Origin: a virus
Taxonomy: Duplodnaviria; Heunggongvirae; Uroviricota; Caudoviricetes
IMG/VR virus record: IMGVR_UViG_3300042564_004737
Length of the DNA: 64,000 nucleotides
Direction: 5' to 3' (one strand)
How positions within the stretch are numbered: position 1 is the stretch's first letter; each line of letters begins with the position of its first letter. The notes beneath the pieces are model-generated. The model was given only the letters and a program-made list of their open reading frames with translations, was not told the origin of the DNA and made no database searches. The translations under genes were made by a program, and so were the position numbers. Of this stretch, positions 1 to 64,000 are shown in pieces.

Positions 1-560
1 CGACGCTCGTCGCCGTGTATTTCGCACACACGACCGTCTTCCAAGGCCAGTGTCTTGACCGGTGCTGATTCTGTGTAGATGGGTTCTTGAACCGGGGCAG
101 TGGGCATCTGAACAACAGGATCTTCTTCTGTTGGATTTTCTGCAACAGCAACAATCTGTTTGGCTATGATGCTGGAGTCTTTGGTATTTTTTTCTTTGAT
201 GTCACTGTCATTCTTGACTTTTTCTTTCAAGTCCGTGTCGTGTTTTTCCTCAGCAACACTGTCAAGATACTCGGCAAAAGATTTTTTAACTTTGTCTAAC
301 CGGTCTTCGATGGTGACCTCTTCTTCCAACACATCTTCTGGATTGTCTACACCTTCACCTGAGCCGACCATGTAGCTGCTGCCTGGAACTTTTTTATTGG
401 GGTTGCCGCCCAACACAGGACCCTGGCTGGGCATTTTGTACAGGGCCGGCATCTGCGGCACCGACTTTTGTTGAGCATTCAGCCCAGTTTTGACACTGGC
501 AGGAGTAATGCTGCCTTCAATCAAGGCCAGGCGTTGCATTATAGTGTAGATTTCGTCCAT
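1..560 (-). CDS. Acidic hypothetical protein, probably head/scaffold-associated (partial, runs off window)
   Basis: Not in ORF track. ATG at 560 gives MDEIYTIMQRLALIE-GSITP..., open to the window edge, E/D/K-rich with VAEE/VAEN linkers. Confidence 0.75.
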   Translation of the reverse strand, partial: MDEIYTIMQRLALIEGSITPASVKTGLNAQQKSVPQMPALYKMPSQGPVLGGNPNKKVPGSSYMVGSGEGVDNPEDVLEEEVTIEDRLDKVKKSFAEYLDSVAEEKHDTDLKEKVKNDSDIKEKNTKDSSIIAKQIVAVAENPTEEDPVVQMPTAPVQEPIYTESAPVKTLALEDGRVCEIHGDER

Positions 561-561
561 G

Positions 562-1002
562 TTACTCCCTAGCGTCCTTTAAGAAACTGCGCAATTGCCA
601 GGCATATTTGTTCTGCTGACTCAATCGTTCAGCCATGAAGTTGGCAATGTCCTGTTTGTTTTCAGCTTCTGCCTCAGCAAAGCAACTGTTTAACAGAGCA
701 ATCATTGGTTCACTGTCGGCCAGCAGTTCTTGTATCATCAGTTTGGCCCGTGGCACTTTTGTTTGATCTTGTATGATTGATAATTCAGCATAACGAGCAA
801 GACTGCCCGGGACGTATTCATCTAGACTGCGAATGTATTCGGCTATGGGATCCACGGCGCTGTAGGCATCTTCGTAGATTTTTTGAAAGAATTTGTGTAG
901 TTGTGCAAAGTCTGATCCTTCCACATTCCAGTGAAAGTATTGAGCTTTTAAATAGTAAGCAAATTGGCTTGCAAGCAAGGTTTTTAGTTGTTCAGTTAGC
1001 AC
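562..1002 (-). CDS. dps: Dps / ferritin-like DNA-protecting protein
   Basis: FHWNVEG..F.QLH.FF..IYE...D.IAEYIR ferroxidase signature, 146 aa. Confidence 0.9.
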   Translation of the reverse strand: MLTEQLKTLLASQFAYYLKAQYFHWNVEGSDFAQLHKFFQKIYEDAYSAVDPIAEYIRSLDEYVPGSLARYAELSIIQDQTKVPRAKLMIQELLADSEPMIALLNSCFAEAEAENKQDIANFMAERLSQQNKYAWQLRSFLKDARE

Positions 1003-1189
1003 GGCGTTTCTTTCCTTTTTTCATATAGCTCGGAGTATTGGGTGTTGGATCCGTTGTGTATTTACCAGAAAAGAAACTGCCACCAGTTCTTGTGATCGTT
1101 CCACCTAGCGGCATGGCCACAGGGGCAATGGAGCCAGCACTGGTGCTGCCTCCGGAGGCGTCTTCTTTGACGAATTCAGCTGCTCTCAT
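992..1189 (-). CDS. Small putative internal head protein
   Basis: MRAAEFVKE-D leader, Gly/Ser-rich body, basic tail KKGKKRR; overlaps neighbouring genes. Confidence 0.7.
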   Translation of the reverse strand: MRAAEFVKEDASGGSTSAGSIAPVAMPLGGTITRTGGSFFSGKYTTDPTPNTPSYMKKGKKRRAN

Positions 1190-1467
1190 CGGCTGATCCT
1201 TAATATATTGTTTTTAATTTTGCCTGTGCCATAATCCACACGCATGTTGTCAGCATGGATGACTGCTGTGTCTGTGTTGTCCAGTTGATATGTGATGGTG
1301 TATTCACCGGGCTCAGCTTCAATTTGCAACGCTTCTTCCAGATATTGATCACGCCAGATCCAGGTGCGTTCAGCAAACAATTCGTCGTCCACATACACAC
1401 GGTACACCGGCGGCGTACCTGTCCAGTCACAACTGACATCACACAATACACGAACAAACTGTTTCAT
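1186..1467 (-). CDS. Hypothetical beta-rich late protein
   Basis: 93 aa; TAAATA 4 nt upstream of ATG. Confidence 0.7.
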   Translation of the reverse strand: MKQFVRVLCDVSCDWTGTPPVYRVYVDDELFAERTWIWRDQYLEEALQIEAEPGEYTITYQLDNTDTAVIHADNMRVDYGTGKIKNNILRISR

Positions 1468-1471
1468 GCTG

Positions 1472-1477
1472 TATTTA
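1472..1477 (-). promoter_or_regulatory. T4-like late promoter core TAAATA
   Basis: ACTAAATACAGC-ATG. The same core recurs upstream of many minus-strand late genes. Confidence 0.65.
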
Positions 1478-1485
1478 GTAGCAGT

Positions 1486-1674
1486 TTACTGAACTTGTTT
1501 GATTGACCCGATGTGCCAATCTTGAATATTATATTGGGATTTAAAGATATTACGGGCTGTTGCTGCGTTGGGAGCCCAGGTTGTTACATCAACCAAAGAA
1601 ACATAGCGTGGGTTTTCAATACGGATCTTTGCAGTCCATAGTTTTGCTCCGCTGATGATTTCTTTGGCTTTCAT
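1486..1674 (-). CDS. Small hypothetical protein with MKAKEI leader
   Basis: 62 aa; TAAGTA (1680-1685) 5 nt upstream of ATG. Confidence 0.7.
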   Translation of the reverse strand: MKAKEIISGAKLWTAKIRIENPRYVSLVDVTTWAPNAATARNIFKSQYNIQDWHIGSIKQVQ

Positions 1675-1710
1675 ACTGTTACTTATGAGAATCTGCTGCG
1701 GCTGTGGGTG

Positions 1711-3249
1711 TTACAGTGCGCCCCAGGTACCGTCTTCTTTCTGTTGCGGTTTGCCAAGTCCGGTGTCCAGACCCATGCCTTTGGCTCGCATGCCTCTGAC
1801 AACTATGTTGCCATTGGGCAGGGTGATCTGTCGCTGTCCAAACGGCATGTGATATGCCTGCGGCCCGCGCTGACTCACAATGGTCTTGGTGTCAGGATTG
1901 ATTTCATACCAGTCGTCGTCGTTAAAATTGGTGGTGTGTGCTGCTTCCATCACATCATACATGGTTTGTACCATACCCGGTGTAAATTTGCGTAGATTGA
2001 TTCTGCGGGCCTCCAGCCATTTCTGCACATCAGGACGCTGAAAATCAAAAGTCTTGATTTCAGCGCCGCGATACTGTTGTTGTAGATTGGCCAACTGCTG
2101 TTCATCTTTTACTCGTGCATATACTTTTGTGCCCTCTGGCAATTTGGCGTAGAACAACATTTCTGGCTCGGTGTTTTCTGTCACACCTTCGTTTTTGGCT
2201 CGGCCTGATTTCATGTTGGCCAGCCAGTGTGCCAGTTGTCCCTTGCGTCCACCTTGCTTGGCAGTTTTGCGTAGACTGCTTACACTGGCCTTGGTGTTGA
2301 TACCGTGACGCTTGGCATCGCCCTTGTCTTGGGGATTTCGCCCATCAGCAAAGTTTTCCGCCACATCGTGTGGCCCCTTGCTGAGCTGTTTATATTGGTC
2401 AAGAATACCCTGAATATCAGTTGGTTTGCCGCCCAAGGTGATTTGAATCAAGCTACCGGGTGCTGTCTTTTTGATCTTTTTAATATCTTGTTCAATTGAG
2501 TATTTAAGAAAGCCAGGCTCAAGGTTAAACTCTCTAGCATCAAACACTACGCGAGTGTTGTCAATGGGCAAATTGCCTTTGGGATCAATTGCTTGTATTA
2601 TCACTTGGTTGGCCGGCTTTGACCGCCGCCAGGCTTCTCGTCGAGCCTCATGCGCAGCGATTCCTGCCTGACCCTCTGGAGAAGCATTATAACGGTCAAC
2701 GTCATTTTTGTATGCAACATGGATATCAGCATCAACATTGAATCCTTGGCCGTCAAGGTATTCATCCATGTCCTCTTGCACCATGGTGTCAACCATGCGG
2801 TATGCTTCTCTACCAGCTTCCATTCCACGATTGATAAAAGCATCTGCTACGCTGTTTATTTCTTCGGCATCACTTTGGTTTTGACTTGTTGTGTCCATGC
2901 CGCTGACGTCAACTAAATCAAACTCACCTTCAGCATACAATTTTGCCATTTCTTTTAGAGCTATACCATATGCATATGGTCCAGCACCTTCAGCTCCACC
3001 TGGTGCGAATTCGTTTAATAAGCCTTCCGCCACACCTTCTGACTTGTTGCCATAGTTGGCAGCACCTTTTTTGCGACACTGAACTAATCGACCGGATGCA
3101 TAGGCACTGGGCCATACTTTGGCCGATGCCTTGACCTTGTAGTAGCAGGCATCTTTTTTGCCCTCGCCTAGTTCTGAATATTCCACCACAGGTCCACCAC
3201 AGTGCGGACATTTTTGTTGTGATTCTGTAATGATATCATTTATGTTCAT
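1711..3249 (-). CDS. Modular putative internal head polyprotein (512 aa)
   Basis: Start corrected to MNINDIITE (ATGA overlap with upstream stop). Modules KKDACYYKVK...CRKKG and NFADG...LANMKSGR are separated by GVAE/DVAE/GVTE linkers. Confidence 0.8.
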   Translation of the reverse strand: MNINDIITESQQKCPHCGGPVVEYSELGEGKKDACYYKVKASAKVWPSAYASGRLVQCRKKGAANYGNKSEGVAEGLLNEFAPGGAEGAGPYAYGIALKEMAKLYAEGEFDLVDVSGMDTTSQNQSDAEEINSVADAFINRGMEAGREAYRMVDTMVQEDMDEYLDGQGFNVDADIHVAYKNDVDRYNASPEGQAGIAAHEARREAWRRSKPANQVIIQAIDPKGNLPIDNTRVVFDAREFNLEPGFLKYSIEQDIKKIKKTAPGSLIQITLGGKPTDIQGILDQYKQLSKGPHDVAENFADGRNPQDKGDAKRHGINTKASVSSLRKTAKQGGRKGQLAHWLANMKSGRAKNEGVTENTEPEMLFYAKLPEGTKVYARVKDEQQLANLQQQYRGAEIKTFDFQRPDVQKWLEARRINLRKFTPGMVQTMYDVMEAAHTTNFNDDDWYEINPDTKTIVSQRGPQAYHMPFGQRQITLPNGNIVVRGMRAKGMGLDTGLGKPQQKEDGTWGAL

Positions 3250-3533
3250 TTTTTCTTTCCTTTTGTACTGACATTTATTGCTGGGCCTGAACGATTGGCG
3301 TCGGGATCTTGTCTGCGTTTTCTGGCTGCTGCACTTGCACGACCTTTCTTGCCCAGTGCATGTGCTTTGGACTGTGGCAAACACTTGGGCTTGCCTTCAG
3401 ATTCTGACCCTCTAGCACAGTCGCCGCGTATCTTACCATCGGGACCAAAGCGTACCCATTTATCTTTGAACCAGTCGCGAAGATTTTCATTGACGTCCAC
3501 GCCGGAACCGAATGCAAATTCATACAGTCTCAT
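3246..3533 (-). CDS. Small basic Cys-containing putative internal head protein (95 aa)
   Basis: Start corrected to MRLYEF; VNE-NLRDWFKDKWVR...C...KPKCLP...RKRRQDP. Confidence 0.75.
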   Translation of the reverse strand: MRLYEFAFGSGVDVNENLRDWFKDKWVRFGPDGKIRGDCARGSESEGKPKCLPQSKAHALGKKGRASAAARKRRQDPDANRSGPAINVSTKGKKK

Positions 3534-3534
3534 G

Positions 3535-4320
3535 TCAGCAGTTCCATCTACGGCGTGCTTTGCATATGGCCTTGTCCGGAGTTTTAGCACAGCTGATGCT
3601 GTGCATTTTCATTTGACCACGGCTGCGGCTGCAATAGCTCTTACGACGTTTCGACGCCTTCGAACCTTTCTTTAATTTGCTGGGCTTGGTAGTTACAGCA
3701 GTCTTTAGTTTGGACCCGGGATTTTCTCTGCGATAAGCGTTGACAGCTTTCTGACTCATGCCGGCAGTACGATCCTTTTTGTTGGCCTTTTGCCAATCTT
3801 CCATGATTGGCGTAGTCACTGCAAACACATACAACTCATCATCTGTCAGTGAGTCGAGGTCTTCCCATATTGTCTCTGCATCTACCCCATTGCGATCTGC
3901 AAGACTGTCAATGATAGACTCTATTAGATCAAACTCTTCGTTTAGTTCCACGCGATCTGTTGCACTTACTCCTGTGCTGAGTTCCAGTATTCTTGCCAAT
4001 TCATCTTGATTTTCTGTCATTGCGGTCTCCTTTTCTTCGTTTTTAGGCACACAGTTGGGAACCATTTTGTTGCTTTTTTTCTTCATACCAACTTGTTTGT
4101 GTGTGTCCCAGCATGCTTCATCCAAGTTGTCCTGTGAATGATCGCCGTGTGTTTCACACAGGCCACACATTTCACACACCATTTCCATTTCTGCGCTTTC
4201 GTTTTGCTTCTTCTTTCCAGCGCAATGGGCCCGCTGACTAAAGCCCTTGGGATGACTGCAATTGATACTTTTTTTGTATTTTTGGCTCCAGCCTTCTGTG
4301 GTAAATTCTTTTGTTTTCAT
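3535..4320 (-). CDS. Modular putative internal head polyprotein (261 aa)
   Basis: MKTKEFTTE leader; basic Cys modules after Glu: GWSQKYKKSINC..., ACWDTHKQVGMKKK...NCVP, DWQKANKK...ARRRWNC. Confidence 0.8.
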   Translation of the reverse strand: MKTKEFTTEGWSQKYKKSINCSHPKGFSQRAHCAGKKKQNESAEMEMVCEMCGLCETHGDHSQDNLDEACWDTHKQVGMKKKSNKMVPNCVPKNEEKETAMTENQDELARILELSTGVSATDRVELNEEFDLIESIIDSLADRNGVDAETIWEDLDSLTDDELYVFAVTTPIMEDWQKANKKDRTAGMSQKAVNAYRRENPGSKLKTAVTTKPSKLKKGSKASKRRKSYCSRSRGQMKMHSISCAKTPDKAICKARRRWNC

Positions 4321-4775
4321 GTTCTTGCCAGCACAAATGGTTGATCGCTGCCAATGAACTCAAGATAGTTGTTCAAGGCCGCTGGGTATTTATCGGTGGG
4401 CACTAGTTCATATCCCTGTGCATGGCGCCGAATCATTGCGGTGTATGCACTGGATCTGCCGCCACCAGACTTGGCACTGAACGCTAGATACGGTGGTTTA
4501 TATTTTTTTGCATAGGTGTTGATAGCGTTGATCACAGTGGCCATTACTCGTCCTGCATCACCACGCCCAGTCATTTCATGTGTTCCGCCGCGAGTAAATG
4601 CTACATCAGTTACTTCACCATTGCCTGCAGGAGTAAACGATATGCCAATTTCTCTGCCGTCAGCATCTGTGGCCGACGCATGAATTTCACCTTGAGCTGC
4701 AAACTGCTGATCCCACTTTAGTGGAAATGCTGTGTCAAGATCAACTACTTCGTTTAAAAGTTCACTGGCTCTCAT
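4317..4775 (-). CDS. Putative head-packaged protein, alpha/beta domain (GNAT-like possible)
   Basis: MRASELLNE leader; TGRGDAGRVMATV...LAFSAK...RSSAY segment. Confidence 0.65.
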   Translation of the reverse strand: MRASELLNEVVDLDTAFPLKWDQQFAAQGEIHASATDADGREIGISFTPAGNGEVTDVAFTRGGTHEMTGRGDAGRVMATVINAINTYAKKYKPPYLAFSAKSGGGRSSAYTAMIRRHAQGYELVPTDKYPAALNNYLEFIGSDQPFVLART

Positions 4776-5659
4776 AGTCCAATCTTTCCTGGGTACATGG
4801 GTCCAGATTCAACTCGTTCGCCGCCATCAAAGTAACTGATTTGCACAGGCAGTTCTTTCCAACCCAGGGCAGCAGCAGCCATGATACGATGATTACCTTC
4901 GTTGACCCAAGCACTGCCATCGTAGGCCACATTGATAAAAGGCTTGTATTCTTCATTAGTAAAACTATGCAGTGGCAATTTGCCAGTGTCTTTCATTATT
5001 TTCATAATGGCTGCTAGATCCGCTTGTCGTACATTTTGCTGTTCGTTTCGCATGCCCGGTAGTCGCTTGAGTATATCCATGGATACCATTGGTTCAGGTC
5101 TAACAGTAGCAGTGGTCTTGCCCATGTAGGGCAACCCGTTGCGGTCGGGACTTTTTTGCTTGGCATACGCAATAGCATCGTCAAGCCATTCTTCGTTGGG
5201 TACATCAACTCTGAGTTCTTCCGCCAGCTCGGGGCTCCATTGCATTGCTTTGCCACCTTTGACAGTTGGAGAAAAGCCTTGTCCTCGGTAGAATTTGGTC
5301 AGTTTACTTTGGCTTACTTGTCCTTTGTCCCAGGGGAATAATGTAAGGCTGATTCCATCTTCTCGGGCCATGGCTTGCAGTTCTTTCATAGCACGACTGC
5401 CCACCCCAGACCGTAGCGGATACGCTTGAAACCATTTGACTTCAACTGCGCCACGCCGGCTGAAGCTAGGAGTTAATTCAAACATTGCAAACTGTTGGTC
5501 ATCTCCCGAGCCCCAGGTCATCACATGATTGTTCTGCATGGTTTGCGGATAACGGGCATACACCTTTTCAATCCAGGTTCGTGCCCGGGCTGCTGCTTCA
5601 GCACCACCAATCTTGATTCTTGCTGGTTCGTCTTCGTGTAAAAATTCTAGTGCTCTCAC
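4772..5659 (-). CDS. GNAT acetyltransferase + ParB/Srx-like domain fusion (295 aa)
   Basis: GTG start overlapping upstream TGA gives MRALEFLHE. GNAT motifs RSGVGSRAM and FYRGQGF; ParB-like WVNEGNHRIMAA. Confidence 0.75.
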   Translation of the reverse strand: MRALEFLHEDEPARIKIGGAEAAARARTWIEKVYARYPQTMQNNHVMTWGSGDDQQFAMFELTPSFSRRGAVEVKWFQAYPLRSGVGSRAMKELQAMAREDGISLTLFPWDKGQVSQSKLTKFYRGQGFSPTVKGGKAMQWSPELAEELRVDVPNEEWLDDAIAYAKQKSPDRNGLPYMGKTTATVRPEPMVSMDILKRLPGMRNEQQNVRQADLAAIMKIMKDTGKLPLHSFTNEEYKPFINVAYDGSAWVNEGNHRIMAAAALGWKELPVQISYFDGGERVESGPMYPGKIGL

Positions 5660-8600
5660 GACGGCTCCATGACTGGCACAACCGCAACTTCGATACCATC
5701 TTGGTATCCTGCACGAGCCAGCCATCCTGCTGCAACTCTGTTGGCATCTGCTTGTGAATTGCCAATGCCGCTGAAGGTGTGTAGTGTATTGCCTTGGCTG
5801 TCTTTGATTGCCCATGTGCCTCTAAATGTTCCACTAGCGGCAGATTGCTGTGCTGCTTGTTGACGTTGGCGTTGCAGATCCAGGGTGCTACCAGGAACAA
5901 AGTTCTGTTCTACATCTGGCTCAATGTCAATGACGCCGGGCACAGGTGTTGTGGCCACAGGACCTTGAATTGGTGTGTCAATTGGTGCGTATCTAAAGTC
6001 ATCTCTGCCGCCAGCTTCGGGACTCATCAACCAGTCAGTGAATTCAGCATTGGCCTGTGCTTGATCAGCAGCATAGAATGTGCCCACTGTTCTACCATCA
6101 GAGATTTGATAGATCTTGTAGTTGCTTTGTCCGGGCGTGAGTTCAGCATAGGTATCTTTGACCTTGTTGCGTTCCAGTTGTGCTTGTTTGATAAAACTCT
6201 TTAGTGCAGCCTTGGGCAATTCACCAGCAGCAAATTTAGCAAAATAACTCAAGGTATCATTTTGGTCTTTAGGCTTGAGTACAGTGTACAGCTTCTTCAG
6301 GTATTCGTCGCGATACTTTGCCGGATCCATGGCAGCATCTAATGCCACTACAAATCTCAACAGCGTGGTTTCAATCTTGTCAAAGTTTTCATTTAGCCAA
6401 TCGCCGCCGGGACTGCGAAACTCAATGTATCCAGTCTTGGTATTGATACTGGTATACTTGCTGGTCGTGCCGCTGTGTATAACTTTGGTGGCCAGTTCGC
6501 CCAGGCCTGTTTTCATTTTTTGCAACATGGCAGCAGCATCTTCGGGACGCTGAGCGATTCGCTCTTTGATCATGCCCATGGCGCTTTTGGCATAGGTGTT
6601 GCCGGTGCGTCCAAATTGATCCAGCACATACTGGTCACCCAGCAGCAGAGCTAGTTTAACATAGTCCAGTTTGTCGTTGTCAAAGCCCGGCACACTCACA
6701 TTGATGTGCAGGCCGGTTGAATCATTGGTGTAGCAGCCTCGTTGTTTGGCCCAGGCCCGGACCTTGTTTAGATCACTAATCATGTCGTCAACAGGCAAGG
6801 GCGGGCTCACAAACTCCAGTCCAGAATCGTTGCTGTCATCTGGTTCCAGGCTGCCGTCAGGCTCAACCACATAAGCATCGGGTTCGCGGCGGCCACCATG
6901 ATAGTTGGCAGACCAGTTTACCTTGCGACCAATGGCCTCACGGAATTCATCAGCAACTTCTTCAATGCTGGCGCCTTCGCTGCCAGGAGTGCTCCAATAG
7001 GGCCAGGAAATATCGTACTGACTCGAAACATCGCTCATTGAGCGAATGCCTTCACTTCTCAGCCAATCCTCTTCATGATCATCATTGTAATAGTCTTCTT
7101 GTGCATCTTCCTGCGCATCATTCAGCCAGGGATCCAAACCGTCTTCAATGACTTTTTCGGCAGCGTCCATGTAATCTTCAGGGCTTGCTCCACGATTTTC
7201 CAACGCTTCTGCTGCGGCTTCGTCCAGGCCCAATATTTCAGCAATGTCTGCCTCTGACCAATTTTCTTTGCCGTATCTAAACACAATGGTGTTTTTGTAG
7301 GTTTCAAAATACTCCATCCATGCATCGCCTAGCCATGTCTGATAATCTTCGCTCATGCTGTCACGCAGGCGTTGAATGTCTCTTCGACCGTTGAAGTCAC
7401 CGTCAAAAAAGAACTGCGCTGCATCTTCGATGCTCATGACATTTTCGTCGGCGTCGTAGTCGGGTTCCATATCCGCAGCATCGTCGCCGCCATCAGCACC
7501 GGGCACAATCATCTCAAATTCCATGCCAGCCATGGCGCCTGTTTGTGCTGCCAGTTTCTTTAGATTTGTGGGACTCATGTTGATTTCAAACAGGTCCTGA
7601 TCTTCATACAGTTTCAGTTCACGACTCAGGCGGTTGACTATATCACGGTGTTCAGTGTCATCTTCGGCCAGGTGTTGCTTCAACACATTCATCTGTTCGA
7701 TGCCGCCCCGGCTCAACTGAAACCCATTCATCCTGGCTCGTTCAATTCGTGTCTTTTGGCTGGGGTGACTGCTGGTAGGTGACTGTGTCAGAACATCCAA
7801 CAGTTGCAATTCTGCTTCGTTCTTGGCAATGAATTTGAATACTTCGGCCTTGTTGTAGCCCAGTGTCTTGCACAGGCGCACTGCGAACTCGTCTGCGTCT
7901 AGTTCGCCTTGCCGATACTGTGCAGCCACTCGTACTTGAGTCTTGTAGTCCGCTGACGCATCATCGGTACCAGTGGCATGTTCCAGGGCAATGTGTCCCA
8001 GCTCATGTGCTATGGTAAATGCCAAGGCCGCATCTGGAGCATCCCAGAACACCGAAAGATCAATAGTGATGGTGCGCGAAATTGCACTGGCCTGTGCATA
8101 ATTTTCACTTGAGACTACACGAATGGTAGTGCCTTTCAACAGCGGCGCCCATTTGGGGCCTGCTGCTGCAATCAATTGGCGCAGGATGTCTTGGCATCGA
8201 GTAGTGAGTTCTTTGTACCTGGGCACCCATACTTTGTTGAACTGGTCAGGATTGGTGTTTCCTAGGGCAGCAACATCCACAAAAGGTCCGGCTTTGGCCA
8301 CGCCCGGTACCGCAGCAGCCATTGCGCCTGCACCCAACGCTTTTAACGCAGCCCGGCGATCAACTTCGGACAAGTCATCTTCAGCCACATTGTATGTGGG
8401 GTCAGTCCGTTGCCGCTGCATGCGATCTTCACGCAGGTTGGCAGTCTTCATCAACAGTGCCGGCTTGCCTTGCGTGTCTGTGCGAAGGTTTAATTTGTTG
8501 GCTTCTCGACCTGTGGCACCAGGTTGTACATCTTTTGTAAGAGCCATGCTAAAGCGTGGATCTCTAGCTTGTTTTTTTGTTGGAATATAACCAGAACTTT

Positions 8601-9999
8601 CATTGGCATTTGCACCACGGCGCAGCACATTCTTAAGTTCTTGTTTTGCTCCGTGTTCCAACCCAGCACGAGTCAATTGGCTGGCTCGCACAGCAGCCTT
8701 CACAGCGTCAGCGCCAGTGTTGATCGGAGTGGTTGTGGCGCAGCCTGGTGAACCAGCAACACATGCTGCCAATGCAGCCGTGGCTAACTTGTCCCGGATA
8801 CCTTCTTCTAACCCGTCATCGTTGAAAAACTCCGGATGCTGTTCGGCATAGTCACGCATCAGCACACCGGCCTGGGCGTTGGCTTGATTTTCCCATCGGC
8901 TACCAGTGGCGCCGGCAGTGTCTGGCACTGTTTCTATTTCGTGTTGTCTGGTGTGGGTGAGTTCATGTGCCACTGTGCGCAATATGTCCATCACATGGCG
9001 TCCAGCTAGGCTCACTTCCAATAGATTATGGTCAGAATTGTAACGGCCAAAAGTTTTGTTACGAGCGCTCCACTGCGGATCCTTCTTGAACTTCACTTGA
9101 GGCGGTTGCTCAATGCCCAACTGCTCCACACAGTAATCAATGAACGATGACACAATGTCAACGACACTGGCTGCGGGCTTTTCGCTTAAGAACATTTTTG
9201 TTTCGGGGCTCACACCACTGGGATTGCTGCTGACATCTTCAGTTTTGAATCCGTATGTGAATGGTCGTTTAACAACTATTTCACGCTCACGCAGGCTCAA
9301 CTCCCGGTCTCTGGCAGCGTTTCTAGCGTCAATCAATCGTTTGATAGCGCCTTGGTTGCGCAGCATTTTGAATGCTAGATTATCTGCACCAAACTCGCCA
9401 TGCTGATTCAGTCCGGCTTGTCGCATGGCTTTGATTTTGCTCATCAATTTGGCCATGTCATCATGATCACCAGATGCAACAGCACTATCAATTCGTGCAG
9501 CCAAATCTTCGTATTTGCTGCGAGTGGATATGTCATCTACTCCAGCATCTCTACGCTTGGGCACATCAATCCATTGATTGTTCAACACACTGTAAATGCC
9601 TTGACTCACATGTGTTTTATTAGCATCTTGTACATACAGTTCCACAGGATGACTGCCAATGGTGATGTTGTGCTGTTGGTTGTATTGAAACTTTTTAGCA
9701 TCAAACAGTTCGCGATACACTTCGCTGTTGTCAGCTTCGGGCAAATCAACCACCAGGTGTAGATCGATGTCAGAATTGGGAGTGTATGTGTACGCAGCAT
9801 TGGATCCGCTGATGGTTATATCTTTGAGATCGTATCCGCTTACTCCTAAAAACTCGCGGAAATCATCAGCTATTTGCAGCAAATGATCATGCACTTCGGG
9901 CCGTAACTGTTCGTTGTTGTCCCACAGACGCGGATTCAAACGCTGGTTAAACTTAACAGCGTCGGCCAAATTGTAGGAATCAAGTTCAAGAATATTCAT
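5656..9999 (-). CDS. Polyvalent polyprotein (1447 aa): Pol-beta nucleotidyltransferase, HExxH metallopeptidase, Tat-like signal + M48-like protease, amidoligase
   Basis: Start corrected to MNILEL, 7 nt after TAAATA. Motifs: GSNA...SDIDLH; AHELTH (8953-8967); DRRAALKALGAG...AKA; AHELGH (7993-8007) with SHPS..RI; GMEFE, PDGSL, EFVSPP, TGLHINV, EFRSPGG. Confidence 0.85.
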   Translation of the reverse strand: MNILELDSYNLADAVKFNQRLNPRLWDNNEQLRPEVHDHLLQIADDFREFLGVSGYDLKDITISGSNAAYTYTPNSDIDLHLVVDLPEADNSEVYRELFDAKKFQYNQQHNITIGSHPVELYVQDANKTHVSQGIYSVLNNQWIDVPKRRDAGVDDISTRSKYEDLAARIDSAVASGDHDDMAKLMSKIKAMRQAGLNQHGEFGADNLAFKMLRNQGAIKRLIDARNAARDRELSLREREIVVKRPFTYGFKTEDVSSNPSGVSPETKMFLSEKPAASVVDIVSSFIDYCVEQLGIEQPPQVKFKKDPQWSARNKTFGRYNSDHNLLEVSLAGRHVMDILRTVAHELTHTRQHEIETVPDTAGATGSRWENQANAQAGVLMRDYAEQHPEFFNDDGLEEGIRDKLATAALAACVAGSPGCATTTPINTGADAVKAAVRASQLTRAGLEHGAKQELKNVLRRGANANESSGYIPTKKQARDPRFSMALTKDVQPGATGREANKLNLRTDTQGKPALLMKTANLREDRMQRQRTDPTYNVAEDDLSEVDRRAALKALGAGAMAAAVPGVAKAGPFVDVAALGNTNPDQFNKVWVPRYKELTTRCQDILRQLIAAAGPKWAPLLKGTTIRVVSSENYAQASAISRTITIDLSVFWDAPDAALAFTIAHELGHIALEHATGTDDASADYKTQVRVAAQYRQGELDADEFAVRLCKTLGYNKAEVFKFIAKNEAELQLLDVLTQSPTSSHPSQKTRIERARMNGFQLSRGGIEQMNVLKQHLAEDDTEHRDIVNRLSRELKLYEDQDLFEINMSPTNLKKLAAQTGAMAGMEFEMIVPGADGGDDAADMEPDYDADENVMSIEDAAQFFFDGDFNGRRDIQRLRDSMSEDYQTWLGDAWMEYFETYKNTIVFRYGKENWSEADIAEILGLDEAAAEALENRGASPEDYMDAAEKVIEDGLDPWLNDAQEDAQEDYYNDDHEEDWLRSEGIRSMSDVSSQYDISWPYWSTPGSEGASIEEVADEFREAIGRKVNWSANYHGGRREPDAYVVEPDGSLEPDDSNDSGLEFVSPPLPVDDMISDLNKVRAWAKQRGCYTNDSTGLHINVSVPGFDNDKLDYVKLALLLGDQYVLDQFGRTGNTYAKSAMGMIKERIAQRPEDAAAMLQKMKTGLGELATKVIHSGTTSKYTSINTKTGYIEFRSPGGDWLNENFDKIETTLLRFVVALDAAMDPAKYRDEYLKKLYTVLKPKDQNDTLSYFAKFAAGELPKAALKSFIKQAQLERNKVKDTYAELTPGQSNYKIYQISDGRTVGTFYAADQAQANAEFTDWLMSPEAGGRDDFRYAPIDTPIQGPVATTPVPGVIDIEPDVEQNFVPGSTLDLQRQRQQAAQQSAASGTFRGTWAIKDSQGNTLHTFSGIGNSQADANRVAAGWLARAGYQDGIEVAVVPVMEPS

Positions 10000-10006
10000 T
10001 ATGTAA

Positions 10007-10012
10007 TATTTA
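10007..10012 (-). promoter_or_regulatory. Late promoter core TAAATA
   Basis: GCTAAATATTACATA-ATG of the 1447-aa gene. Confidence 0.65.
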
Positions 10013-10066
10013 GCGCAAATGGAAAAGCCACTGTTAAAGTGGCTTTGTGGAGTGTTGCAGTTTGTT

Positions 10067-10933
10067 TTATTTCTTTTTCTTGCTGGCAGCAATAACTTTG
10101 GTTTCTGCCACAGCAGGTGTAGCAGTTGCAACCTGGGCTGCCAGGGCCGATTGTTTTGCCAGCACATTGGGCGTAAATGCGTCAATCAGCGTTTCTTGTG
10201 CTTCGTGAGCAAAAGTATATGTGCCTGTATGGCGCAACAACACACGCTTGTCTACCCAGACCTTACCACCTAGATCACGCCAGTTTTCACAGAATGTCCA
10301 GTCTTCACTATAGTAGCGATTCTCACGCACTGCTGTGTCAAAGTAGGTTTTCATGTAGGGGTTGAGTTCTGCAGACAAGCCAATGTCATTGATAAATGGT
10401 TTAGTAGCAGGGTGTGCATTTAGTTTTTCAAAAACATCACGCTTGATCAACAAGAATCCTGTACCAGTTTTGCTCACTTCCTGCAGGCCGTCGGTGCCTT
10501 CTTCTCCGCCTTCGATGCCGTTTACACACCATTTGATGGGCAGGCTCTTCATTGGATACAGGCCGCCGATCACATCAACTTGTCGGTTCAACAACACCAA
10601 AATATGCCAGGGTTCAAAGCCAATGTCAGCATCAATAAACAACAGGTGTGTGCTGTCTTTGTTGTGCAAAAACTTAGCAGTGAGTGTGTTACGGGCACGA
10701 CTGATCAAACTTTCGTTTGTGAGCGTTTCCATGGTCCAATCAATGCCCAACTGGCGTGCAGTGTTGCTCCATTTGATATAGCTCATGAATGTGCTTTCAG
10801 TTAACTGACCGCCATAGCATGGCATACAGATGTGTACTCGCGTGGTTTTCAAGTAGTCAATGTTTACTTGGATTTGTTGTTGCCCGCCGACGGGAGTTGA
10901 GGGCAATTCTGTTGTTGGTTGTGCGTCAGCCAT
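10067..10933 (-). CDS. GT-A fold glycosyltransferase
   Basis: ICMPCYGG, SLISRARN, LLFIDAD (DxD), GTGFLLIKR, SEDW.FC; SD AAGGAAAAC before MADAQ. Confidence 0.8.
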   Translation of the reverse strand: MADAQPTTELPSTPVGGQQQIQVNIDYLKTTRVHICMPCYGGQLTESTFMSYIKWSNTARQLGIDWTMETLTNESLISRARNTLTAKFLHNKDSTHLLFIDADIGFEPWHILVLLNRQVDVIGGLYPMKSLPIKWCVNGIEGGEEGTDGLQEVSKTGTGFLLIKRDVFEKLNAHPATKPFINDIGLSAELNPYMKTYFDTAVRENRYYSEDWTFCENWRDLGGKVWVDKRVLLRHTGTYTFAHEAQETLIDAFTPNVLAKQSALAAQVATATPAVAETKVIAASKKKK

Positions 10934-10999
10934 GTTTTCCTTAAAGTTGGTTAGCAATATTTAATATGTGTTGTGCCACTGGCAAAATTTCTTTGCCAA

Positions 11000-11875
11000 T
11001 CACACTTCCACTGTGAGCAGTTTGAAATCACTGGCAGCAGGTTCGTGATTGATGTAGCCGCGTGGATTGCATAACACTCTGGTTTTGCCAATTGTGTAGT
11101 CAAATGGGTGATGTGTGTGCCCGTGCGTCCACAGTCGAATCTGCGGATGATCTTCAATAAACGCATCCAGCTCAGAACTGTAGGCACCGTTCATCAAAGT
11201 CGCATTGGCATACTGTGCATGTGTGCTGAGTCTGCTGGGTGCATGATGCCCTGCCACCACAAACTTTTGATCTGCTCGACCTTCGACACAGTGCTGAATG
11301 TAGGCCACAGATTGACGATGTTGTTCTACAGAATCCTCTGGGCTGAATCTAGCTGGCCGAGTTTTAAAAGTTGGTTTGTCGGGATTGTCAACATCATCAA
11401 AGGTTCTATAATTGACATTTCTGGTGCTGTTGCTGATGATCCTAAAATCGTTCATCATGCTGCTCATGTGGTACAGTGTGAGTGAGTCTTCACGATTCAT
11501 GTCGGTCCACAGTGTGCCGCCAATGAAAGTGATGTCATCAATGACCACTGTTTCTTTTTCCAACACATGCACATTTTTGAGGTAGCCCAACACATCTTTT
11601 AGGTGTTTTTCTGTTGTGGCAAAGTCTCCGTTGTAGTGCTCATGATTGCCCATGATGTAGATCACATGCGGAAACTGTGCAGAGCAGCGTTGCATAAAGT
11701 CATGATAACGATTGCTGCGATATTCTGGACCCATTATTCCATACGGATCCTGTTGCGTAATGTCCCGGGCCACAAGGATGTCGCCGGACAATATCAAGAC
11801 TTGTGCGTTTTGGTCATTGACGATTTCCAAGTCACCGAACTCTAGGTGAATGTCACTTGCTACTGCTATCTTCAT
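11000..11875 (-). CDS. Calcineurin-like metallophosphoesterase
   Basis: SDIHLE, GDI, GNHE, HHAP, HGHTH motifs. Confidence 0.9.
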   Translation of the reverse strand: MKIAVASDIHLEFGDLEIVNDQNAQVLILSGDILVARDITQQDPYGIMGPEYRSNRYHDFMQRCSAQFPHVIYIMGNHEHYNGDFATTEKHLKDVLGYLKNVHVLEKETVVIDDITFIGGTLWTDMNREDSLTLYHMSSMMNDFRIISNSTRNVNYRTFDDVDNPDKPTFKTRPARFSPEDSVEQHRQSVAYIQHCVEGRADQKFVVAGHHAPSRLSTHAQYANATLMNGAYSSELDAFIEDHPQIRLWTHGHTHHPFDYTIGKTRVLCNPRGYINHEPAASDFKLLTVEV

Positions 11876-11887
11876 GTTTGTTGTGCG

Positions 11888-12664
11888 TTAACGATTATAA
11901 GTTTTTTCGTCTATATAATCTGGGTTGATGTGGGAAAAATCAAGATCAATACTGTTTGCTTGTTTTTCTAATTGTAACACATTTTGCATCCATTCTGCAA
12001 GCTGAGTTTTACCAAACTGTCTGCCAGCGCCAACACTGCGGCGTGCTTCGTTGATCTGCTGTTGTATCTGCTCACCAATGCCTAACTTTTTATCAAACAT
12101 TGCTCGAATTGCCGGATCTGGTTGTCCGTACAGATCAGCAATGACCTGATCCTTGTCATGGTCATTGCCTTTGATATACATGCTGCGTATTTCACTGGCA
12201 CTGTTGGCATCTACTCCGTTTACTTGGAAGTTGATGGTGGGAGTGATGGCCACATAACCGTGTTTGGTCATGGGCTTTACGCCTTTGCCAGTCTTGGGCA
12301 GTGGTTGCAAATAACCTGGCGTGCCGTCTTTTTTTGGAGCAAAGTTGAAGCGTTCAGCGTCTTTGGCACTGACTGCAAATACCAATGCTGTTTTGTTTTT
12401 TTCGTCGTCGGACAGATTACCAGTGATTTCTGTTGCTTGATAAGGATTCTTCACATTGGCAATGTGGCTAGCCGGAACACCCAACTTGGTCATCATCATC
12501 ACTTTGTCACTGTAATTGAACGGACTGGTGATGGGTGCCTGCACATTGCTGGTGGCAATATACACGCTATTTTCTCCAAACTTTTTAGTCAGCCAATCAT
12601 AACTGGCCATATGACCGCGGTGAAATGGATGAAAACGACCAGGGTAGATTACAAGATAATTCAT
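11888..12664 (-). CDS. HxGH-family nucleotidyl(cytidylyl/adenylyl)transferase
   Basis: YPGRFHPFHRGH, NPY, NSASEIR; TAAATA (12672-12677) 7 nt upstream. Confidence 0.8.
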   Translation of the reverse strand: MNYLVIYPGRFHPFHRGHMASYDWLTKKFGENSVYIATSNVQAPITSPFNYSDKVMMMTKLGVPASHIANVKNPYQATEITGNLSDDEKNKTALVFAVSAKDAERFNFAPKKDGTPGYLQPLPKTGKGVKPMTKHGYVAITPTINFQVNGVDANSASEIRSMYIKGNDHDKDQVIADLYGQPDPAIRAMFDKKLGIGEQIQQQINEARRSVGAGRQFGKTQLAEWMQNVLQLEKQANSIDLDFSHINPDYIDEKTYNR

Positions 12665-12680
12665 TGTAGCATATTTATGC

Positions 12681-13115
12681 TTACATGTTTTCCAACAACC
12701 ATAGGAAAAGCGGAGTAGAGAATTTTAAACTCACATATCCATTGCAACCCATAACACCAAAAAACTTGTCCTTAACAAACAATTGAGATCCATTGGTGTC
12801 ATGATGATAGACTGTTTGTTCAAAGAACATGTGTCCCAGCTTGATCTCGTCCATTGCTACATTGGCAATTGACAACACAGCATCACTGATGATGTTGCCG
12901 TTTTCGTCAATAACGGTGTGATCTTGTGTTTTATTTTTCAGCACAAATTTAAGTTCATGCTCGCCTTCGTCATCGGCAATGTTGATCTCAACAGCGGTGG
13001 GTTGTGTAACATGCTCTGTGGCAAACACAACCGTGTCGTTTAACAACACTTCAAACGCCAATCGAGCAGTGTAATCAGTGCTGTCTAGGTCAAATGTGAT
13101 TGATGTTGTGTTCAT
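12681..13115 (-). CDS. Hypothetical beta-rich protein
   Basis: Start corrected to MNTTSITF, directly after upstream stop. Confidence 0.7.
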   Translation of the reverse strand: MNTTSITFDLDSTDYTARLAFEVLLNDTVVFATEHVTQPTAVEINIADDEGEHELKFVLKNKTQDHTVIDENGNIISDAVLSIANVAMDEIKLGHMFFEQTVYHHDTNGSQLFVKDKFFGVMGCNGYVSLKFSTPLFLWLLENM

Positions 13116-13116
13116 A

Positions 13117-13491
13117 TCAGTAAGTGACAGCCACTGTGTTGATCTCGGCCACCGTGGATCCGTCGTTTTCAAACCCAGTGACCACTGCTTTGAGCCATGT
13201 GTAATTGCCAGTCAAGTTTACAGGCAAACGAAATTCTGTTGAATCGTCAGTGAGATCATACACGTCAAACCAGTGGGCAGTGACTGGATCAAAATCCAAT
13301 GTTGCCTGAAATTTCATTGAACCGGGAAAGTTGGTTACTGTTACAAATATAGTTTGTAAACTGCCCTGACCCTGATAATAGCCCACCCCTTTGACTGGGT
13401 CACTTTCAAAGAATGTGGTGCTGCCATCGTAATTGCCGTTGGGAGTGCCCACAACTACATTGCTCAACAAGGTCAGTGTGGTCATAGACAT
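13117..13491 (-). CDS. Hypothetical, probable virion protein
   Basis: 124 aa, beta-rich and Thr/Gly-rich; in a late operon. Confidence 0.65.
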   Translation of the reverse strand: MSMTTLTLLSNVVVGTPNGNYDGSTTFFESDPVKGVGYYQGQGSLQTIFVTVTNFPGSMKFQATLDFDPVTAHWFDVYDLTDDSTEFRLPVNLTGNYTWLKAVVTGFENDGSTVAEINTVAVTY

Positions 13492-13492
13492 G

Positions 13493-13657
13493 TTATGCTC
13501 TCACAACTTCCACCACAATGCCTGCGCCCAGCAGTTCTTCGGTTACACTTTGCAGGGCTGCCACAATGTCGTTGCTGACAATTTCCGTGCCAGTATCGCT
13601 ATCTTTGACCAACTTGCTCAGTGTGATCACAACTGTTTCTTCGTGTATTTTTGCCAT
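13493..13657 (-). CDS. Small hypothetical protein (54 aa)
   Basis: Below track cutoff: MAKIHEETVVITLSKLVK...VVEVVRA; TAAGTA (13665-13670) 7 nt upstream; fills the gap exactly. Confidence 0.7.
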   Translation of the reverse strand: MAKIHEETVVITLSKLVKDSDTGTEIVSNDIVAALQSVTEELLGAGIVVEVVRA

Positions 13658-13667
13658 AGTGTATTAC

Positions 13668-14357
13668 TTATCCTTGTACGATGGTATTTGTCTTTTTTAT
13701 CAAACGAGAGTTGATCAAGCTCAACATGGTCAAACAAGCAGCGTCATTATGATCAATGAAATAGTAAGGTTCTGTCCATTTGAACGGCTGTGTTGTCCAA
13801 TCGGCCAAACAGGGACTCAGTCTGAAATCAGCACGGTTATTGTTTAAGAACTGCACAATCGATTGCTTTTGCTGATCGGTCAGTTTTGCTCTTGCAAAAT
13901 AGCTGCGATACTGATGTTGTGGATTCTTCAATGTCACAGTGTCTCGCACACGATCAATCACGGCCTGTTTATAATTGACCCATGCAAAATGACCCACAGC
14001 CAACAACTGATCAAACAACACAGCATCGTTTGTGTACAGACGAATGTTGCCCCATTCCACTAGCAATTTGAAAGGATATGCAGTGTCTATCAGCAGTTGA
14101 CAAATTTTGTGTAAATTGTCAATTACATCAGCGGGCATGCCGGGGTTTCTGGCAGACAGCAGGGGGGTGTGATAGGTGCGGCGCATCTGTACCACTTCAT
14201 CTATCCACTTGTGTGTGAGCCGTCGCAGACAAGTGGCTTCGCTAAGGCCAGCGGTCATGCAATACCTGTATTGATCGAAAAATAAGCGATCTCTACTGAC
14301 GGATTGAAATTCAGACAGCAGGGGCATCGAGTAAAATATATCCTTTTCCGTCCACAA
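13668..14357 (-). CDS. Hypothetical protein
   Basis: 229-aa ORF tiling after clpA; start uncertain (14327 possible). Confidence 0.65.
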   Translation of the reverse strand: MWTEKDIFYSMPLLSEFQSVSRDRLFFDQYRYCMTAGLSEATCLRRLTHKWIDEVVQMRRTYHTPLLSARNPGMPADVIDNLHKICQLLIDTAYPFKLLVEWGNIRLYTNDAVLFDQLLAVGHFAWVNYKQAVIDRVRDTVTLKNPQHQYRSYFARAKLTDQQKQSIVQFLNNNRADFRLSPCLADWTTQPFKWTEPYYFIDHNDAACLTMLSLINSRLIKKTNTIVQG

Positions 14358-16584
14358 TTGGCAGGGGACCAGTCAGCGGTTTGGTCACAAACATCAGCTC
14401 GTCAGCAACCATGATGGCCAATATAGAACAGTCTTTGATCTGATCAAACAGTATGCGCTTGCTGAGCGGAACACGAATCAGTTCGTCAATCTTGCGACTC
14501 AGCGGTCTAGCACCCATCTTGGGATCGTATCCTTTTTCCGACAGCATGTTGATAACACTTTCATCAAACATCAGCTTGATGTTCTTGGCGTACAGGCTCT
14601 GCTGTAGTTCTCGTGTGAACTTGACCACAACTTTCTTGATGGCCAATGGATCCAACTTGTTGAACTTGCACACAGCATCAATGCGGTTACGCAGTTCCGG
14701 CTTGAAGAAGTCTTTCATTGCACGATCTTCTTCGCCGTATTTTTCCAACGATTTGCCAAAGCCAATGTTGTTGTTTTCATTGTCTCTGGCACCTAAATTA
14801 CTGGTCATGATGATGATGCAGTTTTTAACATCAACTGATTTGCCACTGCTGCCAGTAATTTTGGCTTCGTCCAGCATCTGCAACATGATGTTGACCACGT
14901 CAGGATGTGCCTTTTCAATTTCATCAAACAGCAGCACACTGAATGGGTTCTTGGATATGTCACTGATCAATTTGCCGCCGCCCACATTGCCGTCATCAAA
15001 GCCCACATAGCCCGGCGGTGCACCAATCAAGCTGGCAATGCTGTGCTTTTCCTGAAACTCGCTCATGTCATATTTCAGCAGGTGCATGTCAAGATTCTCT
15101 GCCAGCAGCTTGGCCAATTCTGTTTTGCCTGTGCCAGTTGGACCCAGGAACAAAAAGCTGGCCACCGGCTTTTTGGGATTGCCAATGCCAGAGAAGTTGA
15201 TGTACACTCGTTCCAGCACAGTGTCAATTGCTGCATCCTGCCCGTACAGGAATTGTTTGACATTGCTTTCAAGTTCGGTAATTTTGATACTGCGTTCGTT
15301 TTGCAAGCGGTCCAGTGGAATACTGGTCACACGGCTGACCTGTGCCATGATCATGTGTTTGTTCACTGTGACTGTGCCTTGATCCAACACTCGCTGTGCA
15401 GCACAGGCACCGTCCAGCAGATCAATTGACTTGTCAGGATTCTTACGATCGTGTATGTAGCGTCCACTCAGTTCCACTGCTGCACACATGGCGTCTGTGT
15501 CAATCATCACATTGTGGAATGATTCCAGTCTAGGGCTGATGCCAATCAGGATCTGCTCAGTGGTGGCAGCATCCGGCTCACCAATGGTGACTCTGTGAAA
15601 ACGGCGCATTAGCGCACGATCACGCTCGAATGATTCGTAGTATTCTTCCCAGGTGGTACTGGCAATCACTTTCAAGTTGCCACTGGTGATGGCCGGTTTG
15701 ATCATGTTGGCAAAGTCCAGACTGCTGGATCCACTGGCACCCGCACCCATCATGGTGTGTGCTTCGTCAATGAACAGCACACAGTTCTTCTTGGTTTTCA
15801 ATGCTGTGATAACATCTTTGAACTTTTCTTCAAACTCGCCGCGATACTTGCTGCCAGCCAACAGGGATCCAATTTCCAGTCCCCAAACTTCTGCACCTTT
15901 GAGAAACTCTGGCACAGAGCCAGCATGAATTTCTTGTGCCAGTCCGTCAATGATGGCAGTTTTGCCCACACCCGGATCGCCCACCATCAGCACATTGGCC
16001 TTGAACTTGCGGGCCAGCACAGTGATCATTTCTTCCAGTTCGGCTGTGCGCCCAATCATGGGTTCAAGTTGACCTTCGGCTGCTCTGCGACTCAAATTGA
16101 CACAGTGTTCTTCAAGAATTTCGTCGGCCTTGGCGCTGGTCAATTCCACATCAGTGATGTTGTAATTCTTTTGGAAGAATTCAGCAAATTCTGTTTTGCG
16201 AACATTATACTTCAACAAGTAGTAATGTGCATGGCTGTTGGTTTCAGACATCATGGCCAAATACAAGTCCAACAAGGTAATTGTTCTACGGCCCGTGAAC
16301 AGTACCTGTGTCAGCGCCCGATTAAACACTCGCTCCAGTGCATTGGTTTTGCGTGGGGGATCTGTGCGGTCTGTCAACAGGCTGGTTTGACTCTGCAGGT
16401 AGTTGTGCAATTCAGATTCTAGTTGTTCAACTGGTGTTCCGTATTTTTCTAGTATTTTGCGGAACGATGGATACTGTACCATGGCCAGCAGCACATGTTC
16501 TGTCAGCACATATCCGTGTTTGTGTCCCACAGCAATGGCAGTGGCGTTGTTGACTACAGCATCGATTTCTGGATTATTTTGCAT
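14311..16584 (-). CDS. clpA: ClpA-like ATP-dependent Clp protease ATP-binding subunit
   Basis: Clp N-domain, Walker A GDPGVGKT and GPTGTGKT, KYRGEFEE, FIDEAH, FDEIEKAHP, IGF loop, GARPL; no ClpB middle domain. Confidence 0.9.
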   Translation of the reverse strand: MQNNPEIDAVVNNATAIAVGHKHGYVLTEHVLLAMVQYPSFRKILEKYGTPVEQLESELHNYLQSQTSLLTDRTDPPRKTNALERVFNRALTQVLFTGRRTITLLDLYLAMMSETNSHAHYYLLKYNVRKTEFAEFFQKNYNITDVELTSAKADEILEEHCVNLSRRAAEGQLEPMIGRTAELEEMITVLARKFKANVLMVGDPGVGKTAIIDGLAQEIHAGSVPEFLKGAEVWGLEIGSLLAGSKYRGEFEEKFKDVITALKTKKNCVLFIDEAHTMMGAGASGSSSLDFANMIKPAITSGNLKVIASTTWEEYYESFERDRALMRRFHRVTIGEPDAATTEQILIGISPRLESFHNVMIDTDAMCAAVELSGRYIHDRKNPDKSIDLLDGACAAQRVLDQGTVTVNKHMIMAQVSRVTSIPLDRLQNERSIKITELESNVKQFLYGQDAAIDTVLERVYINFSGIGNPKKPVASFLFLGPTGTGKTELAKLLAENLDMHLLKYDMSEFQEKHSIASLIGAPPGYVGFDDGNVGGGKLISDISKNPFSVLLFDEIEKAHPDVVNIMLQMLDEAKITGSSGKSVDVKNCIIIMTSNLGARDNENNNIGFGKSLEKYGEEDRAMKDFFKPELRNRIDAVCKFNKLDPLAIKKVVVKFTRELQQSLYAKNIKLMFDESVINMLSEKGYDPKMGARPLSRKIDELIRVPLSKRILFDQIKDCSILAIMVADELMFVTKPLTGPLPIVDGKGYILLDAPAV

Positions 16585-16613
16585 TGTGTCTTTCGTGAGT
16601 ATTCAATTAAAGT

Positions 16614-16642
16614 ATTATACTACGATCTAAACTTTAGATCAA
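16614..16642 (-). promoter_or_regulatory. Sigma70-like promoter for clpA with overlapping palindrome
   Basis: TTGATC-17-TATAAT; GATCTAAA-C-TTTAGATC at 16624-16640. Confidence 0.55.
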
Positions 16643-17427
16643 CCAACAGTTGTTCGTTTTTGTTCTATCATATTTAACAAATCTTCGGGTATGTGATCGG
16701 GAATAACAGCCTGTACCTGCACAATTATATCGCCTGGGCCAGTTTTGCTGGGCAGTCCACGACCCCTTAACCGTAATCTACTACCGGGCTGTGTGCCCCG
16801 CGGTATTAGAATGGTTATCTCTTCGTTGAACAGGTCCCGGACCACAGATTCACCACCCACAATCAGATCCCAAATATTCACCAACTGTTCGGTATGTAAA
16901 TTTGCTCCTTGCCGTTGCCATTTGGGATCGTCGCGAACGCTGAATGTTATTATCAAATCTCCACCACCCGGAGCAATGCCTTTGTACTGCACACTATCGC
17001 CTTGATTGATACCTGCGGGTATGTCTATTTCGATAGTGTTGGCTTGCCCGTGGCCCAGCCCAATGGTGCGTTTGCCACCAGTGGCCACGTCAGTTAGACT
17101 GATGGTCAGTCCTACTCTGCTGATGACTGTTTGTGGTCGCTGCCTAGTGCTCTGAGTAAACCTAGTGCCAAACACATCAAATATAGTGTCAAAGTCAAAC
17201 TGTTGTCCGCCCGGATGCGGGTGTTGTCCAAAATTGGGCCTAGGGTTATCGTATTGCTGTCGTTTGGCAGGATCGCTTAGGGTGTCGTAAGCAGTTTGTA
17301 GTTCTTGAAACTTGGCAGTGTTGCCACCTTTGTCGGGATGATGCTGAGAAGCCAGCTTGCGATAGGCTTTTTTTATTTCATCCGGAGTGGCAGTACGGGC
17401 AACATCAAGTGTTTTGTAGTGATCCAT
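16639..17427 (-). CDS. dnaJ: DnaJ/CbpA-type co-chaperone without zinc finger
   Basis: J domain with HPD (HHPDKGG), G/F region, C-terminal DnaJ domains. Confidence 0.9.
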
Positions 17428-17438
17428 ATTTAAGTCGT

Positions 17439-17473
17439 AAAAAAGCAGTCAACACAATAGTTATGCTGACTGC
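17439..17473 (-). terminator. Intrinsic terminator
   Basis: GCAGTCAGCATA-ACTAT-TGTGTTGACTGC followed by a T run. Confidence 0.7.
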
Positions 17474-17484
17474 TGAGTTAGTTG

Positions 17485-17685
17485 TTACTTTTTAGACTTT
17501 TTGTCAGGAACAGCAGTGCCTTCGTATTTTTTGTGTATCTTAATTTGTTTACATTGTTTTTTAAATTTGCCTGTCTTGCTGTCTTTGACTTCTTTGCATA
17601 CAAATTTAGTTTTTGGTGCTTCGTCTGCTGCCATAACTGGCATTGCAAATGCCGAGGCTAATACTAATGTTAATAATGTTTTCAT
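17485..17685 (-). CDS. Small exported basic protein with two Cys
   Basis: Signal peptide MKTLLTLVLASAFAMPVMA; Lys-rich. Confidence 0.7.
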   Translation of the reverse strand: MKTLLTLVLASAFAMPVMAADEAPKTKFVCKEVKDSKTGKFKKQCKQIKIHKKYEGTAVPDKKSKK

Positions 17686-17686
17686 G

Positions 17687-17809
17687 TTATGCTCCCTTCT
17701 TGGCTATCATGGCTTGAATTTTTTCTTGAATAATCTTTGCCCAGAAAGGCTGCGGAAAATTCCATCCTACGAATGCTCCTACTGCTATCCAAAATAATGT
17801 ATCTAACAT
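17687..17809 (-). CDS. Small membrane peptide (40 aa)
   Basis: Below track cutoff: MLDTLFWIAVGAFVGWNFPQPFWAKIIQEKIQAMIAKKGA. Confidence 0.65.
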   Translation of the reverse strand: MLDTLFWIAVGAFVGWNFPQPFWAKIIQEKIQAMIAKKGA

Positions 17810-17821
17810 ATTAAGTTCCTT

Positions 17822-18319
17822 TTAAAGTTCAGGTTTTTGTGCAGGCGCCGGCCCAGATCCAAATGTCTGTGATGGTGCTGTTGAGACCGGAGTTGTACCC
17901 CAGCTAGGGGCTGGTGCAAAACTTGTGCTGGGTGCATGAGGGCCAAAGCCCCCAGTAGTGGCACCAAATCCTGTTGATGGTGTGCTGGTTGTTGTAAGCC
18001 CAGGCGAAAAGCCTGTTGGTGGTGTTTGTATTCCGCCATTGTTGGCTCCACCAAGTTTTTCTTGTGTACGACCATATGCAGCAACCCCTAGCACCGCGCC
18101 CATGGCCAGGTGAAATAGTCCTGCACCTTGCAGTGTCAATGGACTCCACTGAGTAACAGGTTGTTTGAGTAAGGTCTGCAGCAGGCTCCACAGAATTGGG
18201 AATATTACAAAGTCAGTCACACAGGTCAGCATGTACATCCAACCCATGGCTGGACGCCATTTTGAGTTCATCCAGTCTTCTTTTTTTGTTTCGCTTGCGC
18301 TTTTTAGTTCTTCACTCAT
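17822..18319 (-). CDS. Putative holin (3TM holin-like) with Pro/Gly/Thr-rich tail
   Basis: WRPAMGW followed by hydrophobic helices; last gene of lysis cassette. Confidence 0.65.
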   Translation of the reverse strand: MSEELKSASETKKEDWMNSKWRPAMGWMYMLTCVTDFVIFPILWSLLQTLLKQPVTQWSPLTLQGAGLFHLAMGAVLGVAAYGRTQEKLGGANNGGIQTPPTGFSPGLTTTSTPSTGFGATTGGFGPHAPSTSFAPAPSWGTTPVSTAPSQTFGSGPAPAQKPEL

Positions 18320-18585
18320 TTTGCTGCCTTTTCAAAAATATTTTTTTGTATTTTATACCAATCATTCCAGGCATCGACTTTGACTGCACATTCATAGTAT
18401 GTGGTATAGTTGATGGTGATTGTTTTAGATACTTCGCTTAGTTTGGGATCCTGCGGTAGTTGCTGTAATGCAGGGCATGTTTGTGTTGCAATCGCGCCCG
18501 GGGCGTCGGGAAATTTTGCAGAGACTGGCACTGTTGTGCCACAGGCCTGTAATAGTACTACTGATAGTAATAATAGATATTTCAT
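18316..18585 (-). CDS. Outer-membrane lipoprotein spanin (Rz1-like)
   Basis: Lipobox LLQA-C, Pro-rich, follows i-spanin. Confidence 0.75.
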   Translation of the reverse strand: MKYLLLLSVVLLQACGTTVPVSAKFPDAPGAIATQTCPALQQLPQDPKLSEVSKTITINYTTYYECAVKVDAWNDWYKIQKNIFEKAAK

Positions 18586-19064
18586 TTCTTTGCCTCAACC
18601 GGAGTAGCAGAGTCATTGTGTGCTTTGACAAATTCTTTAGGTATTTCACATACACCACCAGGTAAAAATTTTGTATCATACTTGACAACTTCTCGATCAA
18701 TATATTGAACAACATCTTGACCACGCCGCTGAACAACTTCGGTTTTCTTGACAACTCGTTCTACAATTTTTACAGTTTCTTTTTTGCTTTCAGCTTCGGC
18801 CGCAGCTAACTTGGCTTCTACTTCTTTTACCTTGTCACGCCAGATCATTTCAGTAGTGTAGCCACCTTTAAAGTACACGCCAGCCAACAGCACAACTATA
18901 CTGCCAATTTGCAATGCTTTGTAGTATGGCGCCAATGGCGGAAAAAATTGTAAAATCTTATTGAGAAAGAAACAGAATAAAACTGTGCTAACGGCGCCAG
19001 TTATTAATACTGCATTGACTACGAACTGTAAAAAACTGTCTGAAAAGAAATGCAGTAACCACAT
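18582..19064 (-). CDS. Inner-membrane spanin (Rz-like)
   Basis: N-terminal TM segments then coiled coil; between endolysin and o-spanin. Confidence 0.7.
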   Translation of the reverse strand: MWLLHFFSDSFLQFVVNAVLITGAVSTVLFCFFLNKILQFFPPLAPYYKALQIGSIVVLLAGVYFKGGYTTEMIWRDKVKEVEAKLAAAEAESKKETVKIVERVVKKTEVVQRRGQDVVQYIDREVVKYDTKFLPGGVCEIPKEFVKAHNDSATPVEAKK

Positions 19065-19065
19065 G

Positions 19066-19680
19066 TTATAGTCCTAGTACATGCAGTGCGTGTTCGTAGT
19101 GCTTGATGCGATCTTCTAGACCAATGGTGCCGCCGTTGATGCGTTTGGTCAGTGTAACAATATCGCCCTTGTCAGCCCATTGGTTTAGATTATTTGTTTC
19201 CCAGAACCAACAGGCACTTTGCACTGCACCTTCAAATGTGGCCAGATATGCTGGCACATCTTCCACAGCCATTTCTACACTTTCGGCAAATGCTTGATAG
19301 TTGTCTTTGCCTGTGAGCTGAATTAGGCCACGACCGCAATAGCGATATCCGTCACCAGATGCTTCGTCACCATTGCCCATTCTGTTGGCATACACACGGT
19401 TGGCAATCATGGATTCTTTGTGTGCATACTGTTCGGCCACTGAATCACTGGTGAAATATTTGGCAAAAACACGGCGTAGAGATTCTTTGCGATAGTTTAA
19501 ATTTTCACTCAGCGCAGTAAACCCTGCACTTTCATGGGCGCATTGTGCTAAGAATCCGCTGACTCGCTGCGGAGTATCTATGCCGTAGTCGGGTAAGATT
19601 TTGTTTAGTGCTTCGGTCCATTGCGAAACATATGGATTGCTGGGTATGATTTGTTGCAGTTGTGCAGTGCTGATTTGCAT
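19066..19680 (-). CDS. GH19 endolysin
   Basis: FLAQCAHESAGF, RGRGLIQLTG-like motif, TKRINGG. Confidence 0.9.
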   Translation of the reverse strand: MQISTAQLQQIIPSNPYVSQWTEALNKILPDYGIDTPQRVSGFLAQCAHESAGFTALSENLNYRKESLRRVFAKYFTSDSVAEQYAHKESMIANRVYANRMGNGDEASGDGYRYCGRGLIQLTGKDNYQAFAESVEMAVEDVPAYLATFEGAVQSACWFWETNNLNQWADKGDIVTLTKRINGGTIGLEDRIKHYEHALHVLGL

Positions 19681-19740
19681 AGTGTTGACACCTTGTTAGA
19701 TACTGGTATTTATCCAGGCAACAAAAATGTGCAGTCGTAG

Positions 19741-19784
19741 AAAAACCCAAGCGTGCCAGGATGATCAGTCCGCAGAGGCTTGGG
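19741..19784 (-). terminator. Hairpin with U-tract (terminator or small RNA)
   Basis: CCCAAGC...GCTTGGG TTTTT with internal TGC-GGA/TCC-GCA pairing. Confidence 0.5.
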
Positions 19785-19807
19785 CCGTGTTAAGTTTATT
19801 TAGCAGC

Positions 19808-19975
19808 TTATCTGCCGCGCCCTGTAGTTCTTGTGGTGGGCTTGTTGGTGGTGACCTGTGACTTGGGTGTTTTCTTTGTTTGCTGTATAGTTGCAGCAGT
19901 TTCAGGTGAAATTTTGGTTTTAATTGCCTGTGCTGCTTTGATTGCCTGTATAAAAGTTGGTTTGTTTTCCGACAT
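19808..19975 (-). CDS. Small basic protein (55 aa)
   Basis: Below track cutoff: MSENKPTFIQAIKAAQ...RTTGRGR; TAAATA at 20006-20011. Confidence 0.55.
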   Translation of the reverse strand: MSENKPTFIQAIKAAQAIKTKISPETAATIQQTKKTPKSQVTTNKPTTRTTGRGR

Positions 19976-20023
19976 AATAAGCTCTTTCTAATAGTGTATC
20001 TCAGTTATTTAACACAATTGCGG

Positions 20024-20461
20024 TTATGCTTCCGGGAATATTCTGCCAGTCAGACTGAATCTCGTCTGCCCTGACTCAACACCGTCAACACTGTGATAGC
20101 TGTCTGCTTTGAGCAAATGCCAACGATTGCATTCAATTTTATAACTGTGTGTGAGATTTTTGTCATCATCATAAAATCTAGTGTAAACATTGTCGCCGCC
20201 TGTGTTGATCAAGTAAATTAACTTGGTCAGTGTGACATTATCTTTGTGCATTGGTTGATCTCCAGTCATGATCTGAAACCCCCAATACATAGTGTCGCAT
20301 ATATTTTGTTGACACCAGCGGTTAACTTCTTCGTTAAAATCGTCACTCCACACATAGACTTTATTCAATGGATTGGCCTTTGTTTTATATTGACCAAAGT
20401 CTCGATTTAACCGAGACATGATATCAACAGGGATAGCAGGAAGATTTAAATATCGAATCAC
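20024..20461 (-). CDS. Fe(II)-dependent DSBH dioxygenase-like protein
   Basis: HKD...H (SYHSV)...R pattern. Confidence 0.65.
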   Translation of the reverse strand: MIRYLNLPAIPVDIMSRLNRDFGQYKTKANPLNKVYVWSDDFNEEVNRWCQQNICDTMYWGFQIMTGDQPMHKDNVTLTKLIYLINTGGDNVYTRFYDDDKNLTHSYKIECNRWHLLKADSYHSVDGVESGQTRFSLTGRIFPEA

Positions 20462-21312
20462 GACAGTCCCATACTTTTTCTGATATTTGTAGCGCTGATG
20501 CTGGTTACTGTTTCGTCAAATGTTTCTTCACCTGATGTGTAGCCTACTCCGCGGCCCCAGCCAATGTGTACAATGTTGGGCACCACTTGTATTTCATATT
20601 GTCCTTGGAACAATGGATCTAGATCACGCCGTATAAAATTCTTGACCTGTTCGATTGCAAACGGATTAGATCCTTGCCAACCTTGCACATCACGCACTTG
20701 AATAACAACCTGTCCTGTTCGAGCAATTAGTCTTTCAAACAGGGCTCGATGCCCGGCATGCCACGGTTGCCAGCGGCCCAGCATCTGCACCGTTTCTCGT
20801 TGCCAGTCAAACCGCGGTCTCCTACGATTATACAAAATGTGATCGCCTACAAACTCTGCCCATTTTTCAGCATGTTGTTCTGTGATTCTAAAATCGTACT
20901 GTTCAGGTGGAACAAATGCCTTATTAGTATCTTCAAACCGGCCAGCATCAATAGTGTCCATCCATATGGTCCAGTCAGCTTTGAAGTTGTTCCTCATCTC
21001 CACCAGCGGTGCCACAAAGTCACAGATTACAAAGTCTCCGGAACATCGCACAGCAAAATCAAACATTCTAATACTTTGTCTAATACGGCCTTCGCGACTG
21101 AAGTCCCAGTCGTTGTATTGTTTGCGAATTTCGTCTGCGTTGAACCAGTCAACTTTGCTAGTGTATGTCAATGGTGGGTGTTCTAAATTTACCATACGAC
21201 TCACTGGCATAGTAAGTGTATTAGAATTTTCTTCTAAATATTTTTTAAGTGCGGTTGCAAAGAATGTTTTGCCCGAACCTGGTAAGCCCATTACTAATAT
21301 GCGTTGTGTCAT
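20458..21312 (-). CDS. Adenylylsulfate kinase-like domain fused to HxGH nucleotidyltransferase
   Basis: GLPGSGKT, NADEIR, FSREGRIRQ (CysC-like); C-terminal LGRWQPWHAGH and ISAT.IR. Confidence 0.75.
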   Translation of the reverse strand: MTQRILVMGLPGSGKTFFATALKKYLEENSNTLTMPVSRMVNLEHPPLTYTSKVDWFNADEIRKQYNDWDFSREGRIRQSIRMFDFAVRCSGDFVICDFVAPLVEMRNNFKADWTIWMDTIDAGRFEDTNKAFVPPEQYDFRITEQHAEKWAEFVGDHILYNRRRPRFDWQRETVQMLGRWQPWHAGHRALFERLIARTGQVVIQVRDVQGWQGSNPFAIEQVKNFIRRDLDPLFQGQYEIQVVPNIVHIGWGRGVGYTSGEETFDETVTSISATNIRKSMGLS

Positions 21313-21337
21313 GTTAACTCCTTTGATAATTGTCTTT

Positions 21338-22024
21338 TCATACTGGATATGTTACCAGTGGTCCTGCTAATTTGAACATTTCTCGAGTCTTGTCTGTTTT
21401 GAGTCCGGTAACTTGCAATACTGGACGCATACTGCGACTGGCATTGGCAGTGGCATGCGGAACATTGGCCCAGTCAAACACATGCACATCGCCTGCTCGC
21501 CATCTTGAGTAGGTTGTTGTACCATACAAGTAAAACTGTCCGGGTTCCCAATCTGTCAGCATAACACTCATACGGATAACACGCTCGGGATTGTCGGGAC
21601 AGCGTTCTTGCAACTTGTCAATATGCAAATTAAACATTTGACCCGGCTGCTGAAAGTGCATGCGAATTTTGGGATCTTCTATTCCAAAATAATTGCTCAT
21701 CTTTGTCAGTGTGGGAAATGCACTGATGTCAAATACTGCATCGGTCAATTGCAGATCAACTGGTGCACCTGTGTCGCGCAAATCGTTTTGCTCCTGTGCC
21801 AACATGGGACTAACTGTGTCATCATCATTACTGTAGAATTTACGAGTGGCCCAGGTAATGGGCTGGCCTTGTGCCTGCTGTACTTCGTCTGTCCAATTAC
21901 CTACAAAGCGTCCCAGCACTTGAAACCATTCGCCAGTTTTTTCAACTCGACGATTGTCAAAGTGATAATTGCTGTGGTCAACACACCATTGCCAACTGCT
22001 GTTGTATTCGGCTTGATTTTTCAT
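21338..22024 (-). CDS. 2OG-Fe(II) / Asp-beta-hydroxylase-like oxygenase
   Basis: Start corrected to MKNQAE (ATGA overlap). HID...PHATAN...R.VLQ. Confidence 0.75.
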   Translation of the reverse strand: MKNQAEYNSSWQWCVDHSNYHFDNRRVEKTGEWFQVLGRFVGNWTDEVQQAQGQPITWATRKFYSNDDDTVSPMLAQEQNDLRDTGAPVDLQLTDAVFDISAFPTLTKMSNYFGIEDPKIRMHFQQPGQMFNLHIDKLQERCPDNPERVIRMSVMLTDWEPGQFYLYGTTTYSRWRAGDVHVFDWANVPHATANASRSMRPVLQVTGLKTDKTREMFKLAGPLVTYPV

Positions 22025-22647
22025 ATTACTGTTACTGTTATGTCCGATGCTGCATAATTTTGCCAATGTTCTTCTGGCGGCAGTGCAATGCCCAAGGTCT
22101 TGCATAATTGCTGATTGTTTGAAACCTGTTGCGGATTGTGACTATCAGCTATGACCTGGTCAATGCAGTGATTCTGCTGTTTGATTTGTACTGCCATGTT
22201 TTTTAAATCAACATAGTAGTTATCATACCGGGGGTATGTGATGTTAAAATGACCGCATTTGACCCACCATCCTAGGCAGGCATCATTACTGCGTTGCACC
22301 AATACTATGGGTGATTCGGGAAATATGGCTCGTAGAAAATCAATGTGGTTGCAAAAGATATGGCTCTTGATAATTCGTATTCCGGTTGCATTTTTATCAA
22401 ACGGATAGTCAAAACTTTCTTCAAGCTGCGGACGGCTCAACACAGTGAGATCTTCGGGCAGTGGGCATGCCATGCCAGGATCCCAGTATGCTCCCAGGTG
22501 CATGAGTTCACGCTGGCCCGATGCATCATGCCAATAGGTCCATTCATCACGATAGTCCGAGCGATCGATACTGGCGCTGTAGTAGATGTTTTTGCTCACG
22601 CTGCTCCATTTAGAACCCGGCGCACCAGCTAGAAAAATATACTTCAT
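22021..22647 (-). CDS. Sulfotransferase-like P-loop protein
   Basis: IFLAGAPGSKWS (5'-PSB-like), IIKSH, IVLVQR...WW (3'-PB-like); motifs are divergent. Confidence 0.55.
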   Translation of the reverse strand: MKYIFLAGAPGSKWSSVSKNIYYSASIDRSDYRDEWTYWHDASGQRELMHLGAYWDPGMACPLPEDLTVLSRPQLEESFDYPFDKNATGIRIIKSHIFCNHIDFLRAIFPESPIVLVQRSNDACLGWWVKCGHFNITYPRYDNYYVDLKNMAVQIKQQNHCIDQVIADSHNPQQVSNNQQLCKTLGIALPPEEHWQNYAASDITVTVI

Positions 22648-23597
22648 TCGGGTTTGATCCGTCGAGCAACTGGTTGCCAGGTCTGTTGTAGTCGTGCCAT
22701 ACTGGCACGGACACCAGCCGGTGTATGTTCAACAGGGGTTGTGTACATCATGTTTTCTCGAAACTTGGCCGCAGCTTCGGCTGATCGTATAGCAGGAACA
22801 AAATTATCTTGATACCATGTTTGTATTTCTTGAGGAGTACCGGGTGGTAATACCATGTTCCAGCAGCCATGAATACTGAGCCCTGGTGCAGCCTTGCTCA
22901 TTAGTGGAATATTTTCCAATCCTGCTAGTGGTTGAGTATCAGCAATTCCAATGAATTTGAGTTTGCCTGCTTTGACCAGCGGGTATCCCACAGCCACAGG
23001 AGTTACACCAAACTCCACATGCCCGCCCATGACATCTAGCAAGGCCTGTGCAGGACCTTTGTACATTATAGTTTGCAGGTTGTCACTGCCGGGTACACTT
23101 ACTTTGTCCACAAGATATTCCACTGCCAGTTTGTGACCGCCACCTCCTATAGCCACTGACATTTTTTGCCGATTGCGAATGGCTGCAACAAATTCTTCAG
23201 GGGTGTTAATCTTGCTCGAAGGATGCGCCCAGAATGCCAAGGGACTGCGAGCAATGTTGGCAATGGGTTCTAGGTCCATGGGATTGTACTTGATCATGTT
23301 GAGATACCATACTTCGGGTGTGACCCAGTTTGACTGGCAAGCTGGCACTGCAATGGTATGTCCGTCTCGCGGCACTGTTACAAAGTGATTGATAGCAATG
23401 TTGCCATCCGCACCTGGCCGGTGTTCTGCCTTGAATACGATACCGGTCTTTCTTTCCACAATGTCAGCCACAATACGGAATGATATTTCATTGCCGGCAC
23501 CGGGTCCATTGGGGTAGACAACTGTGACGGGCTTGGTGGGTTGCCAAGCTGCCGCCATTAGCGGGGCCAGCAGAAGTGATACTAGTAATTTTTTCAT
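22644..23597 (-). CDS. tctC: Bug/TctC tripartite tricarboxylate transporter substrate-binding protein
   Basis: Signal peptide, P..GAG.., RPGADG.I, YKGPAQALLDVMGGHV, GTP..I. Confidence 0.85.
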   Translation of the reverse strand: MKKLLVSLLLAPLMAAAWQPTKPVTVVYPNGPGAGNEISFRIVADIVERKTGIVFKAEHRPGADGNIAINHFVTVPRDGHTIAVPACQSNWVTPEVWYLNMIKYNPMDLEPIANIARSPLAFWAHPSSKINTPEEFVAAIRNRQKMSVAIGGGGHKLAVEYLVDKVSVPGSDNLQTIMYKGPAQALLDVMGGHVEFGVTPVAVGYPLVKAGKLKFIGIADTQPLAGLENIPLMSKAAPGLSIHGCWNMVLPPGTPQEIQTWYQDNFVPAIRSAEAAAKFRENMMYTTPVEHTPAGVRASMARLQQTWQPVARRIKPE

Positions 23598-23612
23598 GAT
23601 CGGTCCTTTGAT

Positions 23613-23674
23613 TAAATAGTTATGATGAATTACAGCAAGATAAGAAATTTTTTATCTCCTTGTAATTTTATTTA
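23613..23674. promoter_or_regulatory. Face-to-face late promoter cores
   Basis: TAAATA on plus at 23613-23618 and on minus at 23669-23674, between divergent genes. Confidence 0.5.
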
Positions 23675-23694
23675 TCAAACAACGGAAAAATTTA

Positions 23695-24432
23695 ATGAAT
23701 ACCAAGATTTTTAATCTAATTAAAGAAAATTTAGAGATTGCCTTTAATCTAGCCAAGTACTCCAAAATTTGTGCAGACATTACAGAAAACACAGTAGTGG
23801 ATCAATTGCCATGGACACCAGTCCGCTACAGAAAATTCAAAGATGCTGTGGAAGCAAAACTGGCCATGGAAGATTGCGATTTCACCGGCACCTTGATCAG
23901 CATTGTGGACACACTGAGTGAACGTTATACCAATCGATTTTTTAGAGAAATTTGGCGCCCGCGCACCGGTGACTACGACTATACAGGCTGGGCGCTGGCA
24001 GAAGAAATTCAAAAGCAAAATCCCAAATCTGTACTGGATGTGGGCTGCGGTTATCATCCGTTCAAGGGCCGCATTGACAATTTAATTGGCATCGATCCGT
24101 ACAATCATGCTGCGGACTTTGAAGTAGATATTTTAGATTACCGAGTCAAACCCAGCAGTCATGATCATATTATTGCACTGGGATCTATCAATTTCAACAG
24201 CCGGGATGAGATCGAAGCACGATTTGCTCACTGTGTGAACTTGCTCATGCCTGCAGGCAAATTTTACTTGAGAGCCAATCCCGGCATCACACACAAAACA
24301 GGACCGTATGTGGATATATTCCCATGGAACTTTGAAATAGCCAATGAGTTTGCTGAAAAATACAATCTAAAATTGTTGGAGTTCAAACGCGATGCTAATG
24401 ATCGTTTGTATTTTGTGTATCAAAAACTTTAA
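23695..24432 (+). CDS. Class I SAM-dependent methyltransferase with N-terminal carrier-protein-like domain
   Basis: VLDVGCG, IGIDP, IIALGS.NF motifs; N-terminal ITENTVVDQLPWTP. Confidence 0.8.
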   Translation: MNTKIFNLIKENLEIAFNLAKYSKICADITENTVVDQLPWTPVRYRKFKDAVEAKLAMEDCDFTGTLISIVDTLSERYTNRFFREIWRPRTGDYDYTGWALAEEIQKQNPKSVLDVGCGYHPFKGRIDNLIGIDPYNHAADFEVDILDYRVKPSSHDHIIALGSINFNSRDEIEARFAHCVNLLMPAGKFYLRANPGITHKTGPYVDIFPWNFEIANEFAEKYNLKLLEFKRDANDRLYFVYQKL

Positions 24433-25099
24433 TCATTAACTGGCCAGCTGCTGCATGTGCCTGCTCCAATGGATGTCCTACACTAGTGATAGGGTATCCA
24501 TTTTTTTTGCTCCATTGTTGTAGGGTCAGGCCGTCAAATTGGGTCATGTGCGGACGAATATAGTCTTGTATATCTGTTATTGCTGGAGTAGTATGCCACC
24601 GTTTATCAAACATCAAGTCGTCCATGTATGTCATTATAAATGGACAATTTTTTTGTTTAAGTGTGTCCACCACTAACTTGACGCTCATCAAAGTTGTTAG
24701 TTTATCACGAAGCTCTGAATGCAACTGTTTGTAATAAATTTTTGATATATCCGTTTCGTCGATAGGCATAAGCGTAGCCCATTCATTCCATTCATTGTCA
24801 TAAAATTTATTTGGATTGTCTAGCATGAAATAGTCAAACCGGTCAATGAACGACCAATTTATAACAAACAATGCCTGTTCATTGGTGGCCAAATGCGTTA
24901 GTGCTCGTTCAGCAATTTGTAAATTACCTGCGCCTGGCCTTGCGTAGCACAAATAATTATAGTTCAAATGGCGTGCTAGGTGTGCTGGCCATGTTGATTT
25001 ACTGTGTTTTGGGTTGCGGCCAACAGTTTTATCCCACAAAACTTCGTCACTCAATTCACTGCCATAGATAAAACTACAGCCAAAACTTTTTAGATTCAT
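24395..25099 (-). CDS. SGNH/GDSL-hydrolase-like protein
   Basis: FGCSFIYG, GAGN, C-terminal HPLEQAH; paralog at 43089. Confidence 0.7.
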   Translation of the reverse strand: MNLKSFGCSFIYGSELSDEVLWDKTVGRNPKHSKSTWPAHLARHLNYNYLCYARPGAGNLQIAERALTHLATNEQALFVINWSFIDRFDYFMLDNPNKFYDNEWNEWATLMPIDETDISKIYYKQLHSELRDKLTTLMSVKLVVDTLKQKNCPFIMTYMDDLMFDKRWHTTPAITDIQDYIRPHMTQFDGLTLQQWSKKNGYPITSVGHPLEQAHAAAGQLMIKVFDTQNTNDH

Positions 25100-25137
25100 A
25101 GATAATTATATACCTGCTTTATGCAGTGTGTGTTGGA

Positions 25138-25713
25138 TTAACGCAGGCCAGCGGCCATTTGTAGGGATTTTAATTCAGCGTCAGTTTCGTAGATCTGCTT
25201 GTAGTGTAGGCCAGCGGCCACACGCACTTCGTTGAGATCCTTTTCGTAGCGTTCTCTGTAGGCTTTGGGACTCAGTGGCACTGTGTTGTCAAATGCGTCT
25301 CTGCTGAACGGCTGCGAGTTGCCTTTGTAGTGCATGGTCCAGTCGTCTGGCTCGTATTCGGTCAGTGTGTCTAGATCTTTTATCAATGTTTCCACATGCT
25401 GGCCTGCTGTGCTGCGTCTGCGTAGTTCCACATACACCAGATAGCGATTGGGCTTGATTTCGCCTGGGCTTTTGTCAGCATCCAACACAAAGTCATAGCC
25501 CTTTTCGAACCAGGCCATCAGATCCTTGGCCGCAGTGGCATCGCGCACAAAGAAGCTGACCACAATGATATCATCATCGTCGCCCATTTTGGAACTGAAT
25601 TCGTCCACATGAACTGTGGGCTTCATCAAGCCCTCCATGTCTTTAAAGCTGAGGCTTTCAGACAGCTGGTTGTTGGAGAAGATTTGCTTGTGCATCTTGT
25701 GCTTGTCCGTCAT
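25138..25713 (-). CDS. Conserved phage hypothetical protein
   Basis: HVDEFSSKMGDDDDIIVVSF; start may be 25695 (MHKQIFSNNQLSE). Confidence 0.7.
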   Translation of the reverse strand: MTDKHKMHKQIFSNNQLSESLSFKDMEGLMKPTVHVDEFSSKMGDDDDIIVVSFFVRDATAAKDLMAWFEKGYDFVLDADKSPGEIKPNRYLVYVELRRRSTAGQHVETLIKDLDTLTEYEPDDWTMHYKGNSQPFSRDAFDNTVPLSPKAYRERYEKDLNEVRVAAGLHYKQIYETDAELKSLQMAAGLR

Positions 25714-26239
25714 TTTGGTATTCTTCTTGATCTAGATCCTGCTCGTAGGCGTCATCTAGATCTGCTAGGTCAATATCTTGATCTTCCATTTCAATTGAAC
25801 CTGTGCGAATATCGCTCATCAAACTCTTTGGCATGGTGATTTCAACCAACCAAATTTTTTGTGTCATCATTCTTGCTTTGTGTGTGCCAGGCCGGTAATC
25901 CGACGGTTCTTCGATGCGCATGGGAATATTCATTGTGGTTTTCTTGAACTTTACAGTGCAATCAAACGGCAACAATCTAAGGGCGCCACGCGGATCCGGC
26001 ATGCGCTTTTCCGGCCACATAAACACACAAGTCACCATGTATTTGCCAATGTCGGGACCGGAAACCAGTTCGCCAATCTGCCAGTTTTGAAATGCATACA
26101 TGTCCAGTTCGTCCAGTACCCGTTCAAAGTCCAGCAGGGTCAACAGGCTACCTTCGCTCATGTAAATGTCGCGAATATTGTCGGCCACTTGCCAATAATC
26201 TGCACCGTCTTTGAATATTTTTTCGTCGCTTAAATCCAT
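25658..26239 (-). CDS. Conserved phage hypothetical protein, acidic tail
   Basis: LLDFERVLDELD...W..GELV.GP; TAAATA (26245-26250) 5 nt upstream. Confidence 0.75.
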   Translation of the reverse strand: MDLSDEKIFKDGADYWQVADNIRDIYMSEGSLLTLLDFERVLDELDMYAFQNWQIGELVSGPDIGKYMVTCVFMWPEKRMPDPRGALRLLPFDCTVKFKKTTMNIPMRIEEPSDYRPGTHKARMMTQKIWLVEITMPKSLMSDIRTGSIEMEDQDIDLADLDDAYEQDLDQEEYQNDGQAQDAQANLLQQPAV

Positions 26240-26297
26240 ACTGTTATTTAGTCAAATTCCGCACTGTAACCAAAAACTCACCAAATTGAACAGTGAC

Positions 26298-27554
26298 TTA
26301 TTTCTTTTCAAAAACCCATAGATCTTCAAAATTTCCACCCACAGTTTTCTTGGCCTGTCTAGTACCGCTGATGGCGCTCCATTGCACTCTGTACTGCGAG
26401 CTCAGCGGCAAATGTTTGAGCACTACATCTCGCATGTCTTGGCTGATCTGCACTTCTTGTTTGGCTTTGTTTCGATAGTTGGAAATGACAAAGCCAAACT
26501 TGGCACCGGGTCGCAGCACTTCGCAGCACAGTTTAACTGTTTCTTCCCAATAGCCTGTTAGCCAATCCTGGTAGTTGGGAAAGTTAGCAAAACTTTGATC
26601 TTTGCTGTCGTAGATTTCCAAATCAAAATACGGTGGCGAAAACAACACTGCATCAACTTGATTTTTATACTTGACATCAAACTGGTGCCGGCTGGCCAAT
26701 TGTTCACTGGGACACAGGTATAAATCTACTGTTTTTTCTGGCAGTTCAAACATGCTGTTGTTTCTAATACTGTTGTATTCAGTGTGCAACAAATTGCCGT
26801 TGTGAACCACACCAGGAATAACATCAGTGGCAACAAAATTCTTCCAGTTGGTGCTGTAAAATCCCAGCTGATAAGCATTCCACCCCATCACCGGAGCAAA
26901 TACAGTATCACCACGGAATACATTTTCCATTATGCCTTTGTAGGTGGCTGGATTAAAGATGCTGGCCCTGTTGGCGCCGATCATAAAGTCCAAACAGAAT
27001 TGTCCGTAGTCATCGTCAATTTTGCAAATATGATCAAAAAAAGCCGGTGCTGCCAGACTGTTTCGTATCTTGAACTGTTCAAACATTATTTTCAGCAGTC
27101 CAAAACAAAATTCACTATCGTTGTTGTAGAGTTTTTTGGTATTGTAAAATGTTTCAAAATTGATATTTTTACAAACTCTGCCGTATTTGCTGTTTGTTCT
27201 TCCGCTGAAAGTGGTTCCGTTGAATATGTTGTTGTTGGGAATGTCAAAGTAAAATTTCAAATCGTTGGTCATTGATCCATAACGACGGAACCATTCTGCC
27301 AGTGCTTTTTCTGGCTCCAGCACCAGCATCCGGTACATTTTTTGTTTGTACAAATCCAGTCGTTGTTTACGATTGTCTTTCTTTGCCACACGATCAATGA
27401 ATGTGTCAATATCGCTTCTCACTGCAAAATTGCCAGTTTTGTCACTGATGTCCAACACCGACAGTTGTTTGCAAAAATCCTCGTAAGAAATCTGTTTGTT
27501 GAATGTAAACAGCGCTAGAAAATCATCCAGTGTAAAAATTAATTGTTGTGTCAT
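26298..27554 (-). CDS. Amino-type (m4C/m6A) DNA methyltransferase
   Basis: Motif IV SPPYF, motif I-like VFAPVMGW, LRPGAKF. Confidence 0.75.
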   Translation of the reverse strand: MTQQLIFTLDDFLALFTFNKQISYEDFCKQLSVLDISDKTGNFAVRSDIDTFIDRVAKKDNRKQRLDLYKQKMYRMLVLEPEKALAEWFRRYGSMTNDLKFYFDIPNNNIFNGTTFSGRTNSKYGRVCKNINFETFYNTKKLYNNDSEFCFGLLKIMFEQFKIRNSLAAPAFFDHICKIDDDYGQFCLDFMIGANRASIFNPATYKGIMENVFRGDTVFAPVMGWNAYQLGFYSTNWKNFVATDVIPGVVHNGNLLHTEYNSIRNNSMFELPEKTVDLYLCPSEQLASRHQFDVKYKNQVDAVLFSPPYFDLEIYDSKDQSFANFPNYQDWLTGYWEETVKLCCEVLRPGAKFGFVISNYRNKAKQEVQISQDMRDVVLKHLPLSSQYRVQWSAISGTRQAKKTVGGNFEDLWVFEKK

Positions 27555-27601
27555 AATGTATGTTGTTGAAATTGTATTTACGTCAATTCCAACCTATTGT
27601 A

Positions 27602-28366
27602 TCAAAATTGAATGGCAGTGTCTTGATACACAACAAATTTTGTGGGCCAGTTGCTGTGCAAATGAAACTGAGGACAATGATTATATCCGCCCGGTGGGCC
27701 ACCAGAATTTTTCATTTGCATAAAAAAGATAGGCCGACCCAGCTTTCCTTCTTTTTTGCTGGGCATTGCACACCTCAATACTGTGCCCCGCGGCATTGTG
27801 ACCCAGGTGCAAGTTTCCACAATCCAGTCCACCAGTTGATTTACATCCACTGCTTGAAAGCCGCCCTTTCGCTTGTTGGCCCAGATAAGCCACGGTGCTT
27901 TTTCTTCTTCCTTTACGCTTTGCAACAGCAGTACAGCAATCTTTCGACTGTTGGCATTGAACCATGCAGGTACTTCATGCCAATTTGCAATGTTGACACT
28001 GTTTAATCGTTTGTATTTGATTTCGTCGGTTGACAGTTTCAATCCAGTAGACCATTCTGCCCATTGCACTGCATCATTTGTACCCAAAAAACGATCCAGC
28101 TTGTGGTAGATGTTGAGTGGCATATCCAATTGTTGAGATAAACTGTGCAAGGTGGGCAGATGTACTTGGGTGTTGCTGCCCGAAGCATATTTTACGCTGA
28201 TGTGAGTGCGTTGGTCACCATTGATGCCGATCATGTCACCTTTGGTTCCAGTGCCGCCGTCGGCGTCTACTCGTTCAAAACTGAATATCCTAGCAATGGT
28301 TTCTTGAAGAACCTGGTTCTTTTCTAAGTTGCGGCCAGCCCAATATTCGTTACTGCCCATTGTCAA
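27602..28366 (-). CDS. Putative PD-(D/E)xK restriction endonuclease
   Basis: GTKGD...ISVK...QVH catalytic-like pattern; immediately upstream of the MTase. Confidence 0.55.
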   Translation of the reverse strand: MTMGSNEYWAGRNLEKNQVLQETIARIFSFERVDADGGTGTKGDMIGINGDQRTHISVKYASGSNTQVHLPTLHSLSQQLDMPLNIYHKLDRFLGTNDAVQWAEWSTGLKLSTDEIKYKRLNSVNIANWHEVPAWFNANSRKIAVLLLQSVKEEEKAPWLIWANKRKGGFQAVDVNQLVDWIVETCTWVTMPRGTVLRCAMPSKKEGKLGRPIFFMQMKNSGGPPGGYNHCPQFHLHSNWPTKFVVYQDTAIQF

Positions 28367-28390
28367 TCCCGGTTGTTATCATATGCGTTA

Positions 28391-28419
28391 ATTATAGCAA
28401 AACACACAGCAATTGTCAA
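28391..28419 (-). promoter_or_regulatory. Sigma70-like promoter
   Basis: TTGACA-17-TATAAT. Confidence 0.8.
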
Positions 28420-28559
28420 CAGTGAACGACCAGCCAAGTCTAATACTTATGCTGTGGATTTCAAATATCAATACCACTAGAATTCCTGTAGTTAATGCCT
28501 AAATACTTGTGACAGCATGTTGCTGTTATTCTAAAAATCCTCAACTTTGGAGAAACACT

Positions 28560-29291
28560 TTGAGCAGACAACGATCAGCAAAAGCACAAAAACGCATGGC
28601 ACAAGTAGAAAACACCATTGATTTCTCTCAGGAACGACACTATCATCGTCCCAAAGCGATCACGCTGGTTCCGCGAACACGAAATCAAGAACGGTTGGTG
28701 TTGGCATTGCTTGATGCAAATCAACACATAATAGTGACTGCTGGGCCTGCGGGCACCGGCAAAACCTATTTGGCCATGCAAGCCGCAGTCAAAGCCCTTA
28801 AGGAAGGCTCTTGCGAACGCATAGTACTAACACGCCCGGCGGTGGGTGTAGAAGATGAATCACACGGATTCTTGCCAGGAGACCTAAACCAAAAGATGGA
28901 ACCTTGGACAAGACCCTTAATAGATGTGCTGCGAGAAACTTACCGCGCACAGGACATAGCTGCTATGATAGAAAATCAGTTGATAGAAATATCACCGCTA
29001 GCGTTCATGCGTGGGCGAACATTCAAGCACAGTTGGATCATTGCTGACGAAATGCAGAATGCCACACCAAATCAAATGAAAATGCTGATGACTCGTATCG
29101 GAGTGGGCAGCAAGATTGTGGTCACAGGTGATGTGGAACAAACTGATCGCCCGGGCAGCAACAACGGACTAATGGATCTGTGTCTACGGCTAGACCGTCT
29201 GGCAGTTGAGGGCATTGCAGTATGCCCACTGGAAGCAAGGGATGTTCAGCGTCATGCCATTATTGGCAATGTGCTACGACTTTATTCTTGA
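28560..29291 (+). CDS. phoH: PhoH-family ATPase
   Basis: GPAGTGKT, GFLPG, PLAFMRGRTF, DEMQN, GD..Q.D; TTG start after GGAGA; TAAATA at 28500-28505. Confidence 0.92.
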   Translation: MSRQRSAKAQKRMAQVENTIDFSQERHYHRPKAITLVPRTRNQERLVLALLDANQHIIVTAGPAGTGKTYLAMQAAVKALKEGSCERIVLTRPAVGVEDESHGFLPGDLNQKMEPWTRPLIDVLRETYRAQDIAAMIENQLIEISPLAFMRGRTFKHSWIIADEMQNATPNQMKMLMTRIGVGSKIVVTGDVEQTDRPGSNNGLMDLCLRLDRLAVEGIAVCPLEARDVQRHAIIGNVLRLYS

Positions 29292-29914
29292 CTTGTAATC
29301 AACTGGTAAATTTCTTTCCAGTTTTTGACTATCCTAACGCCTCCGTGGTAGAAATGCATGTTGTGTCCATGTTCTACCAGGAGGCTGCGTAGTCCTGCTC
29401 TGTGTCCTACAACAGCATTTTCAGGTTTGTCTTCGATCCAGTAACAGCCGGTGTCTTGGTATTCCATCAGGGCATCAACTTTGTCTGCACCGGTATCCAA
29501 GCACACAATTCGTTCAAACGCCTGTTTGCCAAACAACTTGTGCAGATTCATTTCGCGTAGTTTGCCGGCATTGGGATCAAGACTCAAACTGGTGATACAG
29601 TGAAACACATATCCGTGTTCTTCGTGTAGTCTTTTGACATAGTACATGGCATCACGCAGAGCTGGCAAGAACCCAATGGCAGCACTTTCGTTAAAGATAC
29701 GAATCAATTTGGTAACTTGCTCTTTTGGAATGCCATAGCGCACTGACATATCATAGTTGAGTTTGCTGCCAGGAACTTCTTCAAAGCCGTGTTCTTGCAT
29801 CCAAACATTAAAAGCCCACTCCCAATCCAACAACACGCCGTCAACATCTGTTAAGATTACCTTGTTGCAAGGTGCTTTTATTAGGACTACATTGTTGAGA
29901 TTTTTGTATTTCAT
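29282..29914 (-). CDS. HAD-superfamily nucleotidase (T4 30.2-like)
   Basis: LTDVDGVLLDW, WIEDK..NA. Confidence 0.8.
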   Translation of the reverse strand: MKYKNLNNVVLIKAPCNKVILTDVDGVLLDWEWAFNVWMQEHGFEEVPGSKLNYDMSVRYGIPKEQVTKLIRIFNESAAIGFLPALRDAMYYVKRLHEEHGYVFHCITSLSLDPNAGKLREMNLHKLFGKQAFERIVCLDTGADKVDALMEYQDTGCYWIEDKPENAVVGHRAGLRSLLVEHGHNMHFYHGGVRIVKNWKEIYQLITSQE

Positions 29915-29920
29915 GACATA

Positions 29921-29949
29921 ATTATACTACAAAATTCACATGTCGTCAA
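29921..29949 (-). promoter_or_regulatory. Sigma70-like promoter, leaderless gene
   Basis: TTGACG-17-TATAAT-6 nt-ATG. Confidence 0.7.
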
Positions 29950-30241
29950 GTGGCTTTTGGGCAGCCGTAGCATCCACTTTGATATCAATTGGATGTCCGT
30001 TTTCTTCAAACAATCGTTCAATGATATTGGCGTAGTGTTGATAGTAATAGCTGACAACTGTGTCCCATACCTTAGGAACTTGTACGCCATTCATGCTGCA
30101 CTTTTCTACTTTTTGCAGTTTGAAATCTAAAATGACGCTGGCCAATTGCCAGTCTGATGTTTTTAAATTTTTAGCAACAGCCATAACTTCGTCGATTTGA
30201 CCATTGGCTTTTTTATAGTAAGTCAGTGTTAGATATCTCAT
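29936..30241 (-). CDS. Hypothetical protein
   Basis: 101 aa, coupled to clamp loader gene. Confidence 0.7.
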   Translation of the reverse strand: MRYLTLTYYKKANGQIDEVMAVAKNLKTSDWQLASVILDFKLQKVEKCSMNGVQVPKVWDTVVSYYYQHYANIIERLFEENGHPIDIKVDATAAQKPLDDM

Positions 30242-31164
30242 AGTCTTGCCAGTTCACAAATTGTTGCACTTAGATTGATTTCTTGATCTGCCACCAGCGG
30301 AATATTTGCTATGCCATTGCGAATAATAATAATTGCTTGGTCTTGCTTTTCCACGTCTTTACTCCACAGATCAAGATTGTCATACATCCAACGGAAAGTA
30401 ACATCTGCTTCTTCTGGAGTGCTTTGCTGACACAACAAGGTTCTAGCTTCGCGGATTTTGCCACGCTTGAACATGTCCACACAATCCAGCTTCCAATCAC
30501 CCACTGCACGATCGTTGGCATTGGGTGCCAACAATACGCCAGACTGACTGTTTTGCTGTGTCAAGTTCAAGCACTTGCGCAGGTCTGGATAGGTTGCCTT
30601 CACATAGCTGTCTAAGGTATCAATGTCAAATTCAATGCCTTCTGTTACCAACACAGTGGCTGCTCTTGCTGTGAATTCTGTATGATCTGTTTTGGGAATA
30701 GCAATATGCTGACAACGACTGTGTATCGGTGGGAGAATTTTGTTGGGATAGTTACAGGTCAAAATAAATCTCACACTGTGACTGTAGTCTTCCATCAAGT
30801 TGCGCAGAGCTGGTTGTACCGAGTTGGGATTCATGTAGTCGGCTTCATCAATTAGTACTACTTTAAATGCACCAAACGGCATTGTCTGACAGAAACTGAT
30901 CAGCTTGTCTACCCATTCGACCTTCCTGGCTTCTTTACTACCGTTAGCATACATGACATCGTAGTCATCGATTCCCAACTCGTTGATCAACAGTTTGGCC
31001 AAAGTAGTTTTACCAGTGCCGGGACCGCCCGAAAACATTAAATGCGGAATGGTGCCGTCTCGGATCCAAGCTGCCACTTGTTGCCGGTGATTATCGTCCA
31101 CAAACACATATCCGTCTACTGTGTCTGGACGATATTTTTCTACCCAAAGTTTGGCTATTGCCAT
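30238..31164 (-). CDS. Sliding-clamp loader AAA+ subunit (gp44/RFC-like)
   Basis: WVEKYRP, GPGTGKTT, DEAD, SRC. Confidence 0.9.
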   Translation of the reverse strand: MAIAKLWVEKYRPDTVDGYVFVDDNHRQQVAAWIRDGTIPHLMFSGGPGTGKTTLAKLLINELGIDDYDVMYANGSKEARKVEWVDKLISFCQTMPFGAFKVVLIDEADYMNPNSVQPALRNLMEDYSHSVRFILTCNYPNKILPPIHSRCQHIAIPKTDHTEFTARAATVLVTEGIEFDIDTLDSYVKATYPDLRKCLNLTQQNSQSGVLLAPNANDRAVGDWKLDCVDMFKRGKIREARTLLCQQSTPEEADVTFRWMYDNLDLWSKDVEKQDQAIIIIRNGIANIPLVADQEINLSATICELARL

Positions 31165-31240
31165 ACGATTTCTTTCTTGTTTAATGCTAATAACATATTA
31201 TACACTGGCCAACCTCCAGTTGTCAACGCCATTGGTTGTG

Positions 31241-31510
31241 TTATTTCTTGGCTCGAGCCGTGCGTGTATCAGGCTCTATTGTGGGTTCTATTTTGGGTGC
31301 TGCGGTGGGTTCTGCGGCGTCAGCAAATCTGGAATTTAGACCTTTTTCCAGTGCTTGCGAATTGGGAAACATGTGTTTGGACACATCTATAGGTTTCCAA
31401 AATTTAACAAATAAGTTGTTGATGACCAACACCATAATAATCAACACAATTGTGCCAAGTCCGACCAAGATGCTTGATGCCAAAAACAGTGCAGACTGTT
31501 CAATATTCAT
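31241..31510 (-). CDS. Small membrane protein
   Basis: N-terminal TM helix, Pro-rich tail. Confidence 0.65.
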   Translation of the reverse strand: MNIEQSALFLASSILVGLGTIVLIIMVLVINNLFVKFWKPIDVSKHMFPNSQALEKGLNSRFADAAEPTAAPKIEPTIEPDTRTARAKK

Positions 31511-31536
31511 TTGAGTTTTCCGTTGAGTTAATTAAA

Positions 31537-32019
31537 TTATTTTGCCAGCAATACTTTTTCATTTTCGGCAGCCACCACACGCCTGCGCAGGCTTGAACTG
31601 GAGAATGAATGATCTCGTCCGTTGAATACCAGTTCAATTCCTCGCATGGCACCTTGATCTCGACCAGTAAAATCCTTTTCTTCGTATTCGACACCGAGAA
31701 TACGCACATCTACAGGAAGAATCAACAGCAGGTCCACAAGATCTCGTTCAGTTTGATACACTACAACTTCATCCACATAGCGGCATGCACTCAATTGTAT
31801 CTGTCGTTCCACAATGCTTTGTATGGGTGCATTTTTGGTGCCAGGTCGATCAATTGTGGGATCAGTTTGCAAGCCACATATCAAATAGTCACAGTGATTC
31901 TTGGCTTCTGACAGCATGGCAATGTGGCCTGCATGCAACATGTCAAAGGTGGAAAAGGTGATGCCAATCTTTTTGCCATCGGCCTTGAGCTGTTTGATGT
32001 GATTAAAAATCATGTTCAC
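31537..32019 (-). CDS. TagD-like cytidylyltransferase
   Basis: FDMLHAGH, ER..QL.AC.YVDEV, SSSSLR. Confidence 0.8.
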   Translation of the reverse strand: MNMIFNHIKQLKADGKKIGITFSTFDMLHAGHIAMLSEAKNHCDYLICGLQTDPTIDRPGTKNAPIQSIVERQIQLSACRYVDEVVVYQTERDLVDLLLILPVDVRILGVEYEEKDFTGRDQGAMRGIELVFNGRDHSFSSSSLRRRVVAAENEKVLLAK

Positions 32020-32417
32020 CCAAATCTGTGTTTGGATTCCACATGTTCCGCAGTGCTCATGGTATCGTCATCGGGCTTTTCATCCGACACCAGTAAAATG
32101 TCGTCAGTGTCAACTCGGCGAATACTGGTTTTAACGCCGTTGTCTTCGATGTCAATACCGCGAGTCCAACGACCGTGTGCCACACAAATCCAGTCTCCGG
32201 GCTTGACATCCTGTTGTTGCGGACCTACTGCCCAGACCTTGCCCCACCGTGGACGAATACCTAATCCAGTGCCATTGTCATTTAACAGTACTAGACCAGA
32301 TGATAGTTTGCGTTCTGAGAAATCCATGTCAGCTACAATAACAAAATCTCTAAGAGGTTTTACATTGGCTGCTGTGAGTTCATAGTGCCCGTAGGCTGTT
32401 TTTTTAAGTTGATTCAT
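32016..32417 (-). CDS. groES: GroES-like co-chaperonin
   Basis: KPLRD.VIV, SSGLVL, G.V.AVGP, VKPGD. Confidence 0.8.
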   Translation of the reverse strand: MNQLKKTAYGHYELTAANVKPLRDFVIVADMDFSERKLSSGLVLLNDNGTGLGIRPRWGKVWAVGPQQQDVKPGDWICVAHGRWTRGIDIEDNGVKTSIRRVDTDDILLVSDEKPDDDTMSTAEHVESKHRFG

Positions 32418-32419
32418 AT

Positions 32420-33028
32420 TTAAATTTTATTAACACCAGGCTTGTTTTGAGCAAGCTGGCGTGGGGTTTTCATTAATTCTTGTTTGACTGACTGTGTTCG
32501 TGCTATGGCCGCTGCCAGTCCTCCGCGGGGAACCGCAACTTTTTCCGGCACCACTACAGGGTCCTCTGTCAGTTCAGGAATAGCAGCTTCAAACTCAGTC
32601 AATTCGTCCATTGATTCAATATCTGGCGCATCCTCACCTGCTTGCATCTTGTCATAGTTGGAAACCAATCGTTCATCGTTGTACGCATCTAACACAGATT
32701 CGTTGACAACTTTCACAGCACGAGGTTTGACAGGTGCGGGTGTGTCTTTTGCAACTTTTTCTTTGGCAGCTTTTTTTTGACTTTGTTGTTTTTTAGCAGC
32801 GATGGTGCTGGTGGTTGGCAAATGATTGGCCGGAGCAGCCACTTGTCGTTGATAATGTTTGGCAACCTGTCTGTTTTTGGTTTCCACTACACGATTGCCA
32901 CTGTCCAGCACATCGCCACGGGCGTTGACATTCATGTTGCCTACTGCTCGAGTGTTTTCGTTTTCCAACATCAATGCGCCCATGTCAACCACTCGACCCA
33001 TTGCTGATTTATATACTTTTGTTGCCAT
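32420..33028 (-). CDS. Hypothetical late protein
   Basis: AVGNMNVNARGD; TAAATA at 33053-33058 and SD AAGGGG. Confidence 0.7.
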   Translation of the reverse strand: MATKVYKSAMGRVVDMGALMLENENTRAVGNMNVNARGDVLDSGNRVVETKNRQVAKHYQRQVAAPANHLPTTSTIAAKKQQSQKKAAKEKVAKDTPAPVKPRAVKVVNESVLDAYNDERLVSNYDKMQAGEDAPDIESMDELTEFEAAIPELTEDPVVVPEKVAVPRGGLAAAIARTQSVKQELMKTPRQLAQNKPGVNKI

Positions 33029-33055
33029 GTTTATCCCCTTGAAATATACAGCTAT

Positions 33056-33586
33056 TTAACGCAGAAATTCTTCTACATCTAATTTATAATACATGCTGTT
33101 GATCCGGTGTACTTTTAATTTGTAAAGAACATAACTTGCCACACTTGATCCGCGCCCCACACCCCAAATGATCTTGTGTTCAGTCATGACATCTACCATG
33201 TACACCATATACCGCAACAGATCAAAAAGATTGCGTTCTTGATACAACAGCAGTTCGTGCCCACAGCGTTGTAATTCTTCTTCTGTTGTGCATAGCGATA
33301 ACACATGTGCGGCAATATCCATTGTTTGATACTGTTCGGGCATGTGCCATACACTCTGTTGTTGCCGATGCCATTGTTCAACTGAGCAATTGTGATTGTG
33401 TTGTTGATAAAACTCCGGCGCAGGATCCAATAAATTGTTCATGACATCCAATGCCACGCTGGAATCCACTATCATGCCTGACAGGTCAGCAGGTTGATGA
33501 CCCTTCATTAAAAGATCACAAATATCTGCCTGATTGAATATCAACTGTCCAAATTCAGTTTGTGTTATCTTTACCAAAATTACCAA
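33056..33586 (-). CDS. DNA polymerase III alpha (DnaE)-like fragment
   Basis: WGVGRGSSVASYVLY.L.VH.I...Y.L..EEFL, a family-C palm segment; about 176 aa; start uncertain. Confidence 0.7.
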   Translation of the reverse strand: MVILVKITQTEFGQLIFNQADICDLLMKGHQPADLSGMIVDSSVALDVMNNLLDPAPEFYQQHNHNCSVEQWHRQQQSVWHMPEQYQTMDIAAHVLSLCTTEEELQRCGHELLLYQERNLFDLLRYMVYMVDVMTEHKIIWGVGRGSSVASYVLYKLKVHRINSMYYKLDVEEFLR

Positions 33587-34166
33587 ACACTATGGTGTTG
33601 CCGGTGTTCTGAGAATTGTCAATTTCGTCTTCGGGCCAATGCAGATCTAATTCTCTCCAAGATGCAATGGTGCTGAGGCTTACAATGTTTTCAGTTTCTG
33701 TTATTTTACTATGGTAATGAATCAAATTAGCATCGTTCCACCAACCAGCTTGATCGTATGGTCCAATGGGTTCGTCCTCGCCATGCATGTAAGTAACTTC
33801 GCCGCCCAGCTCACTGCGTACTTCTACTTCACCAATGATCATTCTATCTTCGCAGATTGCATTTAGTTTACAGTATAACATAATGCCAACCAGCTGGTCA
33901 ACTGGTTCATCGGGCAGTGTGATGATCTTAACACCGGCCGTGGCCAGCAGTTTACATTGTTCTTGATTGTCTTTGTTGATAAACACACCAGAATCCAACG
34001 ACTGTCCAATAAAGTATTTGATACGATCAAATGCGATATTATGACTTTCGCTATCTGTGGTAGCAGTCATCATCCATAAACGGATCTTGTAGTTATTCAT
34101 CCTCAACATGTCATTGAAGAAAAAGCCAGCGGTAAAGTCAACTTCGTATTGTAATCTTACATTCAT
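33555..34166 (-). CDS. Hypothetical protein
   Basis: 203 aa, coupled to neighbours. Confidence 0.7.
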   Translation of the reverse strand: MNVRLQYEVDFTAGFFFNDMLRMNNYKIRLWMMTATTDSESHNIAFDRIKYFIGQSLDSGVFINKDNQEQCKLLATAGVKIITLPDEPVDQLVGIMLYCKLNAICEDRMIIGEVEVRSELGGEVTYMHGEDEPIGPYDQAGWWNDANLIHYHSKITETENIVSLSTIASWRELDLHWPEDEIDNSQNTGNTIVFGNFGKDNTN

Positions 34167-34405
34167 GATATGTCTATTATTTGGTCAAAGTTTGTATCTT
34201 TGCCGTCTTGAGATTTGTTAAAGAGTGCAGCAGCTTTTTCTGCATACTTGTTTTGATGTGTTTCAATGGCCATTTGAATCTGACGGCAAAGATCGTTATT
34301 GCCCAATCGTCGAGCAATGCCCATTTTCTTATTGAGTTCTGATATTTTTGAGCCTAGCTCGTCAATGGTCAACGAGTCTACACTGCCTACCAACGGATGT
34401 TCCAT
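34163..34405 (-). CDS. Small coiled-coil hypothetical protein
   Basis: TTGACT-17-TATAAT (34412-34440) 6 nt upstream of ATG. Confidence 0.7.
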   Translation of the reverse strand: MEHPLVGSVDSLTIDELGSKISELNKKMGIARRLGNNDLCRQIQMAIETHQNKYAEKAAALFNKSQDGKDTNFDQIIDIS

Positions 34406-34449
34406 GCATTAATTATACAGCAGGTTAACCGTAAAGTCAACCTGTTTGG

Positions 34450-35358
34450 TTAAGCAAATACAGGGCCGTTGTTTCCGGTGCAGAACCATTTGCTGGCAAT
34501 GTACTGTAAGGTACATGCTTGGCCAATTGCAGAAAAGGTAATTGTTCCAGTGCCAGATGTTTTCCATCCAGCATTGGTCACTGTGATCACCATGTCGCCA
34601 CCGTCAGCAACCATGGCAAAAGTTTTGATCTGTCCATCAACGCCAGCGGCCAGTGTGGCTGTTTCAGCAGCACTGGTTGTAAAATAGCTGGTGGCAAGGG
34701 TCAAACTGGCCGCGGCCGATGCAGCTAAATCTTCACTGGACGACACAAACAATGGATTGACGAATCTATTGCGTGGACGAGTCAGTTCACTTAGGTAAAC
34801 AGTTGAACCGCCATCTTCAGTATGGAATTGGAATTCGTATGTGCCTGTTTCGGTAAAAGTAATGACATTGCTTGCAATACCTTGGATACCTGAAACGCTG
34901 GCAGCAGAAGATCCTGTGCCCACTGCTGCTGGTAATGTTAGAGTGTGTGCTGTACTGGACACAGTAACTCGCACAATCACAAAGCTCAGTGTGCCTGCTG
35001 CTGAAAAATTACTGAATGCCAAACTGATGCTGCCACCAGTTGTCACAGTTTGATAGTGTCCGTTGGCATAGTTGACGCCAACTGAACCGGTGAGTGTTCC
35101 CAACGCTGCCCGTGTTTGGGAAAAATCTTGTATCTGAGCATTGCTCAACAAGGATCCGTTCATGTTGTTGTCCAGCACAGTTCCTGTGAGTGCTGCTTTT
35201 AACACAACTTTGCTTTGCAGGTCGTTGATTTCATCAGCAGCATACTGGAAATTGGTTTTGGTATTTGTGAAGTTATCACGAAAACCTTGCGAATTGTTAT
35301 CTTGCCCGGCAACTGGGTAAGCGCCGTCGATGTTGTTTGGGTTAATTGCACTGGTCAT
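34450..35358 (-). CDS. Virion structural (tail/baseplate) protein
   Basis: YPVAGQDNNSQGFRDNF N-terminal coiled coil, Thr/Ser/Ala beta-rich body; TAAATA at 35383-35388. Confidence 0.7.
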   Translation of the reverse strand: MTSAINPNNIDGAYPVAGQDNNSQGFRDNFTNTKTNFQYAADEINDLQSKVVLKAALTGTVLDNNMNGSLLSNAQIQDFSQTRAALGTLTGSVGVNYANGHYQTVTTGGSISLAFSNFSAAGTLSFVIVRVTVSSTAHTLTLPAAVGTGSSAASVSGIQGIASNVITFTETGTYEFQFHTEDGGSTVYLSELTRPRNRFVNPLFVSSSEDLAASAAASLTLATSYFTTSAAETATLAAGVDGQIKTFAMVADGGDMVITVTNAGWKTSGTGTITFSAIGQACTLQYIASKWFCTGNNGPVFA

Positions 35359-35422
35359 AATATGTCCTAAGTTATCTTTAAATATTTATCAAAACTGTAT
35401 TCTGCTTAAAAAATACTGAATT

Positions 35423-36319
35423 TTAAGCGTAGTAGCTGATTGTTATGCGCCCAGCAGTGCCAGCGCCGCCATTGGCGCCACCGCCATTTGTGCCTGGAAT
35501 TTGTGTACCACCGAGTGGAACCAAGCTATTACCGTTTTCCCCAGAATATGCGCCATTATCGCCGGCAACCACGTCTCCGCCTAGACCGCCATTATAACCG
35601 CCACCACCACCGCCACCACCACCACCGTCACCAGATTTGTTAGTGCCGTTGCCGCCGTTGACTGTGCCAGCCTGGCCAATTACGCCATTGGCTCTTCCGT
35701 CAGATTGTACCCCGGCACCTCCACCACCACCGCCACCATTGGCCACAGCTTTGGAAACTCCGTTGACCTGTAACACTGTTGCGCCCCCACCGCCACCACC
35801 TGATCCGGAACTACCTCCGGCTCCGGAACTTCCACCAACGCCTCCATTATAACCAACAGATGAAGACCCGCCGCCGCCGCCAGGTCGACCGCCGCCATTT
35901 AAGCCTCCTCCACCTCCGCCACCAATGGAAATAATCACAGTATCTCCTCCTGCAGCACCGGTTACATTTCCTGCAATAATTCGACCAGGAGATCCGGGAT
36001 AGCCATTTCTAGCAGCGTCATTTCCGCCACCTCCGCCACCACCTCCGAGCATATCAGTAACAACAATGTTTCCGGCAAACGTCAGTGGTAGAGTGATTGT
36101 GATGTCGGTAGTATAAGTGAAAGTGTATAGTGAAAGTTTACGGGCACCGTAAAAGTTGCTGATTGATATTGGCCCAGATGTGGGCACATTAGGTGCAAAA
36201 CTACTACTGGGCACATAGATGCCGCCTTTGTAATACTCGCCAAGACCAACAGGGGCTGATCCTCCAAACTCGGCTTGGATGTCAGTGAGACTGAGAGGGC
36301 CCGAACTAGGCAACGTCAT
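35423..36319 (-). CDS. Glycine-rich tail-fibre tip/adhesin-like protein
   Basis: MTLPSSGPLSLTDIQAEFGG N-terminus and multiple poly-Gly tracts. Confidence 0.7.
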   Translation of the reverse strand: MTLPSSGPLSLTDIQAEFGGSAPVGLGEYYKGGIYVPSSSFAPNVPTSGPISISNFYGARKLSLYTFTYTTDITITLPLTFAGNIVVTDMLGGGGGGGGNDAARNGYPGSPGRIIAGNVTGAAGGDTVIISIGGGGGGGLNGGGRPGGGGGSSSVGYNGGVGGSSGAGGSSGSGGGGGGATVLQVNGVSKAVANGGGGGGGAGVQSDGRANGVIGQAGTVNGGNGTNKSGDGGGGGGGGGGYNGGLGGDVVAGDNGAYSGENGNSLVPLGGTQIPGTNGGGANGGAGTAGRITISYYA

Positions 36320-37368
36320 TATATTGATCCAAATGCAGTGACATTGCCTTTGGCTGTGAAGTTTCCGGCGCTGTCCAAGGTAGCAATGGTAGTGTTGTTA
36401 TAGCTGAAATATAAAATTCCACTAGACTCATTGATGGTAAAGCCGCCAGCACTTACACTGTTTGCAACCAATGCATTTCCGCAATTGCCCACAATTAAAC
36501 CGGCAGCAATGCCAGTTAGTCCGGATCCAGACCCGTTGAAAGCAGAAGCTGTAACTGGCCCCACTGAGACAATATTTGCAGCAGTAATGCTTCCTGTTGC
36601 AGTGATTGATGCAGCGCTGACATTTCCTGTGGCGCTTACTTGTCCACCAGTACGGATATTGCCACCAGTGATATTGCCAGTGGCCACCACGGTACTTCCA
36701 GTTGAGAAGCCGCCACCGGTGACAGTGCCCACTGCAACAATACCCCCTGTAAGAAAAGCATTGGCAATATATGCTGATCCCCAATAGTTACTAGTACCAC
36801 CTAAACTTAGTGTGCCATTGGCTGTGGGAGTAATTGCAATATTACTTTGCCAACTGGTGGTCAAATTATTAAATTGCCATTTGGCTATGTTACTAGAACC
36901 AACTAGTAACCCGCCATTGTTCAATGCTGACCCAGTGCTTTGATTGTTACCAACTGTGATAGTTAAATCATTTGTAGTAATTGTGTTTGAATTTTGTGAA
37001 GTGGTGGTGCCTTGCACTACCAAATCTCCAATGATCAATCCGTCGCCGGCTATGAATAAATTGCCACCGCTGATATTTCCAGTGCCACTTACTATACCGG
37101 CGCCAAAATTTACATTCCCAACAAAAGTGTTGCCACTGACATTTCCTGTGGCGCTTACTTGTCCAGCGGTTCGTAGATTTGCGCCGTTGACATTGCCCGT
37201 GACGCTAAGAGAAGATAGTATACCAACGCTGGTAATATTGGCCTGTGCAGCATCCGCCACGGTATTGGCCAAAGTAGTGCTGGCTTTACAGCTGGCAAAG
37301 TTTGCATCTAATTCACTCAGTGGTATAGGACCAACTTGGCCTGCAAAAAGGTAAGGAACTGTAGCCAT
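36319..37368 (-). CDS. Tail-fibre-like protein
   Basis: VSATGN(V/I)xGGN repeats; C-terminal G.F.A.G.VTAF. Confidence 0.7.
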   Translation of the reverse strand: MATVPYLFAGQVGPIPLSELDANFASCKASTTLANTVADAAQANITSVGILSSLSVTGNVNGANLRTAGQVSATGNVSGNTFVGNVNFGAGIVSGTGNISGGNLFIAGDGLIIGDLVVQGTTTSQNSNTITTNDLTITVGNNQSTGSALNNGGLLVGSSNIAKWQFNNLTTSWQSNIAITPTANGTLSLGGTSNYWGSAYIANAFLTGGIVAVGTVTGGGFSTGSTVVATGNITGGNIRTGGQVSATGNVSAASITATGSITAANIVSVGPVTASAFNGSGSGLTGIAAGLIVGNCGNALVANSVSAGGFTINESSGILYFSYNNTTIATLDSAGNFTAKGNVTAFGSI

Positions 37369-37412
37369 TAAGTGGTCTTCCTATTGGGGTTAATTTTATG
37401 ATTTGTCATATT

Positions 37413-40103
37413 TTACTCTAAAATATTGCGTTTGGGAAATACAAGGTATTTATCGTAGTCTGTATAGCCGGTAGTGGTTGCGTACATGTCTACTGGTGCT
37501 ATAAACTGCATGCTGCCGCCATCAAACTCTGTGCCAGGCGCAGCAGTGGTCCACGAGGACACAAAAGCTGGGCCTGTTTGACCAAAGTTACTATTGTACC
37601 ACGGCAGTGTTTGTCCCAAACTGTTGACCCAGGAAACTATTACACCAGTCTGGTCAAAAGTAGTATAACTTGGTGGGGTTGGAATCCAATGTGCTTTGGA
37701 ATTTACAGTGCCGCCTGACACATAAATGCCAAGTGTTTTGCCTTGGGGTATTCTCAGTACCACTTGTGTGGTTGTGCATGACACCACATAATAACTGCCG
37801 TTATAGGTTGACGAATTTGCACCAGTAATGGTTACATTTTCACCAGCAACAAATGGCGCGGTGGGTTCTGTACCATAGGTTACAACCAGTGTTCCTGCAC
37901 CGACGGTGACGGTGGCGATGTCCAGGCTAAATGTATCCGGATCCCAATGCTTAGTTAATGTTCGATCTAGCTCGTATCGGTCAACTTCAAAGTCAACCAA
38001 GTTTAGTTGTTGTCCAAATTGTGTACGGATGTTGTAGGCAATCTGTCCACTGTTGCCCGGTGTCACATAGGCAATCACCCAGGCCGGAGTAAATCCCAAC
38101 ACACGCCCATTGGCCTGCGGAGACAACATCCAGCGTGGTAGCAAGTTACTGACTTGTCCCACAGTGTCAATGACTTGATTACGCATGTTTATCAAACTGT
38201 TTGGAAATACTGTGTCAATTTCTGTGCTGTCATTGGCATTGATAGGATATGGTAACACCACTTCTTTGCTGACACTTTCGCCACGGTCATTGACCAAATT
38301 GTCAATGATACGACTATAAACAACTTCATATATGACATTGCCAGCATCATCTGTTGCCTGTGCTGTTTCAATGCTGCCTAATACTAGATTTTTCCAATAA
38401 TGGTTTTCGTACAAACTTGAAACATAATCAGCATAGGTAGCAGCCGTTAATCCAAATGCGTGATCGTAAACAACTTGGGTTGCACGACCAAAATTTGGGT
38501 CGTCCTCGCGATATAACAAAGTAGGCGCAATGATGGTTGAATCTTGCAACAGACTGTTGACCAAGTCTCGGTCATTCTGCGGAGGCATTGCTTGAATATA
38601 CAGATTCTCATAAGGCTGGTTGTACTGTCTATCAACTCGGATTGAAAATACTTTGTCAACTCTGACCTGAGTGTTGGTGCTGAAGGCTTCCACTGTGAAT
38701 ACAAATGTAAGATCAAAGGTAGTTGGTGAACTTACGCCTTGATTGTTGCTGGCCACATCAAATACTGTGGCTCCGCCATCCAGTGCAAATGTGTTAAAAC
38801 TGCATCGCCCAGCAATATTACCCGACGGCAACAGCGTCAACCCTTGTGGTAAACTGCTGTTGCTGCCTGATTTCAACTGGTATTCCAACACAATTCCTGA
38901 AGCATTTACTGCTTGCACATACAATATGCTGGTAGAACCGTTGACAATGGTACCCAATGGACTTGGCACCAAGGCCCGATCTGCAGGGGATGCCGGAGTG
39001 AGCCAAGTTATTTCTGTATCTATAGGCCCTTGTACAGTTAAAGAAAAATCTGACCAGACACTGCTGACATCAGGTTCTCCGGCTTGGTATACTCGAACTT
39101 GAAAATCATATATGTTTTCTTGCAGGCCTTGGCTGGGAATATAACCGTACAACCACCCAGTTCCAGGATCCAACTCCAATCCAATTGATGCTAATTCTAC
39201 CGCACTATCTGACACATAAACAATTGGATATCCGTCGGCCTGTACTGCATTGAATTTGAATGCAAAATAATTGTCACTGCGAACAGTGCCAACACTGCCG
39301 GGCAGTGTCAACAATACAGGAACTCTGATTGGTGTACCATCTGCTGTTACAAAAGTATTGTCGGCTGTGATGTCCGTGGTGTCGGCTGTTAGGCTGTTAC
39401 GACTCAGCACTTGAATATTAAATGTTCTCAATGCACTGGCTTTGCCATCTGTCAACTCAAGCACAAACTCGTAGGTTGCATTGTTGCTCTGTGTGGGGAA
39501 ATCAAACGGAAATTGTGAAAATCCCTGACCGTCTCTGCTGAATCCAGCTGTTGCTGAGTTTGGTGCCACTGGTTGAACAAAGCCTGTGATCAGGCCAGTC
39601 AATGAAATGCTAGTGCCCGGCGGCAATGTGCCTGCTGCCAATTTTACAATTGTAATATCAGTAGCGTCCGAATCCACATATTGAATTTGTAAATCTGTTA
39701 TTAGGGTTCCGTCAAACACTGTGGCAATGGTGCCTGATGGTGTAACAAATTCCGGAGCATCTTGTCCAGCAACAGTGATACTAAATGTTCTATCTGCCAA
39801 CCGATTGATTACGGTGACATTTCCAATGGTTGTTGTGGTGTATGCTCGCACAGCAAATCTACTAGTGACATCACGGGCAACTTCTGATGGAACACCCTGC
39901 ACATTGGCAATGGCTTTTGGTATACCAACAATCAGTCCATTGGCAGCAACTTGCACACCATTGGGCAGTTCACCTGCAATGACCTGATACAGTACAGGAG
40001 TACCCAACTCTGGCTCTTCGGCCAGCAACGGAAACTGAAAAAACACACCTTCGGGGTATGTTCCTAAATTACCAGCAGGAGTAAGCCAAACCGGTTGTGC
40101 CAT
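37413..40103 (-). CDS. Large baseplate/virion protein with Ig-like repeats
   Basis: Repeated W.TP.G.LGT and G.LP.G..L...G.I.G units, 896 aa. Confidence 0.7.
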   Translation of the reverse strand: MAQPVWLTPAGNLGTYPEGVFFQFPLLAEEPELGTPVLYQVIAGELPNGVQVAANGLIVGIPKAIANVQGVPSEVARDVTSRFAVRAYTTTTIGNVTVINRLADRTFSITVAGQDAPEFVTPSGTIATVFDGTLITDLQIQYVDSDATDITIVKLAAGTLPPGTSISLTGLITGFVQPVAPNSATAGFSRDGQGFSQFPFDFPTQSNNATYEFVLELTDGKASALRTFNIQVLSRNSLTADTTDITADNTFVTADGTPIRVPVLLTLPGSVGTVRSDNYFAFKFNAVQADGYPIVYVSDSAVELASIGLELDPGTGWLYGYIPSQGLQENIYDFQVRVYQAGEPDVSSVWSDFSLTVQGPIDTEITWLTPASPADRALVPSPLGTIVNGSTSILYVQAVNASGIVLEYQLKSGSNSSLPQGLTLLPSGNIAGRCSFNTFALDGGATVFDVASNNQGVSSPTTFDLTFVFTVEAFSTNTQVRVDKVFSIRVDRQYNQPYENLYIQAMPPQNDRDLVNSLLQDSTIIAPTLLYREDDPNFGRATQVVYDHAFGLTAATYADYVSSLYENHYWKNLVLGSIETAQATDDAGNVIYEVVYSRIIDNLVNDRGESVSKEVVLPYPINANDSTEIDTVFPNSLINMRNQVIDTVGQVSNLLPRWMLSPQANGRVLGFTPAWVIAYVTPGNSGQIAYNIRTQFGQQLNLVDFEVDRYELDRTLTKHWDPDTFSLDIATVTVGAGTLVVTYGTEPTAPFVAGENVTITGANSSTYNGSYYVVSCTTTQVVLRIPQGKTLGIYVSGGTVNSKAHWIPTPPSYTTFDQTGVIVSWVNSLGQTLPWYNSNFGQTGPAFVSSWTTAAPGTEFDGGSMQFIAPVDMYATTTGYTDYDKYLVFPKRNILE

Positions 40104-42161
40104 TTATAGTCTTCCTACAACAACTTCAATAATGTTATCGCCCACAGATTCCTCCAGGGCCTTGCCAATGATGGTGCCTGTAATGGGATCTTGTTTTGGT
40201 CTAGCATAGCCGTCACCAGCACTCACCAACATGTCACCTTTGCGGACGGTGCCGCGTACTCGAACTGGCACACGGCCGATCAGTGCCACTGCTACCACAT
40301 GTTCGCCAGTCAAATGACTGTTCATCAAATGTGCTGGATGGGTAGACACAACCCCAGCTATGCGCCGGGTTTCATCTGATGCGATGGTAACTTCTGCTGT
40401 GCCGCCAAATTCAACCACAGTACCAGGAGCATACGCAGCATCAGCTAGATAATTTTCTGCTAGATCAGCGTATTGTGCGGAAGTTGCAACACCAACAAAC
40501 GATGTACCAGTTACTGTACCACTGACACTGACACTTGCGCCAGCAATGATACCAGGAGTTGTAATGTTGCCGCCTGCTACATTGCCAGTGGCATATATAG
40601 CAGCAGTTGAATTGACATTGCCGCCTTGCACATTGCCGGTGGTAACAATCTGGCCAGCGGATGTAATGTTGCCGCCTGTGACATTGCCAACTGCTAAGAA
40701 TCTTCCTGACAAGTAGATGTTGGCAGCATTGACATTTCCAGTGGCAGATACTACGCCAGCATTGACATTGCCACTGTCAACATTGCCAGTGATGCTGGCA
40801 GCAGGTCCACTGAAGATTCCCACTGCCACTATGTTGCCGCCGCGCACATTGCCTGTAACAGAAGCAACGCCACCAGTGACCAAATTAGCACCAGTCACAT
40901 TTCCAGATGTGCTGATTTCACTATTAATAACACTGTTGCCAGTGGTTAAATTGGTGCCAGTTATATTGCCATATGTAAAAATGTTACCGCCTCTGACATT
41001 TCCAGTGGCACTGATTAATCCACCAGTCAGCACATTGCCGCCGGTGATGTTGCCAACAGCCGACATTTGTTGTCCAGCATTGACATTGGTACCTTGCACA
41101 TTTGCAGTGGATACCAGCAGTCCACCAGTGGTGATATTGCCGCCTGTGACATTGCCAGCTGCTATAAATCGTCCTGTTAGATAAGCGTTTGCTGAATTCA
41201 CATTTCCTGTGATGTTGGCATTGCCGGTTAGTTCTAATCCAGCTGGGTTGACTATCATCAAGTTTGCAGTGCCGTCAACGTCCATGACAATGTTGCCAGC
41301 AGATACGGGAATTTTTAAAAGGGTTGTGCCGTTTTGAATTTGTGTCACAGCCACATTGCTGACCACAGTGACATTGCTTAAGAATCCGCCGTCGCCGATG
41401 ATAAAATTACCCGAGACATTGCCAGCGGCACTGACTGATCCTGTGGCAGATATTGCACTCAGTGCTATGAGATTGCCAGTTATGGTATTTCCCACAACAC
41501 TTAGACTGGTCAGCGCACCAACTGAAGTGATATTGGCCTGAGCTGCTGTGGTCACTGTGGCTGCTGTGGTGGCTGTGACTGCTGTGGTTGCATTGCCCAC
41601 AGTCAACGATGCCGCAGTTCCTGTTAGACCAGTGCCGGGCCCCGAAAAAGCTGCCGCAACAATGTTACCACTGGCCGACACAATGCCGGTGACGTTGACG
41701 CCTGCTGTGGTAAACACTGCTACATTGCCGGTGCCTGCAACAGAAATGTTGGCGTTGCCACTGCCGGCTGTGGTTATGTTTGTGGTGCCATTGATCAAGG
41801 CCACAGGCGCAGATGCAACGACGCCAGTTAACAAACTGCCATTGCCAATAAAAAATGAGTTGCTGGTTATGTTTCCCGTGGCAGACAGCACAGCTACATT
41901 GGCCACTGCTGCATTTGGAACTTCTCTCCAAATTATGCTGGAACCGTCGTAGTTTTCAAAACAGTAATAAAAGTATTCTTGATCGTACGCCGTCATGCCT
42001 GCTAGGTCACCAACAGCACCTACCAATGTGGTGGGCGCAGTGGGTTGCGATCTAGCAAAAAGCTCACTAAAATTAGTGTTGGTTTTGATAAATGCAGTGC
42101 GTATAGGATCGCCCAACCCGTCATTGGGAGTAGCGCCTACATTGATAATTAATTGAGCCAT
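40104..42161 (-). CDS. Tail fibre with C-terminal autoproteolytic chaperone-like domain
   Basis: INVG..PNDG.GD.IR.AF N-terminus, 17-aa repeats, C-terminal ADLAE.Y...GTVV..GG...VAL.GRVPV. Confidence 0.8.
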   Translation of the reverse strand: MAQLIINVGATPNDGLGDPIRTAFIKTNTNFSELFARSQPTAPTTLVGAVGDLAGMTAYDQEYFYYCFENYDGSSIIWREVPNAAVANVAVLSATGNITSNSFFIGNGSLLTGVVASAPVALINGTTNITTAGSGNANISVAGTGNVAVFTTAGVNVTGIVSASGNIVAAAFSGPGTGLTGTAASLTVGNATTAVTATTAATVTTAAQANITSVGALTSLSVVGNTITGNLIALSAISATGSVSAAGNVSGNFIIGDGGFLSNVTVVSNVAVTQIQNGTTLLKIPVSAGNIVMDVDGTANLMIVNPAGLELTGNANITGNVNSANAYLTGRFIAAGNVTGGNITTGGLLVSTANVQGTNVNAGQQMSAVGNITGGNVLTGGLISATGNVRGGNIFTYGNITGTNLTTGNSVINSEISTSGNVTGANLVTGGVASVTGNVRGGNIVAVGIFSGPAASITGNVDSGNVNAGVVSATGNVNAANIYLSGRFLAVGNVTGGNITSAGQIVTTGNVQGGNVNSTAAIYATGNVAGGNITTPGIIAGASVSVSGTVTGTSFVGVATSAQYADLAENYLADAAYAPGTVVEFGGTAEVTIASDETRRIAGVVSTHPAHLMNSHLTGEHVVAVALIGRVPVRVRGTVRKGDMLVSAGDGYARPKQDPITGTIIGKALEESVGDNIIEVVVGRL
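40500..41880 (-). repeat. Coding tandem repeat with about 17-aa (51-nt) period
   Basis: FIAAGNVTGGNITTGGL / LVSTANVQGTNVNAGQQ / MSAVGNITGGNVLTGGL / ISATGNVRGGNIFTYGN; boundaries approximate. Confidence 0.75.
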
Positions 42162-42214
42162 TTAGAATCCTCTGGTATTGTATTTACCAGATTACTCACG
42201 CTCGTGGGTTTGTG

Positions 42215-42538
42215 TTAGCCTGGACTAAAACTGCTGCCGCAACCGCAGGTAGATACTGCGTCGGGATTGTTGATAGAAAAACTGGCGCCCATTGGGCCTT
42301 CTTCGTAGCGTATGCTGGCCTTTTCCAAGTATTGATAGCTGATGCTGTCTACCAACACCTGTATTGAGTCATATTCAAAGTCAAAATCATCATCGTTTTG
42401 CTCTTCATCCATTGTGAACCCGTAGCTCATTCCTGAACAGCCGCCGCCTTGCACAAACACTCGTAGTTTGAGGTTGGGATTGCGTTCTTCCGCAATCAAG
42501 TCTTTGAGTTTTGCTATTGCTGTATCTTCTAATATCAT
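42215..42538 (-). CDS. erpA: HesB/IscA/ErpA Fe-S cluster carrier
   Basis: GGGCSG.SY and CGCG.SF. Confidence 0.9.
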
Positions 42539-43080
42539 TATAGTCTTTCGTTACAAACGTCCCAGTTGATAATTTTCCAGATGTTGTCAAGGTATGCTTC
42601 TTTGTCCCACTGGTAATCAGTAGCCCACACATGTTCCCACCAATCAATAAGTACGCATATATCTGTACGAACTGCATGGTTGGCAATTGTTTTGATTTCG
42701 CCGCTGGTGCTCAAATATACCCAACCTGATCCTTGGATTTTCATTGCGGCTTCTTTCACAGCCGCTTTAAAATCTTCGTATGTTTTGAACTTTTCTTCTA
42801 TCAGTGCAAGTACTGCACCGCGGGGACGATTGGCGCCTTTGGGAGCCCTAAGCTGAGGGAAAAACTTGTTGTGTAGAAAACTGCCAGCACGATTGAAATC
42901 TGCATTGCCTTCGCCAGCGTTGTAGCGTTTGGCATAGCCTTTGGCCAGATGCCCGTAATGATAGTTGATGCTGTCTGCACTCAACACAGGCATCAGATCT
43001 TTTTCGCCGTAGGGCAAGGGAGTAGTTTCCAGCTTGGCCGGTCTAGTGCTGGCTTCTATTAGGTCAATTTGTTCACGCAT
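42538..43080 (-). CDS. sod: Fe/Mn superoxide dismutase with short leader
   Basis: LPY...L.P, YHY, LHN.FF, GSGW, DWWEH; leader MREQIDLIE; TAAATA 5 nt upstream. Confidence 0.9.
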
Positions 43081-43088
43081 GCCAATAT

Positions 43089-43799
43089 TTAGTCCAACGC
43101 TTGTGCATATCTATCTATCCACAACTCACAAGCTGCAATATGTGCATCTTCAAGCGGATGCAGGCCAACTTTGGTAACCTCAAATCCCTTGTTATAACTC
43201 CAGTCAATAAAATTTTGACCTTCAAACAGTTCTAAGTTTGGTTTGACCAATGCTTGTAATTCTTTTACATAGTCAGGAGAATGAATATCATATTCTTGGT
43301 CAAACATCATATAATCCATATATGTTTGTATACTGTTGATATTTTTACTTTTTAAATATGATTGCACAGCAAATATGGTCTGTAAGTTTCTAAACTTGTT
43401 CCACAGAATACTACTGTTAGCACGATGTTTATAAAAATCTATCATGTCTTCTGCCTGCGTGTGTGATACAAGATCTTTTAGTTTTTCCGGAACACAAGTT
43501 GGGCCCAGTGTAATCCATGTTTCGGCTTGTCCAATGTAAAAGTCCCATCGGCTACACCAGGTCCAATTAATTACTGCCAGTGTGTCCTCCACCGGATTAT
43601 TTGCAACATATGAATATATCTGTCGAGCAATATGATCGTTGCCACACCCGGGAATAGAAAATGTTTTGTACGCAACACCTAGTCTAGTTGCAGCTCTGCC
43701 AATCCATCCCAACGACCCATCATTGTTGTGTTGTTGCTCGGATCCGAACACAAAACTGTCACCAAAACTTACTATTTTTTTATCTGACAGATTAAACAT
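43089..43799 (-). CDS. SGNH/GDSL-hydrolase-like protein
   Basis: FGDSFVFG, GCGN, HPLEDAH; paralog at 24395. Confidence 0.7.
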   Translation of the reverse strand: MFNLSDKKIVSFGDSFVFGSEQQHNNDGSLGWIGRAATRLGVAYKTFSIPGCGNDHIARQIYSYVANNPVEDTLAVINWTWCSRWDFYIGQAETWITLGPTCVPEKLKDLVSHTQAEDMIDFYKHRANSSILWNKFRNLQTIFAVQSYLKSKNINSIQTYMDYMMFDQEYDIHSPDYVKELQALVKPNLELFEGQNFIDWSYNKGFEVTKVGLHPLEDAHIAACELWIDRYAQALD

Positions 43800-45349
43800 T
43801 ATATTAAATTTCTAACAGCTTCTAGTTCAGGAATGTAATCAGCCAAGCGAACTCCTCTTGCTCGATCCAATTGGTCGTTGTAATTAAAAAATGCTCGAAG
43901 TTCATTGATATTGCAAGTTGGATTACCAGAGTAGTGCGTATATATGCTGTCTATTGCAGTTTTACAACTTTTTCCATTGGACAGATAAGTTGAAGTATTC
44001 ATACATCGCTGCATAGACTCCATCACTAGGGCTGCGTTGGGATGATTGTATACCGATTGCCAGGGCAAATAATTTATTTGCAAATAAACAGCAGTGAACG
44101 GGAATTCACGATCCAAGAACTCAAACAACAGATGTAGATTGGTCACATTGTATATTCCTGGCACTGTGTTTATGCTGATAAAGTGTCCCTGCGACTGCAA
44201 CAACTTTGCATTGGCTATGACTGTGTCCCATTGACTTCCGGATCTCCAATAGTCATTTACATGAGCAAATCCGTCAATGCTGAAACTGAAATTTGTGTTG
44301 GAAAAATTAGAAACCAACTTTAGAAACTTATCTGATATTTTGACACCATTGGTACACATGGACAGTTGAAAATCTGTTTTATTTTTCTCCACACAGCGTT
44401 GCATAAATTCCAACACCTCGGGCATGATTGTGGGCTCGCCACCTTGAAAATACACTTGACTTTTCTTGTCTAGCTTGTTGATGTCAATTTGATCTATGGA
44501 TGGAGTAGCAGGATCCCACTGAAGTCTGGCCGGAGGTACAATGTTGAACTTTTTTGATTCGATTCCAATTGGATTACTAAACACTGGCTGGCATCCTCTA
44601 CATTTGATGTTGCAGTGATTTCCCAATGATATTTCATAATAATAAGGTCGCTCAATTTTCTTCAAGTCATCAACAGAGTCAAGGTCCAGTTGCGAAACCC
44701 AATCCAAAGTTTCAAACTGTCTGTAGCTTTCAATACCAAGATCCTCGTATTTGTAACAGACACTGCAATGTTCCGGCAGCCGAGTGCCTTCCGACATCAG
44801 GTCACGAATGACATTATAGTTGGGGTCTGAGGACCAGTCTTGCAACTGTTCTACTGTGGTTACTTTTTTTGAAGATCGCGCACACAACACCATTTTGTCG
44901 CCAGTGTTGTTGAAATTGATCCAAGGATAGATACAAAAACTTTTATTTTTATTGTAAACTAAATCTTCCCAGTAGAATATTTTCTTTGAATTGGCATTTT
45001 CTCTAAAAATGGTAACTTTTTTTAATTCTTCCAACTGCACCATTAGCTTAAATGTAGCCGACAAGCATTTCCAATGCGTCCACTGTGCCTGCGGTTGATC
45101 CAACATCACAATAATATCAAACTGTTGAGCAAATACTAACAATTTTCCAAAAGGTATATCCGACACTGAGGTGTGATAGTATCCGGGGTCATTGGGTACA
45201 ACTTCAGGATCAGTCAACAAGCCGTGATTGACAATGCTGTTATGTACGCCCAAACCGGATACTTCATGGTCAGTTGACTCGTCGTTGTTGCCTAAAAATA
45301 ATATTTTTTTTGATTGATCTTGCAATTCAACAAATTGATTCATACTCAA
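43799..45349 (-). CDS. Radical SAM protein (SPASM/twitch-like) with N-terminal extra domain
   Basis: CNIKCRGC, GGEP, TNG, FSIDG; extra Cys in FCIYPW...C and CSVC. Confidence 0.85.
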   Translation of the reverse strand: MSMNQFVELQDQSKKILFLGNNDESTDHEVSGLGVHNSIVNHGLLTDPEVVPNDPGYYHTSVSDIPFGKLLVFAQQFDIIVMLDQPQAQWTHWKCLSATFKLMVQLEELKKVTIFRENANSKKIFYWEDLVYNKNKSFCIYPWINFNNTGDKMVLCARSSKKVTTVEQLQDWSSDPNYNVIRDLMSEGTRLPEHCSVCYKYEDLGIESYRQFETLDWVSQLDLDSVDDLKKIERPYYYEISLGNHCNIKCRGCQPVFSNPIGIESKKFNIVPPARLQWDPATPSIDQIDINKLDKKSQVYFQGGEPTIMPEVLEFMQRCVEKNKTDFQLSMCTNGVKISDKFLKLVSNFSNTNFSFSIDGFAHVNDYWRSGSQWDTVIANAKLLQSQGHFISINTVPGIYNVTNLHLLFEFLDREFPFTAVYLQINYLPWQSVYNHPNAALVMESMQRCMNTSTYLSNGKSCKTAIDSIYTHYSGNPTCNINELRAFFNYNDQLDRARGVRLADYIPELEAVRNLI

Positions 45350-45564
45350 TGCCGCCGGGTAATTCGACCGCGGGTTAGATCGTACTGACTAAATTCCAAT
45401 TCTACTTCGTCGCCCAGCAGTACTTTGATGTTGTTTTGTCGCATGCGGCCGTTTAGCACAGCCAGTACAGGATTTTCGAAATTTTCTAATTTGACTCGAT
45501 ACATGGTGTTGGGTAATACATCAACAATTTTACCTTCGAGCTTGATTGGTTCTTCTTTTGCCAT
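45346..45564 (-). CDS. infA: Translation initiation factor IF-1
   Basis: MAKEE.I.LEG.I...LPN..YRV.LEN...G.MR...I.VL.GD.V...YDLTRGRI, 72 aa; TAAATA 5 nt upstream. Confidence 0.95.
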   Translation of the reverse strand: MAKEEPIKLEGKIVDVLPNTMYRVKLENFENPVLAVLNGRMRQNNIKVLLGDEVELEFSQYDLTRGRITRRH

Positions 45565-45572
45565 TCGAGTAT

Positions 45573-45992
45573 TTATTGAAAGTCCACTGTGGCGGAAATC
45601 TTGCGTAACCTATCGTATCTGAAACTGCGCCAGGCTGCTGCTTCAATGTCATATACTCGAACAGCAGTAGCTTCTTTGTATTCTGCTGAATCTTCCGTAA
45701 CAGTGCTTTTGCGGTCAATCCCGTCAACCGACTGCGCTGTGTTGTTTTTTATTGGTGATGGCTCTGGTGAGACTGGAATGTATCTGGAATTAAGAGTACA
45801 CTGCATTTGACGCACAGATCCGTCGGCCTTGACAAATTCCACAGTGACCAGACCCTGCTGCAACATGTTGGATACCCAGTGACGGATAACAGCCCGTTCT
45901 TTATTGTTGCTTTCTTGATATTGCGTACCTGGTTGCGATTTTAACAATCTCATCACTTCATTTTGTTCCCATGTATCGTGTGTCAATTCCAT
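45573..45992 (-). CDS. WYL_2/Sm-like SH3-barrel protein
   Basis: V.F.KADGS.R.M.CTL and VYD.E..AWRSFR; start corrected after SD AGGAG. Confidence 0.7.
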   Translation of the reverse strand: MELTHDTWEQNEVMRLLKSQPGTQYQESNNKERAVIRHWVSNMLQQGLVTVEFVKADGSVRQMQCTLNSRYIPVSPEPSPIKNNTAQSVDGIDRKSTVTEDSAEYKEATAVRVYDIEAAAWRSFRYDRLRKISATVDFQ

Positions 45993-46017
45993 TGCCTGCT
46001 CCTGTTTGATATAAAAA

Positions 46018-46239
46018 TTACTCAGTGATTCCGCTGTACTGCATTGCAAACCAAGTGGCAAGTGCTTGGTTGTAGAATTTAAAATTCACATGCTGTGTTT
46101 CATTGGTGAAGTTGCTGGCCCACCCGGGATGGTATGCAAAATCAAAATCCACATGTTGTTGCAGTCCTTGAGCAGTCAGTTTAGAAACTATGGTCAACAC
46201 AGCGTCTATCTTGATTGCGTTTAATCTCACTACTGTCAT
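46018..46239 (-). CDS. Small protein, F-x-L-K-W family
   Basis: TTGACT-17-TATAGT (46245-46273) 5 nt upstream; ends F.FYNQALATWFAMQY. Confidence 0.65.
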   Translation of the reverse strand: MTVVRLNAIKIDAVLTIVSKLTAQGLQQHVDFDFAYHPGWASNFTNETQHVNFKFYNQALATWFAMQYSGITE

Positions 46240-46269
46240 GTACAACTATAACAAAATTGATATTACGAG

Positions 46270-47064
46270 TCAACTCAGTTTGCATACCGGAATAGGCGTC
46301 ATCTTGTGCAGGTTTCTGGCGCGAATCTCACGATACTGTTTGAGCTTTTTCTTTTCTGCTGTGGTAGCATACAGTTCTAATTCTGAGTATGTGTCTTGAC
46401 GCATGGCCAGTTCCAGTTCAGGATAGGTCATGCCCAGTTGACTTTCGTCGGTACGACCGTCTGCCCAGAGTCCGTCAGTGGGTGGTGCGTCAATGATCTC
46501 TTGTGGTATGCCCAGCTCTGCTGCCATGGCCCAGACTTGTGTTTTCATGCAGTCACCAATGGGGCTGATGTCTACACCACCATCACCATACTTGGTAAAG
46601 AATCCCACACCAAAGTCTTCTACCCGATTGCCGGTGCCCACCACCAGGCCATTATGCGCCTGTGCAATTTGATACAGAGTCATCATTCTCAATCTGGCTC
46701 GACTGTTGGCAAATGCCAGTTCAGACGTGCTGGTATAATCACCGTTGTCAGCGGCACAAAATGGACTGAGCTTGGTGTCAAATGCATTGAAAATACGGGT
46801 CAAGTCCATGTTCATGTGTGTGACATTTGAGTAGCGTTCCAGCAACCACCCAGCTTGCAGTGAGCTACGATTGTTGAGTTTTTTGGCTTGACGAATCGGC
46901 ATCTGTACCACAATGGTTCGCAGTCCTGTAAGAGCGCACAGTGCGCTGACCACGCTGCTATCAATACCGCCTGAGATTCCTACCACAAAAGTGGTAATTT
47001 TGGCACTCCGGGCATACTGCTTCAACCACTTGACAATGTGATTGATTTGTTTTTTTGGTGTCAT
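46270..47064 (-). CDS. nadE: NH3-dependent NAD+ synthetase
   Basis: GISGGIDS, ANSRARLRM, GTGN..E, TKYGDGG, K..V, PTDGL; start corrected to MTPKK. Confidence 0.92.
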   Translation of the reverse strand: MTPKKQINHIVKWLKQYARSAKITTFVVGISGGIDSSVVSALCALTGLRTIVVQMPIRQAKKLNNRSSLQAGWLLERYSNVTHMNMDLTRIFNAFDTKLSPFCAADNGDYTSTSELAFANSRARLRMMTLYQIAQAHNGLVVGTGNRVEDFGVGFFTKYGDGGVDISPIGDCMKTQVWAMAAELGIPQEIIDAPPTDGLWADGRTDESQLGMTYPELELAMRQDTYSELELYATTAEKKKLKQYREIRARNLHKMTPIPVCKLS

Positions 47065-47066
47065 GT

Positions 47067-47387
47067 TTACTTGAATAAAATACCGGCCATTATCGCAGCT
47101 TGTAGTATGAACCCTATGCCAATGGTCAAGATATTGAGTATGTCTTTGAGTACCACTGCTCGTATGAACAACAACAACAATCCGGTCCATAAAAACAACA
47201 CAATATCCAATCCTGGAGTACGATCAGTTACACCTTTCAACAAGGCCAACAGTGTGGGAATGGTTGAAAAATGAATCAAGATTGCAGCCAGCCAGCCCAG
47301 AGTATCTGCTGTGATCCTGCTGAGTTGAATGGTCACAAACGATTGCACCTGTTCACGAATTTTGTTCATTACATTTTCAGACATCAT
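47067..47387 (-). CDS. 3-TM membrane protein (SemiSWEET/PQ-loop-like)
   Basis: LGWLAAILIHFSTIP followed by two further helices. Confidence 0.55.
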   Translation of the reverse strand: MMSENVMNKIREQVQSFVTIQLSRITADTLGWLAAILIHFSTIPTLLALLKGVTDRTPGLDIVLFLWTGLLLLFIRAVVLKDILNILTIGIGFILQAAIMAGILFK

Positions 47388-47959
47388 GTTTTTTGTGCCT
47401 TTTCAGAATAAAAAATATGGCGTCCAATTTTGGCAACCTTGGGTTTGCCCCATTGCGGATTTACATAGTCGGCGTGATAATACACTGCTGTGGTAAGACT
47501 AGGCAGTCTAAAGTTTTCCAACAGCACCCGCTTGGCTACTTCGTAACTTTCATTCCACGCTGCGGCGTGTATGGGTTTGTGTACCGATGTGCCATCACAG
47601 AACCAAGAGAACTGGCAAATGACCCGTTGGTAAACTACATTTTTTTCATAGACCACACCGCATACTGTGTTGGCAAAGTTTCCACTTTCCACACGATTCA
47701 GCGTGACCTGAGCCACAGCGACCTTGCCCTCAAACGGTTCTGAGGCTGCTTCATAGTAAATATTGCGTGTTAGGCACTCCAGCTGTTTGGCCCGATCACT
47801 GGCCGAAACAAACTCGTATCGAGAAGACTCCAGTCCAAACGACAACATGTCCAACTTCCAAGATGTAACTGCTACCAATGCAAAAACTACACCGACTAAA
47901 CTGATAATTTTAATTACCCAATTGCTGTAACTAAAATTATGATCTGCTACTGCTATCAT
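47384..47959 (-). CDS. SleB-like cell wall hydrolase
   Basis: CL..NIYYEA..E...G..AVA.V.LNRV, CQFSW, YYHA.YV.P.W, IG.HIFY; N-terminal TM anchor. Confidence 0.9.
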   Translation of the reverse strand: MIAVADHNFSYSNWVIKIISLVGVVFALVAVTSWKLDMLSFGLESSRYEFVSASDRAKQLECLTRNIYYEAASEPFEGKVAVAQVTLNRVESGNFANTVCGVVYEKNVVYQRVICQFSWFCDGTSVHKPIHAAAWNESYEVAKRVLLENFRLPSLTTAVYYHADYVNPQWGKPKVAKIGRHIFYSEKAQKT

Positions 47960-48082
47960 ATTTTCTCCTTTGTGGTCTGACCACATTAGACGAACAAAGG
48001 TTCGTTAGATACTTAGTACCAACAACCCTGTTCTGCTCATTTGATTAGAATAACGGCATGTTTTTGCCGTTATCTGCGCAGT

Positions 48083-48271
48083 TTACTTGGCAACAGCCAT
48101 TGCTTCTTTTTCGGCAGTGATTTCTTTGCGGCGTTCTTTGATGCCTTTGCTCATTTCCTGTAGAGCTTTTCTAGCCCGAGCAGCCGCAGCTTTTACACCT
48201 TTGGTGGTGAACTTCTCGTTTTCAGAGATGTAAGATTCATAAGCGGCTACGATTGTTTCGTGTTGTGTCAT
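48083..48271 (-). CDS. Histone H1-like (Hc1-type) basic DNA-binding protein
   Basis: KF..KG.KAAAARARKAL.E......RKEI. Confidence 0.75.
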   Translation of the reverse strand: MTQHETIVAAYESYISENEKFTTKGVKAAAARARKALQEMSKGIKERRKEITAEKEAMAVAK

Positions 48272-48317
48272 TTTGATTTTCCTTTATAAAGTTTGTGTTT
48301 TACTTAACACTGTTCAC

Positions 48318-48346
48318 AGTATACCTGATTTTTTCACAGAAGTCAA
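48318..48346 (-). promoter_or_regulatory. Sigma70-like promoter
   Basis: TTGACT-17-TATACT. Confidence 0.7.
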
Positions 48347-48347
48347 G

Positions 48348-48593
48348 TCAATTCAAATAGATATGTCGCCGATTCCAACAGTCCCAAATGGTAATGTTGC
48401 TGATGTTGTGTGACCAAGTTACGGTAAAAAGATTCAGGGTGTTTTGGTCATAAATTTGTAGGCGATGATCCTCAACTTTGGCACTGGCATTGCGATTGCT
48501 GGCCAGCCATTGGTTGAGTTTTTCTTTAGCGTTATCATCTCTCACTGCTATGATATAAATTGCCGTGGTGCTTTTGTATGATGGTATGGTCAT
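48348..48593 (-). CDS. Hypothetical protein
   Basis: 81 aa, coupled to upstream gene. Confidence 0.65.
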   Translation of the reverse strand: MTIPSYKSTTAIYIIAVRDDNAKEKLNQWLASNRNASAKVEDHRLQIYDQNTLNLFTVTWSHNISNITIWDCWNRRHIYLN

Positions 48594-48856
48594 TAATGTA
48601 GAAATTGGCCGGTATTTTGTTGCGACTGCATGTCGCTCATATACTTAGCAAAGTTCTCATCTAGACACAACACCCGATCGTCCCACTGCAATGACAGGTC
48701 ATCTGGCACTCCCAAAATGCGCAACAGCCCGCCCATGTGTACTTCGGCAATGCCGTGTTCATAAAGTACATACATTAGTCCAAGCATTTGGATTTTTAAA
48801 TCGTCAGTTAGGTCTGTGTCATCTTCTAGCATAGCATTAGTTATCAGTTTGAACAA
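48593..48856 (-). CDS. Hypothetical protein
   Basis: 87 aa, acidic. Confidence 0.6.
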   Translation of the reverse strand: MFKLITNAMLEDDTDLTDDLKIQMLGLMYVLYEHGIAEVHMGGLLRILGVPDDLSLQWDDRVLCLDENFAKYMSDMQSQQNTGQFLH

Positions 48857-48859
48857 AAT

Positions 48860-48885
48860 AAAAAAGCGACCGAAGCCGCTTTTTT
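48860..48885 (-). terminator. Intrinsic terminator with UUCG tetraloop (possibly bidirectional)
   Basis: AAAAAAGCGGC-TTCG-GTCGCTTTTTT. Confidence 0.85.
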
Positions 48886-48902
48886 ATGTACCCAGTGTCT
48901 GC

Positions 48903-49250
48903 TTAGGCGCTGGCTTGTTCCAGCAACTGTTCAGCAGTGAGCTTGGACTTGACAGCCTTGACAGGTTTGCCAGTCATTTTGACTTCGCCACGCTTGGCGA
49001 TTTTTGTCTTTTCAGACAGCTTGTTGGCTACTGCATAGCCGGCGTCGCCCGCCACGCCTTGTGCGGTCAGAAACTGTAGAGCTTCCAACTTGGTCATTGC
49101 GTGTGGCAGTTCTTGCAGGTTGATATCCGTGCAGCCTGCTTTGTTCAAAATCTTGATACGAGATACCAAGTCATTTGCAAAACGGGCCTTGACAGTACCG
49201 TCTGCGTTTTTTGCTGTACCAACTACCGTGAATGTCTTTTCGTTTGTCAT
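48903..49250 (-). CDS. Conserved basic phage protein
   Basis: 115 aa with its own promoter, SD AAAGG and terminator. Confidence 0.75.
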   Translation of the reverse strand: MTNEKTFTVVGTAKNADGTVKARFANDLVSRIKILNKAGCTDINLQELPHAMTKLEALQFLTAQGVAGDAGYAVANKLSEKTKIAKRGEVKMTGKPVKAVKSKLTAEQLLEQASA

Positions 49251-49319
49251 AAATTGCCTTTAAAGTTGCCTATCTAAGTTTAAAAATATGTTAAGACTCA
49301 TTTCCTAACACATATACAT

Positions 49320-49348
49320 ATTATAGTTGATTTGTAATAAATGGTCAA
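49320..49348 (-). promoter_or_regulatory. Sigma70-like early promoter
   Basis: TTGACC-17-TATAAT. Confidence 0.8.
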
Positions 49349-49376
49349 CCATAATTTGTATTCCGGTTTGCCAAAA

Positions 49377-49505
49377 TCACTTGGCTAAAATATCCACTTG
49401 GGTCTTGGCCCGTTCAACCGAGTTGTCCAGAATTTTGGCAATTCCACCAAATCCAACTTGGCTCACAACCATACCCAACACAAATCCCGTAATAAGTTTG
49501 ATCAT
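49377..49505 (-). CDS. Small membrane peptide (42 aa)
   Basis: Below track cutoff: MIKLITGFVLGMVVSQVGFGGIAKILDNS...; ATGA overlap. Confidence 0.6.
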   Translation of the reverse strand: MIKLITGFVLGMVVSQVGFGGIAKILDNSVERAKTQVDILAK

Positions 49506-49687
49506 TGTTCGTCCTTGTCTGTTACTAGTCCTTGGTCCAGCATGTATTCAACTGCACTGCGGTAGGTGTGAAAGCGGGCCAAGATTGATCCGGTGCGACC
49601 CACTGGATCGGCTGTCCACGATACCACATGATACATGTCGGTCTCTTCGTCCTGCTCAATGGTGTATTTTGACATGGGCATTACCAA
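49502..49687 (-). CDS. Hypothetical protein
   Basis: About 60 aa, tiles the operon. Confidence 0.6.
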   Translation of the reverse strand: MVMPMSKYTIEQDEETDMYHVVSWTADPVGRTGSILARFHTYRSAVEYMLDQGLVTDKDEQ

Positions 49688-50031
49688 CTTGAGTTGTAAA
49701 ACACTCGCAGGCCCAGAAACAGTTCTGCACGAGCAGCCTTGATAAATTCAAGATCTTTTTCTCGATAATGTTCATCAGCATCGCGGCCAAAAAAGAACCC
49801 ACCAGTGCCCGGCAATTGCTTATGCGTCACTGCCTGCTCCAGTGCATCAATGTCTGCCCAGGTCAGTTCTAGTTCAACGCCGTTAAATGAGCCGTACTGT
49901 AGATTTTTTGATTTAGCGAGTTGTTCCATCCAGCCATGCAGATTAGGATGCTTGCGCCAGTAGGCCAGTTCTCGCGAGCTGGCCTCTTGATCGGGTCCAC
50001 TGGCCACATACGCATTCATGTCTAGTCCCAT
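49681..50031 (-). CDS. Conserved phage hypothetical protein
   Basis: MGLDM.AY...YWRKHPNLHGWM; SD AGGAG. Confidence 0.75.
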   Translation of the reverse strand: MGLDMNAYVASGPDQEASSRELAYWRKHPNLHGWMEQLAKSKNLQYGSFNGVELELTWADIDALEQAVTHKQLPGTGGFFFGRDADEHYREKDLEFIKAARAELFLGLRVFYNSSW

Positions 50032-50062
50032 TTTGTCTCCTGTTTAGTTCAATGAAAAATTG

Positions 50063-50416
50063 TCACTGCTCTTTTTGCACTACTGTTTCACCGCGCACAC
50101 GACTCAAGGTGTGTTTATTGCGCTGGTCTTGTTCTTTACGATCTCGTTTTTTGCTGGTCGATACTCCCAACATAAGATCGTATTCACGAGCCCACGCAAC
50201 TCCCTTTAGCCAATGTTCTACCCCCTCCAAACTTCCGGCATATATCGAAGCATCTCTGCTGTATATAGGCAACGATTCTGTGTCTTTGGGCATAAGGCTA
50301 AGTGCGTTGTGATTTTCGGTCCAGTCACCGTGTGGGTATCTGGCAAATTTAAGTCCGAGCTTATCAACTTCTTGCTCAAGTCTGCGAACTTTTTCAATTG
50401 TAGTCCATCCGTTCAT
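50063..50416 (-). CDS. Hypothetical protein
   Basis: 117 aa. Confidence 0.7.
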   Translation of the reverse strand: MNGWTTIEKVRRLEQEVDKLGLKFARYPHGDWTENHNALSLMPKDTESLPIYSRDASIYAGSLEGVEHWLKGVAWAREYDLMLGVSTSKKRDRKEQDQRNKHTLSRVRGETVVQKEQ

Positions 50417-50529
50417 AGTGCTTGAATCCTTTTGATAACTGCCTGAGCCGCAGTCAGGTCAGTTATGGGCAACTCCCAAGGAGTCCAGGCTGTGTAAGGT
50501 TGAGTCCAACTTATGGTATACAATGTCAT
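50413..50529 (-). CDS. Small Trp-rich peptide (38 aa)
   Basis: Below track cutoff: MTLYTISWTQPYTAWTPWELP...; ATGA overlaps at both ends. Confidence 0.6.
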   Translation of the reverse strand: MTLYTISWTQPYTAWTPWELPITDLTAAQAVIKRIQAL

Positions 50530-50831
50530 TCTTCAATTCCGTATTCTGCTTTTAATGCATCCATTGCTGCTCGAACTTTTTCAGCCACAGGACGATATTT
50601 CACAGGATGAATAGGATGATAGCTCCATTCCTGGCCACCCCAGATCTTGCTACCGTTCAATAGTTTGTCCATTTCTGCCAGGATTTCAAACCTAGGATCA
50701 GCCCAGAACTTGAATTTATTATCAGTCACGATGGGCATGACATTTACAGGACCGCATGGGTGAGCTGTGTCGCCTGTGCCCAGGTCATCGTGTCCGCATC
50801 GATTGCACTTCATTTTTGGACTCTCAAGCAA
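50526..50831 (-). CDS. Hypothetical protein with N-terminal CxxC...HxC
   Basis: CNRC...HPC. Confidence 0.65.
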   Translation of the reverse strand: MLESPKMKCNRCGHDDLGTGDTAHPCGPVNVMPIVTDNKFKFWADPRFEILAEMDKLLNGSKIWGGQEWSYHPIHPVKYRPVAEKVRAAMDALKAEYGIEE

Positions 50832-51081
50832 ATTCGTAAAACTTAACTGAAGGGTCCAGCTTCTGGAGTTCTTTGGCGGCGGCTGTCAAGGCACGGTAGC
50901 GAGTCTGAACTTGACTGCGGCTCAGTTCACCATCGCAGGTCAAATTCTCTGGGCTTAGGTCAGCATCAATGCTGTCTGCAATACGCTGACGATCTGTGGC
51001 GTTCTGCAGGCTCAGGGCTCGCTGTCCAAACAGTTTGGCAAAAGAATTTTTACGATCCAGGTAAGTGTTCAGTGCTGACAT
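50824..51081 (-). CDS. Conserved phage early protein
   Basis: LSPENLTCDGE; promoter plus SD AAGGAG. Confidence 0.75.
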   Translation of the reverse strand: MSALNTYLDRKNSFAKLFGQRALSLQNATDRQRIADSIDADLSPENLTCDGELSRSQVQTRYRALTAAAKELQKLDPSVKFYEFA

Positions 51082-51110
51082 AGTGACTCCTTGTTGCTGT
51101 TTAAGTGTTA

Positions 51111-51139
51111 ATTATAGCAGAATGGCAATTATTGGTCAA
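51111..51139 (-). promoter_or_regulatory. Sigma70-like early promoter
   Basis: TTGACC-17-TATAAT. Confidence 0.8.
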
Positions 51140-51154
51140 CCAAAATCAGTCATA

Positions 51155-51400
51155 TTATTTTTTTAACATTTTAACAACGGTCTTAGAAACTTGGTTAGCA
51201 GTTCTAATAGCTTGACTCTGCGTTTGACTATGAATCCTTGCTTCATTTCTTTGAGCTCGGAGTTCTCTTCGAATTTCTTGAGGACTCAACCCTTCGTTAT
51301 CTAATTCATGCTCGGTCATGGGCGCTGGAGATTTGTGTGTGTCTTTCAGAAGAAACCAAACAAGCCCTGCAAATACTATAATGCATACTACAATAGTCAT
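51155..51400 (-). CDS. Membrane-anchored small protein
   Basis: N-terminal TM helix then coiled coil. Confidence 0.65.
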   Translation of the reverse strand: MTIVVCIIVFAGLVWFLLKDTHKSPAPMTEHELDNEGLSPQEIRRELRAQRNEARIHSQTQSQAIRTANQVSKTVVKMLKK

Positions 51401-51418
51401 ATTTTTTCCTTTTGTAAA

Positions 51419-51814
51419 TTAGCTTTGATTAATTTTAAACGTCTGCTTACAATTAGTCGACACAATGTCATCTTTGAGGGTACTGGTACACTCTAGTGTA
51501 GTAAGTTCTTTTGTAAATATCTTTTGAACAAGTGTAGTGTCATTATTTGCAATAACTTCGGACCTCAAGAATGTTAACTTATTTTGTTCAAGAATTTGTT
51601 TGGTTAACTTAGTTGCAGTTGTTTCCATGTTGGCGGATTTATTGTAATGATTATAAATCCCTAACCCGCCAAAGTACAACCCAAAGAATAAGATTACAGA
51701 TAAAATCCCACCTAAGTCTTGCAGTTTAGCAAACTTTGATTGGAGTGATCCAACAATTCCTGCTGAAATAAAATGTGACAAAATTGCTACTGCTGCAAAG
51801 ATTGCGAATTCCAT
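51419..51814 (-). CDS. Membrane protein
   Basis: Two TM helices; SD AGGAG. Confidence 0.7.
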   Translation of the reverse strand: MEFAIFAAVAILSHFISAGIVGSLQSKFAKLQDLGGILSVILFFGLYFGGLGIYNHYNKSANMETTATKLTKQILEQNKLTFLRSEVIANNDTTLVQKIFTKELTTLECTSTLKDDIVSTNCKQTFKINQS

Positions 51815-51846
51815 ATCTAACTCCTGTTTTGTTTCTGTATGTGTTA

Positions 51847-51875
51847 ATTATAACGGTTTTGGCAATTACTGTCAA
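51847..51875 (-). promoter_or_regulatory. Sigma70-like early promoter
   Basis: TTGACA-17-TATAAT. Confidence 0.85.
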
Positions 51876-51880
51876 CCGTT

Positions 51881-52156
51881 TTACATTGACCAGTAAGTTT
51901 CTGACGCAGGGTTGCACGACCAAGGAGTGTCTGCATCAATTTCCACAGGTGCGCCAGTCATCAAATTCTTCACAGTCATCTTGGGAGTCCGGTAAGTGTC
52001 ACGGCTCACAATGTTCAGTTGGTCCACAGTCCAACCTGCTTTGCGGCAAAGACGAGTGCGGGTGGCGTGAGCCGCAGGGAAAGTTTTGTATGCACGGGTT
52101 CGGTTGGGACCGTCTGTTACGATAAGACCGGTAGCTTTTGCGACGATGTAAAACAT
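51881..52156 (-). CDS. Hypothetical early protein
   Basis: Ends CNPASETYWSM; SD AGGAG. Confidence 0.75.
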   Translation of the reverse strand: MFYIVAKATGLIVTDGPNRTRAYKTFPAAHATRTRLCRKAGWTVDQLNIVSRDTYRTPKMTVKNLMTGAPVEIDADTPWSCNPASETYWSM

Positions 52157-52185
52157 TCTGACTCCTGTTTGCTGTTTATGTGTAT

Positions 52186-52214
52186 ATTATAGCATTTTGG
52201 GCATTTGGGGTCAA
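52186..52214 (-). promoter_or_regulatory. Sigma70-like early promoter
   Basis: TTGACC-17-TATAAT. Confidence 0.8.
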
Positions 52215-52263
52215 CCTTTTTCGCACATAAAAAAAGTACTACTTTACGGTGCAAAAAGTAGTA

Positions 52264-52713
52264 CTAAAGTACTATAGAATTATACAGTTGTTCTACGGGT
52301 ACACTGTGTGATTGATAGCCCTCCAGCACCAGGTCAAAATATCGATTGATGGGTGCAGCATCCGGGTGTCCTGGCTGCATCCGATAAGTCAGTGCATGAT
52401 AGGTCCTTGACTCATGCACCACTTCAAGAGCACAGCGATCGTAATAGCTGGGATATCCTTCCAACTGGTCCAGTGCCTCAAGATTCTCCGGAGTGATTTC
52501 CCATAGTACTCCGTCAACATAGCTGCCTTCACATGCTTCAACATCAGCATGAAACGCAAAACGAAACACATGATCAATCAGGCGAGCATGACCCATGCTT
52601 CGGGCACCAGGGCAACGGCGTGTCATCTCATCCTGATTGGTATTCATCCCGTATGCAAACATTAAAAGTTGTGGTTTTACCATATTTGTATTCATGTTAT
52701 TCCTCCACAACAT
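52264..52713 (-). CDS. Gamma-glutamylcyclotransferase (AIG2-like)
   Basis: FAYG.N, V.GVLW.I, LD.LEGYP..Y. Confidence 0.85.
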   Translation of the reverse strand: MLWRNNMNTNMVKPQLLMFAYGMNTNQDEMTRRCPGARSMGHARLIDHVFRFAFHADVEACEGSYVDGVLWEITPENLEALDQLEGYPSYYDRCALEVVHESRTYHALTYRMQPGHPDAAPINRYFDLVLEGYQSHSVPVEQLYNSIVL

Positions 52714-53272
52714 TAAAAAAACGATAGTGGTCTTCTAACGTCCAAGTGTCAAGATTGTCTATTGACTTGCCGTTAAAAGTTTTAATTTCAATATCTGGTG
52801 CAATTAGCTGGTAGCGTTTGAAAAAAGTCCATCCGTCTGGAGTGCTATCATGCAAACTGGCTTCACGCAAGGCTTTGTCGACTTTTTTGCTCACCCGACA
52901 GGTAGGCATGTTGATAGCCTGCTGAATAGTTATTTTGCCATCAATTAAGAGATCACGAACCACACAAAGTGGAATTACATGCTCAAACGTCACATCCTTG
53001 GCAGCTAAACTGACCCCACTTTGGTTGTAGTGGCTTTTGATTCGTCCCTGAATAGCATACTCCTGATAACGACGAATAGCTTTGTCCATATCATCACGCC
53101 ATAAACGAGCTTGCATATCTTCTTCAACGACATTGTTACGATATAACTTTAATAGGCGTTCAAGGGCTACAACTGCCCATTCCTCGCACTGACGATATGC
53201 CTTGTCGTTACGCTTGACCCTAGTATAATTTTTAACACGCATGTTCTGCATGCTTTCTTGTAGTGTAGGCAT
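52697..53272 (-). CDS. Putative HNH-type nuclease (EHxxP)
   Basis: VTFEHVIP; coupled to the upstream ParB-like gene. Confidence 0.5.
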   Translation of the reverse strand: MPTLQESMQNMRVKNYTRVKRNDKAYRQCEEWAVVALERLLKLYRNNVVEEDMQARLWRDDMDKAIRRYQEYAIQGRIKSHYNQSGVSLAAKDVTFEHVIPLCVVRDLLIDGKITIQQAINMPTCRVSKKVDKALREASLHDSTPDGWTFFKRYQLIAPDIEIKTFNGKSIDNLDTWTLEDHYRFFNVVEE

Positions 53273-53273
53273 A

Positions 53274-54479
53274 TTAATATAAATCCTTTCGAGCAGGTAT
53301 AAATGGAACGCTACTGTTCAAGGCAGGAATGCGTCCACCTGTCCACGTTTTGGACAATTGATGCCACAAAAATGTACCACCTGTATTCCAATTTTTAGCC
53401 ACCTTGATGTGTTTGGGTTGATGCTGTACCGGCATATTTGCATAGTATTTTTTATGCCAATTCTCATAAGCCTTGCGCACCTTTACCCAAAAATCACTTG
53501 ATTCGTAAAAGTCTGACCCAAATAATTGATGCAAGTGATCTCCTAGACTAACAATTTCATCATCGGTGTAGTCTATTCCATCTTCTTTGGCCATGTTAAA
53601 CCATGCACACATGATCTCAATCTCCTGCGAAACAATATTCCGCGGAGTAGGAATGGTGGTAGTGTACATACAGAATTTACGAATAGTGTCACTGGTGTAT
53701 TTGTCGATTTCTGTCATACGACTGATAGCACCTGACATATGTGTGTCTCCAAACTTTTCCGCTGTAACAAACAATCCTGCTTGTTCTAGGTATTGTTGTT
53801 TTAGCTCGGCTTCAACCCATTCACTCTTTTTACTGCCATCAAGTCGAACACCTAGCACCATCTGACGGTACAAGTCAATACTGTCTAAACGCAATTTACC
53901 AATGTCACTATTGCCACTCACAAAGTTTTCACGAATATCTGCACGATTTTTTATTTTGTAAAGAATACTGGGAACCATAACCTTACGAGGATCTTGATTA
54001 AAAATCATAACTGCAATAATCCAATACACAATTGCTGTGTGTTGGGCGTCCCAACTTGCAAATAATTTAGTGCCCACAGGATATAATTTGGCTAAATCTC
54101 CGCCGCCTGTGACCTCATATAGTTTAATAGGATCAGCTTGCACCTCGCGGAAGTTTCTAAGTATTTCAATTACCCAGGTTAGGTTAAGAATTCGTTGGAT
54201 TGTGATGTCGATCAAAATGTCCGACATGGGAGTAAGACCAGCCACGCATAGTTGCAAGTCTTCAAAACATTTAACAAGTGGATTGTTTTTTTGGAATACC
54301 GCAATGGCATTCTTGAGTTGACTTCGAACTCCTGAGGACTTCATGGACAGAAGAGTGGAGAGTGTGTCATTGAAACGCTGTTTTAGGTCAACGAATTTAG
54401 AACCACTGTGATTGTACTGTGCGTTCTGTTGATCCGCATAACTCTGCGGTACAGCGGGTGAAATAAAGTTTGTTGTCAT
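53274..54479 (-). CDS. ParB/DGQHR-superfamily protein
   Basis: IDITIQR.L and SWDAQHT; promoter TTGACA-17-TAACAT near 54554-54582. Confidence 0.55.
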   Translation of the reverse strand: MTTNFISPAVPQSYADQQNAQYNHSGSKFVDLKQRFNDTLSTLLSMKSSGVRSQLKNAIAVFQKNNPLVKCFEDLQLCVAGLTPMSDILIDITIQRILNLTWVIEILRNFREVQADPIKLYEVTGGGDLAKLYPVGTKLFASWDAQHTAIVYWIIAVMIFNQDPRKVMVPSILYKIKNRADIRENFVSGNSDIGKLRLDSIDLYRQMVLGVRLDGSKKSEWVEAELKQQYLEQAGLFVTAEKFGDTHMSGAISRMTEIDKYTSDTIRKFCMYTTTIPTPRNIVSQEIEIMCAWFNMAKEDGIDYTDDEIVSLGDHLHQLFGSDFYESSDFWVKVRKAYENWHKKYYANMPVQHQPKHIKVAKNWNTGGTFLWHQLSKTWTGGRIPALNSSVPFIPARKDLY

Positions 54480-54615
54480 TTCTAAATACCTTTTTAAATT
54501 GTGATTTTCTCCGGCGTAGCCAGTGGCATGTCCATCGATAATTGAAATTGTATGTTAACATAAAAATTAATTTGTGTCAACTATAACTTGAAACTGGTAA
54601 TAATTTATGGAGATA

Positions 54616-54960
54616 TCATACAATCACCTCTTTCTTGATTTGTCTATCACTGTAGTGCTTGTGACCAATGCGCCGAATGGTGTCGGCTGCTGTTTGTGGA
54701 TCAGCTTCGAACATGTCACGAATGTCATCTTCAGTGATACCCGGTTGTGCAGTAATGACGTAGATTTCGTAGTGGCGTTGGCTATTGTATCTAGCTCGCA
54801 ATTCCCAATGCATGATGTTGGGCGGCCTTGGTGGTTCAACACCCTTTAACAGTGCAAATGTACGGTCAGCCGGATTGGGCACACGAACCACAGCTTCCAG
54901 TCCATTGCAGTTCCACATGATGGCAAACATGGTTGGCCGTTCGTCAATTTCTTCAGTCAC
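54616..54960 (-). CDS. Hypothetical protein
   Basis: LRARYNSQRHYEIY. Confidence 0.7.
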   Translation of the reverse strand: MTEEIDERPTMFAIMWNCNGLEAVVRVPNPADRTFALLKGVEPPRPPNIMHWELRARYNSQRHYEIYVITAQPGITEDDIRDMFEADPQTAADTIRRIGHKHYSDRQIKKEVIV

Positions 54961-54971
54961 AATAAATTCGC

Positions 54972-55190
54972 CTATTGAGGTTGTTTGAAAAAATCCTGCA
55001 CTCTCAACACTGCTTCGTCCCAGCTGGGTGCTACCACTGTGACAAAAGCTTCGCCGGCCACAATGTTCATGTCAAACGGCACCACTCCAGAAAACCTAAA
55101 TCCTTCCGGAATAGTGATCTGAACCTGATACTCTGTCAGGCTCTTGATGTCACGCATCACATGTTCGATTGTTCGGCCGTCTTGGTTCAT
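54972..55190 (-). CDS. Hypothetical protein
   Basis: 72 aa, ATGA overlap. Confidence 0.65.
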   Translation of the reverse strand: MNQDGRTIEHVMRDIKSLTEYQVQITIPEGFRFSGVVPFDMNIVAGEAFVTVVAPSWDEAVLRVQDFFKQPQ

Positions 55191-55411
55191 AACCGAAATT
55201 GTTGCAGCACTGAACGGGCTTCAGCACAGTTGCCCAGAGTTTCTTCCATGGCCTCAAGAATCACCAAGCGTTGTAGCACATCGGCACAGCATTGCTCTTC
55301 GGCTGTGAGCTGTTCGTACCAGTCCAGGTATTCTGATTCGCTGTCAAGATGCCACATTGTGTCCAGCATTTCGACCTGGTACGGAGTGAGATTTGTAAGG
55401 TGAATATCCAT
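55187..55411 (-). CDS. Small acidic hypothetical protein
   Basis: Start corrected to MDIHLTNL; promoter TTGACT-17-TATAAT at 55437-55465. Confidence 0.7.
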   Translation of the reverse strand: MDIHLTNLTPYQVEMLDTMWHLDSESEYLDWYEQLTAEEQCCADVLQRLVILEAMEETLGNCAEARSVLQQFRL

Positions 55412-55479
55412 GGTGTTTCCTAGTGAGTGAGCTTGTATTATAGCTGATCTAGGGTTTGGAGTCAAGTACAGCAAAAGTA

Positions 55480-55740
55480 CTAACACCATTGCAGCGAAAA
55501 TGCTGCACAATCGCGATCTGAATCAAAGTAAAAAATATATTGTCCCGGACTTATATCCGAACTGACTGTTACCAATTCCCAGCGCCACTCACCGGTGCAT
55601 TCGCTTTTACACCAGTTGATCACAGAGTCCAGCGCCCCAAACGGTTTGGAAATTTTTCGGGTGTGTTGAAAACTCTCAGCTGCTCGCAGTTCGAAACTGA
55701 AAGTTTTAGATCGTTTTGCAACAGCGGTTGACATGGACAT
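55480..55740 (-). CDS. Small protein, F-x-L-K-W family
   Basis: Ends YIFYFDSDRDCAAFSLQWC. Confidence 0.7.
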   Translation of the reverse strand: MSMSTAVAKRSKTFSFELRAAESFQHTRKISKPFGALDSVINWCKSECTGEWRWELVTVSSDISPGQYIFYFDSDRDCAAFSLQWC

Positions 55741-55766
55741 AATTTATCTTGACACAGTGACCAAAT

Positions 55767-56543
55767 TCAAACTGAATATTTTTTCAGTGTGGCATTGTAT
55801 TTGGTCATGTCAGCACAGGTGTACTTTTGATATGAATCTTTAAGTATATCCGGCATGGGCACAGTGGTGATCGGCACTCCGTATTGTTTCGCCACCTCCA
55901 TAAAACTCTGTGGCTTACCAGTGCCCACATTCCATATGCCACTTTCAGGAATTGACATGAACCGCAGGTGTGTGTCAACGATCTTGCTCACATGCACAAA
56001 GTCTCGATGATACAATTCACTGTTTTCAAACACCTTGATAGTGCCAGTGGTTTCGGCCTGTCGCCGAAACTGGCTGTGCGGACTGGCCTGATTGCCTTTG
56101 TGGTCTTCACCTTGAGATCCGTACACATTGAAATAGCGGAACCCTTGTGCTGTGTTGCCACCTTGATGTCGGGCATGATGTCGCTCAAACAAATACTTGC
56201 TCCAGGCGTAAGGAGTTTTGGGATCAACTGGACTGTGTTCAGCAAAGTCACTGATCAGGCCATACACACTGGCCGAACTGGCGTACTGAAAGTTCACACC
56301 AAATCGTTTGCATTCGTCAAACAGTTCCGCAGAAAATTCATAGTTCTGACGCAGTACTCGGTCAACATCACGCTCTGTGGTACTGCTGATGGCACCCAGG
56401 TGTATGACCCAATCTTGATCGATCACACCGGGTCTGGCACCGTCGTTCCAGTCGTATGTGGTCACTTCGTGATTTGCGTTTTTTAACGCAGTCAACATGT
56501 GACTGCCAATAAAACCTTTATGACCTGTAAGTAAAATTTTCAT
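55767..56543 (-). CDS. hldD: ADP-L-glycero-D-manno-heptose 6-epimerase-like
   Basis: TG..GFIGS, H.GAISSTTE, YASSASVYG, Y.WSK, RYFNVYG, RDFVHV. Confidence 0.85.
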   Translation of the reverse strand: MKILLTGHKGFIGSHMLTALKNANHEVTTYDWNDGARPGVIDQDWVIHLGAISSTTERDVDRVLRQNYEFSAELFDECKRFGVNFQYASSASVYGLISDFAEHSPVDPKTPYAWSKYLFERHHARHQGGNTAQGFRYFNVYGSQGEDHKGNQASPHSQFRRQAETTGTIKVFENSELYHRDFVHVSKIVDTHLRFMSIPESGIWNVGTGKPQSFMEVAKQYGVPITTVPMPDILKDSYQKYTCADMTKYNATLKKYSV

Positions 56544-57022
56544 AAATTTAAAATTTCTTGTAATGTTTTGTCAATGTCTCCACGATGTTGTATAGCAACA
56601 CCACCAGCATTCTGCCATTCTTCACAGTTGCTGGTACGGTCGTCAATTAAAACATCACCTGGGTTACAATGCACATGTTTATCATGACTATATGGTCCAA
56701 ACATTACAGGAATATCCGGGTAGTGAATGGTGGCCCAATGCACTTTATCATAGAAGGCCCACTTAACATCATTGCCTTTGGGTACTGCTGTTAAAAACAT
56801 CAAATTCCAATTATTGGATTTGCATTTTTCTTTGCAAGCCGTAACAATAGTGTCCGCTTCTGCTGTTTTATCTAAGTCTCTATACAGACGTGGATTATCC
56901 CGTAGTCGTGTCCACTCCTTGTGTTCCCAGCGTTCGTCATCTTGTTTTTTACGCAACACACTGATTGCATAGGCGTTGAAGTCTGCAATTACATCATCCA
57001 TATCTAAATATACTGTTCTCAT
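56540..57022 (-). CDS. HAD phosphatase (NT5C-like)
   Basis: YLDMDDVIADF, K..W, LIDDR..N. Confidence 0.75.
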   Translation of the reverse strand: MRTVYLDMDDVIADFNAYAISVLRKKQDDERWEHKEWTRLRDNPRLYRDLDKTAEADTIVTACKEKCKSNNWNLMFLTAVPKGNDVKWAFYDKVHWATIHYPDIPVMFGPYSHDKHVHCNPGDVLIDDRTSNCEEWQNAGGVAIQHRGDIDKTLQEILNL

Positions 57023-57378
57023 TTTTGGCTGTCACCCTTGCCCACACGGTAATTGTCTGCTATACTGTCGGCAGTGCTTACTTCAATGATGGTTCCGGCT
57101 TCCAAACAGATCACCTGGTGCGGTTGCAATGGTCTATTGCGCCAGACGCAGCCTGCTGTCAGTTCTGTTTCGTGCTGGCTGGCATCGCGTGTTTCAATAA
57201 ACTTGACAACAAACTTTCCATCCAGCACATACCACGACTCATCTTTTTCTGCATGAAAGTGCATGCTGAATTTGGCATCCTTGTTGAATTTCAACAGCTT
57301 GCCGCAGTACTTGTCCGTGGTGGCCCATATCAGTTCTGAACCCCAGCCTTTTTCTACAAAACCTTCTAATCTCAACAT
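57019..57378 (-). CDS. Cupin sugar isomerase-like protein
   Basis: KGWG.E, SMHFH..KDESW, P.QPH. Confidence 0.75.
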   Translation of the reverse strand: MLRLEGFVEKGWGSELIWATTDKYCGKLLKFNKDAKFSMHFHAEKDESWYVLDGKFVVKFIETRDASQHETELTAGCVWRNRPLQPHQVICLEAGTIIEVSTADSIADNYRVGKGDSQK

Positions 57379-58130
57379 TGAATTTCCTCTAGTGTTGGTG
57401 CATACACACCGGTGTGTTGCACAGTGACGGCTGCTGCCCGATTGGCAAAATCTATGGATTTCTTCATGCAGCCTGTATTTAAAAATTCTACAACCAGTGC
57501 AGACAAAAAGGTATCACCGGCACCACACACATCTGTCACTTCGACCAGTGGTGTTTGATAACTGTTTCCTTTGTATTTTGCGCCGTCTTTGCCGCTGGTC
57601 ACAATCAGTTCACTGCATTCGGATTTCAACAAACTGTGTTCCAGTGCGTTGATTTTTACAATGCATCCTTCCAATCTTGCCAACTCAGTTTTTTTTGTAT
57701 CAACAAAGATCGGGCCACGAAACTCTTTGCGTACCCATTCAATTGCTTCGTAACTTACAAAGCCTTTGTTGTAGTCCGAAATCACAATGGCATCGTAGTT
57801 GTTGATGCCCACGGGCCATGATCCGGCTTGTATGCCTGATGATTGTGTATCGTTGTCTATTCTAACAATGTGCTGTTTGCTTCGTGCATCGATCAATCTG
57901 GTTTTGGTACTGGGCGGGCCGTCTGTGATGTACTTTACATTGCAACCCAGTGCTATCAAATTGTCATTGACATTGCCGGCCATGCCGGGGCGTGACAGTT
58001 CGTAAAGAAGCTTGAACACCGGCACCGGCGCTTCGGGACTGATGCGATCTATAGACCCGTACTGGTAAACGTCTACACAGTCATCGCCCAGCAATAATAT
58101 GTTGAATTTTTTCTGTTGTGGAGTAGCCAT
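57372..58130 (-). CDS. hldA: Heptose-7-phosphate kinase (RfaE1/HldA, PfkB family)
   Basis: RISPEAPVPV, GMAGNV..NL, SDYNKG, DVCGAGDTF. Confidence 0.88.
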   Translation of the reverse strand: MATPQQKKFNILLLGDDCVDVYQYGSIDRISPEAPVPVFKLLYELSRPGMAGNVNDNLIALGCNVKYITDGPPSTKTRLIDARSKQHIVRIDNDTQSSGIQAGSWPVGINNYDAIVISDYNKGFVSYEAIEWVRKEFRGPIFVDTKKTELARLEGCIVKINALEHSLLKSECSELIVTSGKDGAKYKGNSYQTPLVEVTDVCGAGDTFLSALVVEFLNTGCMKKSIDFANRAAAVTVQHTGVYAPTLEEIQC

Positions 58131-58479
58131 TGATCCTGTCAAACCATTCTGTTTGTTTGCAGTATTCTTGTCCAATGTAGCCGTGAGCTTTCCAGTCACT
58201 GCCTTTGACCATGATGTCTGCGTTGTACTCTTTTAAAATATCAATCAAGTCTTGATCAGTGTTGAAGATTTTTACTTGATCCACTGCTCTAAGACTTTGC
58301 AACAATTCTTGGCGTTCTTGTTGGGAGTTTATTGGTCGGTCTAGGCCTTTGATCGTTTTTACTCTGCTGTCCGAATCAATACACACCAGCACATGATCGC
58401 CTAGCGTACTGGCGTGCGCCAACATGCGCAGATGTCCCACATGCACAATGTCAAATGTCCCATTCAATACAATCTTCAT
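58081..58479 (-). CDS. hldC: Heptose-1-phosphate adenylyltransferase (RfaE2/HldC)
   Basis: GTFDIVHVGH, SD..V...KG..RPI, KG.DW, YSTT. Confidence 0.85.
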   Translation of the reverse strand: MKIVLNGTFDIVHVGHLRMLAHASTLGDHVLVCIDSDSRVKTIKGLDRPINSQQERQELLQSLRAVDQVKIFNTDQDLIDILKEYNADIMVKGSDWKAHGYIGQEYCKQTEWFDRINGYSTTEKIQHIIAGR

Positions 58480-58715
58480 TTGATATAGTGTTTTTGTATG
58501 TATTCATCGGCCCTGACAGGGTCTCGCGTGTAACACAATATATAGTCAACAATGTCGAAGTGGTTGCAAAAATCATCGCCGTAGGCCACACCAAATTTTA
58601 TTGCGTTAAAGATGTGATCTTTACGCCATTTTTGGTAGTCCCGTTTGGAAACTGCTGTTGTTCGATTTTGTACAGCCACGGCAGTGAACACACTGTAGCC
58701 ACGCTGCATTGTCAT
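58476..58715 (-). CDS. Hypothetical protein
   Basis: 79 aa, coupled to neighbours. Confidence 0.65.
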   Translation of the reverse strand: MTMQRGYSVFTAVAVQNRTTAVSKRDYQKWRKDHIFNAIKFGVAYGDDFCNHFDIVDYILCYTRDPVRADEYIQKHYIK

Positions 58716-58888
58716 TTTTTCAATGCCTCGGACGCTGGGTTATCAAACAGATCAAATTGTCGATGTTGGTCACTGCTGGGTTCCGTCCAGTATTCACACT
58801 CGCACACATATCGATTTTCAGTGTGTGACGCATTCCTTAAAAATCCATGTGGCGCATCCGGATGAGTTTTACAAGCTGGTTGATGCAT
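58712..58888 (-). CDS. Small Cys/His protein (58 aa)
   Basis: Below track cutoff: MHQPACKTHPDAPHGFLRNASHTENRYVCECEYW...; ATGA overlap. Confidence 0.7.
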   Translation of the reverse strand: MHQPACKTHPDAPHGFLRNASHTENRYVCECEYWTEPSSDQHRQFDLFDNPASEALKK

Positions 58889-58891
58889 GAT

Positions 58892-59221
58892 CTAATTCCA
58901 CCTCATTGCTGCTATTGTGGCATATTTGGCATGCTTGCGTCTAATCTTTATGGTCAGATAATTCTTTGTCTCATCTATAGACGGCCCCACGGTCCAGTCC
59001 CAGTCCCAGCCTTGACGACCCACATGTTGTTCTATCCAAGGTCTGTAATGATCATTGGGGTCTGCTGACTCAAAAGTCACATAGGCTGCACCGCCCAAAT
59101 CATACCAGAATGGATCTTCGGGCCCGGGCCCTGCTACGATCGCACCTGTTGGCCAGCGAACATTGATCACAACTCCGGGCATGAATCGCCACCAAAGTTT
59201 TCTTTTAATATTCATAACCAT
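58892..59221 (-). CDS. Small protein, F-x-L-K-W family
   Basis: Ends KYATIAAMRWN. Confidence 0.65.
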   Translation of the reverse strand: MVMNIKRKLWWRFMPGVVINVRWPTGAIVAGPGPEDPFWYDLGGAAYVTFESADPNDHYRPWIEQHVGRQGWDWDWTVGPSIDETKNYLTIKIRRKHAKYATIAAMRWN

Positions 59222-59493
59222 TTTAGAAAAAACACAAGATATTTTTTTTCATCCACAATGTCATAGGTGTCTGTTATGCTGCCGCCTGCGTCTTCATGCA
59301 GTTGTATTCCATAAGTTTCTTCGATATAATTTTTAAAATCACGCTCATCAAATTTTTTTCCCAACGGAATCAAGCTGTTCATGTATTCCAGGCGTGTCGT
59401 TTTCAGGCCCTGCCAATACTTCCAACGTCGGCGACGAAACTCAATGTCAGGATCACTGTCGTCAAAATCTTGAAATGGAACAATGCTGGCCAC
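59212..59493 (-). CDS. Small protein, F-x-L-K-W family
   Basis: Ends IVDEKKYLVFFLKWL. Confidence 0.7.
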   Translation of the reverse strand: MASIVPFQDFDDSDPDIEFRRRRWKYWQGLKTTRLEYMNSLIPLGKKFDERDFKNYIEETYGIQLHEDAGGSITDTYDIVDEKKYLVFFLKWL

Positions 59494-59500
59494 GGTGGTG

Positions 59501-59764
59501 TCATGCCCACTTCAATGCAAAGGCCACTGCCTGTTTGGGATCATCAAACTCCACATCATAAAAGCTAGTGCCCACGGTGCCTCTTGGTGCTACTTGTCTA
59601 TGTGAGGTGCCGCGTCTCATATGCCATCCTTCGCCGTGCCACATCATGATAGGCCGGCAGTGCAACAAATTGCCCACATGCTGTTGCAAGTAACTCAGCA
59701 CTTCGGCCCAGGGCTGATAGGTTCTCACTGTGTGTTTAGCCGCGGCGCATGGTTGCGATGTCAT
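59501..59764 (-). CDS. Small protein, F-x-L-K-W family
   Basis: Ends VEFDDPKQAVAFALKWA; start uncertain. Confidence 0.65.
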   Translation of the reverse strand: MTSQPCAAAKHTVRTYQPWAEVLSYLQQHVGNLLHCRPIMMWHGEGWHMRRGTSHRQVAPRGTVGTSFYDVEFDDPKQAVAFALKWA

Positions 59765-60134
59765 GTGCTTCTTCCGAGCTGAACACCGGAACTGCATTGC
59801 TCTTGTGCATGGTGCCAATACCGAGAATTTTTGTGCCAGTGTATTTGGGAATGTCTTTGGTGCGTAATGCACCCGAATGTCCTGTGTCCAGACTGGGAAT
59901 ATGCCTGGTGTTGGCACGATCATTTGAGGATGAGAGATTGTACTGCAAGGGTTCTGCTCGCATGGCTCTAGCCCGGCGTTTTTCTTCCGCTGCCACACCT
60001 TGAGATTTTAAGATCTCTTTCCAGCTGGCATCAAGTTCTCGTGCTCGTTGTGCTTCGGCAGCGTTGCGAAACTTGACCTTGCCCTTGCGTTTGCCTGTCA
60101 GACTGAGGGCAGGATGGTGTAGGTGCATGCTCAT
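59736..60134 (-). CDS. Conserved T4-like hypothetical basic protein
   Basis: YTG...GI.TMHKSNAVPVF...A..I..MRR. Confidence 0.75.
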   Translation of the reverse strand: MSMHLHHPALSLTGKRKGKVKFRNAAEAQRARELDASWKEILKSQGVAAEEKRRARAMRAEPLQYNLSSSNDRANTRHIPSLDTGHSGALRTKDIPKYTGTKILGIGTMHKSNAVPVFSSEEAHDIATMRRG

Positions 60135-60361
60135 TTTTTCAATAACTCCCAGGTATATTCAGAATCTTGCATGTAGGCAACAGGTTTGATCCAGCCGTAG
60201 TTGATACAATCTGCAAGGATCATTCGATATTCTTTTGGACATTTTTCACTGATTTCAAAACCAGCACGTGGCACCAAAGTAAATTCATTGGGGCTGAAAT
60301 GCCAGTCAGGATCGCCAGACTTGATTGTTCGAAAGGGTCGACCAGAAGTAATCTTTATCAT
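60131..60361 (-). CDS. Hypothetical protein
   Basis: TTGACC-17-TATAAT (60368-60396) 6 nt upstream of MIKITSG. Confidence 0.7.
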   Translation of the reverse strand: MIKITSGRPFRTIKSGDPDWHFSPNEFTLVPRAGFEISEKCPKEYRMILADCINYGWIKPVAYMQDSEYTWELLKK

Positions 60362-60392
60362 GCTGTTATTATAACACAATTGGGATTAATGG

Positions 60393-61088
60393 TCAAGCAA
60401 GATCAACCTGTGTCATTTTGATGTAAACTCTGTCCCGATAATGGCCGCGATGATGTTTGAAGTGCGTTGTGCCCGCGGAAAACATCTGCGGCTGTTGAGT
60501 CAGGGTGTCAAACAACTTGTACAGCACATTGTCATTCTTGATTTCTACCAAGTATGGCTCTGGAGAATTGTTGCGCACAAACCAAAACTGCCAATGAGAT
60601 CCGGCCCCAGCACGACTGCAAAATATTTTCTTCACAAGGGTAAACTTTCCTGCAATCTTTGCTGTGGCAGCGGCGGTCATTGATGCTGACTGTGTCTGAC
60701 TCATCACATGATCAAGGCCAGTGTCTTCAGCATAAAAGTATGGCAGTCGATACAGCAGACCTTCTTCAGATTTCTTCAGTTGATAGTTGCCAGTGACCAC
60801 ACCATACAGCTTGCGTCTAAATTCACTCATGACACCTTTGGACTTGAGTGCTGTCATCAACAGTCGATCAGCATAGTATCGGCGAATGTCAACTGCTGTG
60901 TCGCGATCCTGAGGGTCTACTGTTACTGAGTGCAGATCCAACCAGGCAAATCCACCTTCTTGCGACAATCTATAGCTGGCGCAGGCCATGGCAATTGGAT
61001 CATCTTTGAACACAATTGGTCCTTCAGGAGGCTCGTTGTCAGTGGTGAGAAAATCGTCCCAGTTGATTGTACGCAGTGCAGTTGTCAT
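60393..61088 (-). CDS. Hypothetical protein
   Basis: Start corrected to MTTALRT. Confidence 0.7.
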   Translation of the reverse strand: MTTALRTINWDDFLTTDNEPPEGPIVFKDDPIAMACASYRLSQEGGFAWLDLHSVTVDPQDRDTAVDIRRYYADRLLMTALKSKGVMSEFRRKLYGVVTGNYQLKKSEEGLLYRLPYFYAEDTGLDHVMSQTQSASMTAAATAKIAGKFTLVKKIFCSRAGAGSHWQFWFVRNNSPEPYLVEIKNDNVLYKLFDTLTQQPQMFSAGTTHFKHHRGHYRDRVYIKMTQVDLA

Positions 61089-61089
61089 G

Positions 61090-61803
61090 TCAATCCCAAA
61101 GATTTTGATAGTATTTTCCAAACAGAGCAAAACCGGTTTGGATTCGTTTTTCGTAGGCCATGCGACCTTTCATGTCAATCTCAAATGTGTCTTTTGGACC
61201 TTTGATCATTTCACTATTGCCATTTTCCAGTTTCTTCCATTGAAGGTCATGTTCACCGGAGTGAAACTGATCTTCCCAACTGTCGTCAACCTTGCTGTTG
61301 AACGCAAAAATCATTTCGTCCAGGACCCATTCCCAACGAGCAAAATGATTGGAATCTGTGTCCCATTCATTTTCTTTGGGCTCTGCAGATGTGCTACGCA
61401 GTTCTTTGGGAACATCTTTGTCGTCAACACTGCCAGCGCCGTGTTGCTGTTCCTTCAGTTGTCGCAGCATGGGCAACACAATCAACGCCAGTGTATGATC
61501 CATGTTCCAAGTATCCCACGGGTCAATTTCGACTTTGATTGTACGCTGTTGTCGACTGTGAATCCAAGTCAGGAATTTACTCAGCACAGTGTCCGGACGA
61601 TTGTGATTCCAACGGGTAATCTCGCCCACTTGGGGTTCAGGCGCTATGCTGCCGTGCGCCAGCCATTCGCCAAACTGGTGTACCCAATGCGGCTTGCTTT
61701 TGATGCCGTATTCGCCTTCTTGTTCTTTGACCCAGAAGCAAAGTAGTTCGGCCAGTTGGTAAGGACCGAAATAATTTGTGTGTGGTCCAATTTTTACTTT
61801 CAT
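61090..61803 (-). CDS. Conserved T4-like hypothetical protein
   Basis: IDPWDTWNMDHTL, RW.WVLDEMIFAF, GF.LFGKYY..LWD. Confidence 0.8.
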   Translation of the reverse strand: MKVKIGPHTNYFGPYQLAELLCFWVKEQEGEYGIKSKPHWVHQFGEWLAHGSIAPEPQVGEITRWNHNRPDTVLSKFLTWIHSRQQRTIKVEIDPWDTWNMDHTLALIVLPMLRQLKEQQHGAGSVDDKDVPKELRSTSAEPKENEWDTDSNHFARWEWVLDEMIFAFNSKVDDSWEDQFHSGEHDLQWKKLENGNSEMIKGPKDTFEIDMKGRMAYEKRIQTGFALFGKYYQNLWD

Positions 61804-62174
61804 AATTTGTTCACCTTTGAAATTTCCGGCTCACTGCAGAGAGATTGCACTGCGGTAGCATCAGCAGAAGAAATCAACGCCCGCATTCCGGGATAACGAG
61901 AATGGAACTGTTCGTCCAGCTCAGGAATACTTTTGCCCTGACACACAAACTCACCGGTTGTGGTATTGTAGCAGTAGTATTGATCTTGAAATTTTTCTAT
62001 ATTCAACAACACAACATCCGGAGTTTCTGACTCCAACTCCGGGTCTGCGGATCGCAGTTGGTGAAGCTGTGTCATCAATCTATACACTATGTATTGTTGG
62101 ACAACAAAAAATAATAGTTTACCAACAAAATAAATCGTCACAAGCACAGTGAGAAAGTTTACAAATTCACTCAT
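61800..62174 (-). CDS. Membrane-anchored hypothetical protein
   Basis: N-terminal TM helix; promoter TTGATC-17-TATAAT at 62213-62241. Confidence 0.7.
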   Translation of the reverse strand: MSEFVNFLTVLVTIYFVGKLLFFVVQQYIVYRLMTQLHQLRSADPELESETPDVVLLNIEKFQDQYYCYNTTTGEFVCQGKSIPELDEQFHSRYPGMRALISSADATAVQSLCSEPEISKVNKL

Positions 62175-62237
62175 ACAATCCTTAAAATGGGTCCGGGTCT
62201 ACAGTCCGACTTATTATACAACATATTTCTCAAATGA

Positions 62238-62420
62238 TCAACGGACTTTTTTTCTTTCAAGTTCCAATCTGGCAGTGAGTTCTCTTTGTAGATTCTGATC
62301 AGCTTTGGTTGCCCGGGTCAGGATGGCCATCAGGTATCCTGCGGTGTAAGTGGCGCCGCGCTGTTTTATCAGACACTGAACCAGCTCGTTCCATTCTTGT
62401 CCTGGATCCAGGTGAATCAT
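62238..62420 (-). CDS. Hypothetical protein
   Basis: 60 aa. Confidence 0.6.
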   Translation of the reverse strand: MIHLDPGQEWNELVQCLIKQRGATYTAGYLMAILTRATKADQNLQRELTARLELERKKVR

Positions 62421-62437
62421 ATCACAATTTCCTTACA

Positions 62438-62653
62438 TTAATCCAAATTCACTCCGGGCATGAGTTTCTTACCGGTCCAGTGATCGTTGGTTACACAAAT
62501 GCCCCGCAAGAAATATTTATTGTTGGCAGTGACAGTTTCCAATGCTTTGGATCGTGCCGTACAGTCCTGCTGGGTGTCGTGGCGTTCGGTATATTGATGT
62601 TGCCACACACCAGCCGGATTGAATATTGCAATAATTAACACCCAACTGTTCAT
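62438..62653 (-). CDS. Small exported/membrane protein with two Cys
   Basis: MNSWVLIIAIF...C...C. Confidence 0.6.
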   Translation of the reverse strand: MNSWVLIIAIFNPAGVWQHQYTERHDTQQDCTARSKALETVTANNKYFLRGICVTNDHWTGKKLMPGVNLD

Positions 62654-62654
62654 C

Positions 62655-63005
62655 TCATGCTCCAGAATAGGCACAGCCACGAACGTCAGTATTCAAGTTT
62701 GGCTGATGCAGTTTGATCAGTTCACGCTCACGAGCATGTGCTTCAGCCTTGCCACGAACCACATCCACGATCACCTGCACAAACGAATCAGCACCACGCT
62801 CACGCATGGCTTGGTAAAGAGTCCAACTTTTGTTCTCACTGCGCGAGCGGTAGATGTGCTTGTTGAAGCGGGTTGCCAAACTCTTGTCCACAGTGCTTTC
62901 GGTCTTGGCAGTTACGCCAATGTAGAAGTCCGCACCAGATTGCAGCATGTAGATCACATGCGTACGATCTGATCGTTTTTTACGGGGTGTGTTTCTTGCT
63001 TCCAT
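62655..63005 (-). CDS. GIY-YIG nuclease
   Basis: HVIY.L...FYIG.T...RF.KH...E..LI....P.LN; TTGACC-17-TATAAT (63012-63040) 6 nt upstream. Confidence 0.75.
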
Positions 63006-63062
63006 GTGTATATTATAGCATTTCGAGCATTAATGGTCAACCGTTGTTTTTATGCTACATTT

Positions 63063-63518
63063 TTACGCTTTTTTCCTACGCAAATCAAAGAATTCCACAT
63101 TGGCTATCCATTTATTGTCAACCAAAAATCCCCAATCTCTTTGCTGTGGGCCCGGCATAAACAAGGTCCATGGCGTGACGCCCGGTTCCAATTCCACACG
63201 ATGATAGGTGTTTGCACCCGCAGTTCTAAACGAACCCGGTGCCCGCCAATGTCTGGTTTCGCCAACCATCTTACCCTCAGCATCAAATTCTGGAACCCAC
63301 TCCCAGTAGCCACCACGCAGTATCAGCGTGGCATAGGGCCACGGATGATCATGCACCACATCTGGATCGCTTTTTAAAAACTTGTGTACAAAGATGTTGA
63401 ACGGAAAACGTTTACGATCCTTGAGAAATACATAATATCGTTCCAGATAGGGTTCTTCTGCGGTGCGATCCAAAATTACTCGGTGTCGACCCCAGCGTTG
63501 AAACAGTTGTTTTATCAT
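63063..63518 (-). CDS. Cupin-like protein
   Basis: H.F..SD...HDHPW...GGY.E...YHRVEL; TTGACT-17-TATACT (63525-63553) 6 nt upstream. Confidence 0.7.
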   Translation of the reverse strand: MIKQLFQRWGRHRVILDRTAEEPYLERYYVFLKDRKRFPFNIFVHKFLKSDPDVVHDHPWPYATLILRGGYWEWVPEFDAEGKMVGETRHWRAPGSFRTAGANTYHRVELEPGVTPWTLFMPGPQQRDWGFLVDNKWIANVEFFDLRRKKA

Positions 63519-63554
63519 TGTTGTAGTATACGCTAACCAGGAATTTTAGTCAAG

Positions 63555-63584
63555 AAAAAAGGCTACCAGGGCGGCAGCCTTTTT
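63555..63584 (-). terminator. Intrinsic terminator
   Basis: GGCTGCC-GCCCT-GGTAGCC followed by TTTTTT. Confidence 0.75.
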
Positions 63585-63619
63585 GCATGTGTTCAGTTTG
63601 AGTTGAACAGCGAGGGGAT

Positions 63620-63886
63620 TTAGACCAGGCCTAAAGACATGGCTTTGTAACCAGCAGCAATCAACTTGCGGCTTGGTGTGCCAATCGCGTACTCAGTGAC
63701 CTGAACGCCATTGCCAGCTTTGCGGCTGTTTGCATATACTGCAAAACCGCTTTGGCGAATCCGGCTCACTTCGGCCGAGATGTTCTTGATGCCAAAACGC
63801 TTGGCAGCTTGGCTGGCAGTCACTGTTTCACCGGAGTGAAGAGCAGAGAACAATTTGTAAGTCTTTGTTTCAGTGTTAAAACGCAT
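63620..63886 (-). CDS. Winged-helix DNA-binding protein
   Basis: T.SQAAKRFGIKNISAEVSRIRQSG..VY, an HTH plus wing. Confidence 0.7.
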   Translation of the reverse strand: MRFNTETKTYKLFSALHSGETVTASQAAKRFGIKNISAEVSRIRQSGFAVYANSRKAGNGVQVTEYAIGTPSRKLIAAGYKAMSLGLV

Positions 63887-64000
63887 ATAAATGTTACCTT
63901 TCTTTGATAATAAACATTAGCTGTTAAACTACAGCATGTATCTAGTATACAACAATTTTGCGCATCAAGCAAGCGGTTTTGAATAGCATTTAGCCATAAA

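Follow-up and report, generated by a model that had tools for sequence, protein, structure and literature searches.

Gene content and genomic context

The locus described here lies at the start of the window, i.e. the whole stretch of 64,000 nucleotides that was analysed, which is part of the 340-kb genome of an uncultured, T4-type jumbo phage. This phage belongs to a distant clade of jumbo phages that is related to PA5oct and Rak2. The initial annotation read positions 1-9999 as an operon in which every gene carries one N-terminal tag that directs its product to the phage head. Most genes indeed carry this leader, but it is absent from the Dps-like gene and from the 93-aa gene at 1467 (Table 1). 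Genes for an NMN-adenylyltransferase, a phosphoesterase and a glycosyltransferase are located on one side of the locus and a DNA polymerase gene on the other, a setting of nucleotide-metabolism and replication genes that counts against a head-cargo reading. A ClpB-like gene is found 4 kb from the locus. Megablast with the locus gave no match to cultured phages.

Table 1. Genes and sequence features at the start of the window
Feature	Position	Strand	Remarks
CTAAATA, T4-late-promoter-like heptamer	10007..10013	-	14 nt upstream of the g95 ATG
g95, 1447-aa polyvalent protein	5656..9999	-	Pfam and PHROG matches
g96, 295 aa	4772..5659	-	GTG start; leader MRALEFLHE (codons 5633-5659)
g97, 152 aa	4317..4775	-	leader MRASELLNE; no recognisable domain
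g98, 261 aa	3535..4320	-	leader MKTKEFTTE; small Cys-rich module and C-terminal DUF6321
g99a, 95 aa	3246..3533	-	extended leader MRLYEFAFGSGVDVNE
g99b, 512 aa	1711..3249	-	leader MNINDIITE; Zn-ribbon-like module
g100, 62 aa	1486..1674	-	degenerate leader MKAKEIISG, no Glu at position 9
g101, 93 aa	1186..1467	-	no leader, interspersed; promoter-like motifs upstream
g102, 65 aa	992..1189	-	leader MRAAEFVKE
Dps/ferritin-like protein, 146 aa	562..1002	-	GTG start, no leader; PF00210, E 5e-22
g104, N-terminal 186 of 232 residues	1..560	-	gene passes the window start

The g95 protein comprises a nucleotidyltransferase domain (NTP_transf_2), SprT/M78-like and M48/M78-like Zn-metallopeptidase motifs and an amidoligase domain (Amidoligase_2). 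Apart from g95, recognisable enzyme domains occur in an HD protein encoded at 291 kb of the genome and, weakly, in g96. The description of the tagged proteins as unrelated enzymes thus holds for their being unrelated, as BLASTP shows no similarity among those of the locus beyond the leader, but enzyme domains are limited to two or three cargo proteins. At E-values up to 5, no convincing Pfam match was obtained for g96, g97, g99a, g99b, g100, g102, g104, g106, g284, g285 and g344. The g96 protein is composed of two domains with the junction ...P-E-L-A-E/E-L-R... (alignment A1). Its AF2 model has low confidence (pLDDT 61), with the leader and the interdomain linker disordered, which speaks for their accessibility, and Foldseek matches to GNAT and ParB/sulfiredoxin folds are weak (E 0.004-0.1); the names GNAT-like for the N-terminal half and ParB/sulfiredoxin-like for the C-terminal half are therefore tentative. 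Upstream of genes, NTAAATA is about 12-fold enriched, and it precedes many structural genes. The CTAAATA heptamer is possibly a late promoter for the tightly coupled g95-g100 string, for which it is a weak candidate.

N-terminal leader of the encoded proteins

All nine N-termini listed by the initial annotation were found at their claimed minus-strand start coordinates. The start at 5659 is a GTG whose TGA shares nucleotides with the stop codon of the 1447-aa gene before it, and the starts at 4775, 4320, 3249 and 1189 form an ATGA overlap with the preceding stop. Orthologues in related contigs have an ATG start at the identical residues, which supports the corrected starts, including those at 9999 and 5659. 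The tag proposed for all nine is full or extended in six of them, with the form M-(R/K/N)-x-x-(E/D)-(F/L/I)-(I/L/V/T)-x-E, but only weaker variants are present at 9999, 1674 and 560. The full motif M-[RKN]-x-x-[ED]-[FLI]-x-x-E is displayed at 5659, 4775, 4320, 3249 and 1189; within the window, the leader ends in aliphatic-x-Glu at four of these and in T-T-E at 4320. The sixth N-terminus, at 3533 (MRLYEF...VNE), retains motif positions 1-6 and has a V-N-E site at residues 14-16, and its orthologues start with MKSHEFITE or MKSSEFITE.

A T4-type capsid-targeting sequence (CTS) was defined here as 10-19 residues ending in aliphatic-x-Glu, and the N-termini at 9999 and 1674 fall outside this definition of length and cut motif. 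The first of these, MNILELDSY of g95, resembles the leader only over positions 1-6, and (I/L/V)-x-E is missing from its positions 7-9. Orthologous ORFs start with MNFHDLDNY, MNINELETY and similar sequences. Because the conservation of this N-terminus goes along with that of the nucleotidyltransferase domain and a cut site is missing, its assignment as a tag was downgraded. The full leader is present in orthologues of g100. The N-terminus of g104, MDEIYTIMQRLALIE, is distinct, longer and conserved, and ends in an L-I-E site; it may be a longer propeptide. The absence of a canonical tag or cut site in g95, g100 and g104 is evidence against the capsid-targeting reading. A comparison of orthologue N-termini identified the N-terminus of the Dps/ferritin-like protein as the conserved first helix of the fold.

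The DNA pattern ATGARRN6GARYT occurs four times in the 64-kb window, each time at a leader start; shuffled sequences have an expected count of 0.76, and none of 100 shuffles of the window reached four copies. Genome-wide, a loose form of the motif fits 15 of 438 called genes, eight of which belong to this locus, and the tag is placed on a dozen unrelated proteins of the phage. Rather than the 10 kb given initially, the locus measures about 15 kb (19 kb with g109) and is complemented by other sites. It runs past window position 1 to about 71.1 kb of the genome (g106, L003:5783-6142), and g109 at 74.3-75.3 kb, a doubtful further candidate, would extend it to 75.3 kb. Other leader copies are located at 234, 283 and 291 kb, and some tagged genes outside the locus adjoin terminase and structural genes.

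Conservation of the leader across related loci

The leader was surveyed in 160 related viral loci. The clade consensus is M-R-A-x-E-F-(I/L/V)-x-E, nine residues long. Its placement is almost exclusively N-terminal: the 8-residue core directly follows a start codon in 174 of 201 occurrences, 163 of which lie at most 30 codons from the upstream stop. A second set of loci, fetched independently, contained 98 exact matches to the DNA pattern; 96 of these stand at the start of an ORF with a length of 50 aa or more, and 89 are found at a start codon at most 30 codons from the upstream stop. The leader is portable, since it precedes about 50 unrelated families as counted by N-terminal domain (26 linkage clusters), on proteins that reach about 900 aa in relatives. 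Where domains have been fused or split, it still comes first in the complete ORF. Either half of g96, whether alone, joined or fused to other domains, has the leader at the N-terminus of the entire ORF.

The end of the leader was tallied in 167 N-termini selected on positions 1-6 only. Position 7 is I, L or V in 128 and position 9 is Glu in 113, many of the N-termini that deviate having a site 1-3 residues later; past position 9, no conservation was found among the 167. Synonymous codon use at E5, F6, I7 and E9 equals background, which indicates selection on the protein. At position 2, by contrast, codon bias is strong (AGA 93% versus 27% in the background, AAA 100% versus 66%), so that part of the conservation acts at the mRNA level, which counts against the capsid-targeting reading. 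The shared start could be a nucleic-acid feature, i.e. a translation-initiation enhancer or a recombination joint for cassette swaps, without any protein signal. The excess of AGA or AAA as second codon, the recurrence of ATGAGAGC...GAATT at the DNA level and the cassette-like gain and loss that is evident between relatives would all fit such a feature. We nevertheless consider it very unlikely, given the background codon use at the four conserved residues, the recurrence of the x-x-E boundary at internal domain junctions where no initiation takes place, and the match of the motif to an experimentally defined protein signal (PMC9026906).

The strict DNA pattern of the leader is absent (0 matches) from Vibrio phage 2.275.O, Sinorhizobium phage Phosso, Xanthomonas phage XaC1, Pectobacterium phage CBB and T4. 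The link of the leader to experiments is therefore one of analogy, and among the sequences covered the exact nine-residue form occurs only on uncultured contigs.

The leader could instead be a recognition tag for another phage enzyme or chaperone, such as a radical-SAM/SPASM maturase or a ClpB/ClpA-type unfoldase. In nine of 37 loci, and likewise in the genome of the phage (g289), a radical-SAM-like gene is located about 2 kb or less from the g284/g285-type pair, and the ClpB-like gene lies near the locus. The nine radical-SAM cases share synteny with the terminase region and are thus not independent, and only 14 of 160 leader-bearing loci contain a radical-SAM homologue. The idea of a radical-SAM recognition tag was rejected because the linkage is loose and driven by synteny. 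Taken as a whole, a tag of this kind appears highly improbable, as the leader resembles that of T4 and ends in the cut motif of the prohead protease.

Prohead protease, core proteins and virion proteins of PA5oct

The genome of the phage encodes a gp21-family prohead protease (L001:1456-2103; Peptidase_S77, E 9e-25; PF03420 at 84.9 bits), in which the catalytic His, Ser and Asp motifs known from T4 gp21 are conserved. The capsid protein is of the gp23 type (E 8e-99). Core-like genes for a 73-aa and a 253-aa protein are located between portal and protease, and both products have leader-like N-termini (MILNELYQ and MTSKFEQLIE). The phage thus possesses the gp21-family protease and the core/scaffold module that accompany a CTS. 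Peptidase_S77 is encoded by all nine long leader-bearing contigs with a completeness of at least 66% (CheckV).

PA5oct is a cultured relative whose capsid protein is 67% identical to that of the phage. Its record labels 93 of 445 CDS (21%) as detected in virions by ESI-MS/MS. This label is carried by seven of the 13 CDS with leader-like N-termini (P = 0.008 for enrichment in this motif class, which is looser than the strict leader), and the other six were not detected in virions. The PA5oct virion protein gp333, encoded between portal and protease, starts with MKINDIITE (compare MNINDIITE of g99b) and is homologous to the 73-aa core protein. Leader-like N-termini are also present in PA5oct gp246 (VKIKDILVE), gp104 (MKILEFNLTE) and gp105 (MRLNEINLIE). 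Both core proteins have homologues among the PA5oct virion proteins, and no PA5oct homologues were found for the cargo genes.

Two alternative readings concern the fate of the leader-bearing proteins. The leader may lead to the prohead core while its carriers are assembly or scaffold parts, or are degraded during maturation, without delivery into the host. The leader-like N-termini of the core proteins next to the protease and the presence of their PA5oct homologues in virions agree with this, and T4 gp67, gp68 and gp22 are cut to peptides. The cargo, however, is hypervariable between relatives and includes polyvalent multi-enzyme proteins, a ParB-like/GNAT-like protein and an HD hydrolase, so that effectors fit better than scaffold parts and a purely structural role is unlikely. 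Alternatively, the leader could send proteins elsewhere in the infected cell (membrane, replication compartment or secretion), unrelated to the head. Nothing specific speaks for this, although the leader is short, amphipathic and N-terminal like many sorting signals. It has neither a hydrophobic core nor a signal-peptidase site, the phage is of the T4 type and not a nucleus-forming phage, and PA5oct proteins with such N-termini are present in virions. We consider such a destination extremely unlikely.

Polyvalent proteins and internal sites

Polyvalent proteins of phages and conjugative elements are predicted to be packaged in the capsid, and their packaging has been connected with MuF or portal fusions and with self-cleavage by the metallopeptidase domains that they contain (Iyer, Burroughs, Anand, de Souza, Aravind 2017; PMC5512222). 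A CTS is not mentioned in PMC5512222. The g95 protein resembles them in combining a nucleotidyltransferase, Zn-metallopeptidases and an amidoligase on one polypeptide, i.e. several unrelated effector or enzyme domains, and it has PHROG matches to other polyvalent families. The locus does not have the neighbourhood of virion or packaging genes that is a criterion for polyvalent proteins, and no MuF or portal domain was found in the locus proteins searched.

The proteins g98, g99a, g99b and g106 correspond to separate parts of PHROG families 727, 3477 and 10346; in related contigs, homologues of these proteins are embedded in multidomain ORFs. In such multidomain relatives, (I/L/V)-x-E sites are present at the same domain boundaries, in 100 of 180 junctions compared to 11 of 180 random positions. 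The modules of g98, for instance, recur as internal parts of polyvalent proteins from other phages, preceded there by V-A-E or L-D-E. Within g99b, the boundary at residue 299 (...D-V-A-E/NFADG) corresponds to the point at which the leader of a homologue with a gene of its own would be cut. The modules thus have a T4-type leader when alone and (I/L/V)-x-E when internal, unlike the route described in PMC5512222, and this alternation suggests that they are processed by the prohead protease.

Proposed function of the leader

We propose that the nine-residue leader is probably a T4-type capsid-targeting propeptide that the head protease cleaves off. In a mechanism modelled on T4 IPI-III, Alt and gp24, the leader would bind the scaffolding core during prohead assembly, by which the attached protein would be enclosed. 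The gp21-family prohead protease would then cut after the final Glu of the leader (Glu9), and the mature cargo would stay beside the DNA inside the head and probably accompany it into the host. Together with its extension, the locus at positions 1-9999 would represent a hyperplastic cargo region.

More tentatively, the head cargo could be a library of small domains, each following aliphatic-x-Glu, either alone behind a leader or within a polyvalent polyprotein. A single leader would then load the polyprotein, and the prohead protease would cut the interdomain sites inside the capsid. Since every fragment would retain or reacquire a leader, fission and fusion of cargo genes would have almost no fitness effect, and this would explain the rapid shuffling of cargo loci.

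The sequence probably allows the head-packaged proteins of the phage to be recognised. Should the tag act as it does in T4, the packaged and probably injected proteome of many uncultured jumbo phages could be listed from sequence alone, including anti-defence and host-takeover candidates without other annotation. The T4 capsid-targeting signal would then predate the T-even phages by far and extend well beyond them, and its link to polyvalent proteins would provide these with a capsid route and a processing enzyme. Natural leader variants would also become available for the laboratory loading of proteins into phage heads.

Comparison with known capsid-targeting systems

In T4, CTSs are present as leaders of IPI, IPII and IPIII, and Alt and gp24 have short propeptides (Mullaney & Black 1996, reviewed in PMC9026906 and PMC3012670). 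The T4 record gives MKTYQEFIAE for IPII and IPIII, MKTFKEFTS...ITE for IPI and MAKINELLRE for gp24. The likeness to the T4 leader noted in the initial annotation is visible in the sequences: MRAREFIAE, MKTKEFTTE and MKINELLES occur in the phage and MRAQEFIAE in relatives, some of which read QEFIAE, identical to T4. The leader of g98 is comparable to the IPI start MKTFKEFTS. Experiments have assigned T4 CTS residues 4 and 7 to targeting and 8 and 10 to processing (PMC9026906). Three of these four key positions, F7, I8 and E10, have counterparts in F6, I/L/V7 and E9 of the leader, and Tyr4 has none, which weighs against the capsid-targeting reading.

Both the T4 CTS and the leader are short and extremely N-terminal, are carried by unrelated, hypervariable proteins, share the core E-F-(I/L/V)-x-E and end in the gp21 cut motif (aliphatic-x-Glu). 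Both phages also encode a gp21-family protease and a gp22/gp67/gp68-like core module. The leader differs in its length of nine instead of ten residues, in Ala at position 3 and in a position 2 that is mostly Arg (codon AGA). It is also found on many more families (about 50 sampled) than the T4 CTS.

In the giant phages phiKZ, 201phi2-1 and SPN3US, a gp21-related protease cuts ejection and inner-body proteins at (S/A/G)-x-E (PMC5694885). As proposed for the phage, these phiKZ-like phages use N-terminal propeptides to load many head-internal proteins, including enzymes, and a gp21-family protease cuts these after Glu. Their propeptides, however, mostly exceed 100 residues and lack one short portable consensus, P3 of the cut motif is a small residue instead of an aliphatic one, and the lineage is different. 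The capsid-targeting principle is known from T4, whereas the scale of its use, the proposed cleavage of linkers and the tie to multi-enzyme polyvalent proteins are new.

Distribution of the leader in the window and genome

Each of the nine N-termini named in the initial annotation was found at its minus-strand start, and the observation of a shared leader, a nine-residue N-terminus of the type M-R-A-x-E-F-(I/L/V)-x-E, is confirmed, but not all nine carry it fully. The pattern M-[RKN]-x-x-[ED]-[FLI]-x-x-E is complete at five starts (5659, 4775, 4320, 3249 and 1189), and the leader at 3533 is extended, with V-N-E at residues 14-16. At 1674 the leader is degenerate, with the full leader present in the orthologues; at 9999 the fit is limited to positions 1-6 and the N-terminus is conserved as part of a nucleotidyltransferase domain; at 560 the N-terminus is of another, longer conserved type ending in L-I-E. 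The proposed GTG start at 5659 does overlap the upstream stop (GTGA), ATGA overlaps with the preceding stop occur at 4775, 4320, 3249 and 1189, and the genes are tightly coupled. Orthologues open at the same residues as the corrected starts, including that at 5659. A DNA form of codons 1-6 of the leader has four matches in the window, each at one of the nine starts (0.76 expected from shuffles). As claimed for a tag on unrelated proteins, BLASTP detected no other sequence shared among the tagged proteins. A Dps/ferritin-like gene without a leader (Pfam PF00210, E 5e-22) lies within the string and is kept, adjoining tagged genes, in 34 of 80 related loci.

The initial annotation confined the tagged string to a 10-kb locus. 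The string is present at 1-9999, but it continues past window position 1, and further copies of the leader are present elsewhere in the genome (see table); 15 of 438 genes called genome-wide by a simple gene caller match the loose motif, eight of them in this locus. The first seven residues of the LysM-containing protein, a second giant with the tag, are MILNELY and are identical to those of a 73-aa core protein adjoining the protease, and its orthologues open with MKTNEFLTE|LS. Outside the window, a 4812-aa ORF with a GTG start fits the leader pattern; it probably encodes a giant virion protein comparable to PA5oct gp355, and the fit may be coincidence. The tandem pair of ~125-aa tagged proteins is widely conserved (37 related loci), often less than 2 kb from a radical-SAM/SPASM-like gene in the terminase region. 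A role of the leader as a radical-SAM recognition tag is unlikely, because a radical-SAM homologue occurs in only 14 of 160 loci and the nine cases adjoining such a pair (here g284/g285) share synteny with the terminase region.

Features of the window, the genome and PA5oct discussed in the text
Feature	Position	N-terminus or sequence	Remark
Dps/ferritin-like gene	562-1002 (-)		no leader
T4-late-like heptamer	10007-10013		14 nt upstream of g95 start
ClpB-like double-AAA+ protein	14311-16584 (-)		same window as cargo locus
TctC-type binding protein	22644-23597 (-)		same window as cargo locus
Radical-SAM protein	43799-45349 (-)		same window as cargo locus
LysM-containing protein, 1466 aa	L003:1378-5778 (genome 66378-70778)	MILNELYKLNE	
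g106, 119 aa	past window position 1	MRASEFAIVKE	
g109, 327 aa	past DNA polymerase, ~74.3 kb	MKLSELIAYRNQLLE	doubtful candidate; weak methyltransferase match
ORF, 4812 aa	genome 153279-167717 (-)	VRTVDFLPE	
Tandem tagged pair	L004:1156-1913 (genome 234156-234913; 234 kb)	MRATEFVLE, MRAREFIAE	beside terminase-region genes
g289, radical-SAM/SPASM-like	genome 237067		
Tagged protein	genome 283 kb	MRLREFAE	
HD-domain protein	genome 291 kb	MKINELLES	
PA5oct gp333		MKINDIITE	virion protein between portal and protease
PA5oct gp246		VKIKDILVE	virion protein
PA5oct gp104		MKILEFNLTE	virion protein
PA5oct gp105		MRLNEINLIE	virion protein
PA5oct gp279, gp254, gp309		motif-type	virion proteins

Conservation of the leader among relatives

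The motif scan of genome and relatives suggested in the initial annotation placed the leader mainly at protein starts. A search with g96 (start 5659) yielded 80 viral loci, and the counts below cover these and the phage's own genome. Homologues of the two g96 halves occur singly, joined to each other or joined to other domains, and ORFs containing them open with MRAxEF(I/L/V)xE in nearly every case (MRAQEFIAE, MRAKEFITE, MRAREFLSE). When the domain is internal, the leader stands at the start of the entire ORF and not directly before the domain. Only M1, R2, A3, E5, F6 and E9 are common to all rows in an alignment of full-length and half proteins. Among ORFs of ≥ 60 aa, a start codon immediately precedes 174 of 201 occurrences of the 8-residue core. 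Of 167 distinct N-termini chosen by positions 1-6 alone, 128 have I/L/V at position 7 and 113 have Glu at position 9, with no conservation past position 9. The tagged proteins form 26 linkage clusters and 50 N-terminal-domain families. An exact DNA pattern for MRAxEFIxE had matches in at least 119 additional viral stretches, against only a handful expected by chance on a rough estimate; in 80 of these stretches, 96 of 98 matches start an ORF of ≥ 50 aa.

Head protease, capsid protein and PA5oct virion proteins

The window corresponds to bases 2240-66239, read on the reverse strand, of a viral record 340,172 bp long (completeness 98%). This genome has genes for a prohead protease of the gp21 family (Pfam Peptidase_S77, E 9e-25), in which the His, Ser and Asp motifs found in T4 gp21 are retained, and for a major capsid protein of gp23 type (E 8e-99). 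As the latter shares 65-71% identity with its counterparts in Sinorhizobium phage Phosso, Vibrio phage 2.275.O, Pseudomonas phage PA5oct, Xanthomonas phage XaC1 and Pectobacterium phage CBB, its sequence places the phage among distant T4-type jumbo phages, in a PA5oct/Rak2-like assemblage. The capsid protein has two L-L-E|G sites inside its first 19 residues, which implies a propeptide much shorter than that of T4 gp23. The protease N-terminus V-K-L-L-S-E|D aligns with Q-L-L-I-E|T of T4 gp21, a suspected autocleavage site (L001:17-2103, from this genome; L099, T4 genes 67, 68 and 21). Peptidase_S77 is encoded by all nine long leader-bearing contigs rated ≥ 66% complete, the sole contig without it being a fragment rated 41% complete; since these contigs form one clade, the co-occurrence is consistency and no independent proof.

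In the PA5oct record, 93 virion proteins carry an "ESI-MS/MS" mark (PMC7318152). Of the thirteen annotated CDS that open with M-[RKN]-x-x-[ED]-[FILVM], seven bear this mark, compared with 93 of the full 445 (hypergeometric P = 0.008). The homologue of gp333 in our phage is the 73-aa protein (MILNELYQ...) directly upstream of the protease. Neither processing nor leaders are addressed in the PA5oct paper (PMC7318152). No PA5oct homologues of the cargo proteins were found, as expected of a hypervariable set. By analogy and from these indirect virion data, capsid targeting is the best explanation of the leader and a probable one; less probably, the tagged proteins would serve head assembly only, without delivery into the host.

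Polyvalent proteins and interdomain sites

By its domains, g95 (start 9999), which joins a nucleotidyltransferase, two Zn-metallopeptidase motifs and an amidoligase, is polyvalent as Iyer et al. 2017 use the term; they predicted capsid packaging of such proteins without tying it to a targeting leader (PMC5512222). The products of g98, g99a and g99b (starts 4320, 3533 and 3249) and g106 match separate stretches of large PHROG families, and homologues of these products sit within multidomain ORFs of related contigs. As junctions we took the positions in multidomain ORFs that align with the residue directly after the leader in a homologue encoded on its own. An [ILV]-x-E site lies within two residues of the junction in 100 of 180 distinct contexts, many of them orthologous so that independence is overstated, and in 18 of 21 domain families, a tally free of that effect. 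Random positions in the same ORFs gave 11 of 180 (maximum 23 in 200 trials), and positions offset by 10-30 residues gave 0-18. Examples are P-E-L-A-E|E-L-R at the g96 junction and D-V-A-E|NFADG within g99b. These sites support, but do not prove, a mechanism in which the head protease would cut polyproteins between domains. A low-confidence model of g96 places leader and linker in disordered segments, with weak GNAT and ParB/sulfiredoxin fold matches.

Codon use and expression signals

In the leaders of the loci and genome, codon use at E5, F6, I7 and E9 equals background. Because of this, and because [ILV]-x-E sites also occur at internal junctions, a purely nucleic-acid signal is unlikely. 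At codon 2 of the leaders in the window and the related loci L015-L094, AGA encodes 93% of Arg (background 27%) and AAA all Lys (background 66%), which suggests a translation-level (initiation) preference added to the protein signal. The T4-late-like heptamer NTAAATA is enriched ~12-fold before genes across the genome, many structural ones included, and one copy precedes g95. A sigma-70-like motif, (TG)CTATAAT(A), lies upstream of 37 genes, mostly elsewhere. Late expression of the cargo string is only weakly indicated by the heptamer.

Comparison with the T4 targeting sequence

The resemblance to T4 noted in the initial annotation was verified in the T4 record, in which IPII and IPIII open with MKTYQEFIAE, IPI with MKTFKEFTS...ITE and gp24 with MAKINELLRE. 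F6, I/L/V7 and E9 of the leader correspond to T4 F7, I8 and E10, whereas the leader is one residue shorter and T4 Tyr4 has no counterpart. According to a review of work on T4, the N-terminal 10 residues of IPIII are enough for packaging, residues 4 and 7 are important in targeting and residues 8 and 10 in processing, and the tag is perhaps a general route by which T4-like phages load varied proteins (PMC9026906). Gp21-family proteases cleave after Glu (PMC5694885), and T-even internal proteins are described as diverse and defence-related, with only this tag in common (PMC3012670). The principle of a capsid-targeting tag is already known from T4; new are a tag nearly identical to that of T4 in a distant clade of jumbo phages, the large number of cargo families that share it and, as a candidate, its tie to polyvalent proteins and interdomain cut sites.

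Follow-up and report, generated by a model that had tools for sequence, protein, structure and literature searches.

The gp67 protein of T4 is a precursor of small internal peptides that are kept in the head, exchange of Glu for Asp at a cleavage site blocks cutting in T4, and the adenovirus proteins pVII and pX (mu) are basic, DNA-condensing core proteins that are matured by a viral protease. The prohead protease of T4, gp21, cuts after L/I-x-E, and the prohead core proteins gp22, gp67 and gp68 are cut by it into several fragments (PMC9026906); the T4 capsid-targeting sequence (CTS) is MKTYQEFIAE (PMC8442874). Ejection and inner-body proteins of phiKZ and SPN3US are processed by a gp21-related protease (PMC5694885). 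Homologues of the proteins studied here have been detected by mass spectrometry in purified virions of two cyanophages: T4-GC119 of S-SM1 (SSM1_115), with 13 peptide counts (PMC3037559, Table S8), and ORF137 of S-CREM2, in CsCl-purified virions with 4.1% coverage (PMC10665884, Table 3). Lys/Arg-rich pieces of this kind are destroyed by trypsin, which may account for that coverage. In the literature searched, we found no mention of the domain DUF6321, which T4-GC119 contains, and no published function or processing for the T4-GC119 family.

The window, i.e., the whole stretch of DNA that was analyzed (64,000 nucleotides), belongs to the genome of a 340-kb T4-like jumbo phage and carries three genes of interest, all on the minus strand: gA (3535-4320; 261 aa), gB (3246-3533; 95 aa) and gC (1711-3249; 512 aa). 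Two gene calls were corrected: gB starts at the ATG at 3533, not at the GTG at 3590, and gC starts at the ATG at 3249, not at the GTG at 3384, so that it overlaps the gB stop codon as ATGA; the ATG of gA overlaps the stop codon of the upstream gene. The gene adjoining this locus encodes an enzyme chain of 1,447 aa. A megablast search with positions 1-8000 of the window against the phage collection found nothing.

Across the three genes, we defined six basic modules (U1-U6) of 25-87 aa with net charges of +5 to +23, the boundaries of which were confirmed independently by the starts of tblastn and PHROG alignments and by the low-confidence linkers of AlphaFold2 models. The gA protein begins with a 9-aa leader, MKTKEFTTE (4294-4320, on the minus strand, as are all features below), followed by U1 (4207-4293, gA residues 10-38; 29 aa, net +8) with the pattern C-x-H-x8-H-C, and by an acidic knuckle, Zk (4117-4206, net -9), in which C-x2-C-x2-C-x2-H is invariant in 83 of 83 sequences. 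In homologues, Zk always stands directly after U1, and the invariant Cys and His patterns of the two suggest a putative metal site. U2 (4042-4116, gA residues 69-93; 25 aa, net +5) is preceded by LDE and is a predicted beta-hairpin (strands 74-82 and 85-92, pLDDT about 67), with its two Cys near the open end. Next comes an acidic helical region, AcA (3799-4041, net -20), which contains several [LIVM]-x-E sites and helices with pLDDT of up to 80, is conserved among homologues and usually stands immediately upstream of U3; the AlphaFold2 monomer of gA gave no confident packing of this region with U3. The last module of gA is U3 (3538-3798, residues 175-261; 87 aa, net +23), preceded by IME and corresponding to Pfam DUF6321. 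The gB protein consists of a 16-aa leader ending in VNE and of U4 (gB residues 17-95; 79 aa, net +14).

The gC protein starts with the 9-aa leader MNINDIITE, the commonest N-terminus among homologues, and a CxxC segment, Zr, with the motif CPHC (together 3163-3249); E stands before Zr in 46 of 54 contexts. U5 (3025-3162, gC residues 30-75; 46 aa, net +7) has LGE before it and GVAE at its end; its identity to parts of genes from T4-like cyanophages exceeds 90%. A four-Cys zinc ribbon formed by Zr and U5 was considered and set aside, since U5 of cyanophages occurs without Zr. The linker at gC residues 76-100 and the Mid domain at 101-298 (2356-3024) are acidic but confidently folded, with pLDDT 85-94 over about residues 90-290, and the Mid domain is found alone in homologues of 282 aa. 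U6 (2176-2355, gC residues 299-358; 60 aa, net +8) is helical (pLDDT 86-93), with VAE before it and VTE at its end; in a relative with a 357-kb genome, it forms the C-terminus of a 1054-aa polyprotein. The C-terminal domains, gC residues 359-435 and 436-512 (1714-2175), are non-basic and folded, with a low-confidence linker carrying VME between them, and the Ct module was seen in 39 homologues, in varying positions.

An invariant Cys pair is present in U1, U2, U4 and U5; U3 has two universal Cys and two more in about 75% of sequences, and U6 has none. The initial annotation had described the three genes as strings of Cys-bearing, Lys/Arg-rich units delimited by Glu and separated by acidic spacers that keep the precursor neutral. 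The Lys/Arg-rich units are borne out as six modules, with Glu before each; gA and gC are indeed strings of them, whereas gB holds one only, and the presence of Cys holds for U1-U5 but not for U6. Acidic spacers are found in gA, where the successive segments carry +8, -9, +5, -20 and +23, as neutralization would have it. However, gB has no spacer, and the corresponding parts of gC are a folded domain of ~200 aa (101-298) and the folded, non-basic C-terminal part (359-512). Because gB lacks a spacer, the "spacer" of gC is folded, leaders are fused directly to U3 in some homologues and bare modules exist in phages without the protease, an acidic spacer is not obligatory, and neutralization is not a general requirement. 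Nor are the peptides protamine-like in sequence, as had been suggested: they are not Arg-rich or of low complexity; their K+R content is 22-31%, with Lys predominant, and they are conserved, some Cys and aromatic positions being invariant.

When proteins are clustered at 90% identity, more than 7,900 clusters match gA, and more than 7,800 short proteins match U3 alone, in both cases among the matches listed. The family has members in cyanomyoviruses, in pelagiphages and in freshwater jumbo phages, all of them annotated as hypothetical. The order of the units in homologues, which the initial annotation had proposed to map as a test of shuffling, proved highly variable: there are more than 50 module orders among 240 homologues. 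Leader plus U1 form a gene of their own (39 aa) in cyanophage SynMITS9220M01, and in short homologues a leader is joined directly to U3. Leaderless stand-alone forms were found as well, i.e., U3 in pelagiphages, C75C1 and DSL-LC04, and U4 in phage C75C1.

Among known families, DUF6321 (PF19846) matched gA residues 182-259 with 38.6 bits (cut-off 28.5). DUF5872 (PF19197) matched U5 with 16.7 bits, below the cut-off of 27.5 (E = 0.011), so that a relation between the two is a lead at most. The PHROG matches of the three proteins are to families of unknown function only: PHROG 727 matched gA (E = 3.7e-31), gC (5.7e-22) and gB (2.3e-12) in consecutive regions of the profile, and gB also matched PHROG 23735. 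Pfam searches with single modules and domains at E of up to 5 gave sub-threshold noise except for DUF6321. Sequence searches of the PDB gave nothing for the gA profile and chance-level matches only for gC and gB, Foldseek, run on the gC model, retrieved no PDB structure at E <= 0.001, and the ESM Atlas returned clusters of hypothetical proteins from viruses only. VIA-align (wide) with the Mid domain produced generic helical-bundle matches only (Z <= 6), which is no proof of a new fold. A one-domain fold, which the initial annotation had set against its own reading, was not seen: the AlphaFold2 models show no common fold, and folding of the proteins as single domains was rejected given the low pTM (0.22 for gA and 0.37 for gC, the global fold being without confidence; pLDDT of gC 72) and the shuffled architectures.

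The evidence for processing comes from the sequence immediately before the modules. In distinct contexts from the 240 homologues, E directly precedes U1 in 83 of 83, U2 in 51 of 72, U3 in 59 of 71, U4 in 14 of 15, U5 in 37 of 39 and U6 in 23 of 23, i.e., the Glu is conserved in 70-100% of contexts compared to a background E frequency of 7.8%; it should be noted that these contexts are phylogenetically related, so that the counts are not independent events and are inflated by common descent. In U2, 14-15 of the 72 contexts are without the Glu. Three residues upstream of the module, L/I/V/M dominates, which together with the Glu gives the L/I-x-E motif of T4 gp21. Beyond this three-residue motif, one context bears no sequence relation to the next: some have a leader there, others an internal linker. 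The motif is short and common (23 [LIVM]-x-E sites in the 868 aa of gA, gB and gC), and any single site proves little for that reason. In gC, the sites at 9, 75, 80, 298, 358 and 435 fall inside the low-pLDDT linkers of the AlphaFold2 model (1-10, 65-87, 292-305, 351-360 and 433-441).

A candidate protease is encoded in the same genome. A Peptidase_S77 gene (E = 9e-25; 84.9 bits, cut-off 27), the product of which is 42% identical to gp21 of cyanophage S-SM1, lies beside scaffold-like and gp23-type capsid genes, and the N-terminal region of the gp23-type capsid protein carries LLE, LLE, ILE and LKE. Leaders of homologues follow the consensus M-[KRN]-x-x-[ED]-[IF]-[ILV]-x-E in 126 of 218 distinct N-termini; the leader of gC fits the T4 CTS-like pattern fully and that of gA does so except for a T, instead of I/L/V, three before the Glu, a fit that is a similarity of pattern only. 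The strict leader motif occurs nine times in this genome compared to 0.19-1.1 expected, and four of the nine lie at positions 992-4775 of the window. All six examined phages that have leader or concatemer forms encode Peptidase_S77, and all four in which U3 or U4 begins directly at Met lack it. Cleavage after Glu that would free small basic peptides, as the initial annotation had proposed, is thus well supported, if indirectly, by the protease, the motif, the leaders, the stand-alone genes and the virion homologues.

We propose that gA, gB and gC encode precursors of internal head proteins (capsid cargo) of a T4-like jumbo phage. Because a head-protease motif stands before each of them, the modules most likely enter the capsid, are separated there by cleavage and stay with the DNA. 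A short, CTS-like N-terminal leader would steer each precursor into the prohead scaffolding core, and a gp21-type serine protease would cleave after Glu at [L/I/V/M]-x-E sites within flexible linkers; the predicted cuts that would free the modules lie after residues 9, 68 and 174 of gA, 16 of gB, and 9, 29, 75, 298 and 358 of gC. Such cleavage would strip the leaders, break up the acidic regions and free U1 (about 29 aa), U2 (about 25-35 aa), U3 (87 aa), U4 (79 aa), U5 (46 aa) and U6 (60 aa), together with the folded non-basic domains of gC. The basic pieces would then remain with the DNA in the filled head, where these conserved proteins would act as counter-ions or bind DNA, and exit with it at infection. 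What we infer here is that the precursors are targeted and cleaved and that the modules stay in the head and bind DNA, the last predicted from charge alone. Packaging and cutting of the proteins seem to us quite probable, and the mechanism as a whole is favored on balance; it is plausible, though a little short of an even chance, that the basic pieces serve mainly to bind or neutralize the packaged DNA. It should be noted that the conservation of the modules is very high, more than simple protamine-like counter-ions need, which runs counter to the mechanism.

Several other readings were weighed. The released pieces might be host-directed effectors that serve anti-defence or takeover and are injected along with the DNA, comparable to T4 IPI*, which blocks a restriction enzyme, or Alt, an injected enzyme (PMC3012670, PMC9026906). 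The ParB, deaminase and pterin dehydratase domains carried by homologous chains, as well as the adjoining enzyme chain, point this way; however, the internal proteins of T-even phages show poor conservation, ascribed to arms races (PMC9026906), and the modules here behave in the opposite manner. The high identity of U5 to its cyanomyovirus counterparts and the presence of U3 in both pelagiphages and freshwater phages, the hosts of which are unrelated, argue for a target common to all, e.g., DNA or a part of the phage, and we consider the effector role unlikely. Alternatively, the proteins could stay uncut, as intact multi-module virion or DNA-associated proteins in which the Glu and the hydrophobic residue belong to the structure of the module. 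The motif column is indeed conserved along with the module, and virion proteomics of homologues reported whole ORFs only, whereas stand-alone U3 and U4 in phages without the protease begin at Met and lack the Glu motif, the sequence upstream of the motif differs from context to context, the sites lie in low-confidence linkers and the modules are freely reordered. This makes uncut proteins distinctly improbable.

It is also conceivable, though very improbable, that the Cys/His modules are metal-binding or disulfide-stapled cationic peptides, antimicrobial-like, that act on the envelope or periplasm at entry rather than on DNA. The invariant Cys pairs of four modules, the Cys/His patterns of U1 and its knuckle and the U2 hairpin with Cys near its open end would suit such peptides, but the modules are hydrophilic and lack a clear amphipathic face, the long chains of U3, U4 and U6 are rich in Lys, Arg, Ser and Ala, U6 has no Cys at all, and the confidence of the U1 model is below 40. 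Finally, a cytoplasmic (nucleoid-binding or regulatory) role of proteins that never reach the capsid, the N-terminal motif having another cause, is hardly credible: the locus lies ~130 kb from the head gene cluster, adjoining replication genes, and the T4-type late promoter TATAAATA has no matches in the window compared to 1.6 expected, but purified virions of two cyanophages were found to contain homologues, the cyanomyovirus gene is located between terminase genes and the leader is similar to the T4 targeting sequence, which was defined by experiment.

If internal-head precursors of this kind are confirmed, T4-style targeting and processing would load whole cargo chains well beyond T-even phages, and small conserved peptides would help abundant ocean and lake phages to pack or escort their DNA. 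The layout would parallel that of a neuropeptide precursor or a viral polyprotein, with one leader loading many peptides in fixed ratios, and would be a natural template for bringing several peptides into T4-type capsids via one precursor. A protein already known from cyanophage virions thereby receives a concrete hypothesis with exact predicted cleavage sites, and this probable type of head content is very common and unstudied. We also raise, tentatively and as a rather doubtful extension, that a set of tiny basic proteins (about 30-90 aa), strongly conserved and stabilized by metal or disulfides, travels in the capsids of several families of aquatic phages, and that T4-like phages have made these into protease-processed polyproteins; such a shared toolkit would amount to an unrecognized, widespread class of DNA-packaging or DNA-escort peptides of phages.

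Among the closest known systems, the cyanomyovirus structural proteins T4-GC119 (PHROG 727/3477/38880, DUF6321) are true homologues sharing U4, U5, U2 and U3; with HMMs built here, the module order in SSM1_115 is U4-U5-U2-U3. S-B43 is a further cyanophage that carries T4-GC119. In cyanophages, there is one gene with a near-fixed order, situated between terminase genes, whereas the phage studied here has three genes, another order, the additional U1 and U6, and folded domains, far from the head genes. The phiKZ and SPN3US proteins are alike in that these are jumbo phages with many cargo proteins, processed after Glu at a short motif and sometimes at several sites; however, their motif is S/A/G-x-E, they are large propeptide proteins, not chains of mini-modules, and we saw no sequence relation. 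The adenovirus proteins pVII and pX are also basic, DNA-associated precursors trimmed by a capsid maturation protease, as predicted here, but virus, protease and sequences are unrelated, and they are Arg-rich and of low complexity compared to the conserved, partly structured modules.

The core proteins of T4 share with the mechanism proposed for gA, gB and gC the principle of one precursor with several L/I-x-E cuts into short pieces, a fate that the acidic regions here resemble, whereas the core fragments are mostly acidic scaffold remnants and the products here are basic, most with conserved Cys. [quoted passage not shown] Each of the T4 proteins is a single protein cut once, while here unrelated mini-modules are chained, have internal sites, are shuffled between phages and are strongly conserved across phage families. 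The proteins encoded by gA, gB and gC would represent a new variation on the T4-type internal head proteins.

The window corresponds to positions 2240-66239 of the 340,172-bp virus record, read on the reverse strand, and nearly all of its genes are on its minus strand, including gA, gB and gC, three candidate precursors of head cargo that are packed tightly within the flagged stretch. gA occupies 3535-4320 (minus strand, 261 aa), its ATG overlapping the stop codon of the upstream gene; gB (minus strand, 95 aa) follows directly after the gA stop, its most likely start being the ATG at 3533; gC (minus strand, 512 aa) starts with the ATG at 3249, which overlaps the gB stop as ATGA. Homologue N-termini gave no support to the longer ORFs with GTG starts in the raw list, which were rejected for this reason. 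A Dps/ferritin-like gene (562-1002, minus strand; PF00210, E = 4.7e-22) lies immediately downstream of the cargo genes, and a 357-kb relative (GCA_902725345.1) keeps this neighbourhood, with a gA homologue, two genes, ferritin and then DNA polymerase B. Upstream of the locus is a large ATP-dependent protease-like AAA+ gene (14311-16584, minus strand; phrog_4871, E = 8e-232); a ClpB-like gene takes the equivalent position in the relative. The T4-type late promoter consensus (TATAAATA) has no matches in the whole 64-kb window, where ~1.6 are expected by chance, and this phage probably uses late transcription signals unlike those of T4.

The three proteins contain six basic modules: U1 (gA residues 10-38, net charge +8), U2 (gA 69-93, +5), U3 (gA 175-261, +23), U4 (gB 17-95, +14), U5 (gC 30-75, +7) and U6 (gC 299-358, +8). 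These are genuine homology units and not artefacts of composition. U3 is the Pfam family DUF6321, with a score above the cut-off (our literature search found no paper that mentions DUF6321); consecutive parts of the PHROG 727 profile match gB, the start of gC and gA; and U5 is >90% identical to segments of genes of T4-like cyanophages. The initial annotation described the units as Cys-bearing, which holds for U1-U5 but not for U6, which has no Cys: an invariant Cys pair is present in each of U1, U2, U4 and U5, while U3 has two universal Cys and two further ones in ~75% of sequences. In U1 (4207-4293, minus strand), the pattern C-x-H-x8-H-C is nearly invariant (35-37 of 37 sequences), and the acidic segment after it (4117-4206, minus strand), which always co-occurs with U1 and always comes second, carries C-x2-C-x2-C-x2-H in 83/83 sequences; both patterns resemble metal sites.

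Module HMMs were built and run against 240 homologues, and distinct contexts were counted. Glu immediately precedes the module in 83/83 contexts for U1, 51/72 for U2, 59/71 for U3, 14/15 for U4, 37/39 for U5 and 23/23 for U6, compared to a background Glu frequency of 7.8%. The position three residues upstream of the module is mostly L, I, V or M, residues farther upstream vary freely, and this three-residue motif recurs both in front of modules that follow an N-terminal leader and in front of those deep within a chain. Although the counts come from mutually related homologues and are hence non-independent, the motif is a conserved column that ends precisely at the module boundary, and as a sequence feature the pattern is genuine and statistically solid. 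The boundaries themselves, taken independently from tblastn and PHROG alignment starts and from AlphaFold2 linkers, agree with the earlier proposal that each basic unit starts right after E.

Mapping of unit order bore out the suspected shuffling, with >50 architectures and modules in many orders among the 240 homologues, where domains fused to modules include ParB, deaminase and pterin dehydratase. One cyanophage gene of 39 aa is the leader plus U1 alone, and many short proteins consist of the leader with U3, with U2 and U3, or with an acidic region and U3. Folding of the units as one domain, which would have spoken against separate peptides, is not predicted: AlphaFold2 gives no global fold for gA (pLDDT 54, pTM 0.22) or gC (pLDDT 72, pTM 0.37). 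In gC, motif sites 9, 75, 80, 298, 358 and 435 fall in low-confidence linkers (1-10, 65-87, 292-305, 351-360 and 433-441), and sites 100, 159, 163 and 372, which fall within confidently predicted domains, may be protected from cutting. The middle (2356-2949, minus strand) and C-terminal (1714-2175, minus strand) parts of gC are confident domains (pLDDT ~85-94) with neither a Pfam match nor a convincing PDB fold match. The acidic gC "spacer" of the initial annotation contains a confidently predicted folded domain of ~200 aa, which also occurs alone, as a 282-aa protein in metagenomes. The C-terminal 155 aa are folded and non-basic, which would make gC a mixed cargo chain.

The genome encodes a Peptidase_S77 protein of the T4 gp21 family (84.9 bits; 42% identity to gp21 of cyanophage S-SM1), in a cluster of portal, acidic protein, protease, scaffold-like and gp23 capsid genes. 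T4 gp21 cuts after the Glu of L/I-x-E (PMC9026906), and four sites of this type lie within residues 1-42 of the phage's own capsid protein; because of the protease gene, the T4 specificity and these sites, we read the module-preceding motif as a putative protease site. A 9-residue leader opens gA, gC and many adjacent genes, with the consensus M-[KRN]-x-x-[ED]-[IF]-[ILV]-x-E in 126 of 218 distinct homologue N-termini. The T4 capsid-targeting sequence is MKTYQEFIAE, which a single gp21 cut removes (PMC8442874); targeting depends on its aromatic residue, and processing on the hydrophobic and Glu positions (PMC9026906). Genome-wide, the strict leader form was observed at nine candidate starts versus 0.19-1.1 expected, and four of these fall at 992-4775 of the window. 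Leader genes of the form M-[KR]-x-x-E-[FLI] are found in the window at 992-1189, 1486-1674, 4317-4775, 4775-5659 (GTG start) and 5656-9999, and at genome positions 70783, 234156-234913, 282655 and 290809; the gene at genome position 234527 opens with MRAREFIAE, very near the T4 sequence. The initial 10 kb of the window looks like a single long head-cargo operon. Leaders still closer to that of T4, including MKSFQDFLQE and MLSFKAYLAE, open cyanomyovirus genes beside the concatemer gene (L005, 3758-4075; L004, 3510-4312; L006, 3001-3120). Such leaders suggest that Kyanoviridae harbour unannotated internal head proteins; one review, and no other paper found in our search, ties capsid targeting to cyanophages.

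U3 also exists as a 70-94-aa protein in pelagiphages HTVC100P and HTVC027P and in phages C75C1 and DSL-LC04, and U4 likewise stands alone in C75C1. These proteins begin at Met, with no leader, acidic region or Glu motif, and Peptidase_S77 has no match in the four complete genomes. The protease is present in 6/6 genomes with leader or concatemer forms (this phage, S-SM1, B23, P-SSM4, SynMITS9220M01 and S-CREM2) and in 0/4 with bare modules; therefore, motif and leader track the protease and not the module fold. In C75C1 (L010; 39 kb, no T4-type protease), a series of very small and highly basic ORFs of 29-90 aa (2281-4044) surrounds the stand-alone U3 and U4 genes, immediately upstream of a head-closure gene, and may be an unfused form of the same peptide set.

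Homologues have been found in virions. The S-SM1 gene SSM1_115 (T4-GC119) holds U4, U5, U2 and U3, and its product gave 13 peptide counts in purified particles (PMC3037559, Table S8). In S-CREM2 ORF137, U3 comes after a long acidic region; this protein was identified in virions purified on CsCl by 4 peptides (4.1% coverage; PMC10665884, Table 3). Neither paper addresses processing of these proteins. In cyanomyoviruses, the homologous gene is placed between the small terminase gene and the large one.

We propose that the leader would direct the precursors to the prohead core, where cutting of the linker sites would free six small basic mini-proteins and the folded gC domains; acidic regions, which bear several sites, would be cut to short pieces, like T4 core proteins, and the basic pieces would probably remain with DNA. 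Packaging and processing of the precursors we consider quite probable, and a DNA-binding or counter-ion role of the basic pieces is put forward tentatively. The suggestion that acidic spacers keep the precursor neutral fits gA, where charges alternate strikingly (+8, -9, +5, -20, +23), but neutralisation cannot be obligatory, since gB lacks an acidic partner and some homologues are leader-U3 fusions or bare modules. The modules are strongly conserved among phages that infect cyanobacteria, SAR11 or freshwater hosts, which favours a partner shared by every carrier phage, e.g., DNA or a phage part, over a host-specific target. The T4 head contains ~1000 molecules of basic internal proteins, whose lysines touch DNA (PMC3012670). 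The family of these putative cargo genes is very abundant and uncharacterised, and on sequence grounds the best interpretation of the gA/gB/gC locus is a new, modular form of the T4-type internal head proteins.

What the first reader, a model, noticed from the sequence alone, without database searches (positions are those of the whole stretch)
5656..9999. 1447-aa polyvalent protein with enzymes separated by protease-type Glu linkers
Seen, N to C: Pol-beta nucleotidyltransferase (9999-~9240); FLSE linker; HELTH metallopeptidase (~9180-8830); GLEE linker; hydrophobic Cys module; NANE linker; short basic module; NVAE-DDLSE linker; Tat-like signal plus HELGH protease (~8364-7670); HLAE and DLFE linkers; amidoligase (~7584-6150); C-terminal domains. 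Each boundary is a hydrophobic-x-Glu. Established: polyvalent multi-enzyme proteins occur in phages and are thought to be delivered early to counter hosts. Inference: the prohead protease cuts this protein into separate effectors bound for different compartments, a viral-style polyprotein strategy.
Basis: partly seen in the sequence, partly recalled or inferred. Interest (0 to 1): 0.85.

Follow-up and report, generated by a model that had tools for sequence, protein, structure and literature searches.

The report
Phage head-cargo polyprotein with hidden export signals
A 340-kb T4-like jumbo phage encodes a 1447-residue chain of enzymes joined by the cutting motif of its own head protease, and two modules start with bacterial export signals that only cutting could expose, which suggests (untested) that the phage loads the chain into its head, chops it, and delivers pieces to different compartments of the next host.

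Summary
Window 5659-9999 (-) is one 1447-aa ORF. Its order is: Pol-beta nucleotidyltransferase, small HExxH zincin, lipoprotein-like cassette, conserved basic peptide, Tat-like signal plus M48 peptidase, glutamine-synthetase-like amidoligase, two small C-terminal domains.

Leu/Ile-x-Glu is not more frequent overall than chance. However, the copies at module junctions lie in low-confidence AlphaFold linkers. They are far better conserved than copies inside domains (median 0.87 vs 0.37). They also coincide with homology breakpoints among more than 1000 relatives.

- The genome encodes a T4 gp21-type prohead protease, which in T4 cuts after L/I-x-E.
- Genes directly downstream carry T4-like capsid-targeting leaders (MRAxEFxxE).
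- Free-standing relatives of the M48 module start with that leader. The twin arginines follow 2-4 residues after its Glu, the spacing seen inside the polyprotein.
- Two free-standing copies end one residue before the polyprotein's LAE site.
- In relatives, envelope-type modules (LysM+GH19) carry Sec signals after the motif. A NUDIX module behind the same linker has none.
- An Atu_ph07 homologue of the amidoligase (gp196) is in a published virion proteome.

The scan has noted buried Tat signals in similar phage proteins in at least six other genomes.

The parts
5656..9999 (-). Whole gene, 1447 codons plus stop. Its stop overlaps the GTG start of the next gene (GTGA).
10007..10016 (-). Promoter-like box GCGCTAAATA, 7 nt before the ATG. 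The same GCGNTAAATA box precedes the portal and tail-sheath genes, so it is a likely late promoter.
10024..10046 (-). Terminator-like hairpin (AAAGCCACT / AGTGGCTTT) that closes the upstream gene.
   Evidence: read from the sequence
9985..9999 (-). aa 1-5, MNILE. A short leader ending in I-L-E, with the motif kept in 96% of relatives. It may be a stub of a capsid-targeting leader.
9286..9984 (-). aa 6-238, Pol-beta-type nucleotidyltransferase with a helical tail, ending at LRE 236-238. The free-standing S-CRM01 g125 ends at the equivalent of residue 236.
9181..9285 (-). aa 239-273, a low-confidence linker ending in the conserved FLSE.
8803..9180 (-). aa 274-399, a small zincin (HELTH 345-349, minigluzincin/SprT-like) ending in LEE 397-399. 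It is present in nearly all relatives.
8602..8802 (-). aa 400-466, an insert cassette absent from most relatives. Right after LEE it has a charged start, a short Ala/Leu core, a lipobox-like LAAC and a second Cys. It ends in ANE.
8428..8601 (-). aa 467-524, a conserved basic peptide (SSGYIP...) that always follows a Glu and ends in LRE. AlphaFold gives it no confident fold.
8365..8427 (-). aa 525-545, a variable spacer ending in the conserved LSE 543-545.
8290..8364 (-). aa 546-570, a Tat-like signal: VD-RR-AALK, a Gly/Ala core, then AKA before G571.
7663..8289 (-). aa 571-779, M48-type zinc peptidase (HELGH 665-669) ending in LAE 777-779. Free-standing homologues end one residue earlier.
7585..7662 (-). 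aa 780-805, low-confidence spacers with LYE 797-799 and the invariant LFE 803-805.
6151..7584 (-). aa 806-1283, glutamine-synthetase-like amidoligase (Amidoligase_2) with a helical insert. This is the conserved core of the family.
5962..6129 (-). aa 1291-1346, a small beta-beta-alpha-beta domain, repeated in some relatives. No L-x-E motif precedes it.
5659..5832 (-). aa 1390-1447, a second small beta-beta-alpha-beta domain. Longer relatives continue past it with L-E-E, then further modules.
3535..5659 (-). Three downstream genes coupled by overlapping stops and starts. Each begins with a T4-like capsid-targeting leader: MRALEFLHE, MRASELLNE, MKTKEFTTE.

Best explanation
The gene encodes a head-cargo polyprotein.

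1. It is made late, from a promoter-like box it shares with the portal and sheath genes. It heads an operon of genes that carry T4-type capsid-targeting leaders.
2. It is built into the prohead core. There the phage's gp21-type serine protease cuts after Leu/Ile-x-Glu in the flexible linkers.
3. The predicted pieces are: a nucleotidyltransferase (6-238), a small zincin (274-399), a lipoprotein-type precursor (400-466), a basic peptide (467-524), a Tat-signal M48 peptidase precursor (546-779), and the amidoligase with its two small C-terminal domains (806-1447).
4. The pieces travel in the head and are ejected with the DNA into the next host.
5. Cutting places the lipoprotein-type and Tat-type signals at new N-termini. 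The host's own export machinery can then send those two pieces to the envelope, while the others act in the cytoplasm.

Shown: the anatomy, the conservation, the protease gene, the leaders, and the layout in relatives. Inferred: packaging, cleavage, ejection and export.
For: (1) The genome encodes Peptidase_S77 (E 9e-25), next to the scaffold and a gp23-type capsid protein whose N-terminus has LLE|G twice. T4 gp21 cuts after L/I-x-E (PMC9026906).

(2) Junction motifs at 236, 271, 397, 522, 543, 777, 797 and 803 all lie in segments with pLDDT below 50, or at a domain edge. Their conservation has a median of 0.87, against 0.37 for intradomain copies (Mann-Whitney p 3e-4).

(3) BLAST breakpoints against 119 relatives pile up at residues 399, 467, 545-547 and 797-800. 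In the all-vs-all comparison, [LIVM]xE ends exactly at 9.6% of HSP right ends, against a 1.5% background.

(4) Residues 400-466 are an inserted cassette bracketed by LEE|G and ANE|S.

(5) Leaders of the form MRAxE[FL]xxE occur at only 6 gene starts in the genome, and 3 of them lie directly downstream of this gene. The T4 capsid-targeting sequence is MKTYQEFIAE (PMC8442874).

(6) Among 75 complete free-standing relatives of the M48 module, 48 start with such a leader and 24 have a Tat motif. Of those 24, 23 have the leader, and in 22 of the 23 the twin arginine lies 2-4 residues after [LIVMF]xE. Seven of eight long multi-module relatives have the same E-xx-RR internally. RR is invariant in 26 sequences of 22-56% identity, and two free-standing copies end at ...QHLA, one residue before the query's LAE.

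(7) These free-standing genes sit in arrays of leader-bearing genes.

(8) In relatives, LysM+GH19 modules follow L-D-E|G plus a Sec-type signal. A NUDIX module behind the same linker has no signal.

(9) The Tat HMMs pass their cut-offs in homologues: P0041 24.9 against 22.7, P0184 24.1 against 16.7.

(10) Atu_ph07 gp196 is a homologue of the amidoligase (E 2e-34). It starts with a 13-residue leader ending in LTE, and it was found in purified virions with 14 unique peptides and 30% coverage.

(11) The GCGNTAAATA box is shared with the portal and sheath genes.

(12) All 5 large related phage records tested carry the S77 protease.
Against: - There are no measurements on this protein: no virion proteomics, no N-termini, no export assay.
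- The motif is short, and its overall count is not above chance (17 against 12 +/- 3).
- The polyprotein's own N-terminus, MNILE, is not a full capsid-targeting leader, so how it would be loaded into the head is unknown.
- The query's own Tat segment scores below the TIGR01409 cut-off (12.4 against 16.7 bits). Its lipoprotein-type core is only about 8 residues long.
- The junctions after the amidoligase lack the motif.
- All relatives belong to one phage lineage, so co-occurrence with the protease is not independent evidence.
- The promoter box is short: 10 copies in the genome against about 3 expected from my own estimate.
- The Foldseek matches are all weaker than E 1e-3.
Confidence: 0.6

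Rival explanations
1. The chain is cut at the same junctions, but by its own zinc peptidases (the small zincin at 274-399 or the M48 domain) or by a host protease. This could happen before, during or after delivery, as Iyer et al. proposed for polyvalent proteins in general.
For: - There are two HExxH domains, and the small zincin is kept in nearly all relatives with invariant HExxH.
- Iyer et al. 2017 argue that zincin-like peptidases process polyvalent proteins (PMC5512222).
Against: - The conserved positions are P3 Leu/Ile and P1 Glu, with a variable P1' (G, S, V, I, D, K, R). That is the published gp21 pattern. From my own knowledge, zincins usually select on P1', so this does not look like zincin specificity.
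- Free-standing Tat-M48 proteins and unrelated leader-bearing genes have the same E-ended leader without the small zincin.
Confidence: 0.15
2. The protein stays whole. It would be an ordinary polyvalent multi-enzyme protein, packaged or not. The hydrophobic stretches would be membrane anchors or relics of captured genes, and the L-x-E motifs only a linker habit.
For: - The overall motif count is at the chance level.
- N4 vRNAP-type polyvalent proteins are packaged unprocessed (PMC5512222).
- The query's Tat segment is sub-threshold.
Against: - The hydrophobic cores are 8-15 residues and rich in Gly/Ala, which is too short for membrane helices.
- RR is invariant over 26 diverged sequences, and the Glu-to-RR spacing is fixed at 2-4 residues whether 9 or more than 500 residues lie upstream.
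- Signals accompany envelope-type modules only.
- No Met lies between the junction and the signal in most relatives, so internal initiation cannot explain the layout.
Confidence: 0.13
3. The chain is cut as proposed, but the pieces act in the producing cell rather than the next host. The signal-bearing pieces would be exported late in infection, for example for envelope remodelling, exclusion of other phages, or lysis.
For: - The gene has late-type promoter context.
- In T4, small cleavage fragments leave the prohead (PMC9026906).
- Envelope-directed enzymes (M48; GH19 in relatives) would also suit lysis or exclusion.
Against: - In T4, gp21 acts on proteins already built into the prohead core (PMC9026906).
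- I infer that folded pieces of 200-640 residues could not leave through the pores used by small peptides.
- The amidoligase homologue stays in mature Atu_ph07 virions.
Confidence: 0.1

Closest known systems
T4 internal head proteins IPI, IPII, IPIII and Alt (capsid-targeting sequence, cut by prohead protease gp21, ejected with the DNA)
   Same: - The protease family is the same: S77 is present in this genome.
- The cleavage motif is the same, L/I-x-E.
- The downstream genes and the free-standing module homologues carry near-identical leaders: MRAREFIAE against T4 MKTYQEFIAE.
- Enzymatic cargo has a precedent in Alt.
   Different: - T4 cargo proteins are single-module and are cut at their ends only. 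Here up to about ten cuts would release six or more modules from one chain.
- No T4 internal protein is known to me to carry an export signal behind the cut site.
- The polyprotein's own leader is only a 5-residue stub.
Polyvalent proteins of phages and conjugative elements (Iyer, Burroughs, Anand, de Souza, Aravind 2017, PMC5512222)
   Same: - Several unrelated enzymatic domains, including zincin-like peptidases, sit in one phage polypeptide.
- Module content varies between relatives.
- The proteins are predicted to be delivered with the DNA.
   Different: - That paper proposes processing by the protein's own zincins and never mentions signal peptides.
- Here the junctions carry the prohead-protease motif, and some modules begin with Tat, Sec or lipoprotein-type signals.
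Ejection and inner-body proteins of giant phages phiKZ and SPN3US, cut by their prohead proteases after x-x-Glu motifs (PMC5694885, PMC10052503)
   Same: Large head-internal proteins of giant phages, cut after Glu by gp21-related proteases, sometimes at several sites, and ejected into the host.
   Different: - They belong to a different phage lineage. From my own knowledge, their motif is S/A/G-x-E rather than L/I-x-E.
- As far as I found, those proteins are not chains of recognisable enzymes and have no buried export signals.
Agrobacterium phage Atu_ph07 gp196 (AUZ94978.1) and Ralstonia phage RsoM2USA gp26
   Same: - They are homologues of the amidoligase module (35% and 31% identity; E 2e-34 and 5e-34).
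- Short N-terminal leaders end in L-T-E or L-S-E, just before the same start of the domain.
- gp196 is in the virion proteome.
   Different: They are single-module, 500-524 aa proteins with no fused NTase, zincin or M48 and no signals.

Membership tests
Substrates of T4-type prohead protease (gp21 / Peptidase_S77) | The phage encodes a gp21-family protease in its head module. | tested here: met
   PF03420 at 84.9 bits against a 27-bit cut-off, at G000:C1:197443-197898, between the portal and the scaffold/MCP.
Substrates of T4-type prohead protease (gp21 / Peptidase_S77) | L/I-x-E motifs at accessible sites. | tested here: met
   Nine conserved motifs lie in low-pLDDT linkers or at a domain edge. 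The motif definition comes from PMC9026906.
Substrates of T4-type prohead protease (gp21 / Peptidase_S77) | Cleavage after the Glu actually observed. | not testable with these tools
   No proteomic data exist for this uncultured phage.
T4-type capsid-targeted internal proteins | An N-terminal leader of about 10 residues resembling MKTYQEFIAE and ending in the cut site. | tested here: inconclusive
   The polyprotein starts MNILE|L, which gives only 5 residues, although the motif is 96% conserved. Full leaders are present on the three downstream genes and on free-standing M48 homologues.
T4-type capsid-targeted internal proteins | Physical presence in the mature head. | not testable with these tools
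   The only support is by proxy: the amidoligase homologue Atu_ph07 gp196 is in the published virion proteome.
Polyvalent proteins (Iyer et al. 2017) | Two or more domains of disparate biochemical activity in one phage polypeptide, often with a zincin-like peptidase. | tested here: met
   NTase, two HExxH peptidases and an amidoligase. Module content varies among relatives.
Twin-arginine (Tat) signal peptide | An S/T-R-R-x-F-L-K motif, a moderately hydrophobic core and an A-x-A site, recognised by the curated HMMs. | tested here: inconclusive
   The query segment RRAALK...AKA scores 12.4 bits in TIGR01409, below the 16.7-bit cut-off. Homologues pass: P0184 24.1, P0126 19.3, and P0041 at 24.9 against 22.7 in Pfam. 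RR is invariant.
Twin-arginine (Tat) signal peptide | Located at the N-terminus of the exported protein. | tested here: not met
   In the precursor it starts at residue 546. The condition would hold only after a cut at Glu545, which is the point of the hypothesis.
Bacterial lipoprotein signal peptide | A positive n-region, a hydrophobic core and a lipobox [LVI][ASTVI][GAS]C. | tested here: inconclusive
   The GIRDK + LATAALAA + C pattern fits by eye (lipobox L-A-A-C) and is conserved in 10 relatives after [LIV]xE|G. No dedicated predictor was available, and the core is short.
Peptidase M48 (PF01435) | A Pfam score over the gathering threshold, HExxH, and a downstream Glu. | tested here: met
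   33.5 bits against 20.3. H, E, H and a later E/D are invariant. Weak fold matches to 3c37 and BepA.
Amidoligase_2 (PF12224), glutamine-synthetase-like | A Pfam score over the threshold and a GS-like fold. | tested here: met
   33.7 bits against 22. The AF2 domain has pLDDT around 90, with top Foldseek hits to glutamine synthetase and YbdK at E 2e-3 to 8e-3.
Pol-beta nucleotidyltransferase (PF01909) | A Pfam score over the threshold, and the G-S ... D-x-D catalytic pattern. | tested here: inconclusive
   18.1 bits, below the 21-bit cut-off. The GS and DID motifs are present and invariant. PHROG 36119 scores E 1.5e-45. Weak fold hits to AadA and AAD(9).

The most novel reading that the evidence does not exclude
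The phage head protease acts as a 'cage opener'. Tat, Sec and lipoprotein signals are kept silent inside head-cargo precursors and are exposed only by cuts inside the capsid. Proteins injected with the DNA are then re-exported by the new host's own machinery to its periplasm and outer membrane, before any phage gene is expressed. The polyprotein would be a modular cassette system for such cargo.
Probability: 0.4. Interest if true: 0.9.

Novelty: new variant of a known kind. Interest (0 to 1): 0.8.

Why it matters
Phage proteins delivered with the DNA are thought to act in the cytoplasm (T4 Alt, IPI) or to form the ejection channel. If this reading is right, three things follow.

- T4-like jumbo phages also ship enzymes addressed to the host envelope. 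The head protease turns the address labels on, which would be a new route for the earliest host takeover.
- It gives a simple sequence rule for finding head cargo and its destinations in the very many uncultured T4-like phages: a leader or L/I-x-E, followed by a signal. More than 1000 relatives of this protein alone are on record.
- It offers a concrete alternative to the proposed self-processing of polyvalent proteins by their own zincins.

All of this can be tested with ordinary virion proteomics and reporter export assays.

Tried and rejected
- Overall motif enrichment. [LI]xE is 17 against 12 +/- 3 and [LIVMF]xE is 24 against 22.7 +/- 4 in shuffles. I rejected the count as evidence; only position and conservation count.
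- DNA search of isolated phages with the gene: no match.
- tblastn of the M48 module against isolated phages: no match. The module is known only from metagenomes.
With P0126 it found nothing.
- Contexts of the free-standing homologues P0184, P0138 and P0157 are contigs of about 1 kb. Only L008 and L011 gave usable neighbourhoods.
- The search for shorter proteins carrying the lipoprotein cassette or the basic peptide returned mostly fragments of the same polyprotein family. I found no free-standing leader-plus-lipoprotein form.
- The protein atlas search for the small C-terminal domains gave no usable hit. Their function is open.
- The Foldseek PDB matches for both models are all weaker than E 1e-3. 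I used them only as agreement with the Pfam calls.
- Internal translation starts as the source of the signal-bearing modules: rejected. Most relatives have no Met between the junction and the signal.
- Transmembrane-helix reading of the hydrophobic stretches: rejected, because the cores are 8-15 residues of Gly/Ala.
- Pfam found no GNAT or ParB domain in the next gene, so that part of a neighbouring note is unconfirmed.
- Literature: no paper in the searchable library links twin-arginine signals with capsid-targeting sequences or prohead proteases. The library is incomplete.
Full report
**The object.** The frame at window 5656..10185 (-) is open for 1509 codons. The ATG at 9999 gives 1447 residues. 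It follows the stop of the upstream gene, a terminator-like hairpin and an A/T-rich box. The window lies in a 340,172-bp IMG/VR virus record rated 98% complete. That record has a clamp loader, an ATP-dependent protease and a tail-fibre gene. Its head module is T4-type: portal, S77 protease, scaffold and a gp23-family capsid protein.

**Modules.** Pfam passes its own cut-offs for Peptidase_M48 (residues 691-756) and Amidoligase_2 (1009-1200). It gives sub-threshold hits for NTP_transf_2 (56-108) and SprT-like (309-357). PHROG 36119 covers residues 9-235 at E 1.5e-45.

I made two AlphaFold models from family alignments (A2, A3). They place confident domains at 27-237, 276-392, 576-730, 809-1235, 1291-1346 and 1390-1447. 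Segments with pLDDT below 50 lie at 238-275, 393-575, 730-807, 1237-1290 and 1347-1389. Foldseek matches are weak, all above E 1e-3, but they agree with the Pfam calls. The N-terminal model hits AadA/AAD(9) nucleotidyltransferases, minigluzincins, and the M48 proteins 3c37 and BepA. The C-terminal model hits glutamine synthetase and YbdK.

**Is the Leu-x-Glu pattern more than chance?** By count, no. [LI]xE occurs 17 times against 12 +/- 3 in shuffles. By position and conservation, yes.

- Ten of the 17 sites fall in the third of the protein with low pLDDT (binomial p 0.03).
- In alignments of 45-49 relatives, the junction sites keep the motif in 73-100% of sequences (residues 3, 236, 271, 397, 522, 543, 777, 797, 803). 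Intradomain sites keep it in 18-72%. The one exception is the catalytic VVE at 1044. Medians are 0.87 against 0.37, Mann-Whitney p 3e-4.
- BLAST breakpoints of 119 relatives against the query pile up at 399, 467, 545-547 and 797-800.
- In an all-against-all comparison, [LIVM]xE ends exactly at the last aligned residue in 9.6% of unique HSP ends, against a background of 1.5%.
- Residues 400-466 are an insert absent from most close relatives. The insert is bracketed by LEE|G and ANE|S, where the others read L-E-E-S.

The boundaries after the amidoligase lack the motif. I therefore expect residues 806-1447 to stay in one piece.

**The family.** More than 1000 proteins of 800-2500 residues match, and 432 loci in IMG/VR do. 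The nucleotidyltransferase, small zincin, basic peptide and amidoligase are nearly constant. Modules between and after them vary: M48, GH19 with or without LysM, NUDIX, DUF6934, DUF5661, DUF6886. In cultured phages the modules occur alone. The nucleotidyltransferase is found in T4-like cyanophages and Maribacter phages. The amidoligase is found in RsoM2USA and Atu_ph07.

**Link to the head protease.** T4 gp21 cuts after L/I-x-E (PMC9026906). This genome encodes a gp21-family protease. Its capsid protein starts with two LLE|G motifs, and the protease itself has LSE near its N-terminus.

The T4 capsid-targeting sequence is MKTYQEFIAE (PMC8442874). In this genome MRAxE[FL]xxE-type leaders occur at six gene starts. 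Three of them are the genes directly downstream of the polyprotein, coupled by overlapping stop and start codons. The box GCGNTAAATA lies 7 nt before the polyprotein's ATG. It recurs just before the portal gene and the tail sheath gene (PF17482, E 1e-15). This fits late co-expression with head and tail genes, but the box is short.

**The decisive comparison.** I searched 1.8 billion representative proteins with residues 546-790.

- Of 75 complete relatives of 460 residues or fewer, 48 begin with a capsid-targeting-type leader and 24 carry a Tat motif in the first 80 residues.
- Of those 24, 23 have the leader. In 22 of the 23 the twin arginine lies 2-4 residues after the Glu of [LIVMF]xE.
- One relative starts directly with M-D-R-R.
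- Seven of eight long multi-module relatives carry the same E-xx-RR internally, as does the query (LSE|VD-RR).
- RR is invariant across 26 sequences of 22-56% identity. Two free-standing proteins end at ...QHLA, where the query continues with Glu779.
- The curated Tat HMMs pass their cut-offs in homologues: P0184 24.1 and P0126 19.3 against 16.7, and P0041 24.9 against 22.7. The query's own segment scores only 12.4.
- The free-standing genes lie in arrays of leader-bearing genes, one of which is a NUDIX protein.

A signal that must be N-terminal thus keeps a fixed distance from a protease-type Glu, whether 9 or 545 residues lie upstream. Cutting after that Glu is the simplest account.

**Other signals.** Every signal-like hydrophobic stretch in the family begins right after [LIV]xE|G.

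- The lipoprotein-like cassette occurs in ten proteins and in at least three upstream contexts.
- A Sec-like segment lies before GH19.
- In P0092, L-D-E|G is followed by a textbook Sec signal ending in A-Q-A, then LysM and GH19.
- In P0118 the same adapter linker ends in I-D-E and is followed by NUDIX with no signal.

So envelope-type enzymes carry signals and cytoplasmic-type enzymes do not.

**Other module ends.**
- Cyanophage S-CRM01 g125, a free-standing nucleotidyltransferase, ends at the equivalent of residue 236, two residues before Glu238. It starts with a 14-residue leader ending in ISE.
- Atu_ph07 gp196 and RsoM2USA gp26, free-standing amidoligases (E 2e-34 and 5e-34), start with leaders ending in LTE and LSE.
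- Those leaders sit 18-20 residues before the first catalytic strand, as in the query after LFE805. This last point is read by eye.

**Experimental anchor.** In the Atu_ph07 paper, Table S5 lists gp196 among virion proteins: 57.94 kDa, 14 unique peptides, 30.2% coverage (PMC6102473). I mapped gp196 to AUZ94978.1 from the numbering of the portal (gp198), prohead core protein (gp204) and capsid protein (gp215). Atu_ph07 also has a gp21 homologue. This shows that a homologue of the core module is packaged. It does not show that this polyprotein is packaged.

**Mechanism and rivals.** Best reading (0.6): late synthesis, loading into the prohead, gp21-type cuts in the linkers, ejection, then host-mediated export of the lipoprotein-type and Tat-M48 pieces.

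- Rival 1 (0.15): the protein's own zincins cut it, as proposed for polyvalent proteins (PMC5512222). Against this, the conserved P3/P1 pattern with variable P1' matches gp21. The same Glu-ended leaders also occur on proteins without the small zincin.
- Rival 2 (0.13): no cutting occurs. This fails to explain the invariant RR and its fixed spacing.
- Rival 3 (0.1): the cut pieces act in the producing cell.

How the polyprotein would be loaded is open. Its N-terminus, MNILE|L, is only a stub of the leader. The invariant, unfolded basic peptide (467-524) is a candidate targeting element, but that is speculation.

**Novelty.** Head-packaged proteins cut by prohead proteases, and polyvalent proteins, are both known. 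I found two features in no paper: prohead-protease motifs at every junction of a multi-enzyme chain, and export signals unmasked by those cuts. The library is incomplete. This scan has noted buried Tat signals behind protease-type sites in phage proteins of at least six other genomes, and the same features on this window. Those notes agree with this report but are not independent evidence.

Noticed in passing
window 3535-5659 (-); G000:C1:65051, 234156 and 234527: Six genes in the genome start with a T4-like capsid-targeting leader (MRALEFLHE, MRASELLNE, MKTKEFTTE, MRAAEFVKE, MRATEFVLE, MRAREFIAE). Three form a translationally coupled run directly behind the polyprotein. One (window 4317-4775) has a weak DUF6934 hit, and DUF6934 is also a module inside related polyproteins.
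   Followed up: partly
window 10007-10016 (-); G000:C1:194438 and 224802: The box GCGNTAAATA lies 7-35 nt before the ATG of the polyprotein, the portal gene, the tail sheath gene and a 202-aa gene (window 32420-33028). It is a candidate late promoter of this phage, reminiscent of T4 TATAAATA.
   Followed up: partly
window 1711-3384 (-) and P0118 residues ~1830-1890: A basic segment (ENFADG...NTKASVSSLRKTAK...HWLANMK.GRAK) of the 557-aa neighbouring gene recurs at the C-terminal end of a related polyprotein, bounded by Glu. Small basic modules seem to be shared between neighbouring genes and polyproteins.
   Followed up: no
P0041 ~520-612, P0092 ~1185-1293, P0118 ~1600-1704: A conserved adapter module of about 110 residues (MP.GT.K.DV.D..DWY.LG..IS.LD ... 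RLGLKTHD.D) precedes different cargo modules in relatives: Tat-M48, Sec-LysM-GH19 and NUDIX. It is absent from the query and its function is unknown.
   Followed up: no
G000:C1:200407-201249 (outside the window): An HNH-endonuclease-like gene sits directly after the major capsid protein gene.
   Followed up: no
window 14311-16584 (-): A 757-aa ATP-dependent protease/AAA+ gene (PHROG 4871, E 8e-232) lies a few genes upstream. Clp/Lon-type proteins are also noted in Atu_ph07.
   Followed up: no
window 5659-6129 (-), aa 1291-1346 and 1390-1447: Two small beta-beta-alpha-beta domains at the C-terminus share a pattern (W/Y.I....G..(L/V).(T/H)F......A...A..WL). They are duplicated a variable number of times in relatives and match no known family.
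   Followed up: partly
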